Source of the DNA: Podarcis tiliguerta
Taxonomy: Eukaryota
Strand: one strand, 5' to 3'
NCBI GenBank assembly: GCA_965153285.1
Contig: OZ229120.1
Length of the DNA stretch: 64,000 nt
The notes beneath the pieces were generated by a model. It searched no databases. It had not been told where the DNA came from and was given only the letters and a program-made list of their open reading frames with translations. This document shows positions 1-64,000 of this stretch, piece by piece; within the stretch, counting starts at the first letter, position 1; every line of letters starts with the position of its first letter. Position numbers and translations under genes: made by a program.

Positions 1-1077
1 AGGAAAGCAAAATCTCTGCCAACAGAGCAGAGGAACACAAGTGTTTTATGACAGGTTTTTGCATGGATTCTGTGGCACTTCCTTCCTTCCCAGTCAAGGA
101 ATGTCACACTGCAGGCTTGAGAAGAGAGCAAGAACGTATAGGAAATGCACAGGAACGCATTCCGGAATTACCAGGGACAGGGCTTCCCTGTGGCCAGAAG
201 AGTGGGCCTGCTCAGGACGTGGCTGGAAAAACGATTCAGATGACGGCTTCTGTAAGAAAAGTGCAGGAGAACAGCTTTTTCAAGGATGGCATGTCACTGA
301 CTTCTCCCTGCTTTAGGTCTTGTTTTCTGTTCTTCAGACACACAGTACTTAAATGCAGCTGAAGTAGAATTCATTTTGCATTATGGTGAATGAATAGCAA
401 ATCATGCCCTGGATTTATATAATCTTTTTGCCATCTGGCCATTCTTTCTCTCTTGCTACGCTGACTGCTCCATCTCTCTCTCCCCCCCCCAATATCCAGT
501 TCTAAAGGCGAAGTTGAGCTTTTTGCCCCAGTATCTCCAGCTGACTTTGCTTCCTGCTGTTAGGAATCACCCTTGCGCTGAGGGATTGCTTTATTCTGAA
601 GCCTTTGGAGATTAACAAGAATATACAAAAAAGAGGGAGTGGAGCTAATTGTGTCTTCTGAAGAGGCCTTTGGGCTTTGTGGCTGAGAGATCACAGAGCC
701 AAGTAATCCCTCCGCCACTCTGCCTTATTTATCCGAAGAGTAGGGACCTGCTGCTTTGGCGTGTCTTTGTGGTTTTAAATTGGTTGTTTCTTGCTTTTTA
801 GAACTTGAGTTTTTCTTTGAATTAGAAAGGTGGGATAGAAATCCTTTATGGCTGAATTAAATCATGGCCAAGTCACTTGAAGCATCTGTTATCATCTGTA
901 GAAATTACCAACTAGTACACATTTTTGCTACTATACCTGCCTGCACACACAGACAGACTTAATTATATTATCTATGTTATTTTACCCAGGCAATTGCATT
1001 TACACCCCACCTTTCTTCCAAGGAGCTCAAGGTTTCCCCTTTCCCATTTTGACCTCATAACCCTGTAAGGTCTGGAG

Positions 1078-1212
1078 CAGGCATAGGCTAACTCGGCCCT
1101 CCAGATGTTTTGGGACTACAACTCCCATCATCCCTAGCTAACAGAACCAGTGGTCAGGGATGATGGGAATTGTAGTCACAAAATATCTGGAGGGCCAAGT
1201 TGCCTATGCCTG
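1078..1212. mobile_element. Palindromic hAT-type MITE
   Basis: TIRs CAGGCATAGGC / GCCTATGCCTG; internal palindrome; perfect 8-bp TSD GTCTGGAG (1070-1077 and 1213-1220). Confidence 0.9.
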
Positions 1213-2750
1213 GTCTGGAGTAAGTGGCTCAAGGTGGGATCAACTTGATTTAGAGTTATATTTATTGTCATTGTTATTCATAGTTTATATCCTGCCTTTC
1301 TGTAACGCAAGTATATGCAAGGCACAAAAATGCAGATAAAATATTAATAATCTGAAATGATAATTGAAAGCTGTATTTGGACCACATTTTTAAAGAGGAC
1401 TATCTTTAAAAAAGCCCACTGAAACAAAACTGTTTTCAGAGCCTGCGTAAAAGCGAGCAATGAAGGGGCCAGAAGTACCTCTTGGGATGGTTGCTCCGTA
1501 TTCTGGGTGCCACAACCCACAAGGCCCTGCTGCCTGCTTATACCTGCCCTCTTCCGCTGGCAGGGAGATGGAGAGTCCTTGGGCAGGTGCATTATGGGAG
1601 AAGGCCACCCCCAAAGAGGGCGCATTGGTTGTCTGGTTGGGGTTTTTTTCCTTCCATGTTTTCCTAAAGGCTTCCCCATCTAATCGCCTGAAGGCCTTTT
1701 GCTCACCACTGGCGGCCAGGCAGGTGACTCCTTGACGCTTGTCTGAGGCAAGTGTGTTAACTTCCTGGAAGAGGTCCTGATCCTTTCTCTTTCCTGGTCC
1801 TCTTGCTCACCTGCTGCTGTCTCTGCTGGGCTCCCGATCCTTTTTCTTCAAGGGGGAAGCAGTGTGGGCTGATTCCAGGCATGCACACACGCAATCTTAA
1901 TTCAGCATTTGGGATAAATATTTACTTCTTTGACAACTAAGCCATAGTGTTGGGTCAGGAAATAGGAAGGGCGAGGGAAGGCCATGGCTTAGGGATGCCT
2001 TGCAGGACCCTGCGTTGGTCCGTGTGGAGAATCTCTTTGGATTTCAACCCAGGCTGGCTTTCGCCATCCTCAGGTGTGCAGTTCCAGACCTTCCTTTCTT
2101 GACAGATAAGAGTTACTAAAAAAGTAAAAATTTGTGCTCTTTCTTGTTTCTTTTGCTTCTTCATTCCTATGTCCTCTTCTGGAACTCTGTGTGTGATGCT
2201 GCTGCTTCAGGATCAGCAGCACATCTGTATCAGGAACCTATCCAGATGTTCCTCGTGGCTCTGCAAAGCTCAGTATCTAGGCCACAGCTTGTGTTCTCGC
2301 CTTCCATCTTTTCTGCACCGCCCCCCCCCAGCTGACCTGAGCATCCGCAGCAACATGGGAGATTATCATCTGGCGCAGTTATCTCCTATCAGAGGGCTCT
2401 GCTGCTTTCTATGGGCTGCCAGGTTTGCTGACAGCATGTTCCTCTGTCTGAAACGAGATCAGATGTGGCAGAGCTAATTGCCTCTAGTCTGCTGAGTTTT
2501 GAAGCGCAGGAGTTGGGGGGGGGGCAGCTTTCGTGTGTCAGGCAGGACAGTTAAGGGTGGCTGTTCGTTTCCTCCCCGCCCCCAGGGGTTTGCTCTTAAT
2601 TGGACAGTATGGTACCTGTTCATAGTTTCAGCAGAGAGAAACAAGAGGCTGGATAGTTGCTGTGTGGATTCAAAGGAAGAGTGTGTTTAATGGAAGAGCT
2701 TTAGCGTAAAAGCGTGCTGGAAGTTGCAGTTGGAGCCGTCATGAATCACG

Positions 2751-2781
2751 CACAAACACACACACACACACACACACACAC
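2751..2781. repeat. (CA)n microsatellite
   Basis: Direct reading; another at ~3678-3703. Confidence 0.95.
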
Positions 2782-3292
2782 GGGTTGTCTTGATGCCTCT
2801 ATACTGTGAGAGGGGATAGTTCATGCAGCGAGCAAGCTGTCACTTGCTGGTAATTGGGCAACTGGTGGCTTAATTGAAGACAGACAGAGCTCCTTACTCA
2901 GGCAGGTGAAAGGGAAAAAGGGAAGAAGAGAGGAAAGTGAATGGGGCTCCCAGGCTCCTTGCTCCCCTTCAGGGCTCCCTTACCTGCTATGCCAACGCTA
3001 AGCACAGCGAGGGAGATTCTGGACAGATCAGGGCTTTCTGCTACTTGCTCTGACTGGGCCTTGACTGGAAAGGGCTGGGGTCACCCAGAGTTGGCTCGGT
3101 TGGGCAAATGTCAGCCCCCAGGTGTCTATGAGGGCTCAAGGGACCAATATTTTCGCTTTGTGCTGGGCTTCCTGAAAGGGCAGGGCCAGAACTGAGCAAG
3201 CAAGCCACAGCTCTTCTTGCTGTCTCCTCTAAAGTGGAGGGTGGCAGCCTGAATAAACCTGCCCATACAAGTCGTAACGAGGGTGGGATGGG

Positions 3293-3361
3293 GAATCATA
3301 GAGTTGGAAGGGTCCCCAAGGGTCATCCAGTCCAACCCCCTGCAATGCAGGAATCCCAGCT
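3293..3361 (-). mobile_element. CR1 LINE 3' end fragment
   Basis: AATCATAGAGTTGGAAGGG...GTCATCCAGTCCAACCCC is the reverse complement of the CR1 3' hairpin and ATTCTATG-type tail. Confidence 0.75.
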
Positions 3362-3362
3362 G

Positions 3363-3460
3363 AAAGGCCATAGCTCTTTGCTAGAGCCTGGCCTGCAGAA
3401 AGGTCCCACATTCAATCCCTAGCACCTCCAGGCAGGGTGGGGAAAATGCCTGTCTGAAAG
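3363..3460 (+). mobile_element. tRNA-derived SINE (Squam3-like), degenerate
   Basis: GGCCATAGCTC...AGAAAGGTCCCACATTCAATCCCTAGCACCTCCAGG with A/B-box remnants; related copy on the minus strand near 49527-49650. Confidence 0.55.
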
Positions 3461-3677
3461 TGAGGAGAACCTTTGCCAACTTGGGCCCTTCCAGATGTTT
3501 AGGACTGTGACTCTCCTCAGCCCCTGCCAGCATATCCTCTTGGAGTCCAGAACATCTGGAGGGCATCCTGTTGGGGAAGGCTAGCGTAGGGCAACTTCCT
3601 GTGTTGCTAACCAGCCAGGTGGGGCTGCCTATTGGCTGCGTGCTTGTTCTTCTTCCTTGTAAAGGGTGAACTAGGAG

Positions 3678-3708
<31 letters not shown>

Positions 3709-4184
3709 GAGTTTGTACCCAGAGCCCTCCTGGCACTGCTGTTCCAAGTCTGCAGTGGTTGCTGCAGGCTCAGCTGCAGGTGGAACTTGGCCTGTCCAGC
3801 CGTGCTCAGTTGTCTTGGACACGGATAAGTGGTTTCTTGTTCCCTGTGATACCGCAGTTCCAAGCTCCTCATGAGCACAGCCCATCATCCAGAACTCCTG
3901 GCTTTGGGGGACAAGAGCCAATTCGTGCTGGCTGTGCAATATTCCTTGGACAACAACATGCTTTCTTCTCCATTTCAGCATTTCTTAAATATTCCCCCAT
4001 TTTTCTGAAGCAAAGTGGGGCAAAGCACTGGAGTGGCCTCTTATCCAGGTTCCTTTGTTGTGAAAAATGAAACTAGCTTGAAGGCTTCTTTCTCCCTTAT
4101 CTGCAGCCGAAATATTTAACAACCTGAGAGTTAAAATGCTTGAGGTTGGAATAATCAACTGACATCCTCTTTTTTCTTTTACAG

Positions 4185-4214
4185 TAAAGAAAGCGAAGCT
4201 CCAGGGGCCACCAG
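4185..4214 (+). CDS. UNC13B: UNC13B coding exon 2 (30 nt, phase 1-1): (V)KKAKLQGPP(D), start of C2A domain
   Basis: Polypyrimidine tract and ACAG acceptor (4181-4184); CAG|GTGAGC donor. Translation matches Munc13-2 VKRAKFQGSPD and is in phase with the next exon. Confidence 0.9.
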
Positions 4215-4966
4215 GTGAGCGCAGATTTTCTTCTGCCCAACAAGTCTGCCTGCTGACATCCGTGTTCTTGCTGTTGCCTCTTGGCTGGCTCTCTGCTGTG
4301 GTGCATGGCAGGAATTTTCTAGCTTCCGAGTGTCTGGCCTGTGTCCTCCCTGTTTATGCAGTTCCTTCTAAAATCCAAAATAGTTGGACAAAATAACAAT
4401 AATAAATTTATTAGATTTATATACCACCCTTCATCCGAAGAGCTCAGGGCAATTCACAAGCTAAAATAAAGCTGTGCCCAGTTATTGGTCTGACCTTGGC
4501 CACTGAAAAGTCTTGAGAGTTTCTGAAGCGGCTTCAGCAAAGCTCCAAGATATAAGGAAGTTCCAGGAGTGTAAGGCAGCCACACTTGGGAGCCTTGGAG
4601 ATTAAACTGAAGCAGCTCCATTTTGCTGTCAGCAATGAAAGCAGCTTGATTTCTTACAATTCAATGGAAGTTGAGCTTCATCGTTCTTCCAAGCAATGAG
4701 CAGCTTCCACACTTGACTCCTCGCAGTTCTTAACTCATAGCTAGTGTTTCTTATTGTGTGAAGCCTTTCCCAGTCCTTGGGGCCAGATCATGAAGATCAA
4801 GGAGGTGGCAGTGGAAATTTCTATTCTGCCCTGCTCTCCTGTCATCTCCTTGCTCTGCTGAAGTGCAGCTGGTGGGAGTCGTTTTCTTTCCACCAAATAC
4901 CATGTGCTGGCAAGGAGGAGTTTGAGATATTTACCCTCAGGTGAAACAACTCTGCTTTCTCTCCAG

Positions 4967-5066
4967 ATAAATTCAATACGTATGTGACCCTGAAGGTGCA
5001 AAATGTGAAGAGCACCACTGTTGCCGTTCGAGGGGACCAGCCATGCTGGGAACAAGACTTCCTCTT
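4967..5066 (+). CDS. UNC13B: UNC13B exon 3 (100 nt): [33 protein letters not shown](F), C2A domain
   Basis: ctccag acceptor, GTAAGT donor. Near-identical to Munc13 C2A, including K32 (homodimerisation residue). [10 protein letters not shown] is UNC13B-type; UNC13A has TTIAVRGSQP. Confidence 0.97.
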
Positions 5067-6443
5067 GTAAGTGAATGCTGTGGGTCAAGATCACACCTGA
5101 AAGTGGAGTGCCGGGTTGCTAAGTGTCAATTTTGTCCCTCAGCTATCTGGGGGCAATGAAGTTCCACCAGTTGAGTTACGGGAAAGCGAGTATTTATGTT
5201 AAATTCCATACAGGGAGGATAAGATGGGAGAAATTGGGAAATTAGGAACTTTAAACATGTTTTTTATCTTGGGAAAGAGACAAGAGAGGAAACACCATAT
5301 TGATAGGTTAAATTGAATGATCACTGTATTGAAAAAGTAATGCTGGGGGGGGGGTGTTTCAAAGATTGGATATGATTGTATTTATGGTATATGGTGTCCC
5401 TTTCCTTTCAAGAGCATTGTAAGTATTGTATTTCTTTTGAATGTTAATATTGTTGGTACTCTGAAGACTTTTTCTTTCCTTTGAGGTTTAAATACGTATT
5501 AAACTGTTGATATTGTTAATTTATAATTAAAACAAAAACACTGAAAGGAGAAGCATTTGCCTTTCTCTGTCTGTTTGTTGGGAAGTTGCAAAGGTGTTGC
5601 TTGAAAACACATGTTGCTTTTTGTAATACCTTGCCTGGGACTCTCCACACGGACATCATCCCCTTCCAAGAGCACAGGCTCTTAGGGAAGTATCCAGTGG
5701 AACAGATCTGCTAGCGTAGGGTATTTGGGCTGTGCAACAGAACTGCCCCTCCCTCCCTCCCTCGCCTCCCCCCTCCCACCCCGTAAATCTATTCTGGAGC
5801 AGATTGGGTGTGGGGTGGGGCGTAGAGAGATGAGAGGTGGTAGAAGCTGCATTGAACAAGCAGAAATTCTTGCACTAGCGGATCTGCTTCTTTGGATCCT
5901 GCCCTTGGTCTACTTAAAGGGGTGGTGATTCCTTGCAAATGTGCAAGCTTAGGTACAAAATAAGGGGCAGGGATGATCACAGGGGGAGAAAGGGGTCTGT
6001 CAGGACTGTGAACTTGGGTTTTGAAAGAAGTGGAGCAATCTGCTGTGGCTCAGGCTACCATGTAGCAGTGTCCTTTGTCAGAGGAAACTTTAAATTGTGC
6101 GTTGAGATTTGGCTGGAGGAGCATCTTGCAGTCAAGCCCAGCAGGCTTTGACTTGTGGTCCTGAATAGACCTCTAGTGGCCGAAAGGCATCTCTGCAGTT
6201 GTCTGGGCTGAGGCTGGCAGCCAGGGAGAGGCTGGTCATCCTCCTCCTGTCTGGGGGATCCCAGGAGATCCTCCTGTTGGTCTGGCTTGACCTGCAGCTG
6301 AAAGACGGTTGCTCTTCAGATTAAAACAGGGACAAGGCAGTCAGTTGGGAAGCAGTCAGAATGGACATTGTAAAAAAGGCGAAGGTGTGGGTCCAGTTTT
6401 CCCCCAGCTGCTTATGTGTTGTGTCTCTTTTCCTCCTTTGCAG

Positions 6444-6561
6444 CGAGATCAGCCGCCTGGACCTGGGCTTGATTGTGGAAGTATGGAACAAAGGGCTGAT
6501 CTGGGACACAATGGTTGGGACAGCGTGGATTGAGCTGAAGGCCATCCGGCAGTCGGATGAG
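6444..6561 (+). CDS. UNC13B: UNC13B exon 4 (118 nt): [39 protein letters not shown]
   Basis: ttgcag acceptor, GAG|GTCAGT donor; lies inside ORF 6361..6636. EISRL and IRQSDE are UNC13B-type. Confidence 0.97.
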
Positions 6562-7715
6562 GTCAGTAGACCTTCAGAGCCGAGAGAGATGCTCTTCAGC
6601 CCCCTGGGACTTCCGGGGTGTTTGGGGTGGCGGTGAAGAAATGGTGAAGAGCTTTCCTTGTGCCATTTGGTTGCGTCTGTCTAGTATCCAGCATGATGTT
6701 GGATCACAGTTGCCATCATCCCTGAGTGGCTGGGCTGATGGGATCTGCAGTCCGACAACATGTGGAGTCTTTCAGGCCCCTCTCTTCTTCCTCATCTGTA
6801 CTGAAGCAAAGGCTAGCATGGACTGCTCCTGTGACCCAGCCAGGAGATGAAAATGTTGCATGCTTCTTCCACGCAGCATTCTTGCATGACCCAGAAATTA
6901 TGGAATCCTTTTCTAAAGCTCCCATCACCTCTTGACTTCAGTCACAACTGATCCCGGCACAATGACCGTTTAAGGCATGCAAGGAAAAGTAATCTTACGC
7001 AACACTCTGAACTTTCTTCTAAGGCTATAAGTGGAAACGCTGCTGTTCATTTTTTTTTTTAAAAAAATAAAGGCCCGTGAATTAAAGCAGACCTCTTGGT
7101 TCTTCTTCTCAGAGCCCATTTAGGCCAAGAGGGTTTCTGTCGACTGCAGAGGATGGTTTGTCTCAAGCTCTGAGTCCGCAGGTGAAAGCCGTTCTGTAAT
7201 TCTGCCACAGCAAATGAGCAGGATTTTGTTCAGCGGCACACGGCTTGTTCTCTACAGTATACATATTTTGTTTTTAATAGATGATTTACTGCTTTGGGGG
7301 CATTTGGACTTCCAAAAAGCAGCAGTAAATAAATTGTAGCAGCAACAGCACTCTGGTGGTCTCTTTGACGTATTCTGTAGAAGCTTGAATTCCTCCAAAA
7401 GTTCAGACCATTTCCTGATGTGGTTTGGAGTTGCCATGTCAATTCCTTCTTGCAGGGGTCGGGGGACCTAGTCAGACGGTTTTGCAAATTGATTTGATGT
7501 ATTTTTAAAGTTTTTAATTTTAGATTTATTTTTTGTATGTGGCCACAGTTTTTTGTGATGTGTGTTTTATAAAATATCTAAATGCATGTTGTTGTGCCTT
7601 TCAGCACTTTGGGGGCTGCTTCATATGGGGCGATAAAATAACAGACGTGAGAAAAGTGGGAAGATGGATGGGGAGATATTTCTGGTGAAGTTGCTGATGC
7701 CCTTTCTCTTTCCAG

Positions 7716-7839
7716 GAGGGCCCTGGGGAGTGGTCCACCCTGGAAGCTGAGGTCTTGATGAAGGGCCATGAGGTCTGTGGCACCAAAAACCCAACACCTC
7801 ACCAGATTTTGTTGGATACAAGATTTGAGTTGCCTTTCG
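7716..7839 (+). CDS. UNC13B: UNC13B exon 5 (124 nt): [41 protein letters not shown]
   Basis: tttccag acceptor, G|GTGAGT donor. WSTLEAE and NPTPH are UNC13B-type. Phase 0 to 1. Confidence 0.97.
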
Positions 7840-10604
7840 GTGAGTGCAAATGACTTTCTGCCATCCCCCGTCATGCTCTGTGAAACTCAAAGACTCCTCT
7901 TCCCTCTTGCTGCCCTGATGTGGGCCCACCGTGAGGGTCTTTTCTTAGTGGTGGTTTCCTTCCAGGAGTTCGCTCCAATTAAATCAGGCTTACGGTGCTG
8001 TATATGGGAGGACAATTTTGAAGCCCTGAGGTTTTCTTGCAGCACAGCATTTTCCATAAGTGGGGTGTGTGTGTGCTTATTTCACATTGCCTAGCAACCA
8101 GTAATCTTTATTCAAAGTCATCAGACTGCTGAATGCAACTAATAGAAGGAAACTTGAAGGTCCTTTAGTCCAGCCCCTATTATACAGTTTCTGAATTTGT
8201 TTGTAAAGTATGATTGGTAATTCTGAACGGAGAAGTTTGCAAATAATGCAAGTAACAGTAGTATCCTTTTTGAGGAGGGCCAGTCCACTCTCTTCCTATT
8301 TGGGGGTTTGTCTGTGTCTGTGGAGGGGGGATGGGGCCTTTCAGGCAAACTTTGAGAGGGAGGGAGGGCACAAATTTGGCTTGTGTTTCTTCTGGGGAGG
8401 AGTCCTCTCTGCAGCCATTGTAACCCCCCCCCGAAAAAAAACCCATTTCAGGGATCAAACTGCAGGCCAAGAAATGCACCCTCCAAAGCAGCCTCACTGA
8501 GGCTGCCAACTTGGATGCCCGTTTTACTGGACTATTTCTTTGTACAGTGTAACGGCTGTTGCCACACAGGCTTTAGCTGGCATAGTTTGGCTCAAAAATG
8601 ATTCCTCTAGTGCGACATTCCTCGCTCTCTTAGCTGTTCAGAACGGTGCACAAGTTGTAAATAGTCTGAATTGTGTGCCTCCCCCTCCAGGAAAGGTTTC
8701 TGCTGTTTCAGGGGAGCCATATCTTCCAAGAAGATGCAATGATGCTTTTCAGATACTATTATAATTTCATGCTTAAAGAAATACAAGAAGGCTACTTCTG
8801 CTTAAGGAGTTTGAGAACCAGTGAATGCCGTGATGGGCTCTCCGGGGCAAAAAGTAGGGCCCTTTCCAGCCTCAGCATCCCAGGGCCATGTGCCTTTCAT
8901 GGTTCCTTGCAGGTGCAGGAATGACGTGCTCTCAGGATAAAGATTGCATCAGTATCGAAGGAGCTTTAGCGTTGTGGGTCCCTCCTTGGTCACTGTCCTT
9001 CCTTTTAACTTTGAGTATGAGATCACTTCTCTCTCTACAGCAGTATCCCACCATGCCCCCCCCGGGGGGGGGGGGAGAGATATATTTAGAAATCTTGTGT
9101 TTCATTTCCCAGGTGAAAGCGCCCCTCTCCTATGTGATAAAATGGACTTGGAAGAAGCGGTATACCTGTGTGTTTGGTTCAGCATGTTTATATTCATGGA
9201 GCGAGCTTTGGCTTCAGATGGCTTAAAAAGCTCTCCCACAAGCCATTTCCAAAGTTGCTCAAGGCTTTCTTTGATGACAGAGAGAATATAATGACCTGGT
9301 GTGGAGCTGTTGCATGTTTGTGGTGGTGTTTGCGAAACGAATTGTCTTATCTCGGATAAGATGCCCAGAAGCATGCTATGGGAATGGCTCCCTGAAGCCA
9401 GGATGTGACAGGCCCTTGGCAGTCCCCTGCCGCTCTGCCTGGGCAGTGCAAGACAGGGACACGTCTGAGGACAAGGTTTCCATCCCTTTTTGGAAGCAGA
9501 GTTCTTGACTGTGTCATTGGGCATGTCAGTAGTTAGCTCTCTTCTGGCTGGGGCTGGTGGGAGTTGTAGTCCGACGGATCTGGAGGCCTCCATCTTGGGG
9601 ATGACTGAGTTAGAGGTGCCTTGGTTAATGGGGACGGGGGGACATTTTGAAGCTCTGTGCAGTCCCAAACCTTCCTGTGGTCCTGCAGAGTGCAAGAGGT
9701 CTCTCCTGGCCCAGCACTCCGCTTCCCACTTAACCTGCCAGAGTTTTCTGGGAGATTTTCCAGACATGCCTGGTTCCATCACCTGCTTGAGGCACAGGCA
9801 TGCTTCCCCTTGGGCCGTGGATTTTGTGTTCTCCTCTTTTCATCTCCAGCCTCCCTGCCTTTCCTTTCCCCCCTTAATCAGAGTTCCAAACATTCTGGAA
9901 TTGGGAAAGCCAGCAAGAGACTTGACTTTTATGTTGCTGGATTTGTGATGTTTTCCGGGGTTTCCATTCAAAGAGACCTCTGGGCCACAGCTGTTTTTCT
10001 GCCTTGCCTCTGCAGTCGGTTGTGCTTTGCCGCCTCCTGTTTCTCAGTCTGATCTGAAAAGTGGGGAAAGTATGAAACATTAATTGAACCTAACTAGCGC
10101 TTGTTGACACCGTGCCTGCTGTTGCTGCCGCCCTCCTTGTTCTGACCCTCCTCTGCCTCCGCCCTTGGCCAGGAAGTCATGCTCCTCCTTCCCCTTGGCT
10201 CTTGGCAGTGTGCACCTGCCTCACCTGCTGACACAGTTCCCTTTCTGTAATCTGACTGTGCAGCTCGCAAGGGTCTGTCCACCATTCCTTCTGTTCTCAA
10301 TGAGCCCAAGAAAGCCGTGTTGTTTTTACAGCTGTGTGTGTGGTTTTTGTTTCTATTCTTAATTGAACCAGCATCCCTGGTCATGTGCTGTTCTGCGTAA
10401 GCATGCTCTGAATTTAAAAGTACATGCCTGGCCCTATGGATGTTCTGGGACGCCCAGTGCTGTGGCATGGTTGAGGCTGGGCAGCTGTGGAATTGGGTGG
10501 GAAGCTTCTGGGGCCCCCATGTCGGAGCAGAATATGCATATAATAAAATATATTTTGGGGAACGGGGATGGGAGCAGGCGCCTGCTTATTCTGCTGTCTT
10601 GCAG

Positions 10605-10678
10605 ACATCCCGGAAGAGGAAGCCAAATACTGGACTCAGAAGTTAAAGCAGATAAACTCCTTGGAGGAAGATGATGAG
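10605..10678 (+). CDS. UNC13B: UNC13B exon 6 (74 nt): DIPEEEAKYWTQKLKQINSLEEDDE, helical extension of C2A (RIM zinc-finger contact region)
   Basis: ttgcag acceptor, GAG|GTGGGT donor; matches Munc13 DIPEEEARYW. Phase 1 to 0. Confidence 0.95.
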
Positions 10679-12088
10679 GTGGGTATGCTTTGCTCTGCTG
10701 TGCTCCATGCACACTCCCGCCTTGGGACCTCTTGCTGGAGTCTGGCCAAATGCCCATAGGGGGTTTCTGGGGATCTGGATAAGGTCAGGTGGTATACCCG
10801 GCTCTGGATTGCACAATTTGTGATTTCAGCCGGGTGCCCCTATGCTGGAATGCTGCCCATTGAGCAGACATTCCTACAGGCAGGAGGAAGGCTAGTCTAG
10901 GACTGTTCTTCCCCATGCATAGCAGGCCAGGTGCCAGGGAGAATTGGCTGCCCTTTCTGGTGGGGGGTGAGAGCATTTGTTCATTTACAGGAGAGGATAT
11001 CGGACGTGGCAAGTGAGTGGCCTCAGTCCAGCATACCTGAAGGAGTGTCTCCACCCCCAGCCTGGACACTGAGGTCCATCTCCCAAGGGCCTTCTGGCGG
11101 TTCCCTCCCTGCGAGAAGGGAGGTTGCAGGGAACCAGGCAGAGGGCCTTCTCGGTGGTGGCACCCGCCCTGTGGAACACCCTGCCAGCTGTTCAGGCTGA
11201 CTTTCCATTGCACCATCGGATAAGACGAGCCACCACTTTTGAAAGCGACAGGCTAACTGAAGGCATTCTTTGGTTCTGCAGTTATTTATTAGAAATACAG
11301 GGGAAGAAGGGGGGGGGGGGTAACCAAGACCCCAAGGGAAACTCCCGTTTAGCAACGAAAGAAAAGCCCACTGAATCCGGGGGCTGCATTGGCTAAAAAG
11401 AAATCTCAAGGTGGTGCTTCATCTCTGCAGAGTGCCTGCATGCAGGTGGGAGAGGTGGGGGCAGGATTTCTGCCTGTTGCACAGCTTTCCAGGCCATTGG
11501 TCTTCTATTGGTGGGTTGGGACCCATTGCCAAGAAGTGGCCTGATCTAAGGTGGGGCACAGCAAATACAGAAGGAAATGGCTCCCCCAATGCACCTGTGG
11601 GTTTAAGGGTCTGAGAAGGCGGAAGACCACTGTTCTAGCGCTACCCTGCGCCCTCAATACTTCCTTGCATTTTTATTTAATTTAAACCATTTATGTTCTG
11701 CCTACCCAAAGCGCAGGGCGGTTCACAGCAAAGATTAAAACAGTATAAAAACAGTACAACAAAGTTTGGCACTACCAGAGTCCCAGTTCCTGCTCATTCA
11801 TTTCTGCTTCTTTTCCAGTCCTGTTCCAAATCTAGGCAGGGCTGCACAGGAGAAATCAAACTCAGCTTGCCAACACTTGGGGGAAAGTGTTTGGGGCTTT
11901 GTAGCAACCAAGGGGGGCTCTGGAGCAGGTGCCCGGAAGCTTTGGCGTGAAGCAGGGCAAATGTTTCTTTGGGAGAGGGGAGTGTTTGGTTTTATGGAAG
12001 AGGAGAAAAGTGCCCCTAAATGAGATAGCCCCTGTCTGCTGAAAATCGTTTTACTGTGTTCCTCATCTCTACTCATTTTCCCCCTTAG

Positions 12089-12146
12089 CATTCGTTTGCG
12101 GAAGAGGTCCAGAAGCAGCCGCTGCCCACTGCTGCCTCCCAGTGTT
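12089..12146 (+). CDS. UNC13B: UNC13B exon 7 (58 nt): HSFAEEVQKQPLPTAASQC
   Basis: ccttag acceptor, GTAAGT donor; similar to mammalian YSSQEESQRKPLPTAAAQC. Phase 0 to 1. Confidence 0.93.
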
Positions 12147-14083
12147 GTAAGTGAGAAATGTTCAGTCGCTCCGTATTTCAGTCCTCCAGTAGGTTGCCAT
12201 GCTTTGCTTTCTTTCTCCAGTAGAGCAAAGTGTGTTTGCTGAGCTGTCAGTACTTCAGAACCCTGGCAGTAATGATCCCTGTGCCAGCCCTGTCTGTCTG
12301 GGTCTCTCTTGGTGGTTGCATTCAGACACGGTGTTTGCCTGTCCTTCATTCTGTGGTTTGGAGAGTGCGAAGTCTCAGTGCAGCCAACTTGGGTTCAAGG
12401 GGGCCTGTGGGGCAGAGGCAGAAGCCTCGCTTGCCAAGCCCTTTCCTTGCTGCCAACAGCATTCTTGGCCTTGCAAGTCTGGTCAGGCATGAAGCCCCGG
12501 CTGGCCACTGCAGGGCCCCCCTGTGTCGCATGGCAATGGGAGCCGAAGTGGACTGCCTCCTAGGACGGCCGCTCTCTTGCTCAAAAAACCGGACCCCTTG
12601 GGCCAGGTGTCTTTCAGTGTGTGGACAAGACTGGGTTTTCTGGTGGAAATGGGAGCATAACATCCAAAATCAAATAACAACCTTCTGCATACAAAGCGGG
12701 AAGCGTTCTAGAGGCCTTGATTCTGCATCAGCATAAGTGGCCTGGTTCATGCTTCTCTGTAGCCCAGCATGGAATAAACAATGGTTTGCCATGAGTGAGA
12801 ACCCATGCTCAGCCCTGCCTGCTTCACTCTACCCCCAACTGAAGCGCAGAAGCGAGACCGCCTGTCTTACCCTTGATGTGTGAAGCAGCACTTGCGGGAT
12901 ATTTTCCTCCAAACTGTAAGCCCAGCTTTGCTCGCTGCTCATATGAGATAAGCCGCCGTTTGTTTCCAACTGTGGGTCACTGTCAGATGCTTCCATTGTC
13001 AAGCCAGGAGCTCCAAGTGTCAACGACGACGGCTCCTTCTGCAGGCCAGGGTGCCCCTATTCCCAGCCCTTCCCCATGCCCTGGGGAGATGTGGGGCTGT
13101 GGGGATCTCAGCGCTTACTGCACAGCTGCAACTCCTGCCCAGTGGTGCTGCTATTTGGATGCAGGGCGCAGGAAGGGGCGAGGGCAGTTCTGTTGTTTTT
13201 GTTAAATGCTAGCAAAGGAAACAGAACAGATCCAGCTTTTCCTTCCTAAGTGGTGTGCCAATCTCCGGGGCTTTGTATATCTGAACTGCTCTACTCCATT
13301 GAAACCTGGTAAGACTTGGTATTTAGAGTATTACATGTTGCCAGTTGCTTATCCACTAGGCTGATTAGAGGCTCTCTTCAAGAAGGTTAACATTACGAAT
13401 TGTTAATTACCCTGCTGCTGGACAAGCAAATTAAATATCTAGTAGCTTAATTACTTTTCTAATATCACTGAGTGGCATTGTATTAACTCATTACTCAAGT
13501 ATTTATTAAATTTTTATACCACTTAATAGGAATGAAAAATTCTAAGTGGTTTACATAGAAACTTTACAAAAGCAAGTTTTTGTGTGGGGATCCCCCCCCC
13601 CCTTTTAACTGACTTGGATTGCACAGGATTTGGAGAAGGACATTGACTTAATTGCATATTAAAGTCCCTGTGCGACTGAGCAGAAGAGACAAAGGGTTTG
13701 CAGTTCACTGCATTAGTGCAACTGAGCTGCACAGCTCTAAGCCCTGCAGGGCTGGAGATCATCCTCGCTAGGCCTGTGGATGGCAAGTGGGCACAGGACC
13801 AGGCTTTGCAGTTCATTACAAAGGCTCCATCCAGCTGTGCGCTGGGCTCTCCGCAGCCGCTGCGAAAGGCCTGCATGATGGAACAGGGAGTCGGGGGAGA
13901 TGCCTTGCCCTTCAGCTGTGGTTGACTACAACTCCCATCATTCCTTGGCTGAGACTGATGGAGAAGCCCAGAATAAGAGGGGTGTATGTGTTTTAGTTTC
14001 TTTATATTAAAAGCCATGGTCACAAAATATTCCTTATATTTTCGTGCATGGAAATGCACCTCCTAATTTCAGAAAATATCAAA

Positions 14084-14456
14084 TTATAGAGTTGGAAGGA
14101 ACCCTGAGGGTCATCTAGTCAAAGCCGCTGCAGTGCAGGAATCTCAACTAGATCATACAAGCCCTTCCGTCACTTCGAAGATGGAGTAAGCGTGTTTTCT
14201 GCTGCTCTGGAGGGTAGGACTCGAACCCATGGCTTCAGGTTACAAGTAGGAGATGAAGAAGAACTTTCTGACAGTAAGAGCTGCTGGACAGTGGAAGGGA
14301 CCCCCTCCGGAGGTGGTGGACTCTTCTTCCTCAGAGGTTTTTAAGCAGAAGTTAGAGGGCCATCTGTCCTGGATGCTTTAGCTGAGATTCCTGCATTTCA
14401 ATGGGATAGACTGGATGGCCTTTGGAAGTCCCTTCCAACTCCACGATTCTATGATT
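14084..14456. mobile_element. Two CR1 3'-end fragments in inverted orientation (minus ~14084-14156; plus ~14175-14456)
   Basis: TAGAGTTGGAAGGAACC...GCAGGAATCTCAACTA is complementary to TAGCTGAGATTCCTGC...CCCTTCCAACTC..ATTCTATGATT. Confidence 0.75.
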
Positions 14457-17400
14457 TTTCATTAGATATGATTAAATTGAATTCTTTTTCCCAGTTTGGT
14501 TTTATCAAATGTACGCCGTTATAATCTGCTTCTAGTAAAAAGTTAAATATTTTAAATAGCTGGCCTATTTGTTGCTTAGATGTCGGAATTTTCTCAAATC
14601 GTTCAAATTAAATTTTTTTGAAAATGCACCACTCCATGTGGGGGCCCTGCCAACGCTACAGTTCTGTGGTTCTATGATCTGGCAGAACCATTCCTTGAAC
14701 TGTGAAGTCTTTGGACGTTGTCATGCTGCTTTTTCTCCAGGAGGAGTCCTCAGGCGGAGGTCTTGAGGCCTCTCTTAGCACCGGGAAGAATTTCCTCCCT
14801 AGCCAGTAGGAGGACATGAGCAACTGCTCTGTCCACGCTGGCCATTTGCAGCATGATAAATGCATCGTGCAATGATAAGTGAAATGTCATGCTTGTGCTT
14901 TCTCTAAATAAGCTTAGCAGAAGGCTTTGCGGGAGCAAGAACAGGGGCAGGGCAGGAAGGAAGGGCAGCTCACTGCGGCTGCAGGAAACGGGCAGGGCTG
15001 CTGCAGAGGAGCCGTGGGCGCCCAGGACACTGACCTCACGTGTCGCTTGGAAGGTCCGATGCTCTCTGAAGTGGCTAATGCGCAGGATCTTTATTTTCGG
15101 TTTTGGAGCTGATTTTTTAAATAGCTGTTCAGTGGTAAAAAAAATATCCTGCTGTGTGAATAGTCTTAATCTTATATAAAAAGAAGAAGTTGGAAACATC
15201 TTGTTAGAAAATTGCTTCTGTTTGCCAGAGAGAGAAGAGGCCAACTGGCAGATTGCAAAGCAACTTCATGTTTTTTGCTCCAGGTTTAAAATACCTATTT
15301 TTGAAAGTTGTGTTGCTCACCGAAGCAGGTGCTGGCTTATGCGCAGAGCGCTCCCAAGATCTTCCAGAGGGACTTGCGCATGTTGGGTTTCACCCTCAGA
15401 ATCCAAGGGGCTTCCTCCCTCCTTGAATGGGGAAGGTGCCGTCAGCCGCAGCCTCTGCTAGCCCACAGCCCAGGGTGCCCTCGCCTGTGTGAGTGTACAG
15501 CACACATCTCAACATGTTCTGTTCATGGACTGATCAGCAATGGCAGCACATGTTTCAGGCCTTTATTATTATAATTACTGTATATTTATTTATACACCTC
15601 CTTTTTCTCTGACTCAAGGTGGCTTCCTGATAAAAATAAGAGCAGCTAAAATCATAGGGAAGAAAGCATTTAAAAACAATGAAACACTGGTAGAATCAAA
15701 ACTGTATATATTGCTGCATGCCACCCCAATCTCCAAGCAGTGCCAGATTCCGGGGGTTCCATGCACTTCCCCAGGGTTCAGTTTCCTCCGAATGAGGGGC
15801 AGCAGAGACTGTGGGGTCTTTAGGATATATGGTGTATTTACACATATATGCAACCTGAGGCTTCGATGATGGGGCTCGCAGCATTAGTAGAATCATAGAA
15901 TTGTAGATCCAAGAGGGTCCTGCTTCTCCCATAGACACAGCCTTGGATTCCAGCAGAAATCAAGCAGGTCTCTCTCTCCCAGCTTTGAGCTCACATGCAC
16001 ATCAACTCTGGCTTTTGTCCTCCTTAACTACCGGCGAGTTTGGGAGGGGCCCCCACTCATTTGTGCTCTGGCACAGAGCCACTTCCTTTGTTACCTTTAT
16101 GACCCATACTTAGGGGAGCCTTAACTGGAAGCTGGCCTGGCTACTTCAGCTGAATCCTTGCTGGATCCAGGAATCCGAAGGGACTCAGGCATACGCTCCC
16201 CCCTCAACATTATATACAAAGCATATGGAAGCAGTCCTTTCCCCCAAAGCCTGTTGAAGAAGAAAATCTACACTTGCCGGTGGAAGGACAAGTCTAATGT
16301 CTCTAGGGAGGGAATTCCAAAGTCTTTGCAGATTTACCCCAGTGGAGGAACCTGAGAGGGATGTGGAAGGGCTAAGGGAAAATGGGGGGTCTCCCTCCCC
16401 CTGCCCCACGTCATTTCCTAGAGGTTCTCGCAAGTGACCCTTCTCGAATCTAATGGGACGGACTGTTTGAGCAGCTTGAATCCCTCTGCGGCTCATACTG
16501 CTTTGTTGATTTGCTACTAGGCTTCTGTTTGCAGTGGCTCAGCCTCTTTGCCTTTGCATCCAAGCTCAGCATCCATGTGTCAGAGAACTGGCAAACTTCT
16601 GTTTGCTGGCTGAAGGGTTTTTTTGTGTCTCAAGAGTGCGCAGGCTCCCTGCACCTGCAGAAGTTGGTCCAAGGAACGGTCTTCAGGAGCATCATGAAGC
16701 ACGTAGCCTTTACTAAATTAAATATACATGTATACACTTTGGGCAGCGGTAACATGTGAGTGCCCTTGGTGCTTGCCTCAGGAAAAACTGTTTACACAGG
16801 GGCTTGTCCATGATCTTCGGTTGCTCTGAGTTTGCCAATGCACTGGCTGTCAGAACCACTTAGCATTTTTGAAGGCTGGGATTTCCAATCCGTACTTGTT
16901 TCTGGAGGTGTCAACTTCCATTATAATCTGCAGTGAGTCATCTTCCCACTCTTGCAGGCTTGTCTTCTCCACTCAGTTATTCACAACACAAAAACGGTGC
17001 AGAAAGATGCTCAGAGCCTCTGAACTTGGTTTCTGCACTCCTGACTTTTGAGACTCCAGATAGTGGCTGCGTTGAAGCTGCCTTTTGAAAACTGGGTGGC
17101 CAGTGGCCTGGCATGGAGCTGTGGCCAGGAAGTGCTCTGATCCTTGTTCAACAGCACAGATGCAGCAGCTGGAAGACCACCTGGTGTGGAACGTATCAGA
17201 ATTTGACGGACGACACCTCCTGCTTCTGACGTTAGGAAAATGTGACATCCCAGTATTGAAGGCCAATATTTAGAGTGTGCTCAGCAAAGGATTTGTCATC
17301 TGCAGGAATGCATCTTTGCACAAACCGTGAATCTTCAGATTCCAACACAGAGAGCCAAAGACGCTGCTGCTGAGTGATTTTCCATGGTCCCAAATGGTGT

Positions 17401-18039
17401 AACTGTTTGGAGAAGAATATATAGAACAAATAAGTGCCACTCCCCCCACATCCGTGTGCCAAATGAAGTCTCTGTGGCTGGATAATTAAGTGGAGAGTCC
17501 AATATTTGTAGAGACAGATGGCACCTCCGTTCCTTGTTATGAAAGACACAGCCATCTGGTTGTCATGGAGAAGGCTAACAATGCCTGCTGCACTCAGACA
17601 CCGTTTGCCCGGGGGCTCCCATGGCAGCCAGGTAATGCCTTTCACTTCCAGGAGCACATCGGTAGTTCAGGTGTCGCCCAACCCAGCCTTGGGAAGTCTG
17701 GGCTGGATGCAGTCCATCACTGGAGAATCCTTGGAAGGTCCTCTCCCAGCCGCCTTTTGTCCGGGGGAAAAGGGCTTCTGAGGCAGCCCATTTTATTGCA
17801 GTGGGAGAGATAGGCAATACTGGCCATGGTGGTTTGTTTCTTGGCTGTTTCTTCAGTTCTTCCAGTGAGAGGTAGGCATTCTTCCACTTCTGCAGACAGA
17901 TGGTAGATTACTTGTTACTTTGCTGCTCGTTATTAGATTTTTACCCCACCCTCCCTTCCAAAAGAGCCCAGGGCAGCCGACAACAAAAAAGGCAAAAATA
18001 ATACAGATGTTTGGAAGTTTTTTAAATCATCAAGTATCC

Positions 18040-18222
18040 CCATGGAACACCCTCCCGTCAGATGTAAAGGAGATGAGTAACTATATAGCATGTAGGAAAC
18101 AGCCCTGTAGGCAGCCCTGATTAGGGAAGCTTTTTAAGGTCTAATGTTTTATTATGTTTTTATATATGCTGGAATCTGCTCTGAGTGACTGGGGCAACCC
18201 AGTCAGATAGGCAGGGTGCAAA
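18040..18222 (+). mobile_element. L2-like LINE 3' fragment; its AATAAA/(TTA)n tail is displaced to ~18574-18592 by the Tc1/mariner MITE
   Basis: TGGAACACCCTCCC...GAGTGACTGGGGCAACCCAGTCAGAT; related copies near 11130-11200, 52190-52290 and 63230-63285 (minus). Confidence 0.6.
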
Positions 18223-18224
18223 TA

Positions 18225-18572
18225 CAGTGGTGCCTCGCAAGACGAAAAGAATCCGTTCCGTGAGTCTCTTCGTCTAGCGGTTTTTTCGTCTTGCGAAGCA
18301 AGCCCATTAGCGGATTAGCGCTATTAGCGGTTTAGTGGCTATTAAAGGCTTAAGGGATTAGTGGATTAGCTGCTAAAAGGCTATTAGCAGCTTAGTGCCT
18401 TAGAAAAAGGGGGTAGGGAGCGAAAAAAAACACCCAGGAATCGCAAGACATTTTTGTCTTGCGAAGCAAGCCCATAGAGAAATTCGTCCTGCGAAGCACC
18501 TCCAAAACGGAAAACCCTTTCGTCTAGCGGGTTTTCCGTCTTGCGAGGCATTTGTCTTGCGGGGCACCACTG
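18225..18572. mobile_element. Non-autonomous Tc1/mariner (Tigger/pogo-like) element
   Basis: TIRs CAGTGGTGCCTCGCAAGAC / GTCTTGCGGGGCACCACTG; TA TSD (18223-18224 and 18573-18574); internal ATTAGCGG-type short repeats and repeated TTGCGAAGCA subterminal motifs. Confidence 0.9.
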
Positions 18573-18620
18573 TAATAAAATTATTATTATTAGAACATCC
18601 TTCTTAAAAAGATCAAATAT

Positions 18621-18870
18621 TATGAAGGGCCTGGAAACCAAGGCCTTATGAGGAACGGTTGAGGGAGCTGGGAACCTTTAGCTTGGGGAAGAGACAGCCG
18701 AGGGGTGATCAGACAGCCATCTTCCGATATCTGAAGGTCTGTTACATGGAAGATGGAACAAGCTTGTTTTCCGCTGCTCCAGAGGGGAGGACCTGAACCA
18801 ATGGATTCAAATGACAAGACAGGATATCCTAACTAAACCTTTTGAAGAACTTTCTGACAGTAAGAGCCCT
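18621..18870 (+). mobile_element. CR1 LINE ORF2 C-terminal fragment
   Basis: Degenerate YEERLRELG.FSLGKR..RGD motif typical of the CR1 ORF2 end. Confidence 0.8.
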
Positions 18871-19952
18871 TCCACAGGAGCCACTACGGAGTGCTTCCGA
18901 ATACCAGCGGCTAGAGGAGGGCTCTTGCGCTCAGGTCTTGATTGTGCATTTTGCGCAGGGCAGGCCTGATCCAGCAGGCTCTTCTTCTGTTCTTGGGGCT
19001 TGTTGCCACATTACTAATTTGTGGGTCCTGCCCATAAGTCCCTCAGCCCCACATTGGAGGCAGCACCAAAGGCATCGTAGTGGATGTGGCATTTTCTGTG
19101 GGTGCTTGAGATGCACTTATTATTGTTGCTTATTAAATAATAATGTGTATTTTGCTTTTTCTGCTTCTCCTGAGTATGTCACTTTGCCCCGTGTTTTGGA
19201 GAGGAATGGAAGCAGGTGAATGGCATGACAGATGTAGGTTAATACACTGCCAAGTCAGCAAGATGCTTGTTCTGCTGGAGGCTCTGCACTCTCTCCTGCA
19301 GTGTGGCAGAAGCTGGGGCAGGGAGACAAAACCAGCCGGTACCAAGTGCTGAACTTCTCTTTCAAATCAGTCTTGACGAGGGCAGGTGCTTCTGTGTAGT
19401 ATGACGGCTGCTAACATGATTCACGGAATAATCCGGATCAGCACAGTGTCTGAATTGGGGTCTGGCTGAGAGGTGCACCGATGCCCCCTGAGCTTTCCTG
19501 ATGGCCAGGTGAATCCTTTTCAGCCTAGTAGAATCCCCAAACTCTTTTTGTTGCAGAGCTCTTCAGGCACCCAGCATAGAGGTCCTTTTAAAGACATGAG
19601 ACCCTTTTTGTAAGTCACAGAGTTTTGGGCATTCTCACCATCAGTTTTACAAACTCCAAGGCTTAACTATTTTAACCTTAAAAGGTATTTAAAAGAAGAA
19701 GAAAAGTATCTCTGCATAGAAGATGAAAAGAGACATGAAAGTGATTACTTTGCTCCTGAAATTGGCATATAAGTGTAGGAGGCATATACCTTGAGTTACA
19801 GTATTAGGAAAATGCCAAAATTTGATCTACAGTTTCACCATAATGCTTTCTTAGAGAGGTATAAAGTGTCCATTTTGATCACCAAGTCTCTTATGTGGAG
19901 TTATTTGGGCCAGGCTAGGCCCACCTTCAAATCTCTGATTCTTTCCTGAACT

Positions 19953-20314
19953 GGTAAAGGTAAAGGACCCCTGGATGGTTAGGTCTAGTCAAAGGTGACT
20001 ATGGGGTGTGGCACTCATCTTGCTTCAGGCCAAGGGAGCCGGCATTTGTCCACAGACAGCTTTCCAGGTCATCTGGCCAGCATGACTAAACCACTTCTGG
20101 CGCAACGGGACACCATGATGGAAGCCAGAGTGCACGGAAATGCCATTTACCTCCCCGCTGCAGTGGTACCTATTTATCTACTTGAACTGGTGTGCTTTCA
20201 AACTGCCAGGTTGGCAGAAGCTGGGACACAGCAACAGGAGCTCACCCTGTTGCGGGGATTTGAAACGCCAGCCTGACTGGCAAGCCCACGAGGCTCAGCG
20301 CCAACCATGTCCCC
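19953..20314 (-). mobile_element. Sauria SINE, near full length
   Basis: (ACCTTT)n-type tail seen as GGTAAAGGTAAAGG; body ACAGACAGCTTTCCAGGTCATCTGGCCAGCATGACTAA; ~10-bp TSD TTTCCTGAAC (19942-19951 and 20316-20325). Confidence 0.85.
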
Positions 20315-23300
20315 ATTTCCTGAACCCGTGCACCTTTAAGCCAGTGATGGAGAACTAAGCTCTTGTGTTTGTCAATTTCCCATAGGAATAGCTGGTGGAC
20401 CACGGAGAATCAATTTCCTAAAGCAGGTAGATTAATTGGGGGAAAGCTCTGAGCTAATGTGAATTACAAAAAGCAGTTAACAGGCTTAGCTGAATCGGTT
20501 GCCCAAGAGATGACTGACACCAACTCATTGAGAGCTCTAGCCGTGGCCTAACTGTTTGAGAAGGAGGAGGGCAACAGAGGTGGCAAGAGCTCTCCCGACC
20601 AAGAAAAAGATAGGCGAAGGTGCACAATTGTTTTTGTTGCCCCACCAGCTGGATTTCAACTAAATACTAGGATGAGCTGGTGGCGTGAGCTGCTTTGAGT
20701 GAGAGAGGCTGCCTTGGAAGGAAGGTGATGGACTCTCCTTGGCCAGGAGTTGCCAGGAAGCAAAGCCTCTGCCTTACGAAGAACATCAGGCCTGGCAAAG
20801 TTTAAACCTGCTTGCTGTTTGTTAGGTGAAACGATGAACATCCCTGATAACTCCAATGCTTGTAGCTTCTGTTTATTTACATGGAAACCTGGCTTTTCTT
20901 CCCTCCTGGAAGGCACCGTGCTTTGGTGGAAAATTTCACAGACCGTCTCCCCTCCAGATACTGGCCAGACTCAGACCTACGTCAGCTATAAACTCCCCCA
21001 GGAGCCCAGACGACGACGAGTGATTGATGAAGGGTCCAAAAGCAGAAATGCAACCTAGGTGTGCTCAGAGACCACTAATCTCTGTGGAAAAAAGGGAGTG
21101 GGAAGCCTCCCGCTGCTTGTCGGATTCAACGGGTATTCTTGCAGCCGTGATGAGGCAAGGTGCTGAAGCTCATTTGGGAAGGCTGTGTGCCTTCTCTACC
21201 TGAGTTGTCTCCAGACCTGCTGTGCTGTGTTCCTGTGAGCAGGTTTTGCTTGTTAAGTTTGATTAGGGGCTGCCTGCGCTCTGCCTGCGGCTCCGACAGA
21301 CCCACCTCGGCTGCCAAAGAGGAATGACTAATCGGCGCAGCTTCAAGACAGAAAGGGAGATGATAGTTTTCTGAGAGTCCCTCTCTGGGAACATGGCAGC
21401 AGCGTTCAGCCCTTTGGATTCCACACAGCCTCCAGCCTTTGCTGTGGTCTCTCCCAGCTCCCCTCCCGATCCTGGCACCATTGAGCCTTCTTTGTAGCAT
21501 TAATTGTAAGGTGTTGGTCTCTCCAGAAGATCTGAGTCATTTTACAGGGGGGCCTTAGCCAAGCGGGAGGGGGAAGCAAGAAGTATTTCTTGTAAGCTGG
21601 ACAAGCGACAGAGATGCTTTTGGGCATTTCTCTGCAGAGGTTTGTGTGGCTGGTTTGTAGCTTTTAAACCCAAAGGAACATCGTGTCTTCGGGCTCCTCT
21701 CGCTGGCGTGTGGGTGGGTGGCTGGAACAAAACAGCCCTGGGTGCTTTGAAGACCCTTATTTCAAAGGTCTCCTCTTTGCTTTCTTCACAGCCCGTTATA
21801 AAAGTATAGATGTGGGATCAATGGCAGTCCAGCTGGCTTCCTGTGCTGCTGGGATGTCCTGCTATGCGATGACTTTTTAGTTTTAGTCACAGGGTTTTGG
21901 GAAATAAGGCAACCCAAGGCTTTGGAGGAGAGCAGCAAAGATGAGAAATGTTTTCTGTGCCTGACTAGGATGGGGAAAGTCCAGCTTGGAAGAGAAAAGT
22001 TGGTGCATCCCGGAGGGTGGGGAAGCTGCTGCTGGCCAGAGTCAAGGCGTTTAAAGTTCTGGATTCAAACTCGGGCTTGAGCTGGGGCGCAGCTGAGTGG
22101 CAGGTCCAAATTCGATTCCTGTCACCTCAGTTGAAAAGGATTTTGGGTGGCAGTGCTGTGAAAGGCCTTGGAGAGCTGAGCAGCCTGACTTCGCCCAAGG
22201 AGGCTTTGTGCGTTCAGCTGACTCACAGAAGGTGGGATCTCTTTCCCCATGAGATGCTTCGAAGAAGAGACTAGCAATTCCATGGCTCATTTTGTGAGAC
22301 TGAGGAATCCAGCCATTGCAGGCCTGGCAGGACCTTGCAGACCCAACAGATGCATCCCCTCTTCAGACGGTTGAAAACCAGGGGCTCAGTTTTAGTAAGC
22401 CAGTAACCAATTTAATAGCGCCTGGGCTGTCAGATACTTGCTCCTAGAACCTCCCCCGCCTTGTTTTGTTAAATGTTTTGTGATGGCTCTTTGAGGTGTT
22501 GGCAAACGTATTACTAAAATGTGACATGGCTGAGATGAAAGACTCCGTGTTGGTGAAGGACTTGTCAAACAATTTACTATCGTTGTGTGAATTTATATGA
22601 CCTATAAAAAGCTCAAGCAAGCATTTTTTTTTTTAACCTCTCCTTCCCCTTTCCTAAAGAAACCCCCAAACCAAACAAACCTGCTATTAATATTTGCTGC
22701 TGATCTAGCCCGGTAAGATGAAACGCTCATGCCCCAATTGTGTGCTAAGTCGTTAGTTTCCTGCACTGTGGATTCCTGCCTCTCCCAACCCAGGTTTGTT
22801 GCTCCAGATCCGCACATGCCAGGAGTTTGTGAGTAGGAGGACCATCCACCTCTCCTCCGCCTCTGCCGAAATAATGCTCTTCCAGTTCCTGGAATGGTCT
22901 TCCAGTTGTCCATTTTTGCCAAATCTTGAACAGCACATCATATAAAAACATCTGGGCCATAGGAAAGACAAGAGAAGCGGCTGCTCTTTCAAGAGAGCAT
23001 CAGAAATACTTGCAAATATTCCCCGGGAAAGGGAGCCCATGACTGGAGGGTCCTTAATGCCTGGGTCTGGGTTGGGAAGCAGGGAATGGAAGTGAGGTGG
23101 CAGTTCTGTATTTCTTCATGCTGTTTTGATTTTAAATTGTATCTGGATTTTTAATCTGTATTTCTGTTCCGGGAAACGACTTTGAGACCCTTGGTGAGAA
23201 ATCTAAATTTTAAATAAGTATTGGAGATGGTGTCCTTGCAAACAAAAACAGTAGACTATTACAAGTAGTAAATAGTGGTGGTGATTGGAGTAATAAAAGG

Positions 23301-24329
23301 TTCACACTGTGATAACATTCAGTCGTAGGTTTTATTTTCACTTCTGTAAGGTTATTTTGGCACGAAGAAAAAATATATGAAAGAACCACCTCCCTCTTTA
23401 TTTTAGGGTTCACCCCAATTGAAAATTGTTTATGAATAGGTTTAAACTGTGTCGGGAGACCTCCCTGAAGGCAGAGTTAGAAATTAAGGGCCAGTTTTCA
23501 CAATGGAGATACACAGAGCAGATTCCTCCCAGAATCTGTATTTTGATCTGTCTAATTTACTCCTAAAAGGAACTGGCATCATTTGGTGTTTGGTGGTGGG
23601 CTTGGGACGGAGAGAAGAAAAGCGCTGCACAGAAATCGCGGCTGAATTTTGGAGTTCCCCACCACCACATGAGCAACAGCTCCGAAGGCTTTGGCAGTAG
23701 ATCAGACAAATGTGCAGAGAATAGGTTTATCATGACTTTTCTATTAACTTCAAGCCCTGCTCTGGCTGGCCATTGCTAAATGTTTTGAGCTTCCCCACAA
23801 AGGCCGTGCTCATGTAGGGATGGCAGCAGAAAGGTCATGAGTTGTGGGAGAATGAAAAGGGAGGACTTGGAGGGGCTGAGGTGAAGGGATCAGGGTGGGG
23901 AGACGGAACGAGTGCAAGGGGCGTTGCCCTGGGGCAGAAGGGGCTTCCTTAAGATGGTGACACTGGACAAGTGCATTTGCCATTTCAACACTTCACTAAA
24001 AAAAAGGTGTGGTTTTCTGCTGAATGAATGGCTGTACAGTGACCTGCCTAACGTGGGCAGGGTCTGCTTAAGGGATGGGCTGTCCATTAATTCAAAGATT
24101 GACTTGGCAATCTTCAATATTCATGTACAATTTTCCATCTTCTCACAAGTTAAGAAGTCCTCAACAGGTGGTAAGTTGCTGAAAAATGTAGGATATTGTC
24201 AAGGCAAAAATAAACATGTTTTAAATTTTAAGCTTCTGCCCAGCAAGCATATCATCAAGCCCTTCTCACTTGTCATATTTATCTATACTTTTTCCATTCC
24301 TATTTTTTGCTTCCATTTGTTGCATGCAG

Positions 24330-24365
24330 GCAGCTGGAGTTATTTCGGATGGGGAGAAGAGCAGA
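24330..24365 (+). CDS. UNC13B: Candidate 36-nt cassette exon (phase 1-1): (C)[11 protein letters not shown], homologous to the UNC13A CNWNYFGWGEQ segment
   Basis: Pyrimidine tract with TGC/TGCATG, CAG acceptor (24327-24329), GTATGT donor. Frame-preserving between exons 7 and 8, and peptide resembles UNC13A at the equivalent position. Confidence 0.8.
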
Positions 24366-26497
24366 GTATGTAACACTTTAATAATATTTTTTTTCTAGTT
24401 CTCCGGTTCAGAATTGCTTCCCCATGCTCCAGGCTGAGGATATCTCGGGTATTCATGCATAAGAGTGAAATGCAATTGACCTTCTGCTATGTTTTACTTT
24501 GTTGAATTCCGTTATTGTGTGTGCCCATCCTACCATGCCTCTCCCTTGCAATGTGAACTAATGAATGGTACCTTAGAATAGGGATGTTCTCTTGCCTGGT
24601 GCCTTTGAGGGCCACGGGGCGTCCCCGATAACCCTCAACACAGCAGCTTCTATGGGTTTGAGAAGCAGAAGCTGCTCTGTCCCTTTTGTTCCCAATTGCG
24701 AAAAACAAAAATGGCTATTGAGCATAAAAGGACAGGCTGCTGATCCATCCGGAAAGGTCTAGAGTATGTCCTGTTTATCAGGATCAGGAAAAATGCTGCT
24801 CTCCACCCGGGGGAACCGGATTCAGCCCTGGTCCTCCTTCATGTGCCCAGTGCTTGTATGCATTTCTCCTTCTGTTTGTCATGTGCCCCTCCTCATTAAC
24901 TCTAGACCCCTCTCCCCCTTTTCAGATAGATAAGACACCTGTCCATGTTGCAAATTTTTGGTGAAGCTTCAGTTTCCCAGTGTTGCCCAATGGCACCGTG
25001 AATCTGGGGCCTGGGTTGGGGGGGAGGCGAAGCTTTGCTTTCTTGCCCTGCCACCTTCCTCCGAGTAGGAGCTTGTGCCTTTCCCACCAGATGGGTCTTC
25101 AAATGCCAGGGTGGGGGGAGGAAGCCAGCAGGCTCAGCCTTCCCTGCCTCCCGCTTGCTCTTTTGAAAGTCAGATCGGTGTGTGGCATTCGCCAAAGTGA
25201 CAGGCGTGCTCTCCTCCTACCCGTATACCTTGCAGAGCAGTGAGAGGTTTTCACAAAGAATAACAATCTCGCAGTCGAGGAGCCTCCCCCCCCCCCCCGA
25301 GATCACATAATCCCAACCTCGCCCTCTGGGCTGATTAACTCGGTGCCGTGGGCAGATTGTGGAGGCCACTCTGATGCGAAGCCCTGTGAGCGGTGACATT
25401 TGCCTGTGCCTGTCTCCTCTACACTGCCTGGCACCGGTGTCCCCATTAATACGGACCGTTGGCCCTTTGGGAGTTTCCCGAGGAACCTGCTCTGCTTAGT
25501 TGAGGAGGAGGATTAATTCTCTAACAGGTTGTTGTCAAGTGGTGATCTCAAAGCAAGAGGCCTGCGGAGTTGAACCCCCCCCCTTGCCAGGTGTGAGCAC
25601 CTTGGGGGTCCCAGGTGGCACGAGGCTTGGCCAGTGGGCCTCTTCCACACAAGGCTTTAATGCAGGGTGTGCCCATCTGCACCTTCGCTTTTGTTTCTGC
25701 CCTTCTCTTCCACCCTCTGGGATCAGAAGTGCCCCTACTTTCGGGAGAGAAAGCAGGTTTCCTGCCATGCCTCTCAGCGGAGCCCCAGCAGCGTCTGATG
25801 GGAGAGGATGCCCCTATCTTCCTCTCTGGCAGCAGCGGACCCCTCTCCCCTGCCAAGCGTGGGGCGCAGTGCCACTCTGTTCATCTCCCCTGGAAGCAGC
25901 AGGGAAGCAAAGCATTTGGGTGTGCTGTGAGTTTAGCATTGGTTCCCTGGAGCTGCTGGAGATTTCTCCCAGCTAGTGTTTCCTCGATGCAATGGGGGAC
26001 ATGTGCAGAATGTCCTGCAGCCAGTTCAGTAGCCTCTTTCGCTCTAGAGCAGCCTTCCTCCCAAGCAGCAGCGGGAAGGCTCAGGGCAGGCTGCTTCTGT
26101 TTTCCCAACAAACATCAGATGAGGAATGGGCAAGCCCTCTATTTCTGGGGAAACTCTTATCTTTTTTGACAGGATCTACTTTTGTGGACTGCCACGTTGA
26201 GACAAGGCTTTTGGCGTGGAGTCGCACTCATCTTGAATGCCTGCTGTTCTCTTGTGGAAGAGAAGACGCTTAAAACCCACATTCACACTGCAGCTCTCCC
26301 ACTCATCCCACCTTGACATTCAGTTGCCTGGATTTCAGGAGGGATTTTTTTTAAAGAAAACCTTTCTTAAAGGCTAATGGGGGAGTAATTAGGTTTTCAG
26401 TCTCCTTTTCCATGTGAAAGGCAGCCTTCCCTTGCTTTGGAGAGAAGCAGTGGGAGAAGACGTAAATGTCTGGCCATAGAATACTCACAAGCCCTTT

Positions 26498-26549
<52 letters not shown>
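26498..26549. repeat. (ATA)n microsatellite
   Basis: Direct reading; explains the poly-Ile ORF 26351..26596. Confidence 0.97.
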
Positions 26550-27584
26550 TTAATAGGGGAGCCATAGCCAGAGACCCGCCCTCTCTTTTCACTCACGCCT
26601 TTTGCCCTTTTAATATGAGCAGAAGACTGTCTTTCTCCGTAAACCTTTCAAAGATCTCGCTGCATTGTGCCTCTGTGTTGTGAAATGTGTTTCAAAGATT
26701 TGTTGTTCATGAGACATTTGGACCTTTTAAAGAGAAGATGTTCCGCCAGCCCCTCTCACAATAAGTGCTGTTCCAGTGCTTGCTGGCAAGGTTCCAGGAT
26801 CAATAAACCGTTGGACTATAGAAAAGCTTGCACACACCACACTCTCTCTCTGTCGATTTGTCAGTTATTTTGAGAACACGTTCCCTGCAAGTTTTGTCTC
26901 CTCTGCCTGGCTCCTCATCCTCCTCATGCAGGCATTAGTAGGGCAGTCAGGCCTGGGGTGGTGGCAAGGGACCCCACGCTAGACACAAACTCAAGCACAA
27001 CAAATCAAAGGGCTTGTGAAAATGGACAATATTCTGAGACTGGAGCCATGCTTTGTGCTTAGAAAATGACTTGGGATTCCCTCTCCCTCCAGCTCTGCTT
27101 GGAGGGGCCTTTCCTTCCTTTAGTTGCTACTCTGGCCTCTTCATCCCTCTTTCTCTTTGCTTCCTCTCTTCCCCCAGCCCAGACTCTAGGTGGTAGTAGC
27201 ACCCTGGTGAACATGCCGCTGTGGGATGTGAGCCTCTGAGCCCTTCTTCGTTCTAGACTGTGCATGAATACCACGTGGTCTTGCAAAATGGAGCATCCCT
27301 CTTTCCCCTCCCCAAACCTGGTTCATTCTTCAGAGCTGCTTGTGTGAAACTGTTCATACAGTTTGGGGCGGGGGCTGGAAACGTCTTTGCTTGGCATGAG
27401 ATGCTGGTGGAGACAGAGGCTTGAGCGTCAGACAATTCAGTCATTCTTCTGTTGGGGGAGACTGTTTTGAAGCCAGAATGGAGGCACTTGTAAAATACAA
27501 AGCATGCAGATTGGTTTCTGCTCTATTCTTTTCGTAAACCGCTTTGAGGTTTTCTACAGTTAAGCGGTACATAATTTTTTATGC

Positions 27585-27610
27585 AATCAATCAATCAATC
27601 AATCAATCAA
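27585..27610. repeat. (AATC)n microsatellite
   Basis: Direct reading. Confidence 0.9.
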
Positions 27611-30238
27611 AGCAGCACACCCAAAGCTGGTTGGGGAAGTTGTTGTCACTCTGCCTTGTCTGAGAAATGAAAATGCCATTGCTCTCTGCGTGGAGTTTCT
27701 CATTCACTGCCCTCCACCCTCCTCTTCCTCCTCCTGCCCCTCAGGGTAGTGCCTGAAATGCTCTTTTTGACACCTGCATCTCCCTCCCATGTAGGAGACC
27801 CCCCCCCAACACCACAGACATTAGATTCTCCCTCCACCTCCTCTCCCTGCAGTTATGGTGATGTGTTTTCACCTATTCTCAAACATTTGCTTATGTAATT
27901 AAAATACCCATACTAGTGTTTTTTTAAAAGTAAACTTATACATTAGTTGACTGTTTTAAAATCCCAAAACAGTCTACTCAAGAATTAAAAAAGAAAACCT
28001 CCATACAATACGTAATAAAACAATATAGCCTCCTAATAAAAAAAACAATTCTGCAGTTGCTCAGGGGTCAGTACCGCTCATCTGAAAATACTTAGGTAGG
28101 GGAAAAGACACGGAAAGAATTAACATTATTGACACAGGCCTTGTTTCCAGGGGCAGAGGGCTTGCTCCACATGACATGGCAGATGCCACCATGCTCAAAG
28201 ACCCTTCTTCAGGAAGCCACACTTTAAATCAGATCAGGGTTAGCAATGAAAATCACCCCCTTGAGGTGGCACATCAAATGATGGAGATGGCCTCCTAGAA
28301 AACCTGCTGAAGGCACAGTCCTTTTAAAATAACTCCCATGGGACCCCATGAGCATGAGTGGGAGATCTTGTTCATTCCCGTGTGGCGATGGGCCCAGGAG
28401 GAGGACGTTCTCCTGGGATGATGTTCTAGAGCTGTAACTGAGCACTCAGACCAAGACCCCCAGGCTCATTCTCACCAGGAAATCAAGATGGAGAGCCATG
28501 GCTCACCTGCTGCAGGTTCTCTCTCAGTCTCACAAACCTGCTCAAGCACAACATGGAGCAAAACCAAGAACGTTTTGGGCTTTCAGGTGGTGCTCTCATT
28601 TTCCCCTTCCTTCGCACATCAAGAAACACCCTCAAGGGGTACTTTGTTCTGGCACATTGGTTGCCTGCTCAGATACAGATGTACTTTTGAAAGGGACTTC
28701 GTCTCTCCTTTGAAGAAAGAGAGAGAAATTGATAATTGCTCTTCATTTATATTTATATTCCACCAAACAGCCAAGATAAGCACCTTCATGTGAATCCAGA
28801 AATTTTAGTGCACTGAAATTAGCCCTTTCCCTTAGCAGATGAGCAAGAATGCTTCCACCCAAGGCAGCTTAAAAAGCAGGAGATGGTGTCATTTCCAGCA
28901 TGGACAATCAAATTACTCCAGAGGAGTTGAAAGCCTGTTTGAAGTTGTTCTTGGCTAAGGATGCTTGATATTCTGCTTTTTCTTCCTTATTAAGATGCAT
29001 GTTGCAATTCCACTTTATGTCGGGGAGAGGAGCAGGCTGGCTGGGCGGGGGGCAAGGAACAGCTTGTTTCTGTAGAAACTAGCCCTTATGTTGAATAAAT
29101 GGAAGAGAGTCCTGAACCAAAAGGGTTGTAAGAAGCGGGCCCTGTTCCGTTTCTGGTGGGCAGTTTTGCCTGGGCTCTCCAGACCACAAATTCAAGTGAG
29201 GCAGAGGAGCTGCCAACTATACCATGCGGATGCTGGAAGACGGCGTCCGGCATCCTGGCTCAGATCTGCCCTCTTCAGACAGTGCTTCTGTTAGATTGTC
29301 CTCCCTCCGTTGCTCGGTGGTGGTTGTAGCTTGTGGGTCGATGTTGCACAGTGACTTTCCCGCAGTCCCTCCTTTGAGCTCCGCAAAAGTTGCCGGTTCC
29401 CCTTACCATTCCCACTTTGTCAACCAAAAAAGAAATACTTAAGCTGTGATCACCTGTGATCACCCTCGGCAGAGCATGAGCACTCGCAAGAACAACCTGC
29501 CAGCGCATCCTGCCAGTTTGTTCCTGCTCTCCTTCCCTCTGCCCCCCAGCCCTGGGCAAACTTCCTGGGAGGGACAGAGCTGCCTTTCAAACTAGAGTGT
29601 CCTTCCTTTCCCCTTGGGCGATGTTTACTTGTTGTTTGCTTCAGTGGCCACCTTCTAAAATACCCCTAAATGGAAATGTTGGCAATTGTGCACACAAGGG
29701 ATTTCCTTCACAGATGCTTTCACCTTCCCGGCTCCCAAATGTGCCACGACTGTCCTTTCCACTGATGTTTCCTCCCCGTTCCTGGTTGGAGAGATGCTGC
29801 TTAGCTGAGGGCTCCTTGGAAGAGGTCTAGGAAGAGAGGGGAGAAGCAGAGCAGTGCTGCCTGCAACCCTGCAGAGGGAGAGGAAGGAAGCCAGTAAAAA
29901 AAGCTGGCTAAGAAAATGGTTCTGCTCTCTTCTCTTTCACCAGCTATTAAACCAGGTGAATAAATAGATTCTCCTCTTTCACCCATAATAAAGCCAGCCT
30001 TTATGGTATGTACTTTGGGAGGAGTTGTAGAAACAACACCTCTTCACAGGCCTCATTCGTGATGCTTAGGCAGCCAAATCTCCAGTGAGCAGCTTCCCTG
30101 GGAAGCCAAGAAGCTCTTCCTTTAGGCTGCCCTTTACTTTGTCTCAAAAGACAAACAAGCTCACTTGAAAGGTGCTTTTGTCTGAAGTGTCCGGATCTTG
30201 GACTGGGAGACGCTGCTCAACCCTCTCCTGTCTTCTAG

Positions 30239-30461
30239 CTTTTGAAGACCACGATAGTGCTGTGGATGACAGAGACAGCGACTACCGCAGTGAGACCAGC
30301 AACAGCATTCCTCCCCAGTACCACACCACCTCGCAGCCCAATGCTTCGGTGCACCAGTTCCCTGTGGCTTCCCGCCTGCAGCAGCAGGGGGTCCCCCGAG
30401 AGTGCTGTGTGGAGTCCCTGCACGGCTATGATTTGGACTACCACGAACGAGCAGCCATCAG
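30239..30461 (+). CDS. UNC13B: UNC13B exon 8 (223 nt): [41 protein letters not shown]...[11 protein letters not shown]
   Basis: ttctag acceptor, AG|GTAGGT donor. Carries the conserved Munc13 [18 protein letters not shown] motif. Phase 1 to 2. Confidence 0.97.
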
Positions 30462-31043
30462 GTAGGTACCCCCTTGGAACCAGGGTGTTTTCTCTCCCCC
30501 AACCACAAATTTATTGGCAGGAGAAACTCACCGTAAGCTACCAAGACTGGGGCTGGCTGCTTCAGACTCTCTTGTGGTCAGGTATTTAAAAGAAAAGCCA
30601 TTCTGCTGCTTCAGGGGTGACAGAAGAGCAGTGAGCAACAGCTGCCAGACATGGTTCCCCCCACCCAGAATAGCCCAATGGGAGCAAAGAAAGGTTTGCA
30701 GCTGAGCCTCCTCCTTGCGAAGCAGAGCTGGGGTAAGCAGTTCTTTTTGCTGTGGAATTTTGAGACCCCCAGGCTGCCGCCCTGAGTGACCAAGAGTGAC
30801 TGACAATATGTGGATCAATTTCACTTGAGATTGCAAGGCGTGCTCCCCCTCAGGATGCCCCTCTTGCTGAGATTTGGCTTCTGTTGTCTCACACCCATCC
30901 AGACTCCTGCCATGATTGCGCAACCCCCAGTCCCACACGCCACACACTTGCTTTCACTTTCCATTTTATGATACTAAGCTGTTTGAACCTTCTGTGTTGC
31001 TCTTGTCCTTCACGTCTCCCAACGTCTCCTTGCCTTTTTGAAG

Positions 31044-31169
31044 AAGGCGCCATAGCTTAGACTCCACTGTGAGTGGCCGAACTGACCTGGAATCTGCATC
31101 ACAGTCAAGTCAAATGACAAGCCGCCAGCTGTCATTAGAGAGCCGCCACTCACTAGAGGTGTCTGATAG
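31044..31169 (+). CDS. UNC13B: Candidate 126-nt cassette exon (phase 2-2): (R)RRHSLDSTVSGRTDLESASQSSQMTSRQLSLESRHSLEVSD
   Basis: Long pyrimidine tract (~30990-31039), AAGAAG (NAGNAG) acceptor, AG|GTGGGT donor. Open in the frame required by exon 8; length divisible by 3; TGCATG downstream at 31256. Confidence 0.65.
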
Positions 31170-31811
31170 GTGGGTGACCCTCTCCGAAGCCTCTGTGTCC
31201 GTGTCTCGTGACGTGGCTTTGGTCTGCTGGGGTTCCTGGGCTGGCTATCAGTGTTTGCATGAATTCATCCTCTTCCAAGTATAGTTGCCGGCTGGCTGTT
31301 TTCTATTGCTTCTCTTGTTTCAACTGGGTTTTTGTTGCTGTTGACTTCCTCCTTAGGAAAAAGGTAGAACATTTGTATCAGACCTCTAAAGAGAAAAGTG
31401 ATGCAAATCTTTAGCTTTCCTCCAAACTTTAAAATCTTAGATCTGTCTAATTTATTCTCATATAATTACTTTGGTTTCTAATTGCCCTGTCAATATTGTA
31501 GCTGGAGTTTTTAGGATTCATGTTTCCAATTCTGACTTGCCCATCATAATCCTGTTTGTGCTGTCCATGTGGTTAATGGAAGTAACCCCAAATAATAATT
31601 GGAACGGTTCCTCATTTTGCGCCTTATCAACATGGTTGTTTTTTTAAAAATTTATTTACCTCTAGCGTTAACCACAAGAAAGATAATGGGTTTTTCCTGT
31701 TTTGTTGTTTTGTCACATTGCAAATTTAATTAATTGATGCCCTTTATTGTGTGCTTAGTGTAATAACTTATTATTAGTCTGTTGCAAATGCCCCTTCTTA
31801 AAATCAGGAGA

Positions 31812-32105
31812 TAAGGGTCCTGCTGGATCAGGCCAGTGGCTCTCCTTCTCCAGCATCCTGTTCTTACAGTGACTGACCAGGTGCCCGGGAGAAGCTCAGA
31901 GGGAGGAGCTGAGCTCCAGAGCCCTCTTCTCCTCTCCTGCACTTTCCAGCAACTGGGGCTCAGAAGCACCTCTGCCTGCGACTGCGGAGGCAGAGCAGAG
32001 CCGTCATGGCCAGTAGACTTTGATAGCCCTTCTCCCCCATGAATTTGTCTAATCCTTTCTTAATCCAAGTTGGTGGCCATCTTGCTTTCTGTGGGATAAA
32101 CTCCA
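31812..32105 (-). mobile_element. CR1 3' UTR fragment (second subfamily); related pieces at ~50420-50530 and ~62985-63165
   Basis: CCTGCTGGATCAGGCCAGTGGC...CCAGCATCCTGTTC...CCCCCATGAATTTGTCTAATCC...AAGTTGGTGGCCATC recurs three times in the window. Confidence 0.65.
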
Positions 32106-32512
32106 TTGAGACGCTCCAGAAAGTGACTTGTAACATTTTAGGTAGCTGCTCGATTACATTTTTAATCTGCAATTCCTGTTCTTAACAGAAGTTTATAAAT
32201 AACGTACCATACATCACTTTATAGTATACATAACACTGGTATACATGTTTCATGCTCTCCTACCCTTACAACCCTACTATTTAGCTGCAATATTAGTAAA
32301 AGAGAGATTCCTAACATTTCACGTTAATAAATGGATTCATTGTTATGATATTTTAATATGCTTTCTGCATGTGATTCACGATATCATTTGGTCTTTATGA
32401 AATGCTCCTTTGCAAGTTTTGTGTTTAAAGCTCTTTTTTCACCCCTCCTGCTCTTTCCTTTTTTTCTCTGCCCTTCTGTCCTTCTTATATTTTCCCCCTC
32501 CACACGTATCAG

Positions 32513-35500
32513 ACCAGGATCTTTAGTTAGCAATGGGAAAGTCAGGATCATTCCATTTGATTATGAAGTTGGCCAAGAACAGGAAGAGTGCGAAGAGAAC
32601 TATGAGGAATTAGGCAAACAGTTAATAGAAGATTTTTTAGAAAAAAGTCACAGGACTAGAAGTTCACAGGGCCGAAAGAGCCCGAGGCTCTCGAAAAGGG
32701 AGAACTTTGGCCATCCTGAAAGAGCAAGATACTCACGGAAGGCTTGCCCAGAATCAGGACATCCCGATGTTCCTTGCTATCCAGAGGAATATGACACAAT
32801 AGACAGGAGAAGAAAGAAGAAGCTGAGATATAACAATTTTGAAGAATGCGAGCGAACTATACTGCAAAGCAGTAGTAACCGGAGATTTTCTTCAGGCAGC
32901 ATTAAAGCAAGAACTGAACATAACCTATATCCTGATTATGATGAAACTGAGAAATGGGGCAGCAGCCCCATTGAAAGTGAAGAACAGTTACCGGAATATC
33001 CAGTTCTGCGTCCGTACAAGAATGGCCTTCTAGTCAAAAGTGGCAACTTGTCTGCTAACCAACGCGCAAAGCATGACTCAGGATCAGTCCATTTTGATGG
33101 TGAAAATGAGATCCATTCAGAACAGCCAGCTCACTCTTTTGTGCCATTGGGTGCCCTTAAAGAGTTTGGCAGCTGTTCGTCCAGTGTACTCCTGTACTCC
33201 CCAGTTTCGGATGATGATGAAGAAATGGAAGAAATAGCAATACTTTCCCAGGCATGGCGTGAATCCAGCGTTCGCCATGTTGGAGACCTTACTGACGCCC
33301 GTACTGGAAGTGCCATATCCCTGTTACCAAGGGACAAAAACTCACATAGGATGAGAGGAGGAAAGCACGGCTTTCTTAAGCAAGACTTGACCCTCTCTCC
33401 TGTTGAAGAGCCAACGGAAGAATACGTGGACACAATGGATGAACTGCAGTGCTTAGTTGAAACTGTGTCTGAATACTTAGCTGAAAAAGAGGAGGAGATT
33501 AGCAAATTTGAAACCCTTCCTGCGAGCAAAAATGCAAGCGATGGTGCCTCTCCCAAACTGGCCAGTGCTGATAAGCTGGCGGAGGAAAGTGCCCCTTTGG
33601 AACAGGCGAAACCAGCCGCTTCTGCTGCAGAGGAGAGTGAGGGCAGCAAAGGCATAACAGAGGCACTGCCAGACTTGTCTGGGGTGAAGAACACGGTCAG
33701 CTCCTTATTTAGTTCTTTCACCGAAAAAGTGGGCTCAGGAACAAAGCACTTAACAGCCTCAGTTGAAAAACTTGTATCTCCCACACCAGAGAAACCTGAA
33801 GCCCCTGGTCAACCTGAGGGAGGCATCACAAGTCTGTTTTCAAGTAAGCCTAAGTCTGAGGGTGCCTCTCCAGAACCGAAAGCAGAAAGCAAATCGGATG
33901 CCAGGTTGCCCACTGCAACTTCCCCTTCTGTGACCCAGAGTAGCCGTGAGCGAGAAGCCGGTGATGCCAAGGCCAGCATCCCAGAAAAGACAGCGGGAGA
34001 CAACAAGGCTCTTCCAAGTGTCCAGGGTGCTTCAGCAAACGCTGCTCCGCCCCCTTCTCTGGACCCCAGCTCAGTTGTGAACTCCGTCTTAGGCATCTTC
34101 AACCCTTTGAAAATCTTCTCCGAAAAGGAAGCACCGAAAAAAGAGACTGCAAAACAAGAGGAGGCTGTGAAGGTGGAAGCCACGCATGCCTTGGCTTCTG
34201 AAGCCAAGGCAGGTGGGAAGGCAGCTGAAGGCAACGCGACAAAACCCACCAACGTTGCGCCTCCTGAAACGAGCAAGAGCGAGGCAGAAGCGAGCGCAAG
34301 CAGCGGCCCCGTCTCCTCCATCTTTGGCAAGCTGTCGAGCTCCGTTAGTTCTTTTAGCTTGAAAGCCAGTTTTGAGAGTCTGGCTGTTCCCAAGCAGCCA
34401 AGTGGGCCGCAGAAGGCTTTTGATGCGCTGCCGCAGGCCACAAGTCAGCCAGATAAAGTTGTTAAAGAACACCCAGACATGCCAAGAAATCCACAACCTG
34501 CAGGGAAAGTGCCAGAAAACAAGCCAAGTGAAGCCAAGAAGGAGACTGGTAACGCTCCGCCGTTGGAGCAGAGGGAACCATCTGAGAGCTTTTTCAATCC
34601 ACTTAAGAAATCCTTCAGCCAGTTGCTGCTCCCTTCTTCTGCTACTGAAACTGTGCCAAAGGAGCCACCACCGGGCTTGGGGAAAAGTCACCGTTCTGAA
34701 GATGATGTCAGGAAAACAAGCTCCGCAAGCAGCGAACCCAACTTCCCTTTCACCGGTAAGCTCCAGATTCCCTTTTTGAGCGGTTTTGGTTTTTCAGACA
34801 AACCACCGCAGGACAACAAAGAGAAGCCAGGAATTTTCACTTCCTTCTTGAAAGCTGCTTCTGTGGAAAACCTGACAGCTTCAAAAGATCAAACTGCCCC
34901 ACCAAGTTTTAGTGGCAAGCCACCAAATGCTGAAGAGGGTCACAAAAGCAGCAACACGGAAGCTGCCAAAATGGACCCGTCAAAGTCTCAGGCAGTTCCC
35001 GAGGCACCGCAGAGAAAAGAGGAGCCGACGAGGAAGAAAGAACCCAGTAAAGAAGTTGGTCTGGGTGCACCAAAACGTGGAGATAAAGACCAGGGTGCCT
35101 CAGACACTTCAAAAATTGCACACATGGATCATGATACCAAACGCATGGGTGCTCTGGACCACAAGGATTCCAAATGCAGGGGGGAGCCGGCAGCCCCCAC
35201 AAAAGAACCTGACTTAAATACGACAGCAGGAAAGCCAGTGCTTCCTGGTGGAATCAGAGAAGACCAGGTAATGGATGATGCTCAGAGGAAGGCCCCACAG
35301 CCAGGGCAGGGATTGCTCTCGGGCCTCTTCCGGCGGGCGTCTTCAGACCACATAACCCACACGGAAGAGTCGAGTGCTAAAAATGAAACGGACAGCCAGA
35401 AGAGCAGATCAGCTGGCTTACTTTCTGGATTATTTAGGTTTGCTTCAAGTGAAAACCTGACCGAAAGTGTGCCAGATAAGGCAAAATCAGGCTCTCTGGG

Positions 35501-38500
35501 CATAATGAAGTTTTTTGAGAGGAGCGAAGAGCCTAGTTCTGGTGACAAGTCCGTTGGCTCACATGTGACTTCCGGTCCCCAAGAAAGCACTGGGGGGAAA
35601 CCGGAGACGGGCAGCTTCATAAAGAACTTCATGCAGAGGCCTAAAGAAAAAGCGGAGGAGGCAGTGACCGAGACTGCGAAGGCGAATGGTCATTTGCCTC
35701 ACCCAGAACTGAGCAAAATGGACAACGGACATGGTCCCGTCCCTTGGCACCCCCCCTCTCAGAATGCTTTAAGATCACAGCCAAAGATACAAGACTTATC
35801 GGGGCAGCCAACTCTTTATAGACAACCTACGGATTCCAATATTTATCAAGCAGTTCTCAACGAAAGGTCAAATGAATTTCTCAATTCCTCTTTGCTGAAT
35901 GCTAAATTGTATGGCCACTCAGAGCAGCATCTTGCTCTTGAGGAAACAAGGAGCCACTCTAGCTTTGACTGGGAATATGATGCAGGAGCATTTTCTCTCA
36001 ATGCCCACCAGGTTTCCTTGCCCGTTTACTACGTCTTGCAGCAGAATTCTGTCCCACTGGCTGAGTTTCTGGAATGGCCAGACTCCAGTGATGCCGTAGT
36101 GAACTTGTGTAAAAAAGATGGCAATGCCAATGTTGTGGATTGGAGGTCAAATGCCAATTTTGATGCCCTGAGCATGGATTTCAGTGTCATGTCACACGAA
36201 TCGTTTGATCAGTTAGACTTACAAGATTTAGGTCTAGAAGAAACTGAAATGTGGGCAACGCATTCTCTGAATGGAAACCTTCCTCCATTTGATGACTGCA
36301 GCTATATTTTGGAAGAGATGCCCATGGACTTAAGCTATTCGTCGGCATGTGATGGCAATATGTGGACCTTAATTGATCAGGAGTCCTTGAGCCTGGAAGG
36401 CAGTTTTGTCTATTCATCTTATAGCCAGGAGTACCAGGACTGGCTGATGCTGCTTGAGAAGGGCGTCTGGTGGCCATCGGAAGAGGGCGATTGTGGATAT
36501 TACATGTACAGGGACGGTCAGTTTGTTTATTCCCTGCTCACCGACCCCACTGGGCAGTATGTCTACATTTGCACTCCTGACACTTACACCTACCCAGACT
36601 ACTGGGATTATAATTATCCGCAGAGCATTTTGCAGAGCACTGTCTTGGAAGATGACATGATTGCCGTTTGCGGTTTCAAAGTGCCTCTTAGTAATGAAGA
36701 CGAGTTATTCTGGTTTGCTGAAGAGGAGCAATTGGATAATTACTCTGTAAACAAACCACTTGATTTGTCTGTAGCTCTGCAGAGAAGTGATCAACTTATG
36801 AACATGAATTTAGAGACCTTTTCGCAGATGTTTGAGGAGTCCATTTATTACCAGAGAGAGCAGCCTTTAGACTTTTCAGGGTACAAACTTCAAAAACTCA
36901 AAGTAGACTTTAGGCCTGAGAATGACATGGAGTGGCACACAGAAGAGCCTCCCCTGACCCTTGACCTTAGAGTTCACTCCAGGGTGGCTTCCAGTGGGAG
37001 GCTAAAAGATGATGCTCTGCCCAAACATCCGGACAGGACCCCTGCTGTGACAGTTTCTGAAAGTGCACAGTCAAAACGGTTTGGTTTCCATATATTCCAG
37101 TCTTCTGCTAAGCCTGAGCCTTCATCGGCATCTCAGAGTGTTACAGAAGTCAAAACCACTGAAGAAGATAAAAAGCCACCTCTGAATAAAGTCGCATCTT
37201 TATTCTCTGCTTTGGGTGGCCTGATGGGTAAGGGTACGGAAGCGCATGAGACAGTGGAAGATGCGGCTGTGAAGAAAGGAGAACCGGCGGTGTTGGGACA
37301 CAAAAACGATGCTCTTCCAGCTTCGCCACCCAGGAAAACAGGAGAGGATATGCAAAACCAGCAGCACACGGAGCATGAACAAGAGAGAAAAGAGAGAGGC
37401 AGATTAGTTAAGTCCGTTAGGGATGAAAAGCCAGTGATTTCTCAGAAAAAGCCTCCGCTGGTGAGGTCTTCCTCTCAGCTCAGCCAGGGTCCCATGGACA
37501 GCAGGACCAGTCAGCTGGATAAAAGTGTTAAGCCTGCTCCCCTCCCAAGTCAACAAAAACCCAAAGTGGGTGAGGATGAACCCAAGAAAACCCAGCCAGC
37601 CCCCAGCCAAGCACCCGCGGAGGCTGAGGGCACGTTGTTTAAAAGTGCTCTCAAGATTCTCAGCCTGGGAGAAGACTCCTCCACACCTGCAGCACCCAAT
37701 AAAAGTCAAGGCCCCGGGTTCTTTGATTTCTTTAAAACGCAGGTCAACAAAGCCCCACAGCCACCGCCAGCACCCCAGCCAAATCTGACGAAAAATGAAG
37801 CCGAGAAGAAAATGCCTCAGGAGAAAGTGGAGCCCCCAGGCATTTCATCATTCTTTGGTTCCATAGGGGATCTTTTCAAAGTCGATGCAGCCCCTGCCCC
37901 ACCAAGTGCCGCTGCTCCACCAAAGAGTGGAACCCCCACCTCCCTGAAACCGAATGACAACGCGGACCAGCGTAGCCGAGAGCCAAGTAAGAGCAGCACT
38001 CCTGCTCCTCGAATCCCCGTGGAGCAGGCTCGTGGGAACGCTGCCCAGAAGGCCGCAGTCCCCAAGGAAGAACAGCATGGGAAAGTAGGCAAGGAAGCTG
38101 CTCCAGTGAAGAAGGAGGACATCCCCACCGCAGGGAATGCAGAACCCAAGCCTCCCATGCAGGCAGGCCCTCGAATGGACCAAGCAAATCGCTCTCCAGG
38201 GCAGCATGGCCACGGACCAGCTGTTGCACCGGGACCGCAAGGCCATGCAGGAGCCATGCCTGGTAAAACTCAGCCAGGAAAAGCCAGTCAGCCACCCAGG
38301 GATTCTGGGTTTAGCCTGCCTTTTGGCTTATCTCAGGCAGCACCTTCGAAGCCTCCGCAGGCCCCGCAGCCGGCTGGCAAGAGCATCTTCTCCTCCTTCT
38401 TCGGTGCCCCAGAGAAAGCCCCTGCCCCTGCTCCAGCAGCTCCTAATGCCAAGCCCCCGGAAGGAGAGGGTCTGTTCAAGATGCCTTCTTTCTTTTCCGG

Positions 38501-41402
38501 AGGGCCCACCACAAAGAAGAACGTGCCTCAGAGCAGCTCCAGCTTCAGCTTTTTCAACCTGACCTCCTTCCTGGATGACAAACCACCGGCAGCTGCTCCT
38601 GACAAGGGGAATATTGCAAAGCCACCTCAGCAGCAGGCAAGCACCCTGGGAAGGCCGCCTCAACAGCAAGCAGACGCAAAGCCTTCTATGAAGCAGTGTG
38701 TTTCTGTTGACTCTGGCATTGGACTTGCCAGACAGCAGGGCTTGAAGGATAAAGAGGCAGCGGCGGGTGTTATAGAAGCAGTACTTGGAAAGCAAGAGGC
38801 TGTTGGTCCGGAGCACAAGGCAAGTGAGTTAAAAACTCCTGCGGCTGAGCATGCTGCGGCAAGTGCTTCAGAAGTGAAAAATGAGGTAGAGATACCTTTT
38901 GTGGCCAGTAAACCTCCTGATGATGGTACAGATAGAGAAGACCACTCAGTCTATTCTGATCCTGGCTCTCAGGTCCCTACGCTGCAGGAAGACATTGCAC
39001 CTTCCCTTCCGGAGATTCCACAACCAGAGGAGCAGCTGCAAGACAATGCAGAAAAGAGTGGTGGTATTGTGGTGTCCTCTGAGAAGGAATTTGTTCCTTT
39101 AGTTGAGAACGAGACTTTTGAAAAGGCAGAGCCCGCTCCAGTTTGTGATGAGACCTCTGTGGCTCTTGAGCCATCTCCTGCTCCTGGAGACCTTTCACAG
39201 GAGGTTGTACCTGAAGAAAAACCAAGCGCCCCTGAAGTCAAGCCCCCGGAGCCCAAGCAACCTGATAGGACCCCAAATACTGAAGTCAAGCCCCCGGAGC
39301 TCAAGCAACCTGATAGGACCCCAAATACTGCAGGAGAGCAGCAGGCTCAGGGCCAGAGGCCTCTCCCTCAAATGGCAGCAGCAACACCTAACCTGCAGGA
39401 GAAACCTAAAGAGCCTGAGGCTGACAAATCAGTTCTAGATTCCTCCGTTGAAATGTTTTCCAGCTTCATGACGAAGATGAAACCAACCAAAACATTATCT
39501 GGCTTCTTTTCCCAGCCTCAGACTCCAGCAGCTCCTAGTGCCCAAAAGAAGAGCACTTCGTTTTTCGGCCTTTCCTCCCTGCCCACTGGGCCTCCTCCAG
39601 CATTTACAAGTGATCTCTTTGGCATTTTTAAAGGAGCAACAGACGAGACCCTTTCAAAGCCTGCAGGGAAGACCGCAGGCACTTCAAAACCCCAGGAAAT
39701 GAGCTCCAGGGCAAAGGAGGCCGTGGGCCCAGTTCCTGGTAAAGGTCTCGCAAAACAAGATAAAGCCTCTAGGGACGAACTTTTAGGGACAAATGCCGGC
39801 AGCGTTTTGAAACAACCGGACCAAACCTCTAGGGCTGAACCTACAGAGAAAGAAGCTAGCAGTGACTTGAAACAAGATGCCCCTTCTGCTTTAGCAGATG
39901 AGAGTTTGGGGAAAGAATGTAGGGCAGAATTGGAAGCTGAAAGCAGTGGAAGACCTGAACATGGTCTGGAACCCTCCCTTAATGCTTCAGAAACTTTAGA
40001 CTCAAGTAGGGATCAGGGCCCTGAAGTGGTGCAGCTGGACACAAACTTACTGGCATCTGATGAAGCAGGGAAGGCTGCCCCGTGTAGTCCAGAGGTACAT
40101 GATGCAGTTGAGACGGTGGTGCTGCAGGAGAAGAGTGAAGTGCCTGTGGAGCCCTTAGAAAATGATGCTGTCCCTGCTGTTGAAGAGCAAGTGAGCCCGG
40201 CAGGAGAAACAGACGTTGGCCAAATGGATTTGGAGAGTACACGTGAGCTGGAACCCAAGGTTGGTGAGGCAGATGAACACCCGAAACTGCCAGAACTGAC
40301 GGATACTTCACTAACCACTGAAGAAGTAACTACAAAGAATGAGGCAGATGTTGATATTTGCCCACCAGACACGTTTGAGACCCTGGAGATGGAACCCAAA
40401 GCTGCTGCAGATGAGGCCCATGACTTGCCCCATCAGGATATAGAAAAGGTCCCTGAAATAAAATCTGATCTTCCTCCTGAGCAGAAAGAGCCTCTAACCA
40501 TCAGCGAAGCAGCCCCAGAAGCTGCTCCCTTGAAAAGCAGTTTGGCTGGTAAGAGCAAGCCAGCCGGTGCTCCTACAGAGGCCAGCGGCACCAAGCCCAT
40601 GTTTGAAATTCCAAGCATGCCCACTTTGCCCAAATTCGGCTTCATGTCTTCTGCAGACAGCAGCAAGCCATTTGGCTCCTTCTTCTCTGCACAGCCGCCT
40701 TCGGCAAGCAAGCCTGCGCCTGAGCCAGGCCTCGTGTCCAGCTTCAACAAGTTTTCCTCAAGTCTGTTTGGTGGAGGAAGTGATGAGAAAGCAGGTAAAG
40801 TAGAGGGCACTCCGGCTGCTGTGTTTGGAAAGAAGCTGGACTTCTCATTTCCGTGGCAGAAAGATGCCAAGGAGGCAAGTCTCAAGAAGGAACCAGATGT
40901 GCCAACACCAAAAGCTTCCTCCAAACAGGAGGTGGCCCCAATTGCTTCATCCAAACTGGATTTGAAGGCACCAGAAGCTGTCTCAAAAGCCGAGGAACAA
41001 GCAGTGGATGTGACCGGGGCTGATGGGAGCCCAAACCTCTCTGCCTCTGACCAGCCAGCTGACAGTGCTGCTGATTCAGACCTTTCTTCTAAGCAGCCCG
41101 ACAGCAAGAGCAACGAATGCTTCGATGGTCCCACACCTGACATTCCAGTTGCGCCCAACAAGGAGCTGGAGCTTGAGGTCTCCAGAGAAACGGAAGATGA
41201 GCCAAGCACCATTTCCAGTGAGCCTCCTGGGCTCCCTGAAGAGGAACCAGCAGAAGGTGCCACACAGGTTCAGGATGAAGTAGAGCAGAAGGAAAGTGTC
41301 CCTTGTCCAGAAACGGAAACACTTGCTACTGGACTGCAGCCGGCGGAGCAGAGTAGCCCTGAGCCACTCAGGAAGAAAAGGCCAGTAGCCAAAACAGCAT
41401 GA
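32513..41402 (+). CDS. UNC13B: Giant in-frame exon of UNC13B (~2,960 codons, mostly low-complexity/disordered). Either a cassette exon 32513-41380 using a GC donor, or a terminal exon ending at TGA 41400-41402.
   Basis: 9-kb uninterrupted ORF (32358..41402). An ~80-nt AG-free pyrimidine tract ends in the AG at 32511-32512, giving phase-2 entry in frame with exon 8 (AG|A CCA GGA = RPG). The ORF's first 51 codons are intronic. Confidence 0.9.
39232..39327 (+). repeat. 48-bp in-frame tandem duplication inside the giant exon (EVKPPE[P/L]KQPDRTPNT x2)
   Basis: Two copies, 39232-39279 and 39280-39327, with one mismatch. Confidence 0.95.
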
Positions 41403-41902
41403 TAAATGGTGCCAACTTGTGAGCCATTTATAATGCACGTGCTGTAACAGTAGATGCCTGACCTCGTAGATCAGACTCCTCTAGGCTGTGTTTGGCATTA
41501 GTAGTACCCAGTGGTAGGTAGAGTTGTGACCGCTAGTTGCTAGGCTGCCCACCCAGAGCCTCCCCTGCCCTTCTCCTTCTCGGCTTCTGGTTTCCTTTGT
41601 TCCAAAAGATGACGCTTCCCCTTTGCTCTCCGTTTGTGCTGTGTCCTTGTGAGTGAGCTGCTTTGAGTATTAGTTTCATCAACCTTCCGTAGCCTAATTG
41701 TGTGCGTGAGAAAACAACCTGTACCTCTAGATGACATGGTGGGAGGGAGGAAATCGGGGGCTCTCTTGGTTTGCAGAAAGCTTAGTTGGACAGCATACAA
41801 GGCATTCACATTTTAAGATGGGAGAGAGACCCAGATGGCAGCAAAAGCTGATCCAGTGGTTGCAGTTCAGTCCCCTGCAGCATAACTTTTCTAACACCCA
41901 GA

Positions 41903-42123
41903 AGGGGATTCCGACTAAACATCAGGGAAAACTTTCTGACAGTAGCAGCTGTTGAACAGACTCCCTTGGGAGTTGGTGGATTCTCCTTCCTTGGAGGTTT
42001 CTAAGCAGACATTGCCTGGTCTTCTGTCATGGATTCTTGAGCTCTGATTCTTGCATTTAGGGGGTTGGACTGGATGACCCCTGGGGGTACCTTCCAACTC
42101 TGCCATGCTAAGATTCTGTGATT
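41903..42123 (+). mobile_element. CR1 LINE 3' end
   Basis: AAACTTTCTGACAG...GGGTTGGACTGGATGACC...CTTCCAACTC...ATTCTGTGATT tail. Confidence 0.8.
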
Positions 42124-42794
42124 AAAACCTTCTCCCTCCCACCAGTTAAACATGGCCGTGGACTATTAAGGTACTAATGCAGAAACATCCAGTTCTTGCT
42201 GCTCAGAAGCTGTTACTGCTCAGCTAACAGGATTCAGTTTTTCTCTACTTTTACCAGCTGTATTCAGCGGCATTAGCTGAATGTGCTTTTCTGTGTTAGG
42301 CTGCGGGCATCTGGAGCCAATGAGGAGCTCCTTGGCGCCCCATTAGGTCTCCAAGCAAGCTGATAACTGGTTTTCTGGTTTACCATATCTCAAAAACATT
42401 CTTAATTATTCCATATTGAAGAGAATTGCAGTGATTTCATGTTACAGCTATCAGTGTATTAGTGACTTTTGCTCCCTGTTTACCCCTCTCCAGGGGATGA
42501 TTGGGGCTGGTGTTCTTGCTGCCCCTCCCTAGTTACAGAACTGCTAGTTACTAAAACCATTGCTAAATCTGCACTCCTCACCCGCCATCTCTAGACAACT
42601 GGCCCAGCAGGGATCCTGCTTCAAGCATTTTCCTTTCTGCCCAGCCTGTTTTCCAAGGAATAGATGGGATTTTCACACTGTAGCTGCCTTGGGTCCTCTT
42701 GCAGATATCTCTGCCTATGTGGGCTGCCAAAAGCCAGGCAGCACTTAAATAGCGGCCCAGAAGCATTTGTGCCCCTTCCTTCTTAGAATTCCAC

Positions 42795-42798
<4 letters not shown>

Positions 42799-42831
<33 letters not shown>
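42799..42831. repeat. (GA)n microsatellite
   Basis: Direct reading; a compound (TG)n(AG)n tract also at ~52970-53014. Confidence 0.95.
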
Positions 42832-42834
<3 letters not shown>

Positions 42835-43458
42835 GTATTGTTGAATTAACAGCTCCTGGTGCAGTAACTCCAACCTTATAATAATCAGTCACTCCCAAGC
42901 AGCGACAGCAATGGGCCCATGTTGTGCTGGAAGACAGGGCTGATTTTTCTAAACGGCAGCCACAACAGGATCCATTCTCAGCCGCTGGAGAAACTTAAGA
43001 ATGTGCTAATGAAATGGGAGTAAAGATGAAACCCTCATGTCCCAGAATCCACGTGCAGTTGACATGCTAGGGGCAAACGTCGTAAGAAGGTGTTGAGCTT
43101 AGCAGCTTAGAGGTTCAATGTGCACGGAACTTTTGCTGCCTTTCTTAATTTTCCTATGGCCTGTAAACAGTTTACAGGATGCGCAGCAGATGATGCTATC
43201 TGTTCCTGATTGATATATCAATAGGGTCCAGAGGCTTAGGCCCAGCACAAAAATTGCAAACACAAACTTGGAAGTGGCGGGCGACTGAGAACAGTGGCTG
43301 CAGTGTGCAAGAGACATTTGCTTGGCTAGAGTTTCCATTTGATGCTTTGGCCTGGTGTAGTTAGGATTTGCACTCTCTCTCTCTCTGCGTGTGCATGCAT
43401 TGTGCTGTTTCCTGGTTGCCAAGACCTTTGGACTTACTAATGCCTTGCTCTCTCACAG

Positions 43459-43758
43459 TCCTGCCAGCAGTAGTAAGTTTGGTTCCTCCTGTAACATCAG
43501 CCAGGGAAGCTCTCAGCTGAGTGAGCTGGACCAGTATCACGGGAGTGTGCCCTGCTCCGAACACGAGGACGAGCTCGCAGAAGGGGTGCCCGCTGCTCCT
43601 CCTCCTCCTCCCCCGACAGAGGGCCCTGCGCCATCTAGCGAGCAGCATGAGCCCCAGGAAGTGCACAGGGAAGGAGAGGGGAAGGTGAAAGAGCATGCCA
43701 CACCTCAACTACCTCCTGAAGCGGACGAGCCCAAAGAAGCCACGAAGACACCGGGCAG
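43459..43758 (+). CDS. UNC13B: UNC13B exon 9 (300 nt, phase 2-2): (S)[27 protein letters not shown]...TKTPG
   Basis: Branch point TACTAAT (43435-43441), cacag acceptor, AG|GTAGGT donor; matches mammalian [28 protein letters not shown]. Confidence 0.95.
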
Positions 43759-44211
43759 GTAGGTGGTGCACGTTGGCCATGGATTCCTTGGAGTTGAACG
43801 TGAGGCCACTTTTCTGGTTGATCTTGGGAGAGGCAAACAGGATATGGGTGTGGTGCCATAGCTGGTTTTGAGTAGTCCACTGGTGCCTAGGGTCAGAAAG
43901 GGGGGGGGGACAACTGTCGTTAAATAAATCTAATCCTCCTCTTCATCATCATCATCATTTTACACCCATCTAGTGACTAATGGGGTGCATTCCTTACAGG
44001 GTTCTCTACCACAGTCCCTGTTGGCCACACTTTTTCTTCTTTCCGTGCCATTCTCTGTCTTTTGCTGGCCATCCCAGGTCTCTTGGGGCCAACTGTTCTC
44101 AGCGTTTGTTCCCACCATTACAATAAAAGGTTCTTTTCATGTGTTGAGTTTCATGAGACTGCTCTTGAATTTCCAGCACTCATTTTTCCCCTCGTTTTTC
44201 TTTTTTGCAAG

Positions 44212-44302
44212 TCACCTTGACGAAAACGAACTTCTCCTGCTTCCCGCCGCAAGAGCCCGCTGGATCCGAGCCATTAATAAAGTGCGGCTTCAGTTTGAAG
44301 AG
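44212..44302 (+). CDS. UNC13B: UNC13B exon 10 (91 nt, phase 2-0): (S)HLDENELLLLPAARARWIRAINKVRLQFEE, calmodulin-binding helix
   Basis: T-rich tract with AAG acceptor, GAG|GTAGGG donor. WIRAINKVRLQ matches the Munc13-1/ubMunc13-2 CaM-binding motif with its anchor Trp. Confidence 0.93.
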
Positions 44303-47300
44303 GTAGGGCCTGTGAACGTGTCCCTTCCCCCATCCTTCCACCTGTGTCTGCTCTTGTAAACCTTGCCGTGACTTTTGTCTGAAGGTCGCTTTGCTTGTCT
44401 AAGGGAGACACCGTCCTGGGACAGCTGCACAAACGGTGCGTGTGCCTCTCTGGTACCAACAACTTGCTGAAGTTGACCGTGGTGACCTTAATTTGTTGAC
44501 CTCAAGGCAGAGGGGTGCAGAACTTGTGCCCCACCAGATTTTGTTGGACTCTCTCCTCAGCCCCAACAGGGCTGGGATTGGGGTGAAGTTGGAGCTCAGC
44601 GACATCTGGGGGCACCAAGTTGGCTACCTGTGTTGTGTAGAAGAACCAGAATTATTTATGGAAGTGTTGCATTGACATCACTGTTCCGTTGTGTCTGTAG
44701 TTTGTCTTCTGAGGCCCTTCTCTATGTTCCCTCCCCAAAAGGTTCGGAGGGTGACAACACAAGAAAGGGCCTTTTTTGGTGTGGCTCCCCGTTCGTGGAA
44801 TGCTCTCCCCAGATGCTTTCCCAACCCGTTGTGGGTGTGTGGGAGAGGAGACCCTTCCATGAACTACTGTGCTGCTCCTGGCGGCCTCCCGATTTCACTC
44901 CAGAGAGCACCCAGAAGCCGAGTGTTGTCTGAACAGGCCGGAGCAGAGAGTGGCAGCAGGTTCCCTCTCTGCCCCGTGTTGTTGTTGACTTGTGTCATTT
45001 GGATGCTGCCCTGGCCAGCGGAAGGCCATTGATGTGCCCCGGATCAAAATAGGCTCATGTTTGCAACCTTGTCGTTTTAGATGGATCAGAATTTACACAA
45101 TGTCACCGGGCTTAGCATTGCAACTGTGTTGTTGAGGTATCACAAAAGGGTCCTTAGCAGCAATGATATTTTTCATGGAAAAGGGAAATCTGAGCTTAAT
45201 GTGGGGAAAATACAGGGTGGCAGTTTTAGGGGATTCTGCAAAATAAGACCACGCAAAAGGAGCACCTATCTAACACTGATGTCAGGCTTTCTTAGCAGTT
45301 TCTCACACAGGGCAGAAACTGTGTTTTGCTACAGAGAGTATCAAAACACTTTTGTAATTCTTAAGCAAGTCAGAAGCCTGTTGAGTTGAATTAAAAGATC
45401 CTGACGGGTGTAAGAAATGTGAGATATTTACAAAAAGCCGTCAACCCAAGAGCTTTAACAGAACAACCCGGCGAGTTTGTCTGTCTTCTGAAAAATGCTG
45501 CTTTGAATCATTTAGTGAATTGTTTTGAAAAGTAAAACTCTCAAGAGCACTGGAGGCTTCTGCGCACAAAGAGAATTGGTGGTGTGTGAACGACAAGCGG
45601 CTCTTGATGGCTGCAAGCAGACCCCTCGTGCCTTCAAGTGCCTCCCTCCGTCTGCTTTCTTGTGGGCCAGAGAAACTGGCAGGATGCGCCGTGGAAAGCT
45701 TTTGCCATTGCGAGATGCTGCACTGGCGTCTCTCCAGAAGCACCAAGGTTTTCTCTTGATGCGTCTCCTGGGAGCGGGAGATAGGAGTACAAACTTGTCT
45801 GCTGTGAGCAGGAAGGTTCCTTGCGCGCCTGTCAAGATGGGTACATTAACTCTTTTTCATTATTCTGGCTTGTGCTTGTGTCGTGCTTCACTATTCATGG
45901 AAGAGAGTTGTATTCAGTAGCAGCAACTATAAGATGGGTATCCCCCTTTGCATCTTCTATAACCTTTTTTGGAAACTCTTATAGTTGCAATACTCATCCT
46001 CAGTTGTATCCATTGCAGAGCTGTTGAGGATAGCAAATTATCGTCCCAACTGGAATTTGGTTCCAGTGGAAATAGCATGTTTCAATAACGGACCTGGTGG
46101 AGTAGGCTCCATTCCTGAAATCATTTGACCCAAACTGGAGCCTGGCAATTCAGCCCTGCCCTCGCACATGTGTGCGACCCACATGGTCTGTGTCATCAGG
46201 CAAATCAAAGGTTTGGAACATGGATGCCTTCTTTTGCTTTGGGCAGAGTCTGCCTCCCCTGTGTGGGCCTTGGACACTCTTGAAATGCAAAGGTGCACAC
46301 TGGTTAAAGGGTGAATTTTCCACATTTTGGGGTTCTCCTCTGTTGCAAATGAACCTTAACCAGTCCTGGGTCAAATCGGGACTTGAAAGCTGTGGATGTT
46401 TGGCTGAAATCTTAATCCTTTCACACCAGATACGCTTGGAGTTCAGGCAAGCAAGCCAGACTGTGAATTTTGCTCTGCTGCGTTTGTCAGCAGCTGGTAC
46501 CGCAGCTGTTGTGTGTGGAAAGCAAAACGGACAAGGAGAGCCTTGTGTGTCTTGTAGATTTAAGTACTATGAAGCGAAAGGCTGGTCAGAGACACCTGTC
46601 TGTCTTGGAGTTGCAGGTTCCTGTGTGGGGCTACTGGTGTGGAAACATTACATCTCGGGGGCAAAATAACAAATATGTTTCACATAGCGTAGAAAAGACA
46701 ATACATATGTAGTATTATTCTAAAAGTGTTATGTGGCATATACTTTTGACATCCCTTTAAAAAAGCTGTTTACATTTCCATATGAGATTATAGTCCTTTT
46801 TGTGTGTGTGTGTGGGGGGGTGTATTTACACGCATTAACTCCTGGCGTAGTAGCTTGAATATTGGCAAAGTCTGCATGTTGTCCTTAATAAAGTTTTTGA
46901 CACTTATATCCAGGTTGATGAATTTTCATAGGGCTTTCTGGGTAAATTGAAAGTGAATCCATCTGGAATGAGAGTCAGGAGAGAATTATATGTCAATAGC
47001 CAGGCTTATTAAATTGATACAAATGAATCGTGTCTTACCTTCTTGTTGTTGGCAAAGGAGGACCATTTTGGAAATCCTTGTAATGTTATGTGGAGGTAGC
47101 AATGTGTATTCTCTGGGGAACTGATGGGGATCTTCTGATCTGGATTGCAGTGAGGGGCCAGATCACATTTTACTAGAAGTTGCAGAAGGGGAGCTGCGAG
47201 GGCCCCCTAGGATTTGCTTTAGCAACCCAAGGCAGAGGGCTCCTCCTCTAGAAACCCTCCCGTCTTGGCAGACAAGATAAACATACACATACTAGTTCTT

Positions 47301-48006
47301 TGTTAATTTTCCTTCTTGTGGTGGTTTTTTTGTGGTTTTATAAAATACAGTCCGTTTAAGTTTCACATTCTTTGCTATGGGGCTGCGGACTGTGCTGCCT
47401 GTTTCACGATAGCAGACTTCTACTGAGTCAAAAGGTTCATGCAACAAAGAGCCTTGTTCTCAGGAGCACTCAAATGTGAAATTGCTGATCTCTTAACAGA
47501 AACGTGGAACTTGTCCCTAAGACCCCAAGGACTGGAACATGTCCAATGTGACACAAATACGTTTAAAAGGGATTCAGGCGTGGGGAGGGGTTTGGAACCT
47601 GGAAATTACAGGTCACTTAGCTTAACATCTGTCCTGGGAAAACGGGTGAAAAATATTGTCAAATAAAAATAACCAAGCATATAGAAGAAGAAGCCTTTGC
47701 TGAAGCAGAGTCTCACTAACCTATTTAGAGTTCTTTGAGAGTTTAAACAGGCATATAGATAGAGGTGTTCTGGCTGACACTGTGTTCTTGGACTTTCAAA
47801 AAGCTTTTGGCAAAGCACCTTGCCAGAGACTCTCCAGTATGCTTAGCAGTCGTGATATAAGTGGAGAGGTCCTCTTGTGGACCAGGAATTGGTTCAGTAA
47901 CAAGAGGCAGAGTGTAGAAATAAATGAGCAGTTCTGCTGGAGGGAAGGAAGGAAGGGAGTCCTCCAGGGACCTGTGCTTTTAAACCTGTTCATAAATGAT
48001 CTAGAG

Positions 48007-48144
48007 CAGCCTTTCTCAGCCTGTGGGTCCCCAGATGTTTTTGAAGTACAACTCCCATTATCCCTAGCTAGCAAGGCCAGAGCTCAGGGATGAAGGGAGT
48101 TGTAGTCCAACAACATCTGGGGACCCACAGGTTGAGAACCGCTG
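48007..48144. mobile_element. Palindromic hAT-type MITE (related to 1078-1212)
   Basis: Imperfect TIRs CAGCCTTTCTCAGCC / GGTTGAGAACCGCTG; TSD ATCTAGAG at 47999-48006 and 48145-48152. Confidence 0.88.
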
Positions 48145-48152
48145 ATCTAGAG

Positions 48153-48400
48153 CATGGGTAGACAGCCTAAGGCCCGGGGGCTGGATCCGGCCCAATCGCC
48201 TTCTAAATCCGGCCCTCGGACAGTCCGGGAATCGGCATGTTTTTACATGAGTAGAATGTGTGCTTTTATTTAAAATGCATCTCTGGGTTATTTGTGGGGC
48301 ATAGGAATTCGTTTTTTGTTTTCAAATTATACTCTGCCCCCCCCCCAAGGTCTGGGGGACAGTGGACCGGCCCCCTGCTGAAAAAGTTTGCTGACCCCTG
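48153..48400. mobile_element. hAT/Charlie-like non-autonomous element
   Basis: Ends CATGGGTAGACAGCCT / AGTTTGCTGACCCCTG; GGCCC subterminal motifs; TSD ATCTAGAG at 48145-48152 and 48401-48408. Confidence 0.85.
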
Positions 48401-49526
48401 ATCTAGAGTTAGGGGTGTGGCCAAGTTTGCTGCTGATTCTAAGTTGTTTAGGTTGCTAAAACAAAAAACGGATTCTGAGGAGCCCAAAAAGAACCTCTGC
48501 ATCCTGAGTGAATGGGTCATAAAATGGCAGTTGAGAGGAATTGAAAATAAAACTTACCAACATCATAATTCTGTGGGGTGTCTTCTTTTGGAATGCTTTG
48601 TACAGTTCTGGTCACCTTGCCTGAAAAAAGGATGCTGTTCAGTTGGAAAAGACTCAGAAAAGGGCAGCCTTTTAAATGATGATGAAATGATGCCTGACAT
48701 GGAGACAATGGATATAGAAGGAAGAGTTTCTCCCTCTCTCAGAACCCTGGAAGTTGTGGGCATCCAGCAGAGCTGCAGGTTGGGGTATTCAGGACACAGA
48801 AAAGAAAGCGCTTCTCCAGCCTTCCCCTCAGTTGGGGCCATCCAGCTGTTTTGCACTACAACGCCCATCAGCACCGTCCCCATGGAGCTGCACGGATGGG
48901 AGTTGGGGTTCAAAACGTCTAGAGGGCACCAGGTTGGGGGAGGTGGCTTCAGAGGTTTTGTCCAGTCAGATACTTTATGAAGCTCCAGGTGCTTCCTGGG
49001 CTATGGATTTCCAGCCAGTGGTCTAACAGGTCCGTTCGCAAGTGGAATGAATCTGTGTTCTGTTTCCATAGGAAAACGCAGCTTGGATGTGTTCCTTCAC
49101 TGGATGAGCCAGTCGGTGTTGGGAAAAATTGGACTGTGACCCCATTTTTTAAGGAGTTTGTTTAAGATGTGCTTTTAGACAACAGCAGGGCCAATCCTCC
49201 TGCAGTCAACTGTAATGGAAGTTGCTGGTTATACTGAGTGACCGTAGTAGTGAATGCACAAATGCCAGAAAGCATCTAGACTTCGCTTTGCAACTCACTG
49301 GTCTGAAAATAACAGCACACCGAATCAAGGAGCCCAAACAGGCACCCAAGAATGTTTTGCATTTTGACCATTCTGGGAAGGTTGACCTGCTAGCAGGTTG
49401 CCCAGGGGGATGAACATGCTGCTTCATGTGTTTTTAAATCAGTCCATCACCTTTAGGAGCAAAGGAGGCTGCCGTATTGTGAGTCAGAGCAATGACCCAT
49501 CATCAGTGTCTACTTTGATTTGGCCA

Positions 49527-49650
49527 GGCCTCTCTGGGATTTCAGGCAGAGAGAGGTCTCACCCAGCCCTGTCTGGAGTTGCCAGGCATTGAACCTGGAA
49601 CCTTCTGCAGGCACAGCAGATGCCCGACCACTGAGCTATAGCCCTTCCCC
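49527..49650 (-). mobile_element. tRNA-derived SINE (Squam3-like)
   Basis: Reverse complement begins GGGAAGGGCTATAGCTCAGTGGTCGGGCATCTGC...AGAAGGTTCCAGGTTCAATGCC (A and B boxes). Confidence 0.75.
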
Positions 49651-52600
49651 TAGCACAGAAGCAGGCAGGTGCACAGGTAAGTTGCAGCTCCTTTTTCAGA
49701 CATGGTCAGCTTATGATGTGGATGCATTTTTTCTTTCCTTATTCTCTTTGCCTCGTTTTTGAAAAGTGTCCAATCATCTCATAAACGGGGCTCATCTGTC
49801 ATGGCCTTATGGTTTAGAATGCTTTTTTGGTGGCATTTTGGAGACCCATTATGAGGTATCAATGGGCATTTTTGTGGTCAGGGGGGCCATCTGGACAACC
49901 TGTTTGGAGTGGAGGCAGAACGCAGGAGTTGTGGGCACTTTGGTAAACATCAGCGGCTGCTTTTCTGTTTAAATAATGAGCGAGGGCTGTCATTGGGACT
50001 CAGAAGTCCTCCCCAAGCAGAAGGGATACTGAATGTTAAGCCAAAGCAAATATGTGAAACAGAATTCTGGGGAATAAATTATGCAGATGAAGTCCAAACC
50101 GTTTGTGCACAGGAAGCGTTTGCTTTTGGGAGAAAGAAAGCCCTGCAAACATAGTCTTCTCCCATTTGGAAGCTTCTCTAGCTGAAGACATAATCATCTG
50201 GGAATATCCCTCTTTTGAGCCCCATAGAAATAAACAGGAGATGCGCAGGGCACAGATTTTCTGTTATTTATCTGTCTAGCAAATGAGGTTAAGTGGACAG
50301 GGCACCCCAGGAAATATGTCAAAGCTGGTAATGTCCAGAAAGAGCAAATGGTTGGAGCTGTTGAGAGGTGCAAAGGTGGCACCTTAATAAGAGCATCAGG
50401 AGATCTCTGAAGCTGGAGAGACAAATGGGGGCCTGTCTAGTCTGGCATCCTGTTCATACCATGACCAGCCAGATGCCTCTGAGAAGCCCAAGAGCAGGAC
50501 ACAGGATCACCAGCAGCTGGTGTTCAGAGGCACTTGGATGGCACTGAAGGGCTGGGGAGATGTTGTGCATTCCCTTGGCAACAAAAATTATCCAGGAGCT
50601 GCACATTGAAGGGGCTAAGTTTAAATCAGTGCTAAAATGCCAGCAGTAACCCTGGGTGAAGCTCCTGCAGTTCCCATCTGTTGGCTGGGAGACTCATTGG
50701 CAGAAATGAAATCAAGAGAGCAGGCTAGAGAGCTTGATCCACTTAATCCTTCTGCTGCAGACACTGGCTGGCTGCTGCCTTTGGGGCTAACGGGTTTCCG
50801 TTGTTTGACTTCGCCCCATCCTTCAGCCTTGCCTTCTTCTCAGGTGGGGCTTCACAGCCGTTTCTTCAAACAGAGCTTATCCTCGCCCTGGGCTTTTGAG
50901 AGCTATCTCGTCTCAGCAGCTTTAATTGGAGGGTCCCGCTTTTTGTGGCGGGTGCAGTGGAGAGATTTTAAGCGTCTGTCTAAAGTACCATTGTTGTGTT
51001 CAGTGCAGTGGGAAGCTCCCTTGATGGAATGAGGCGCAGTTTGTAAGGACCAACAGCAGAGGGTATCTTCTCTGCAGCAAATACAGCCTTGCTTCTGTGG
51101 GCTGACTGCGGATGTGTTTGGAGGGGTGATAGGTCAGTTTACAGCAGGGGTGCCTCCCCCCTCGGCCCTCCAAACCACATGGGACTCCCAACTCCCACCA
51201 TCCCTCCTCATTGGCCATACTGCAGCTGGTAAGAGCTGGGAGTCCAACAACATCTGGAGGACCACAAGTGTTCCCCATCTGTGGCTTAAAGGGAAGTGTG
51301 GTGCACATGATAGGAGGCAGCAGGTGTTGCTTTTTGCTCTTCAGGATGATTGCATAATATTTGCATTGATTGCATATATAAGATTTCTCATAGAACGAAT
51401 TGTCTTAACAGTTATGCAAAAGTTAGAACAATAAAACCCCTACTGGGATTAAAAATCACAGTTAAAGGAAACTCTGGAACAGGAATAGCAATAACCTCCG
51501 GGTTATAGGGCAGTATATAAATTTATTTATTATTATTACAACAACTATCGTAACTTTGTCAGTAGCACCAGCTTGCGCATCCAAGACTCTCCCAGGAAAA
51601 GATCTGAGAATATCCTGAGGTCACTCTCTCTCAGTCAAGGAATCACCAAGACACAGTTTCGGGCCATGTTCTCCTGCTCATTTGCCGTCTTACCTATTCC
51701 TTTTGTGAATTGCTTCTCGTGACATATCTTGAATCGATTTCACAGTAAAATTGTCAACAATAAAAACAATTGCATATATGCAAACTATCCTGTATGTGCA
51801 GTTTAAAACAGCTACATATACAAAAACAATTTCTAATAAAGACGCAGACTGGGACAAGCTGACTTATATTCACTGGAAAGGCTTTTTGTGTGCGTTTTCA
51901 GAGAAAGGCAGCCTGCCAGGGAGGAGGCGCAGGAGATGTTCCTGTTGTCATTCAAGCTAAGATACAGGGCTAGCCGTGTTAGTGGACCTAAGAGACAAGG
52001 TGGTGAAACAAGAGGAACACGCTGAGATGCCTTCAGCACCATGGTCAGCAGCACCTGCTGTTGCCTGATTAGGCATTGGGATGTGCCAAAGGGCTCCTGC
52101 CCCTCCCTGCTTGTGTCTTGTGCCTCGGCCCAGTAGACCTGAAGGAGCATCTCCACCCCTATCGTTCAGCCTGGACACTGAGGTCCTGTTTAGGGAAGTT
52201 TTTAATGTTTGAAGTTTTATTGTGTTTTTAATATTCTGTTGGGAGCCACCCAGAGTGGCTGGGGTATAACTAATACATAATTATTATAAATTATTGTTGT
52301 GTATTTCTTATTGTGGGAATGCATTGCGAAAGAGGGCCCATTTGTGCAGGAAATGAGCTTGCAGTTGTTAGGCAGAGTCTGCTTGACACGTTTGTGCAGT
52401 GTTCTTAACCCTTTTCCACGCTGAGGCCTCTGCTCTGATGCAGCCCAGGATTTCATCACCTCTCCGGTCAGAGGTGCATATCCCGGTTAATATCTGCCCC
52501 TAAACACTTGACAGGCCATAATCCTTAACATGGTGCTTCTTCAGGGCTGGAGGAAGGTGATTGGTGGCTTGAGGAATTTGGTCTACTTCCCTTGTTGTTA

Positions 52601-52969
52601 TGGTCAGATGGTTCCCTAGTTTAGACTCCACGGGGCAGTGGGACGTGTGGATGTGATCTGCCTCCAGAGACCAATGGATCCAAATGGTTCTCTAAGGATT
52701 CTGGGAAGTTTTTTGTAGATGAGGCCAGTCTCTGAAATCAGAAGTTGGTCTGGGTTGTTGACACAATTTCTTTCTATCTAGACACTTGAGGGGAGCCTCT
52801 TCTGCTCTGTGGTTTATGCTGAGCTGGGGCTGAGAAGATGGCTGAGATGTGAGCTCAAGCCCCTCTTGTCTAGCATCTGATGGCCTCGCCTCTCCCGGAG
52901 TGTTGGTCTTCCTCTCCCTGTGCAGTCAGTCACTCATGCACTTGCACCCTTCTCCAGAGCAGGAGCCTT

Positions 52970-53017
<48 letters not shown>

Positions 53018-53848
53018 CTCTGGTGTGCATTTGACGGGCCGTTTTCTGCTAGAGGCTCAGCTGCATCTTCTGTGGTTTATCCACCCACATGCTTAGGGAA
53101 GAATTGCTTACCATACAGTTTATCTGGAGTTCAGAGCTTTACTCTTCGGGAAGTTGGAATGAAGTAGAGAGATAACTAGGATTTTTAAAATATAGAATTA
53201 TGTATACCTCATAGACATCAAAGCACTTGGCCTACATTGCTGAACTCTTTCTTTATCAGTTTTAATAATTCCTCACTGATTCAGCCCCAAATTAAGTCTT
53301 AGCAGTGAATTAAAACTCAAGGCCCCCACAGTGCAGAATGTTTAAACTCCTAACTGGAAGCGGAACCCCAGGGAAAGGCTGTCGCTTTGCCTGCAGAAGC
53401 TTCCAGGTTCCTTCTCCAGCTTCATCCGAATAAAGCTTTCTTGGAGTGAACCTCTTCCAACCCCTTCCTCTGTGGATTGTCTTTTGCTACCTTAAATTCC
53501 TTGGTATCTAGACTGAAGCCCAATTCTGCCTCCACGAGGAATGCATCCAGAGAGCTTCTGTGTGGCGGCAGCTTGTTCTGAGGAGGCGCTGCTATTAGAA
53601 AGCAGCTTCCCTGGTGAGGTCGACACAACTGCTTGGAGAGCCTCCTTGTTGGTGCTCTGCATTCCTGGCAGGAGGCTCCTGGAGTCTCTCACGGGGTGTG
53701 GCTGTCAGGCCTTTGAACCTGACACTGGACCATCAGGAGGTTCCCCAGGTTAGGTCTGGAGGTGATCTCTTTTTCTTCCTTCCGCTCTGTGGTCTGGGAG
53801 TGAGCTTCATGTTGGATGACCTGCCCTGGTGTGGCTTGTCTTTTGAGC

Positions 53849-54277
53849 TGTCGCAGTCCGGTTCACGGGCGATCGAAGTCCTGGCAGGGGACGTCAGGAC
53901 CGGGGGCAAGATGGCGGGGTGGGAGCAGGAAGGGGGGTCCAAAAGCCAGGAGCCAGAAGCCAGCAGTCCAAGTGTCAGAGAGCCGGGAGTCAAGAAGCCA
54001 AGGGTCCGAGGGTCAGGAAGCAAGGAGTCAAGAAGCAGAGGTTCAAGGATTAGGAAGCAAGAAGCCAAATGCAGGAAGCGTGTTGCTGCGGCAAAAAGCC
54101 GAAGGGAAATGCTGACCTTATATCCCTTCCCAGCTCTTGCCACCAGGTGCAGTGAGTTACCAATCGGCCTCGCCTGTGTGGCTGCGCCTTGCCTCTTCAG
54201 AACAAACTTAGGAAAGCCCCAGTCCTGCAGAGTCCTATTGGTCACAGGGCCCGGCTCCTGCACACACACACCTGACA
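53849..54277 (-). mobile_element. Probable solo LTR (Gypsy-like)
   Basis: TGTC...GACA termini; 5-bp TSD TGAGC/CGAGC (53844-53848 and 54278-54282); minus-strand ATATAAG at ~54117-54123; internal AAGCCAG/GAGTCA short repeats. Confidence 0.65.
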
Positions 54278-54949
54278 CGAGCTACCACACACTCACCTGA
54301 GAGAACCAGGGCTTATTTTGGCTTCTCCAGACCCTTCCCTTTCCCCATAATCTTTGGCAACTCCCATCATTCGCCCTCCGCTAAAGCATTTTGGTCATTT
54401 ATTTCCATCGAATTCTTCTGTGGCCTTTTGAAAATAGCCACACAATCTCTTCATCTCTCTCTCACTCAGAAGGCAGATCAGAAAAAGAGATGTGTTGATG
54501 ACAGGTACATGCTCAGAAACAAGGAAGTATAATTGAAACAGCAGGCCAATGTAAACCAAAATAACAGCAGTTACTATGCTGTGACTAATTAATTAATTAA
54601 AATGCCTTTTTCCAAACACAACGTACCATAAAAATGGCTAAAAATAGGTTTAAAAACAAACTCACGGTGGGTTTAAAAACAATACAGAATAAGCACTGAA
54701 AGCAGAGACCTCTTCATCCAACTGGAAAAGCCTTCCCAAACAAAAAGGTATTTAATTGTTAATGAAAGTACAGATAGTTGGCCCCTATTGTATCTCGGCA
54801 AGGATTCTGTTCCACAAAACAGGGGCTGCCACATGGAAAGCCCTGCTCTGAGTTCCTGCTTTTGTTTTATGGACTTTAAGGTGAAACTCTCCCACGGAAA
54901 GCAGTGACCTGCTGATTGTAGCAGATCTAAAGGCTGCCAGTGAACTTAT

Positions 54950-55870
54950 CCCCAGTGAATGTCTCTAAACCTTTTTAAGGCCATCTAAGCTAGTAGCCAT
55001 AATCACATATTCGGGCAGCGAGTTCTGTAAGTTAATTAAAAATGTGAAGCGGAATTTTCTCTTGTGTCCTGAATCTGCTATTAGTCAGTTTCACTAGGTG
55101 ATTGAAAGAGAGAGGGGAAAATCTGGTGGGAAACAAAACCTTTGCTTCTCCTATATTGTGTGTAACCTCTGCACCAAGCTCCCCCCTCCACACTTCATAC
55201 ACAACTTCCGTCTGTCTAAAAAATCTCCAAAAGTCAGCATTTCCTCTTCTTGGAGGGGCTGCAGTTCCCAGATCATTTTGAACCATGTTTTCTGTCCCTT
55301 TTGCAACTCTTGTGATGTTATTTTTTGAGATGAGACAACCAGAAGTGTCTGTAATATTTCAGATTCAGGTAGGTAGCCGTGTTGGTCTGATGCAGTAGAA
55401 ATAGATATGAAAAATAAAAAAATTGTCCAGTTGCACCTTAGAGACCAACTAAGTTTGTTCTGGGTATGAGCGTTAGGTATCAGAAGAAGTGTGCATGCTC
55501 ACAAACACTCATACCAAGAACAAACCTAGTTGGTCTCTAAGGTGCTACTGGACAATATTTTATATATTTGTAATATTCCAGATGTGGTTGCACCACAGAT
55601 TTCAATAGCAGCAGTACAGTACTTGAGACTTTATTTCCTAATACTCTGTAGCATGAAATTTGTCTTCTCGCAGCTGCTGCTGCTGCACACTGCTCCAAAT
55701 TTCCATTGCTTTCTCAACTGCAACCCCAACATCTCTCTCCTGGTCAGTTGTCACCAGCTCAGACTCCTTCAGTATATATGGGATGTACTCCCCACTTCCT
55801 CCTCCCGCCCCCATCACTTCATGCTTATTCAGATTGAACCTCGTTTGCCATTTTATTGTCCATTCATCCA
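54950..55870 (-). mobile_element. Old degenerate CR1 fragment interrupted by a Penelope remnant
   Basis: CTTTTTAAGGCCATCTAAGCTAG, ACCAGAAGTG...TATTCCAGATGTGG and ATTGAACCTCGTTTGCCATT resemble the reverse complement of the CR1 ORF2 3' region. Confidence 0.55.
55365..55568. mobile_element. Penelope-like element terminal remnant with inverted arms
   Basis: GTAGCCGTGTTGGTC start; ~49-bp inverted arms 55422-55470 and 55508-55556; flanked by ~15-bp TSD TGTAATATT(T/C)CAGAT. Confidence 0.75.
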
Positions 55871-56747
55871 GCTGAGAGGGATCCTCTGACTTCCATTTTG
55901 TGTCTTACGAGGACTAAGGCTGTGTTCTTCAAGGCTGCTACAACCCATCTACCTATTCCCATTTTGAGAGGGTGTGTCATTAAAATTCCACCAGAGACGT
56001 CTGTGAACTGAAGGAGCCAAACGCACAAAGAGGACCACCCAACAAACGAGCATTGAAAACTTTGACCAGGTTCTCAGGAGGGGATGAAGCGCTTGTGTTT
56101 TGTGGGGTGGGAGGGGACTTTGCGCGCTTCTCAAGAAGAGGTGAGGAGCACCTGCTGACGTGAGCCTCGGGGGGACAAGTTGGTCTTGAGGAAGCCTCAT
56201 GAAGTGGAGCCTTAAGAGGAGAAACTCCACGCTTGTTGAGAGACCTCTCCTTTTGGGCCCCCAAAAGGCTGCGAGGTGATTTCCAAGTTCCAACTCATAA
56301 ATACGGTAAAAAATAATAACTGTGCAGCAAAAGGCAAGAAACTGATTAAACTAGCTCCAAGGAGTAGGCATAAATGCAAGTCGGTTTAAAGTAATATAAA
56401 GCGTAACAGCAGGAGTTGGAGAGGTTTGGGCAGAGAGTTCTGGCTTTCCTTCCTCCCAGTGTTTGCTCTTGTTGGGCGTTGGGTCACACAGGCTGGTTGT
56501 CGGCTGGCCACTCTCCAGGGCTGCTGGGGAGCCCCCTTGCTCTTGCTGAGGCACAGTCTCCGTGCCCAAGTTTGGGTGCATCAGTGATGATGTTTTGGCA
56601 GTTAATGCCGGAGTGGGTGTACAGCTGGTGATGAAGAGATATGGGATAAAAAAGACCACCCCCCCAGCAACCATGCAATTGCAATTAGCCGCAGCCCCTG
56701 CAACCTCTCCCTTTCCTAGCGAGCTGTGAAGAAATCACTTGTGGGTG

Positions 56748-56750
<3 letters not shown>

Positions 56751-56783
<33 letters not shown>
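56751..56783. repeat. (TG)n microsatellite
   Basis: Direct reading. Confidence 0.95.
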
Positions 56784-56784
<1 letters not shown>

Positions 56785-56860
56785 TGCCTTGCTGTGCTGC
56801 CTGCTCTCATCTTTCCCGAGGAGGAGCTCGTTCATTGCTTTTTGTCACATTGCTTTTTGC

Positions 56861-57060
56861 NNNNNNNNNNNNNNNNNNNNNNNNNNNNNNNNNNNNNNNN
56901 NNNNNNNNNNNNNNNNNNNNNNNNNNNNNNNNNNNNNNNNNNNNNNNNNNNNNNNNNNNNNNNNNNNNNNNNNNNNNNNNNNNNNNNNNNNNNNNNNNNN
57001 NNNNNNNNNNNNNNNNNNNNNNNNNNNNNNNNNNNNNNNNNNNNNNNNNNNNNNNNNNNN
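56861..57060. other. Assembly gap (200 N, fixed-size placeholder)
   Basis: Run of exactly 200 N. Confidence 0.99.
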
Positions 57061-57313
57061 GGGTTCCAGGGCAGCTGTGGATTTTTTTGATTTAAAAAGT
57101 CTTCCACTTTGCACTTCCTGCCACCTGGATGCTGTGGAGCCCAATGCATTTCTCACCTCGACCCGTGAAAGACCCCACCCCTCGGTGGGGCAGGCGTTGG
57201 CTCCCCCGTGCTTCTTCCTTCGGGGAAAGGGAGCTTTCGTGTTCTTTCGCTTTCCTTTGATTTCCCCAAGTTTCTTTTCTGTTTGCATCTCCTTATGCTT
57301 TTGTGTGTTTTAG

Positions 57314-57320
57314 CCGCAAG
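57314..57320 (+). other. Candidate 7-nt microexon CCGCAAG
   Basis: AG-free pyrimidine/TGC-rich tract of ~40 nt, TTTAG acceptor, consensus AAG|GTAAGT donor. GCATG at 57340 and (TG)n at 57387. Confidence 0.5.
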
Positions 57321-57385
57321 GTAAGTTCTAAGGCTACAAGCATGAAGTTTGAGGCAGCTCTAAAGAGGTGGGGGGAGATGGACAG

Positions 57386-57386
<1 letters not shown>

Positions 57387-57423
<37 letters not shown>
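57387..57423. repeat. (TG)n microsatellite ~66 nt downstream of the candidate microexon
   Basis: Direct reading. Confidence 0.95.
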
Positions 57424-57424
<1 letters not shown>

Positions 57425-60400
57425 TGTCTGAGAGAGAGGTCCTGACCTGCTGGCTTCCCTTAATGCTTAGTAGCCTTCACCTGGAGTATTTTGGCATGCT
57501 CTGTCTCTGGGGTTTGTCTTTCATGCTCACAAATCAGAGCGCTTCCTTTTAGGATCGGTAGACTCCTACATGTCAATTGTTTCAACTGGAATTGAGCATC
57601 TGAGGGATTCACTGGGTGGGGGGAAGGGCACATGGTTAGGGAGCCTGTTGAATTATTTTGTTCAGCAGTGAGTTCACCAAATTGAAGCACACAAAGCTGC
57701 AAATATTTCTGCCCTTGAACTCTTTCCCCTGTCAGGGGCTGGAGACAGGCTAGTGGGTGGCAGAGCAATAAGTGCCGAGTGCCTTGCGATTCCTTCTTCT
57801 TCCCTCCTGCCTCATCCGAAATAGAAGCCAGCTCTGTGCTGGGGGTTGTGAGTATCCCTGGCTGGGATTCTGCTTTGCGCGAGAGGCAGAAATAGGAAAA
57901 GCTTCTTGTTGCCTCACATAATTGTTGTGTGAAGCCACTTGTGAAGCTGACAAGGTAGAACAAGAGACAGAGAGTCGCTCCTCAGGGAGGAATGTGAGTG
58001 CTGAAATTCACTGTTGTTTGACGTCTTGCTTTGCCATTCTAAGTCCCAGGCTGGGCACTTGGGTCCCGGTTTTGCAGAAGCCCCATTTGCCAGGCCCTGG
58101 AGTTTAACTGGGAGTGAAAAAAGGCAGCCTTCCTCACAGGGCTGCACATTGCTGCCCCTGTTAGAATCCCATGTTAGCGATGACCCACAGTCTTGGAAAG
58201 GGGCGTGAACTTTCACAGCCGGCTGCCTGGAAATGGCAATCTAGCACAGATTCACCAGAGTTCATTTCTTTTATGGAGATTGTTCAGAAACATAAAATCA
58301 ATGACACAGGAGGCTTGTAGGTAGTTTGCTTTTCTTTTTGGGTGTCACCAGGGCAGCTTTTAGTGGGCAGCCTCCATTGTCCAAGACATCACTTACCCAA
58401 GTTCCCTGTGCAAACAACTGGCATGCTTCAAATTTCCTTGCAGAAGAATCAGAAGGGAAAGAGACCTTCTGAGGAGCCTGGCATGGGCCGCTGCTGGCCT
58501 GCAGCTCTCCCAGGGGCGCTGGCGTCACCCTTGGATACAGAAGCTGCCCTGCCTCTTGCCGCTTCATGTCTGCCTGGCTGAAAACCTGCTTTGAATCCTC
58601 GTGCGGAGCAGAGACAAAATACCTCGCCGTGCTGTCAGAAACCAAACTTCATTCTCGCCAACAAGAAACATGTTTCTTAGCATATAGATCAAATAGTGGC
58701 CAATCCACTGTCCCCCTTGGGCATCTGTGCCCCCAGTTTTGTTTTCCCCCAGAAGACTTTCCAAGCACATTTCAAGTGTTTGCACTTTTCACTCAGTTGG
58801 TCAAATGTCTTCTGAATCTCGCCTTTTTCTGGCTGCAGTGTATCTGCTATTCCTTGAACTATGGAGAATGTCACTGGGATTTTCATACCTTGTTCCTAAG
58901 AGTAGGTTTCCGTATCTGTTGACTTTTGCTTCTAGATTGTTTAAAGAGTAGGCTAGTCTACGTAGGCTTACTTTCGCTTACCCTTTCGCTTACTTACCTT
59001 TCTGAAGGAAAATTGTCACCTGCCAATTGTTGAAATGCTTCTAACGTTAACTAAAATTAATGGGTGCCTCAGTTTTGTTCATAGAGCTTATCTTGATGAG
59101 GCATTAATGATAAGCTTTCTTAGCAAGTAGGAGAATGGGAAGGTCTTTCAAGGTGGCTTCTCTCCCTTCCGTAGGAGGAAGCGGTTAGGATGACAGAGCC
59201 TTGTAGCAATCAGCACTGGTTACTCAAGGCTGAGTGACTTGACAAGTTCTATCACTGGCTTTTTGTACCAATCAGTTTGTGTTCTGTTCTTGTCATTCAT
59301 CCCCCAGAAAGCTTTGTTGCTTTCTGCCACATGTGTCCCCTCTGACTGCCATGTAACTAGGATGTCATGGGACCTGTAGCTTGGCTTGGGATGCCTGAGT
59401 CCCTTTACATTCCCAAATGCATTCCTTGGCACAAGAGGCTGTGCCAGTCTGAGCCTCTGCAATGGCTCCCATGAATCTTGTGAGATTGGCAACAAGTGAG
59501 ATGGCTGTAGCAACCTAGGAGTCAGGCCCATTGAGCTGCCCTGATCGGCAGCTGCACTCCAGGATTTCAGGCAGCTGTAGCAACTCCACATCTGTTTATT
59601 TTGCATCCTTCTCTTTGCTTCCCGTTTTCTTCTATAAACATTTTGATCTGAGTCTCTATTCCCTTCTGAGCTTGGTGAGCGACTTGCTAGCGTATGTGCT
59701 TGCTCTGGCTGGAGTTTAGAATATTTCCCCTTTGATAAGCGTTCTCATTTGGCTCTCTACCTTCCGAAACGTGATTCATCCAGCCGCGTAGTGCCTGCTT
59801 CAGCTCTCGCTGAGATTAGCAGCTTGCTTATTGGCAGATCAGGCTTTAGAAAATAAACAGTTTGGGAAGCAAGCGACGAGGACAGAAACTGTCGTCCTGA
59901 AGTGTCATCAAATTGCAATTGCAATCTTTGCTTGCCAGCCTCCAGGGATGATGGAGCCAAGAAAGCAGCATCATCCCGGCACGTTGGCCGGGCCTCGTTT
60001 GAAGCAGGCATAGTCCTCCGTTGGCCATAAAAGGTGCCGTGTAAGAATTCCCAGCAAGTGTCAGAATTGCCGCATGTCGAGAAGGGCTGCCATAGCAACC
60101 TTTCCTTTGGCACTCAGCTGTGAGTTTTCATTCTCCGGCTTCTGCTGTAGCCTTGCAAGCCTAACCCAAAGCAAGGCGGCCAGGTTTGCCTTGCAGGATT
60201 AGGCCCAGGCCCACCCAGCCCACGCTCTCCAAGCCCACGCTCTCCAGGCTTACGAGCCGGGCATGAGAGAGGAGCCCGGAGGCCTCGTTGCTGATCCCTG
60301 GCCTCAGGTTCTCCAGAGCGAGATGGCTACCGGAGGCAGATGGAAAACCTACATTAGCCCATCTTCCATGGCTAATAGCTTTGCCCGTGTCTATCAGACA

Positions 60401-63308
60401 GATTCGTGTCAGCCTTGAGAAAAGCTTCCCCAGCCATTTCCCCACACGGTGTCTTGCGGTGGTGAATTTTGTGTGTGAGTTCTGTGTTGTGCTTCCAATC
60501 AGTTTACTTGGGTGATCCTTCGCGTTAGGAGACAAGGAGTGTCTTGCTGTTTAACTCTTCTTGATCGATGTTTCCAACTTGATTGGCTTTCCCAGGAGCT
60601 ACAATTAGCTATTTCAGCATCTTAATGGCTGCATTATTGCAAGGCAACAGTATCTTTGACTGGATCAGCTTATCTTCAAATGAGTTTTTCTGGGCCCTGA
60701 ATACCAAAGGAGCATCCTTTATCACCTGAAAGCTGGTTAGCAGACTTGCAAGGCTAGCTAGCTATCATCTCACTTGCTCTTTATTTCCCCATTGTTTCAG
60801 TCACCGTAAGAGGCAGATACACATTGTGCAGCCTTCTTGAATGCTATTTTGAGAGTCTACTGGAGGAAGATCTCAGCAGGAGAGAGACTCTTTCCTTGTC
60901 CCACCCTTGACGTGCTGCTGCTATCCATCAGCCCCCCACAGGTGGGGTTGGAGATTGGAGTGCTTTTATAAAATCTCCCCTTCTCTCTCCCTTGTTGCTG
61001 TGGTGGTTGCTCAGCTGTATGCTGCAACCACAAGATCCAGTTTGATTGCTGCTGAGATGAGTTTAGGACCAGAAGAAATCCTAAGGTCAAATCCTGACAC
61101 TGCCCTCCATGTTCCCTCCCTACCCACTGTTGGACTGGCAGAGAGCTGAAAGCTATGAATCCCCTCCTCCACCTGCCAGTTCCCAAACTTTGTTGCTTTG
61201 GCCACGATTCTCCTTCTCCAAGCTTTTGTGTCCTCCAGGAACACAAATATCCCTGGGGTGTCATAGAATTCCAGACTCAAAAAAGAGTAATTGGTTTGTT
61301 GTGATTCCATGATGCCCAGAAGTTTGTGCCCCAGATAGGACCCCCCCCCCAATTTCCCCCATTTTTATTTTTTTATTATTGACAACTTCCCATAGGTTCC
61401 CTGCTGTGATACCATGCTGCCAAGAGGTGGGTTTTTTTTGTAGCTCCCCAAGACCTGCCCCCATGTGCCCTTTTGAAAGATGCCCACAATGTGCTCTGCC
61501 CCTCCCCCTTTGATATGCTACCCCCAGAGGGCCAATTTGGCTCTCGGCCTGCACACAATTTAGCCACCCAGATACAGAGCATGTGATGGCACCCAAAGGG
61601 GCTGCACCTTGTTTTCCCTTGTGCTCCCTGCTAGGTCTCTGCCACCTCCTTTGCAGCAATTCGGGGTTTTGCTTGCCGACTCCCCTGCGGCTCATTAGGA
61701 ACAATGTGGCTGCTGAATGGTGCCCTCTGCCTGTCAGGCCAGCTTTGAATAGCAGGGGCTTGTAGGCTTGTGGGGTGCCCCTCTTGTGGGGTGCCCCACA
61801 GCTAAGGAGTCACCTTTCTCTGCTGACTGCAAAGCATAAACATGAAAAAATAAAATATTTCCTTTCTGGGACTGATCTTAGTGCTTTTAACAACTTAGAA
61901 TGTTTTTATTGCATATTTTCATAAACTGCTTATCCAGCCTGAGCTTCTGGGGATAAGCTTTTTTTTTGCACCCCTTCCCATTATGGTCCTTAACGGTTTC
62001 AGTGGAAGTTGCAAGCCCAGCAAACTTCAAACAAGGTTTCTGGCGATAAATGCCTCTCTTCCTGCCCCCCCCCCACTCCCAAAGCAGTGCATCTCTTCTT
62101 AGGGGATTGTTCCTGTACTTGGGTTGAGGTGTGAAACTTCACCTGGGGTGCAGCCATCTTTTGGTAAAGACCCCTCTTCCTTTTTCCAATGCCTGCATCT
62201 CCAGGCCTGCCCCCTCTGCTCCAATGTGCTTAGTCACTTAGAGATAGTTAGTGTTCTTTGACACTGGAAATGAATGGCTGTTTACTCTGTGGGCTGAAAC
62301 GGTGGGACCGTCATTGATGTGCCCTCAGAAGAAACGAGATTTTGCAGGGCAATGCCGTTCGCCCTCAAGAGAACGCACAAGTAGCAGGCCAATCCTTCAG
62401 ACATGTCCCAAACAGTCTAGCGCCTTTTTCTCTTAAACAAAATTGAAGCTTTTTCCATCAGAAAAAAAGTTGCCTTCTTAATTATTAAGATTTCCGCCCC
62501 AGCCTTCCAGTCCGTAGTCAGAAAAGTAAGCAGAAAAAGTAAGCAGAAAAGACAGCTTTCAGTAGAACTCAGAAAGAGATGGTGCTTCACACAATACGCT
62601 GCTCTGGGATGCTGAATACTGAGCATGGAAAAGCGGGTTTTGTTTCGCTGCTCCAGCAGTTTCTGAATGGAGCTGAGTGTCAGCAGACCCCGCTGTGCTG
62701 AGCCAGGTTGGGGGGCTTGCTGGAAGAGAGAGACCCCTTTTTGAGGAGGGTCCTTGAGCATCTGAAGCTGAGGAATGCAAATCCACATAGGAAATACAGC
62801 CTGCTTTGGGCAGGGATTAAAGTAGCATAGGAGCCGGAATAATGTTGAAGGGGTGCATTTAAATGCTTATTTAAATACTGTCCCCCAAGCTGTGAGCCAC
62901 TGTGTGGAGATGAGGCAGTTCTGTGTACTGCTCGGAACTCTCCCTTGACTTTTCAGTTGCCCCAGAGAGAAACCAGCAATCAGGACCTGGTCTCTTGCAA
63001 CTGGCATTCAGAACCATGTCTATCACCTCCAACTGCAGCGGCAGAGCAGAGCCAGCGTGGCCCATAGCCATCGATCGCTGTCTCCCCCATGAGTTTGTCC
63101 CATCCTCTTTTAAAGCCATCTGAGTTGGTGGCCCTCGCTGCCCCCTGTGGCAGGGAGTTCCACAGTCGTCGTTAATAATAATAATATTTATTTATTTATT
63201 TATTTATACATACATACATACATATATACATACCCCTCCCATCTGGCTGGGTTTCTCCAGCCACTCTGGGCGGCTTCCAACGGAATATTAAAATACAATC
63301 CTCCCCCC

Positions 63309-63621
<313 letters not shown>

Positions 63622-64000
63622 TGGACTTCCTGGCTCTGCTCCGAGCGCCTGTTCCTCTCCTCCTCCTCCTCCTCCAGGACCCTTCAGCACCCACAATTTT
63701 ACCCCTATTTATTTTTAAGGAACAGCTGCAAATGCTAACTCTCACCAGGTTTATGGTAAATCTTTCTTACCGATGCAAAATAATAGTTACAGAAACTGGC
63801 TGAGTTTCTTGCTTACTAGGCCAGTCGCAGTTGGTGTAGAATTATGTAATTGTCCAAGGTTTCAATTCTGTGAAACCTTGCACATTTCTCAGTTGTGAGG
63901 AGGTGGCCCAATAAAAATGTCTTCTGTATTGTATACGTCTCTCCTGCCACTAGTGCTCACTAGAGCAACAGCAAGGAAAGAGGCACCTGTCTTCTTCCTA

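Follow-up and report, generated by a model that had tools for sequence, protein, structure and literature searches.

Munc13 proteins are essential vesicle-priming factors, and the locus studied here raises the question of what a Munc13 gene makes when one of its exons is several kilobases long and ends at a weak splice donor just ahead of an in-frame stop. By homology, the window (the whole 64,000-nt stretch of Podarcis tiliguerta DNA that was analysed) carries UNC13B, encoding Munc13-2, in its ub-type 5′ part. Exons encoding C2A in the Zootoca model map upstream of the giant exon on the same strand (tblastn; about 4.1–12.2 kb (4963–12163), and 30241–30461), and the model itself has a Pfam C2 domain at residues 4–98 (E 7e-10). 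Downstream of the giant exon, an ORF at 43973–44359 contains a calmodulin-binding-type motif, ARARWIRAINKVRLQ; the C1, C2B and MUN exons fall outside the window, and the common downstream part was judged from the exon at 43459–43758 and this motif. On its 5′ side the giant exon follows the ub-type C2A/linker exons; on its 3′ side come the common exons for calmodulin binding, C1, C2B and MUN. Its identification as the brain-type (b) N-terminus was rejected because all homologues join it to ub-type exons. One run of N occurs in the window (56861–57060). The elements that define the exon and its neighbours are as follows.

30241–30461, plus strand: upstream ub-type exon ('exon 8'), located by tblastn of Zootoca model P0001.
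32440–32512, plus strand: pyrimidine tract and AG acceptor of the giant exon, from sequence and the Zootoca and Lacerta agilis models.
32513–41380, plus strand: giant alternative coding exon of UNC13B, from ORF and homologues; mostly disordered with conserved islands.
39232–39330, plus strand: tandem repeat of 48 nt (16 codons), 2.1 copies, from Tandem Repeats Finder.
43459–43758, plus strand: next common exon ('exon 10'), starting cag/TCCTGCC and ending CAG/GTAGGT.

Exons were analysed singly, with no joined spliced model. The ORF at 32358–41402 is the sole ORF above 300 aa in the window. The upstream exon ends ATCAG/GTAGGT at 30461/30462 in phase 2, and frame and junction agree with the earlier note's claim that the giant exon is entered in that phase, through an acceptor (...tatcag/A at 32512/32513) preceded by a long pyrimidine tract; the Zootoca and Lacerta agilis models use the same acceptor (...ERAAI/RPGSLVSNG). 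The coordinates likewise bear out the claim of a symmetric cassette, with 8,868 open nucleotides, a multiple of three, giving 2,956 codons. The following acceptor reads ctcacag/T at 43458/43459.

An open frame of about 3,000 codons is far beyond chance, and the giant exon has 206 homologues, the best in Zootoca at 91% identity. It is conserved from teleosts to mammals, with islands conserved down to fish, and differs from that of a relative by 17 synonymous and 16 non-synonymous changes (dN/dS ~0.29); by these sequence comparisons, it is under coding constraint. A related lizard has one 48-nt repeat unit fewer, in frame, and its RNA contig jumps 39254–39301. The exon contains no Pfam family, and its conserved centre has no phmmer match among PDB sequences; with AlphaFold2, the best-conserved part (35781–37073, 29 orthologues) did not fold confidently (mean pLDDT 35).

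Many NCBI models treat this frame as an 'uncharacterized protein LOC...' of 2,700–3,000 aa, made of the exon only and without C2, and the Podarcis muralis model P0121 begins at ATG 32358, as would be expected if the frame were an independent gene inside a UNC13B intron, driven by a promoter of its own. We regard such a nested gene as very improbable, although an additional internal promoter may exist. ATG 32358 lies within the pyrimidine tract of the acceptor, so that the first ~50 residues are translated tract, and coding conservation begins right at the acceptor, yet the first Met within the exon is ~240 residues in. Moreover, the frame fits the upstream exon, and models from Zootoca, Lacerta, Pogona, Paroedura, finch and others join the C2A exons at ...ERAAI/RPGS.

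The 3′ end of the exon is where its possible products diverge, at three elements.

41378–41386, plus strand: weak GC 5′ splice site AAG/GCCAGT, with the exon ending at 41380.
41381–41402, plus strand: read-through codons (R)PVAKTA and stop TGA (41400–41402), from sequence, 62 models and an RNA contig of run X1, described below.
41394–41445, plus strand: predicted hairpin just 3′ of the donor, from fold energy and the inverted repeat GCATGATAAATGG with CCATTTATAATGC.

The GC donor with a +3 mismatch reported in the earlier note is present at 41380/41381 and outscores every other in-phase GT/GC site within the final 1.5 kb, by a rough consensus matrix used for ranking only. Positions +4 to +6 (AGT) fit the consensus and +3 (C) does not, leaving the site mismatched to U1 at +2 and +3. 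With GC at +1/+2 and AG at its acceptor, the intron (41381–43458) has GC-AG (U2-type) features; GC donors account for ~1% of sites and are over-represented where splicing is alternative (PMC3167603, PMC2490688). A Pro codon (CCN) occupies intron positions +2 to +4 in Zootoca, Podarcis muralis and 25 other models (27 independent). Because Pro after Arg forces C at +2, the GC donor is old and the assembly error that the earlier note had allowed for is excluded. Other models have Leu after the Arg, where CTN keeps GC and TTR would be GT.

The stop falls 4–7 residues past the Arg in 59 of the 62 truncated models; for any one lineage, a stop within 4–7 codons of a donor is expected by chance in roughly one case in three. 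In the predicted hairpin, 41394–41410 pairs with 41423–41431 and with 41438–41445, with the stop codon in the 5′ arm (−18.3 kcal/mol, z −3.0; 2 of 200 shuffles equally good). Read-through translations suggest that it may be conserved in other species. A second inverted repeat, 41325–41335 with 41379–41389, would bury the donor but is absent from the minimum-energy and centroid folds, and Rfam had no match in 41300–43500.

Both outcomes at the donor are found in public annotation. We compared model ends among 130 long homologues of the giant exon, all gene models being predictions. Almost half (62) finish with the read-through tail, in which K-R-[P/L]-V is followed by 2–13 residues, similar to the RPVAKTA tail and stop that the earlier note had described and that are present in the sequence; 32 splice exactly at the homologous donor point (K/SP...) with the frame kept, in turtles, birds, mammals, gar, teleosts and Lacerta agilis (...PLRKK/). 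Truncated models carry C2 only, as claimed for a ~3,200-aa protein without the later domains. NCBI predicts them in Zootoca (models X1 and X2, from two annotation releases; model X1 has 3,208 aa) and zebra finch (models X1–X3), and these are the lowest-numbered models in the clusters examined. At full length, the Lacerta agilis model has 4,525 aa, joined at the same K/S point, and the isoform of ~4,300 aa with one giant exon that the earlier note mentioned for human UNC13B holds for non-human mammal models (4,255–4,448 aa). Mammal-like Logan-derived proteins (P0064, P0068, P0071, P0073 and P0076) entered the comparison via their last residues only.

The spliced models, together with an exon length divisible by three and a conserved donor motif, are what would be expected if the exon were chiefly an internal cassette. 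The GC donor would then be efficient where needed, the real product would be a full-length, priming-competent protein of ~4,500 aa, and read-through RNA would be incompletely processed or minor, perhaps a target of nonsense-mediated decay. Because NCBI predicts full-length forms for the close relative Lacerta agilis and for many birds, mammals and fish, the exon may genuinely serve as a cassette, perhaps predominantly so in some tissues. As the chief use of the exon we consider it unlikely: the supporting gene models are predictions, every giant-exon model of Zootoca and zebra finch in the clusters examined is truncated, and the RNA evidence points the other way.

That evidence comes from four RNA runs, of which only X1, in the form of Logan contigs, covers the giant exon. 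Run X1 is from the related lizard, with ~3–4% of bases different from the window. A 3,500-nt contig at depth 19 spans 38130–41668 and passes both 41380 and 41400 uninterrupted, providing both the exon transcripts and the read-through of donor and stop that the earlier note had proposed. Further pieces cover 41639–41818 and 41894–42003. Past the donor, coverage is level with the exon and extends to 42003 or beyond; it then vanishes without filling the intron, and depth is zero over 42237–43418. The exon-skipping ub form is represented by a 544-nt contig at depth 213, in which the last ~30 nt of the 30461 exon are followed by 43459–43758 and by the exon after that; loose ends at 43758 also align to this later exon, at 44212. 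The contig spanning the 5′ end of the 43459 exon is likewise continuous, and no 41380-to-43459 joint is listed in any of the four runs. Logan contigs lose rare variants and give only contig-wide mean depth, so neither minority splicing from 41380 to 43459 nor a local fall in depth just past the donor would show up in them.

The remaining runs (bulk RNA X23 and X24 and single-cell X21) have almost no reads on the giant exon, most matches being to a 42-nt repeat core at 41959–42000, and X21 has repeat matches only. The few X23 raw reads on the giant exon have the same orientation as X23 reads on the 43459 exon. Four X24 reads join ...CCAGATGATAGT to ~43501, and this sequence has no source in the window within five mismatches; the reads (in frame D-S-QGSSQLS) may stem from a paralogue, not an alternative acceptor.

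With transcripts in hand, the view that nothing here is functional, the GC being an assembly error or the frame unexpressed and open by chance or composition, is already refuted. A GC donor with C at +3 is odd, and the lack of a confident AlphaFold fold even in the best-conserved part would fit such a view, but the Pro codon in 27 independent models, conservation from fish to mammals with an excess of synonymous changes, and RNA contigs at depth 19 stand against it.

The RNA defines one further feature, in the intron.

41403–42140, plus strand: putative 3′ UTR of the truncated mRNA, from X1 coverage, with a conjectural 3′ limit.

Neither reads with poly(A) tails nor pile-ups of read ends appeared inside the intron, so the 3′ end of the truncated mRNA is placed from the loss of coverage, next to a repeat (41843–42236). 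The candidate poly(A) signal, ATTAAA at 42121–42126, lies at the end of a repeat element.

Our preferred reading, to which we give a probability of about 60%, is that the giant exon is mainly a composite terminal exon giving a MUN-less Munc13-2 made of C2A and disordered sequence; it behaves as one because the donor is mostly unused, the stop is near and the RNA seems to end in the intron. Most transcripts would skip the exon and encode ubMunc13-2. When the exon is included, the very weak GC donor (AAG/GCCAGU) would be mostly unused, as in the sampled lizard RNA, and the transcript would read on, with translation halting six codons later at the TGA. The RNA would end within ~0.6–0.85 kb, probably through cleavage and polyadenylation inside the intron, possibly at the ATTAAA. 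The predicted product of ~3,200 aa would comprise the RIM-binding C2A, the linker, and an arm of 2,956 aa that is largely disordered; because it would have no calmodulin site, C1, C2B, MUN or C2C, it could not be expected to prime vesicles. The retained C2A exons suggest that such a protein might bind RIM, dimerise and act as a dominant regulator. With splicing at the GC donor, the exon would instead be an in-frame cassette of a full-length Munc13-2 of ~4,500 aa. The poly(A) site, the dominant product beyond the sampled material, regulation, and a scaffold or competitor function are what we infer from these data. Public models of both outcomes exist and the donor and stop are ancient, but the lizard RNA has no 41380-to-43459 joint, and a regulated switch between giant and truncated forms, as the earlier note suggested, would be hypothetical.

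A bolder combination, which we hold doubtful, is that every jawed vertebrate produces a third kind of Munc13-2, so far undescribed and of ~350 kDa, with a RIM-binding C2A and a 2,956-residue arm with Ser/Gly/Phe-rich amphipathic motifs, and without MUN priming machinery. The donor would have been kept GC for >400 million years beside a conserved stop-bearing hairpin, the balance of read-through and splicing would be set by cell type, and the protein would be an active-zone-anchored vesicle tether or RIM competitor. If so, the product would be invisible to C-terminal tags and antibodies, and knock-outs aimed at common exons might spare it.

The ORF sequence is already in public automated annotations, and what is new is the reading of it. 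The literature searched contains no paper on a giant UNC13B exon or on a ~3,200-residue Munc13-2 without priming domains, and treats ub and b as the sole products (PMC5379939). The exon would add ~300 kDa to UNC13B output. The most visible giant-exon RNA form lacks any priming domain and keeps the RIM-binding domain, and would predict a protein that naturally competes or tethers at release sites and escapes standard C-terminal reagents. The exon also offers a clean natural case of a weak GC donor set against termination at the end of an ultra-long exon.

Several known systems resemble this arrangement in part. In Homer1a and in secreted versus membrane IgM, a suboptimal 5′ splice site competes with intronic cleavage and polyadenylation to give a short protein with the N-terminal domain, and Homer1a is a natural competitor of the long scaffold. 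The short Munc13-2 would similarly keep an N-terminal binding domain without the C-terminal functional part; control by activity or differentiation has been shown for Homer1a and IgM, whereas the intronic poly(A) site of Munc13-2 is a candidate only. Piccolino, the PCLO variant at ribbon synapses, owes its truncation to a 356-bp intron that stays in the mRNA or to an alternative acceptor, and its ribbon-specific expression and protein have been demonstrated (PMC3735604). Both are genes for giant active-zone proteins in which an unused 5′ splice site and a nearby conserved in-frame stop yield, or in Munc13-2 would yield, a C-terminally truncated scaffold that loses interaction or effector domains. 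The earlier note's parallel with Piccolino stands for read-through to a stop, but the RNA pattern favours intronic cleavage over plain retention of the intron: Piccolino keeps a short intron in an otherwise spliced mRNA, whereas Munc13-2 RNA seems to end inside a 2-kb intron behind a GC donor, and its truncated form is predicted from gene models and related-lizard RNA.

Within UNC13B, the two described products, ubMunc13-2 and bMunc13-2, differ by alternative N-terminal exons and both have the full priming module (PMC5379939). The giant-exon forms share the ub N-terminus, including the C2A that binds the RIM zinc finger (PMC5379939), but the read-through product would be without the priming module, and the giant exon is not the b-type exon. 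Giant-exon neuronal isoforms are known in 480-kDa ankyrin-G (PMC5135030) and, with exon 4a, in Big tau (PMC9755724). Those exons are internal cassettes with ordinary sites on both sides, whereas the Munc13-2 exon has a weak GC donor with a stop directly after it; in all three, one very long, largely disordered, alternative exon in a neuronal scaffold gene is conserved across vertebrates.

An open reading frame (ORF) scan of the 64-kb window returned a single ORF longer than 300 amino acids, which encloses the giant exon of UNC13B (Munc13-2).

30241-30461, + strand: preceding, ub-type coding exon
32358-41402, + strand: the ORF
32513-41380, + strand: giant exon, 8,868 nt or 2,956 codons
41380/41381, + strand: GC donor
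41400-41402, + strand: TGA stop reached by read-through of the donor
43459-43758, + strand: next common exon

The initial ~50 codons of the ORF are a translated pyrimidine tract, closing with tatcag/A at 32512/32513 (slashes mark splice junctions). The preceding exon ends at ATCAG/GTAGGT (30461/30462) and thus contributes two codon bases; base 32513 completes an AGA codon across the join. The 3′ end of the giant exon reads ...CTC AGG AAG AAA AG/G CCA GTA GCC AAA ACA GCA TGA, and a cut after 41380 leaves two bases (AG) to be joined to the T at 43459 (ctcacag/TCCTGCC). The earlier note had proposed these limits and this donor, and all of its coordinates and phases were correct on re-reading of the window sequence. 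Using a rough 5′ splice-site matrix, valid for ranking only, we found 41380 to be the top-scoring in-phase GT/GC site within the final 1.5 kb of the giant exon. It matches the CAGGTAAGT consensus at 6/9 positions, versus 8/9 for each of the donors at 30461 and 43758. Strong cryptic GT donors are present inside the giant exon, for example CAA/GTGAGT at 38823, and repression of cryptic splice sites would be needed in an exon of this length.

The top homologue of the giant exon is Zootoca vivipara ‘protein unc-13 homolog B isoform X1’ (91% identity), and the Podarcis muralis homologue is 95% identical, which assigns the window to a lacertid lizard. Pfam identifies a C2 domain at residues 4-98 of the Zootoca protein, whose N-terminal exons are placed at window 4963-12163 and 30241-30461, and the calmodulin-binding-type motif ARARWIRAINKVRLQ is encoded at ~44.2 kb; the giant exon is therefore flanked by the ub-type C2A/linker exons on its 5′ side and by the common UNC13B exons on its 3′ side. 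Truncated, C2-only models exist for Zootoca (X1 and X2, 3,208 and 3,196 aa; two releases) and zebra finch (X1-X3, 3,193, 3,181 and 3,138 aa), and full-length giant forms are annotated in Lacerta agilis and in eagles (Aquila and Harpia), so the ORF and both of its outcomes are already in databases and are not new. In both the Zootoca and the Lacerta models, the acceptor is that of the window (...ERAAI/RPGSLVSNG). An older NCBI model from Zootoca (P0125, 3,073 aa) lacks C2A and joins an alternative first exon (MANVLHFKLLPSKH...) to the linker exons and then the giant exon, and a form of this kind may exist too. In an Ensembl-type P. muralis model (P0110, 1,638 aa), the cassette comprises just 166 aa from within the giant exon (window 38784-39281).

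We sorted 130 homologues of at least 2,300 aa into three groups by their 3′ ends. Sixty-two terminate in a read-through tail, K-R-[P/L]-V plus 2-13 residues, 32 run on from the giant exon into the next exon at the homologous point, and the remaining 36 have other tails or skip the next exon.

Joins to the next exon and read-through tails in homologous models
Lizards: tail KKRPVAKTA
Lacerta agilis, close relative: join ...PLRKK/, within a 4,525-aa model
Turtles: join ...NKK/SPAGSS (turtle); tail KKRPVTKAA
Birds: join ...NEK/SPADSS (eagles); tail EKRLVTNEA
Placentals: join ...TSK/SPTSSS; tail SKRPVLN
Axolotl: tail FKRPVTVEA
Sturgeon: tail VKRPVAA
Gar: join ...SVK/SPAGSS
Eel: tail AKRPVGA
Teleosts: join ...SAK/SPVESS; tail AKRLVEA

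The tails report on the donor, with Arg encoded by AG/G and the next codon occupying intron positions +2 to +4. A tail Pro (CCN) therefore places C at +2 and +3, and Val (GTN) places G and T at +5 and +6. From the tail Pro we infer a GC donor in 27 models, from ray-finned fish to mammals. The earlier note had allowed for an assembly error; Pro forces C at +2 in all 27 models, which argues on codon grounds that the GC in the window is genuine and not an assembly slip. Leu occupies this position in 35 models (birds, most teleosts and one bat) and may be encoded by CTN, keeping the GC, or by TTR, which would give GT. Replacing only the C at +2 by T would create a Ser codon and a far stronger donor; Ser occurs at this tail position in none of the models, an argument from absence that fits selection for a weak site.

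RNA was compared over 38100-44000 in four runs. Run X1 (Logan RNA contigs) differs from the window by ~3-4% of letters along its long contig and thus comes from a relative, not from the window's own animal; its contig depths are flat means, and rare variants are dropped from its contigs. A 544-nt contig (depth 213) runs from the final ~30 nt of the exon ending at 30461 through 43459-43758 into the following exon, with loose ends placed at 30432-30458 and 44212-44241; these exon joins identify X1 as RNA. A 3,500-nt contig (depth 19) covers 38130-41668 and continues over 41380 and the stop, interrupted only where 48 nt of a tandem repeat are skipped in frame. Shorter pieces extend to 41818 (180 nt, depth 9.5) and cover 41894-42003 (119 nt, depth 17.9). 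Depth is raised by an interspersed repeat in the bins over 41843-42236 and is zero over 42237-43418. Depth 19 does not reflect genomic DNA, because the run comprises 110 million letters, nor uniform pre-mRNA, because 1.2 kb of the same intron is empty.

The 32 models that run on into the next exon, and the annotated full-length forms, are what would be expected if the giant exon were chiefly an internal cassette of full-length giant Munc13-2. No 41380-to-43459 joint was listed in the four runs over 38100-44000, where X1 contigs cover the giant exon. The X1 contig from the 30461 exon into the 43459 exon is unbroken; by our understanding of such assemblies, a branch should have split it had the giant exon fed a similar fraction of the RNA into that exon. 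We consider the cassette reading unlikely. The bulk raw-read runs X23 and X24 contain few reads on the giant exon, those in X23 being oriented like its reads on the 43459 exon, and the single-cell run (X21) matches the repeat only. No poly(A) tails were seen in the runs over this interval. Four X24 reads join ...TCTCTACCTGAAGCCAATCCAGATGATAGT, which has no match in the window within five mismatches, to ~43501/43502, right behind ‘aacatcag’; in frame they read D-S-QGSSQLS, so they either derive from a paralogue or mark an alternative acceptor joined to an exon that lies outside the window.

The simplest account, to which we assign a probability of about 0.6, is that the giant exon is a composite terminal exon. 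The majority of UNC13B transcripts would omit it (depths of 213 for the skipping contig and 19 for the giant exon in X1 serve as a rough guide only). Where it is included, the weak GC donor would mostly lose, translation would halt at 41400-41402 and the message would end within ~0.6-0.85 kb, possibly signalled by ATTAAA at 42121, a candidate poly(A) signal at the end of the repeat element. GC donors make up ~1% of splice sites and are over-represented at alternatively spliced sites (PMC3167603, PMC2490688). The predicted truncated product would retain C2A, which in Munc13-1 and ubMunc13-2 binds the RIM zinc finger (PMC5379939), and would lack the calmodulin site, C1, C2B, MUN and C2C, so it should be unable to prime vesicles. 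It could compete for RIM or tether through its long arm. A full-length giant form may still be produced in smaller amounts or in different tissues.

Just 3′ of the donor, a hairpin is predicted at 41394-41445 (17 base pairs, 6-nt bulge, -18.3 kcal/mol, z -3.0), and its 5′ arm contains the stop codon. By back-translation, read-through translations from marsupials (..SIINGFKQLTIYNAS..), Xenopus (..ECIINGIRCHL) and snakes (..AHKWRRPVHL) fit the same arms, ATAAATGG and CCATTTAT. The lizard reads these letters in another frame, so conservation, if real, would be of RNA rather than peptide, and the hairpin may be a conserved RNA element. An 11-nt inverted repeat of 91% complementarity (41325-41335 / 41379-41389), in which the donor itself (AGGCCAGTAGC) forms the 3′ arm, is absent from minimum-energy and centroid folds of 41310-41460. 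The interspersed repeat (41843-42236, ...GGGGTTGGACTGGATGACCCCTGGGGGTACCTTCCAACTCTGCCATGCTAAGATTCTGTGATTAAAA) has a core at 41959-42000 that is highly expressed from other copies (depth ~400 in X1).

The giant exon matches 206 proteins from lizards, snakes, geckos, turtles, birds, marsupials, placentals, frogs, axolotl, sturgeon, gar and teleosts. Identity is patchy, with islands conserved to fish at residues 301-420, 1261-1500, ~1981-2040, 2281-2340 and 2701-2760 and in the final 22. One conserved island includes the segment LSPVEEPxEEYVDxMDELQCLVETVSEYLAEKEEE. Among 33 listed differences from the related lizard's contig (a partial list over 38130-39253, among the less conserved stretches), 17 are synonymous and 16 non-synonymous, 19/33 fall at third codon positions and dN/dS is ~0.29. 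No Pfam family matched the exon. Its best-conserved part, at 35781-37073, is Trp/Tyr/Asp-rich (WWPSE.GDCGYY.Y.D.Q..YSLLTD.TGQYVY...) with 21 invariant columns across 29 species; sequence comparison gave this centre no relative in PDB and no Pfam match, and AlphaFold2 modelled it with low confidence (pLDDT 35). Many short Ser/Gly/Phe/Leu-rich motifs, which the alignment consensus shows to be conserved among vertebrates, are dispersed over 33690-40860 (for example GLLSGLFKFAS, GISSLFGSxGDLFK, KSIFSFFxGS, SSFSFFxLxSF and NKVSSLFSxLGGL), and we take them to resemble lipid-packing-sensor (ALPS-type) amphipathic helices, which bind small, curved vesicles. A 48-nt (16-codon) tandem repeat at 39232-39330 (2.1 copies) contains EVKPPEPKQPDRTPNT twice and is shorter by one unit in the related lizard's RNA (39254-39301 skipped), an in-frame copy-number difference.

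A literature search, with most subscription journals outside its reach, found no paper on giant or truncated Munc13-2. In Homer1a, and in the choice between secreted and membrane IgM, a weak donor is set against an intronic poly(A) site; these are mechanistically closer to the giant exon than Piccolino is. Giant ankyrin-G (PMC5135030) and Big tau (PMC9755724) provide precedents for giant disordered alternative exons in neuronal scaffold genes. Piccolino arises when PCLO intron 5/6 is left unspliced and a conserved TGA is reached (PMC3735604). The logic is the same, an unused donor and read-through to a stop, although in Piccolino the intron is retained within a spliced mRNA, and its protein and tissue have been demonstrated.

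Follow-up and report, generated by a model that had tools for sequence, protein, structure and literature searches.

The window analysed here is a 64,000-nucleotide stretch of the Podarcis tiliguerta genome (assembly GCA_965153285.1, contig OZ229120.1). Its plus strand carries one 3014-codon open frame at 32358-41402. A non-coding frame was ruled out because the protein is conserved from shark to mammal. With the long UNC13B isoforms of Zootoca, Varanus and Aquila as tblastn queries, we matched a giant exon at 32484-41399 and found exons for the C2A domain upstream of it.

4963..7838, plus strand: C2A-domain exons of ubMunc13-2, 5' of the giant exon (tblastn with the Zootoca, Varanus and Aquila long isoforms; Pfam C2 at the N-terminus of long orthologues)
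32513..41402, plus strand: giant alternative exon of UNC13B, the ubMunc13-2 linker (translation; tblastn with long UNC13B isoforms; gnathostome orthologues)

The acceptor of the giant exon (cag|A) lies at 32510-32512. The exon codes for about 2940 residues, its frame is closed by a TGA at 41400-41402, and a GC some 20 nt before that stop is a possible donor. In orthologues named UNC13B the same exon is flanked by PF00168, PF00130 and PF06292 (C2, C1 and Munc13 domains). These homologies and the C2A exons in the window confirm the assignment to Munc13-2 made by the sequence-only reading, and the host gene is lizard UNC13B in its ubiquitous, C2A-bearing isoform. The upstream C2A exons define the N-terminus to which the giant exon is joined, that of the ub isoform. 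Our searches used the giant exon singly. Logan contigs of 10-18 kb also carry the giant exon.

The sequence-only reading had named a cluster of PxDLS-like pentapeptides in the centre of this exon. In a regex scan of the 3014-codon frame, all of them, including the four main ones (PMDLS, PLDLS, PLDFS and TLDLR), were found in frame where that reading had placed them. A pentamer scan of the giant exon added one further match.

35787-35801, plus strand: IQDLS, weaker motif (regex scan)
36096..36116, plus strand: VVNLCKK island (regex scan, alignments)
36132-36146, plus strand: VVDWR, weaker motif (regex scan)
36171-36185, plus strand: SMDFS, weaker motif (regex scan)
36210-36224, plus strand: QLDLQ, weaker motif (regex scan)
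36321..36335, plus strand: motif 1, PMDLS at aa 1322, canonical PxDLS (regex scan, alignments)
36756..36770, plus strand: motif 2, PLDLS at aa 1467, canonical PxDLS (regex scan, alignments)
36864..36878, plus strand: motif 3, PLDFS at aa 1503, variant with F at position 4 (regex scan, alignments)
36957..36971, plus strand: motif 4, TLDLR at aa 1534, variant without proline (regex scan, alignments)
39183-39197, plus strand: PGDLS, extra match, not conserved (pentamer scan)

The ELM pattern for CtBP motifs is P-[LVIPME]-[DENS]-[LM]-[VASTRG]. PMDLS and PLDLS fit it, while PLDFS and TLDLR do not, owing to the F at position 4 and the missing proline. Shuffling the whole frame yields the strict form P[LVIM]DL[ST] 0.03 times on average, yet it is present twice (p ~6e-4); for the central 371 aa the shuffled expectation was 0.007. 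The broad ELM-style pattern gave 2 matches against 1.3 expected over the whole frame, which is not significant on its own, so the case depends on conservation. The 3014-codon frame contains no second CtBP motif of the RRT type.

Conservation was measured in alignments made from non-human protein matches only, with human contigs left out. The four core motifs comprise 20 residues, of which 12 were invariant across the 46 aligned tetrapod sequences, compared with 17 of 351 elsewhere (Fisher p = 3.8e-10). When the 2942 pentamers of the giant exon were ranked by conservation, PLDFS came 1st, PLDLS 6th, TLDLR 48th and PMDLS 50th. An orthologue search detected the central module in teleosts, sturgeon, bowfin and catshark as well. 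The four main motifs are thus conservation islands in orthologues, back to cartilaginous fish, so that lack of conservation, which the sequence-only reading had named as a refutation, did not apply to them.

36303..36977, plus strand: conserved central module, aa 1316-1540, with four PxDLS-class motifs and a small beta domain (alignments, near-fixed spacing)
36423..36689, plus strand: small aromatic-rich domain of helix and beta-sheet between motifs 1 and 2, aa 1356-1444 (AF2 prediction)

Each motif has its own pattern of tolerated change. For motif 1, 45 of the 46 tetrapod sequences have P-[MIV]-D-L-S. Among fishes, P-x-D-L-[TRS] is the form in sturgeon, bowfin, catshark and one group of teleost paralogues, and the unc13bb group has lost the motif. 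The pattern P-[LVMIE]-[DN]-L-[ST] describes motif 2 in 86 of the 89 gnathostome sequences, with P in 88/89, then L, V, M, I or E, then D (84) or N (5), L in 89/89, and S (71) or T (16). Motif 3 keeps its F at position 4 in 83 of the 89 sequences. In motif 4, [AT]-x-D-L-[RTS], the D is invariant and the L is present in 83/89. Overall, position 2 varies freely (L, V, M, I, E, K), D or N occupies position 3, L occupies position 4, and position 5 takes S, T or R. The evolutionary variants of motifs 1 and 2 (PIDLS, PVDLT, PINLT, PEDLT and PVDLR) all fit the ELM-style CtBP pattern. As judged from the aligned sequences, substitutions at these sites follow the known degeneracy of CtBP motifs. The spacing is conserved too: almost all of the 94 sequences have 36 residues between motifs 2 and 3 and 29-31 between motifs 3 and 4. 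Motif 1 precedes motif 2 by a longer stretch of about 145 residues, and over ~190 residues indels are nearly absent from shark to mammal.

The weaker motifs behaved differently. They are present in the frame, but IQDLS is conserved in sauropsids only, and conservation is poor at SMDFS, VVDWR and QLDLQ, whose mean column identities are 0.54-0.67 where the region averages 0.65, so that none of these four shows broad conservation. VVNLCKK is a genuine island in tetrapods through its N-L-C-[KQ]-K-D core; its description as PxDLS-like does not hold, since the pattern is not matched. A further tetrapod-conserved island, K-L-D-F-S, is found near the 3' end of the giant exon.

We propose the central module as a candidate multivalent docking site for CtBP-family proteins, a function to which we give even odds. 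The centre of the giant exon would then be a largely disordered, gnathostome-old docking module, in which two canonical PxDLS motifs (PMDLS and PLDLS) and two variants (PLDFS and TLDLR) stand at near-fixed spacing around a small beta domain. It would recruit proteins of the CtBP family, its motifs adding as beta-strands to their PxDLS-binding cleft as those of E1A, RAI2 and Piccolino do. CtBP1 and CtBP2 are the candidate partners, the latter also as the B domain of RIBEYE, which is identical to it. A giant, C2A-bearing (RIM-binding) Munc13-2 would in this way be coupled to CtBP1 in active zones or, at ribbons, to RIBEYE. Here we infer the binding partner, the multivalency in action and the cell type. 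Motif 4 is plausible as a CtBP site because the non-proline ALDLS of RAI2 binds CtBP through its central LDL. In favour of docking, the spacers of 36 and 29-31 residues are comparable in length to those of the Piccolino array (~25 and 45) and of RAI2 (21). That only motifs 1 and 2 of the four fit the canonical CtBP pattern speaks against the docking function. A further point against it is that PxDLS proteins known to date are mostly nuclear. UNC13B is absent from the supplements of two CtBP proteome papers. The literature searched holds neither a description of the giant exon nor any paper in which Munc13-2 appears together with CtBP1, in agreement with the sequence-only reading, which knew of no earlier description of such a module.

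Structure prediction bears on a tentative but serious alternative. In this view the likeness to PxDLS would be incidental: the conserved islands would either help to build a folding domain, by adding strands intramolecularly to the beta sheet in the free or the bound state, or serve as docking sites for another partner. With the fish-inclusive alignment (A4), AF2 modelled the small domain as a helix and a 4-stranded sheet at moderate confidence, with pLDDT 66-80 for aa 1356-1409. The tetrapod-only alignment gave no fold (mean pLDDT 32). In the A4 model motif 3 is positioned directly before a predicted strand (aa 1509-1515, 36882-36902; pLDDT ~74), and there is a weak bridge at the L-D of motif 4. 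Since motif 3 has kept its F for ~450 My and adjoins this strand of the small folded domain, it may be structural; the F also lies outside the canonical CtBP pattern. A literature search on PxDF[ST] peptides returned nothing relevant. The near-absence of indels from shark to mammal is unusual for free linear motifs and could mean a domain that folds alone or on binding. The K-L-D-F-S island near the exon's 3' end is a further point for the folding domain.

However, motifs 1 and 2 fall in segments with pLDDT below 40 in both models: motif 1 is coil (<30) and motif 2 reaches 30-40. Motifs 1, 2 and 4 all lie in low-confidence coil and stay below 50 in both models; disorder is likely, although with alignments as shallow as 46 and 35 sequences the label 'disordered' is not secure. 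Moreover, E or K is accepted at position 2, whereas the other positions (1, 3, 4 and 5) are fixed, which is the behaviour of the solvent-exposed x of a bound PxDLS strand and not of a core strand. No known fold or family was matched either. Pfam returned no family for the whole frame or the module, a PDB sequence search had no match, ESM Atlas had no usable match, and the AF2 model found no convincing counterpart in Foldseek or VIA-align (E >= 0.67, Z <= 3.3).

A narrower version of CtBP-family docking seems unlikely to us, namely that the module serves, in the manner of Piccolino, as a specific RIBEYE-dependent tether of the giant Munc13-2 to synaptic ribbons. The RIBEYE B domain is in essence CtBP2, and its PxDLS sites stay accessible in ribbon assemblies. 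The giant exon is joined to the ub N-terminus, and ubMunc13-2 is the Munc13 of rod ribbon synapses; the sequence-only reading had placed it at photoreceptor ribbons, and the literature indeed documents it at the base of rod ribbons. But ubMunc13-2 as reported has a mass of ~190 kDa and is found at the ribbon base rather than along its length, and the ERG is only slightly impaired when Munc13-2 is lost. An equally good partner would be CtBP1, whether in conventional synapses or in secretory cells that are not neurons. Finally, that the motifs are functionless chance matches in a long low-complexity open frame has next to no probability: a frame of such size and composition is expected to match the broad pattern ~1.3 times, but the motif residues are invariant across gnathostomes and among the best-conserved pentamers of the giant exon, and this conservation refutes a chance origin.

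The PxDLS cluster in UNC13B is a real, new candidate member of a known motif class, whose mechanism we infer. It is the best-conserved feature of the giant exon, kept since the gnathostome ancestor, and it provides a concrete and cheaply testable hypothesis, that a priming factor is physically linked to CtBP-family scaffolds. The role of Munc13 proteins is to prime vesicles before release; CtBP1 and RIBEYE, which sense NAD(H), are structural units from which the presynaptic cytomatrix and ribbons are built. The analysis also flags a Munc13-2 isoform of ~450-500 kDa, which may have escaped antibody, knockout and proteomic work designed around the 190 kDa form. We regard as improbable, and offer as speculation, a further reading in which giant ubMunc13-2 is a CtBP/RIBEYE-anchored vesicle tether. 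In such a tether C2A would hold RIM, the PxDLS cluster would clamp RIBEYE B domains or CtBP1 tetramers, two disordered arms of ~1200-1500 residues would capture vesicles, and read-through or splicing at the 3' end of the exon would decide whether the MUN priming engine is attached. If this were true, the filaments that attach vesicles to ribbons and active zones, to which no molecule has been assigned, would have a candidate in giant ubMunc13-2. CtBP cleft mutants have been described (PMC10760060).

Known CtBP binders share some features with the proposed docking module and lack others. Motifs 1 and 2 and their variants lie within the pattern of the canonical PxDLS proteins (adenovirus E1A with PLDLS; ZEB, Knirps, RIP140). 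Unlike those hosts, UNC13B is cytoplasmic/presynaptic and not a transcription factor, and its motif 3 has an F and its motif 4 no proline. Both Piccolino and RAI2 have well-documented precedents of this kind, multivalent PxDLS arrays with RIBEYE or CtBP as the bound partner. In RAI2, tandem ALDLS motifs polymerise CtBP tetramers, and at least two sites per chain provide multivalency towards tetrameric CtBP. RAI2 has its non-proline x-L-D-L-S variants within an intrinsically disordered region; in the UNC13B module, where disorder is likely, motif 4, [AT]-L-D-L-[RTS], is similar to ALDLS. RAI2 differs in being nuclear, in having two identical motifs 21 residues apart with ~5 uM per site, and in its solved filament structure.

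Precedents for presynaptic CtBP/RIBEYE binders are Piccolo and Bassoon. At conventional synapses these active-zone scaffolds recruit CtBP1 through a PxDLS-type site, and they use single CtBP1 sites, whereas the UNC13B module has four motifs. The closer parallel drawn by the sequence-only reading was Piccolino, the ribbon isoform of Piccolo, whose C-terminal PxDLS/PVDLT array binds the RIBEYE B domain. This parallel stands in part: the UNC13B module has at least three motifs on one chain with spacers of tens of residues, but only two of its four motifs are canonical. Both are presynaptic proteins with several PxDLS-class motifs, vertebrate conservation and a motif-bearing stretch that in UNC13B is probably disordered, and the spacers of ~25 and 45 residues in Piccolino compare with 36 and 29-31 in the UNC13B module. 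Piccolino has seven motifs with demonstrated binding and ribbon shaping, while UNC13B has four candidate motifs, two of them canonical, around a small folded domain. The hosts differ as well, since Piccolino is a scaffold and UNC13B is a priming factor.

The giant exon of UNC13B lies in a single open frame of 3014 codons (32358-41402, plus strand, by translation of the window; amino acid numbers are codons of this frame), in which a Pfam search found no domain. The exon start at 32513 is set by the splice acceptor cag/A, and the TGA at 41400-41402 is the frame end. Long UNC13B isoforms of Zootoca, Varanus and Aquila were mapped onto the window by tblastn.

UNC13B exons found by tblastn
4963-7838, C2A-domain exons of ubMunc13-2
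10604, 12089 and 30241-30462, small UNC13B exons
~32484-41399, plus strand, giant exon
43457-43741 and 44213-44305, further downstream UNC13B exons

The C2A and later UNC13B exons surround the giant exon, which confirms Munc13-2, named in the sequence-only reading, as the product of the host gene. The nearest protein is the Zootoca vivipara 'protein unc-13 homolog B isoform X1', with 95% identity over the exon centre, which makes a lacertid lizard the source of the window. The exon map and this match place the giant exon as an insert within the linker that follows the RIM-binding C2A domain in the ubiquitous isoform of Munc13-2 (ubMunc13-2). A 48-residue segment of the eagle isoform aligns at 31042-31185 with 69% identity; it is skipped in the Zootoca isoform and is probably a small alternative exon immediately 5' of the giant one. 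The downstream intron region holds 200 N (56861-57060), an assembly gap or mask.

Database isoforms with the giant exon are all predicted, and our literature search found no paper describing a giant UNC13B exon. Many of these isoforms end at the in-frame TGA and consist of C2A plus the giant exon without MUN (~2800-3300 residues; Zootoca X1 has 3208 aa and zebra finch X2 3181 aa), while others splice on into C1, C2B and MUN (~4150-4660 residues in tetrapods, longer in some teleosts). The TGA stands directly past a possible GC donor (41380-41402).

Nine PxDLS-like peptides had been named in the exon centre, and all were found in frame at their coordinates. Five were weaker candidates: IQDLS (35787-35801), VVNLCKK (36096-36116), VVDWR (36132-36146), SMDFS (36171-36185) and QLDLQ (36210-36224).

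Main motifs and the domain between motifs 1 and 2
36321-36335, plus strand, PMDLS, motif 1
36423-36689, plus strand, beta domain, a small helix and beta-sheet region
36756-36770, plus strand, PLDLS, motif 2
36864-36878, plus strand, PLDFS, motif 3
36957-36971, plus strand, TLDLR, motif 4

The strict pattern P[LVIM]DL[ST] was observed twice against 0.03 expected from shuffles of the frame, but the broad ELM-style pattern is expected ~1.3 times in the frame by chance. Since composition alone gives the cluster mixed support, the question is decided by conservation.

Every search was run with the giant exon by itself, and relatives were sought with only aa 1130-1560 as query. The matches were UNC13B long isoforms or 'uncharacterized' gene models of lizards, snakes, turtles, birds, marsupials, placentals, frogs and axolotl. 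In alignments of 27 and then 46 tetrapod sequences the four main motifs stood out as sharp conservation islands: P-[MIV]-D-L-S followed by x-S-S, P-L-D-L-S, Q-P-L-D-F-S and [TI]-L-D-L-R. Among the 46 sequences, 12/20 motif residues were invariant versus 17/351 other positions (Fisher p = 3.8e-10). When the 2942 pentamers of the exon were ranked by conservation (Zootoca coordinates), PLDFS came 1st, PLDLS 6th, TLDLR 48th and PMDLS 50th. The motif observation holds up, far beyond what chance would give. The sequence-only reading would have dropped its proposal had the motifs not been conserved in orthologues; the alignments clearly speak for conservation of the main four. Most of the weaker candidates fell away: IQDLS is confined to sauropsids, the SMDFS site reads S-[LI]-D-L-S in birds and turtles and is lost in mammals, and VVDWR and QLDLQ are at background level. 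The VVNLCKK site is a conserved N-L-C-x-K-D island, but unlike PxDLS. A PGDLS at 39183 is not conserved.

Other islands were seen in the exon. A 23-residue acidic helix-like island (33432-33500, aa 359-381; T-M-D-E-L-Q-C-L-V-E-T-V-S-E-Y-L-A-E-K-E-E-E-I) is as conserved across tetrapods as the PxDLS motifs and is present in the fish consensus. A Ser/Phe-rich amphipathic island, S-L-F-S-S-x-T-E-K-V-G-S-G-T-K..., is conserved at 33702-33776 (aa 449-473), and several dispersed S/G/F islands are among the top conserved pentamers. A second L-D-F-S island near the exon 3' end (40824-40862, aa 2823-2835; F-G-K-K-L-D-F-S-F-P-W-Q-K) is conserved in tetrapods, and fishes keep only its F-G-x-K ... F-P-W-Q-K frame. 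E-S-F-D-Q-L (36198-36215, aa 1281-1286), conserved in most tetrapods, bears only a resemblance to acidic aromatic motifs of the LC3-interacting type.

When 1.8 billion representatives were searched exhaustively with phmmer, 65 relatives came back, all UNC13B by cluster names. Among them are teleost unc13bb and another teleost group, as well as sturgeon, bowfin and a catshark, Scyliorhinus torazame, a range that dates the module back to the gnathostome ancestor. In the catshark the four sites read PMDLS, PLDLS, PLDFS and F-D-L-R. Across 89 sequences, motif 2 has P in 88, then L/V/M/I/E, D in 84 (N in 5), L in 89 and S in 71 (T in 16), and 86/89 fit the canonical CtBP pattern. Motif 1 fits it in 45/46 tetrapods and 22/43 fishes, with PVDLT, PMDLT, PIDLT and PVDLR as fish forms, and is absent from the unc13bb group through loss. 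Motif 3, P-[LV]-D-F-[ST] with F in 83/89, never fits, and motif 4, which has no proline, reads [AT]-x-D-L-[RTS]. The unc13bb group has also lost the proline of motif 3 and keeps motif 2 as A-P-L-D-L-S; the second teleost paralogue group retains G-P-x-D-L-T at motif 1.

Spacing is remarkably fixed: 36 residues from motif 2 to motif 3 in 79/94 sequences, 29-31 from motif 3 to motif 4, and 42-47 between motif 1 and W-W-P in the beta domain. This domain (aa 1356-1444) is aromatic-rich (W-W-P-S-E-D-G-D ... Y-S-L-L-T-D ... G-Q-Y-V-Y) and its conservation reaches from shark to mammal. AF2 run on the tetrapod alignment modelled all four motifs as coil (mean pLDDT 32). A further run covered aa 1345-1545 and used a smaller alignment that took in fishes (mean pLDDT 55). 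It gave a helix and four-stranded sheet at aa 1356-1409 (pLDDT 66-80), with one strand at aa 1439-1443 and another at aa 1509-1515 (pLDDT ~74), immediately C-terminal to motif 3; motifs 2 and 4 had pLDDT < 50. Solved-fold searches with the model (Foldseek E >= 0.67; VIA-align Z <= 3.3) and PDB sequence and Pfam searches with the module found no match. On our reading, motifs 1, 2 and probably 4 are linear motifs that lie exposed on either side of a small novel domain. Part of the role of motif 3 may be structural, with the F perhaps packed against the beta domain, and this motif is therefore not confidently counted as a CtBP site.

Instead of CtBP docking, the motifs could have a structural role, as may partly hold for motif 3, or a different partner, a serious alternative though not our favoured one. 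The strongest indirect argument for CtBP lies in the degeneracy of the sites: position 2 is free (even E or K), position 3 is D/N and position 5 S/T/R. This is the known degeneracy of CtBP ligands, whose classical canonical examples are E1A, ZEB, Knirps and Pc2 (PIDLR), and the match favours the CtBP reading. The Piccolino-like tether of Munc13-2 to ribbons, as first proposed, is unlikely. In the literature ubMunc13-2 is reported as the sole Munc13 of rod photoreceptors, at the ribbon base (assumed ~190 kDa). Literature searches found no paper with Munc13-2 and CtBP1 together and none combining Unc13b, RIBEYE and mass spectrometry.

We consider the chances evenly balanced that at least motifs 1 and 2 dock the CtBP family (CtBP1, CtBP2 and RIBEYE, whose B domain is CtBP2). 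In Piccolino, a conserved PVDLT and further PxDLS motifs bind the RIBEYE B domain; a 2026 preprint describes seven motifs with spacers alternating between ~25 and ~45 residues, whose number drives B-domain filament assembly. RAI2 carries a pair of non-canonical ALDLS motifs with a spacing of 21 residues; each binds CtBP at ~5 uM via a central L-D-L strand, and jointly they polymerise CtBP tetramers. Beside these, the motif cluster is a new candidate within a known motif class, in the unexpected host of a priming factor, inside an undescribed giant isoform.
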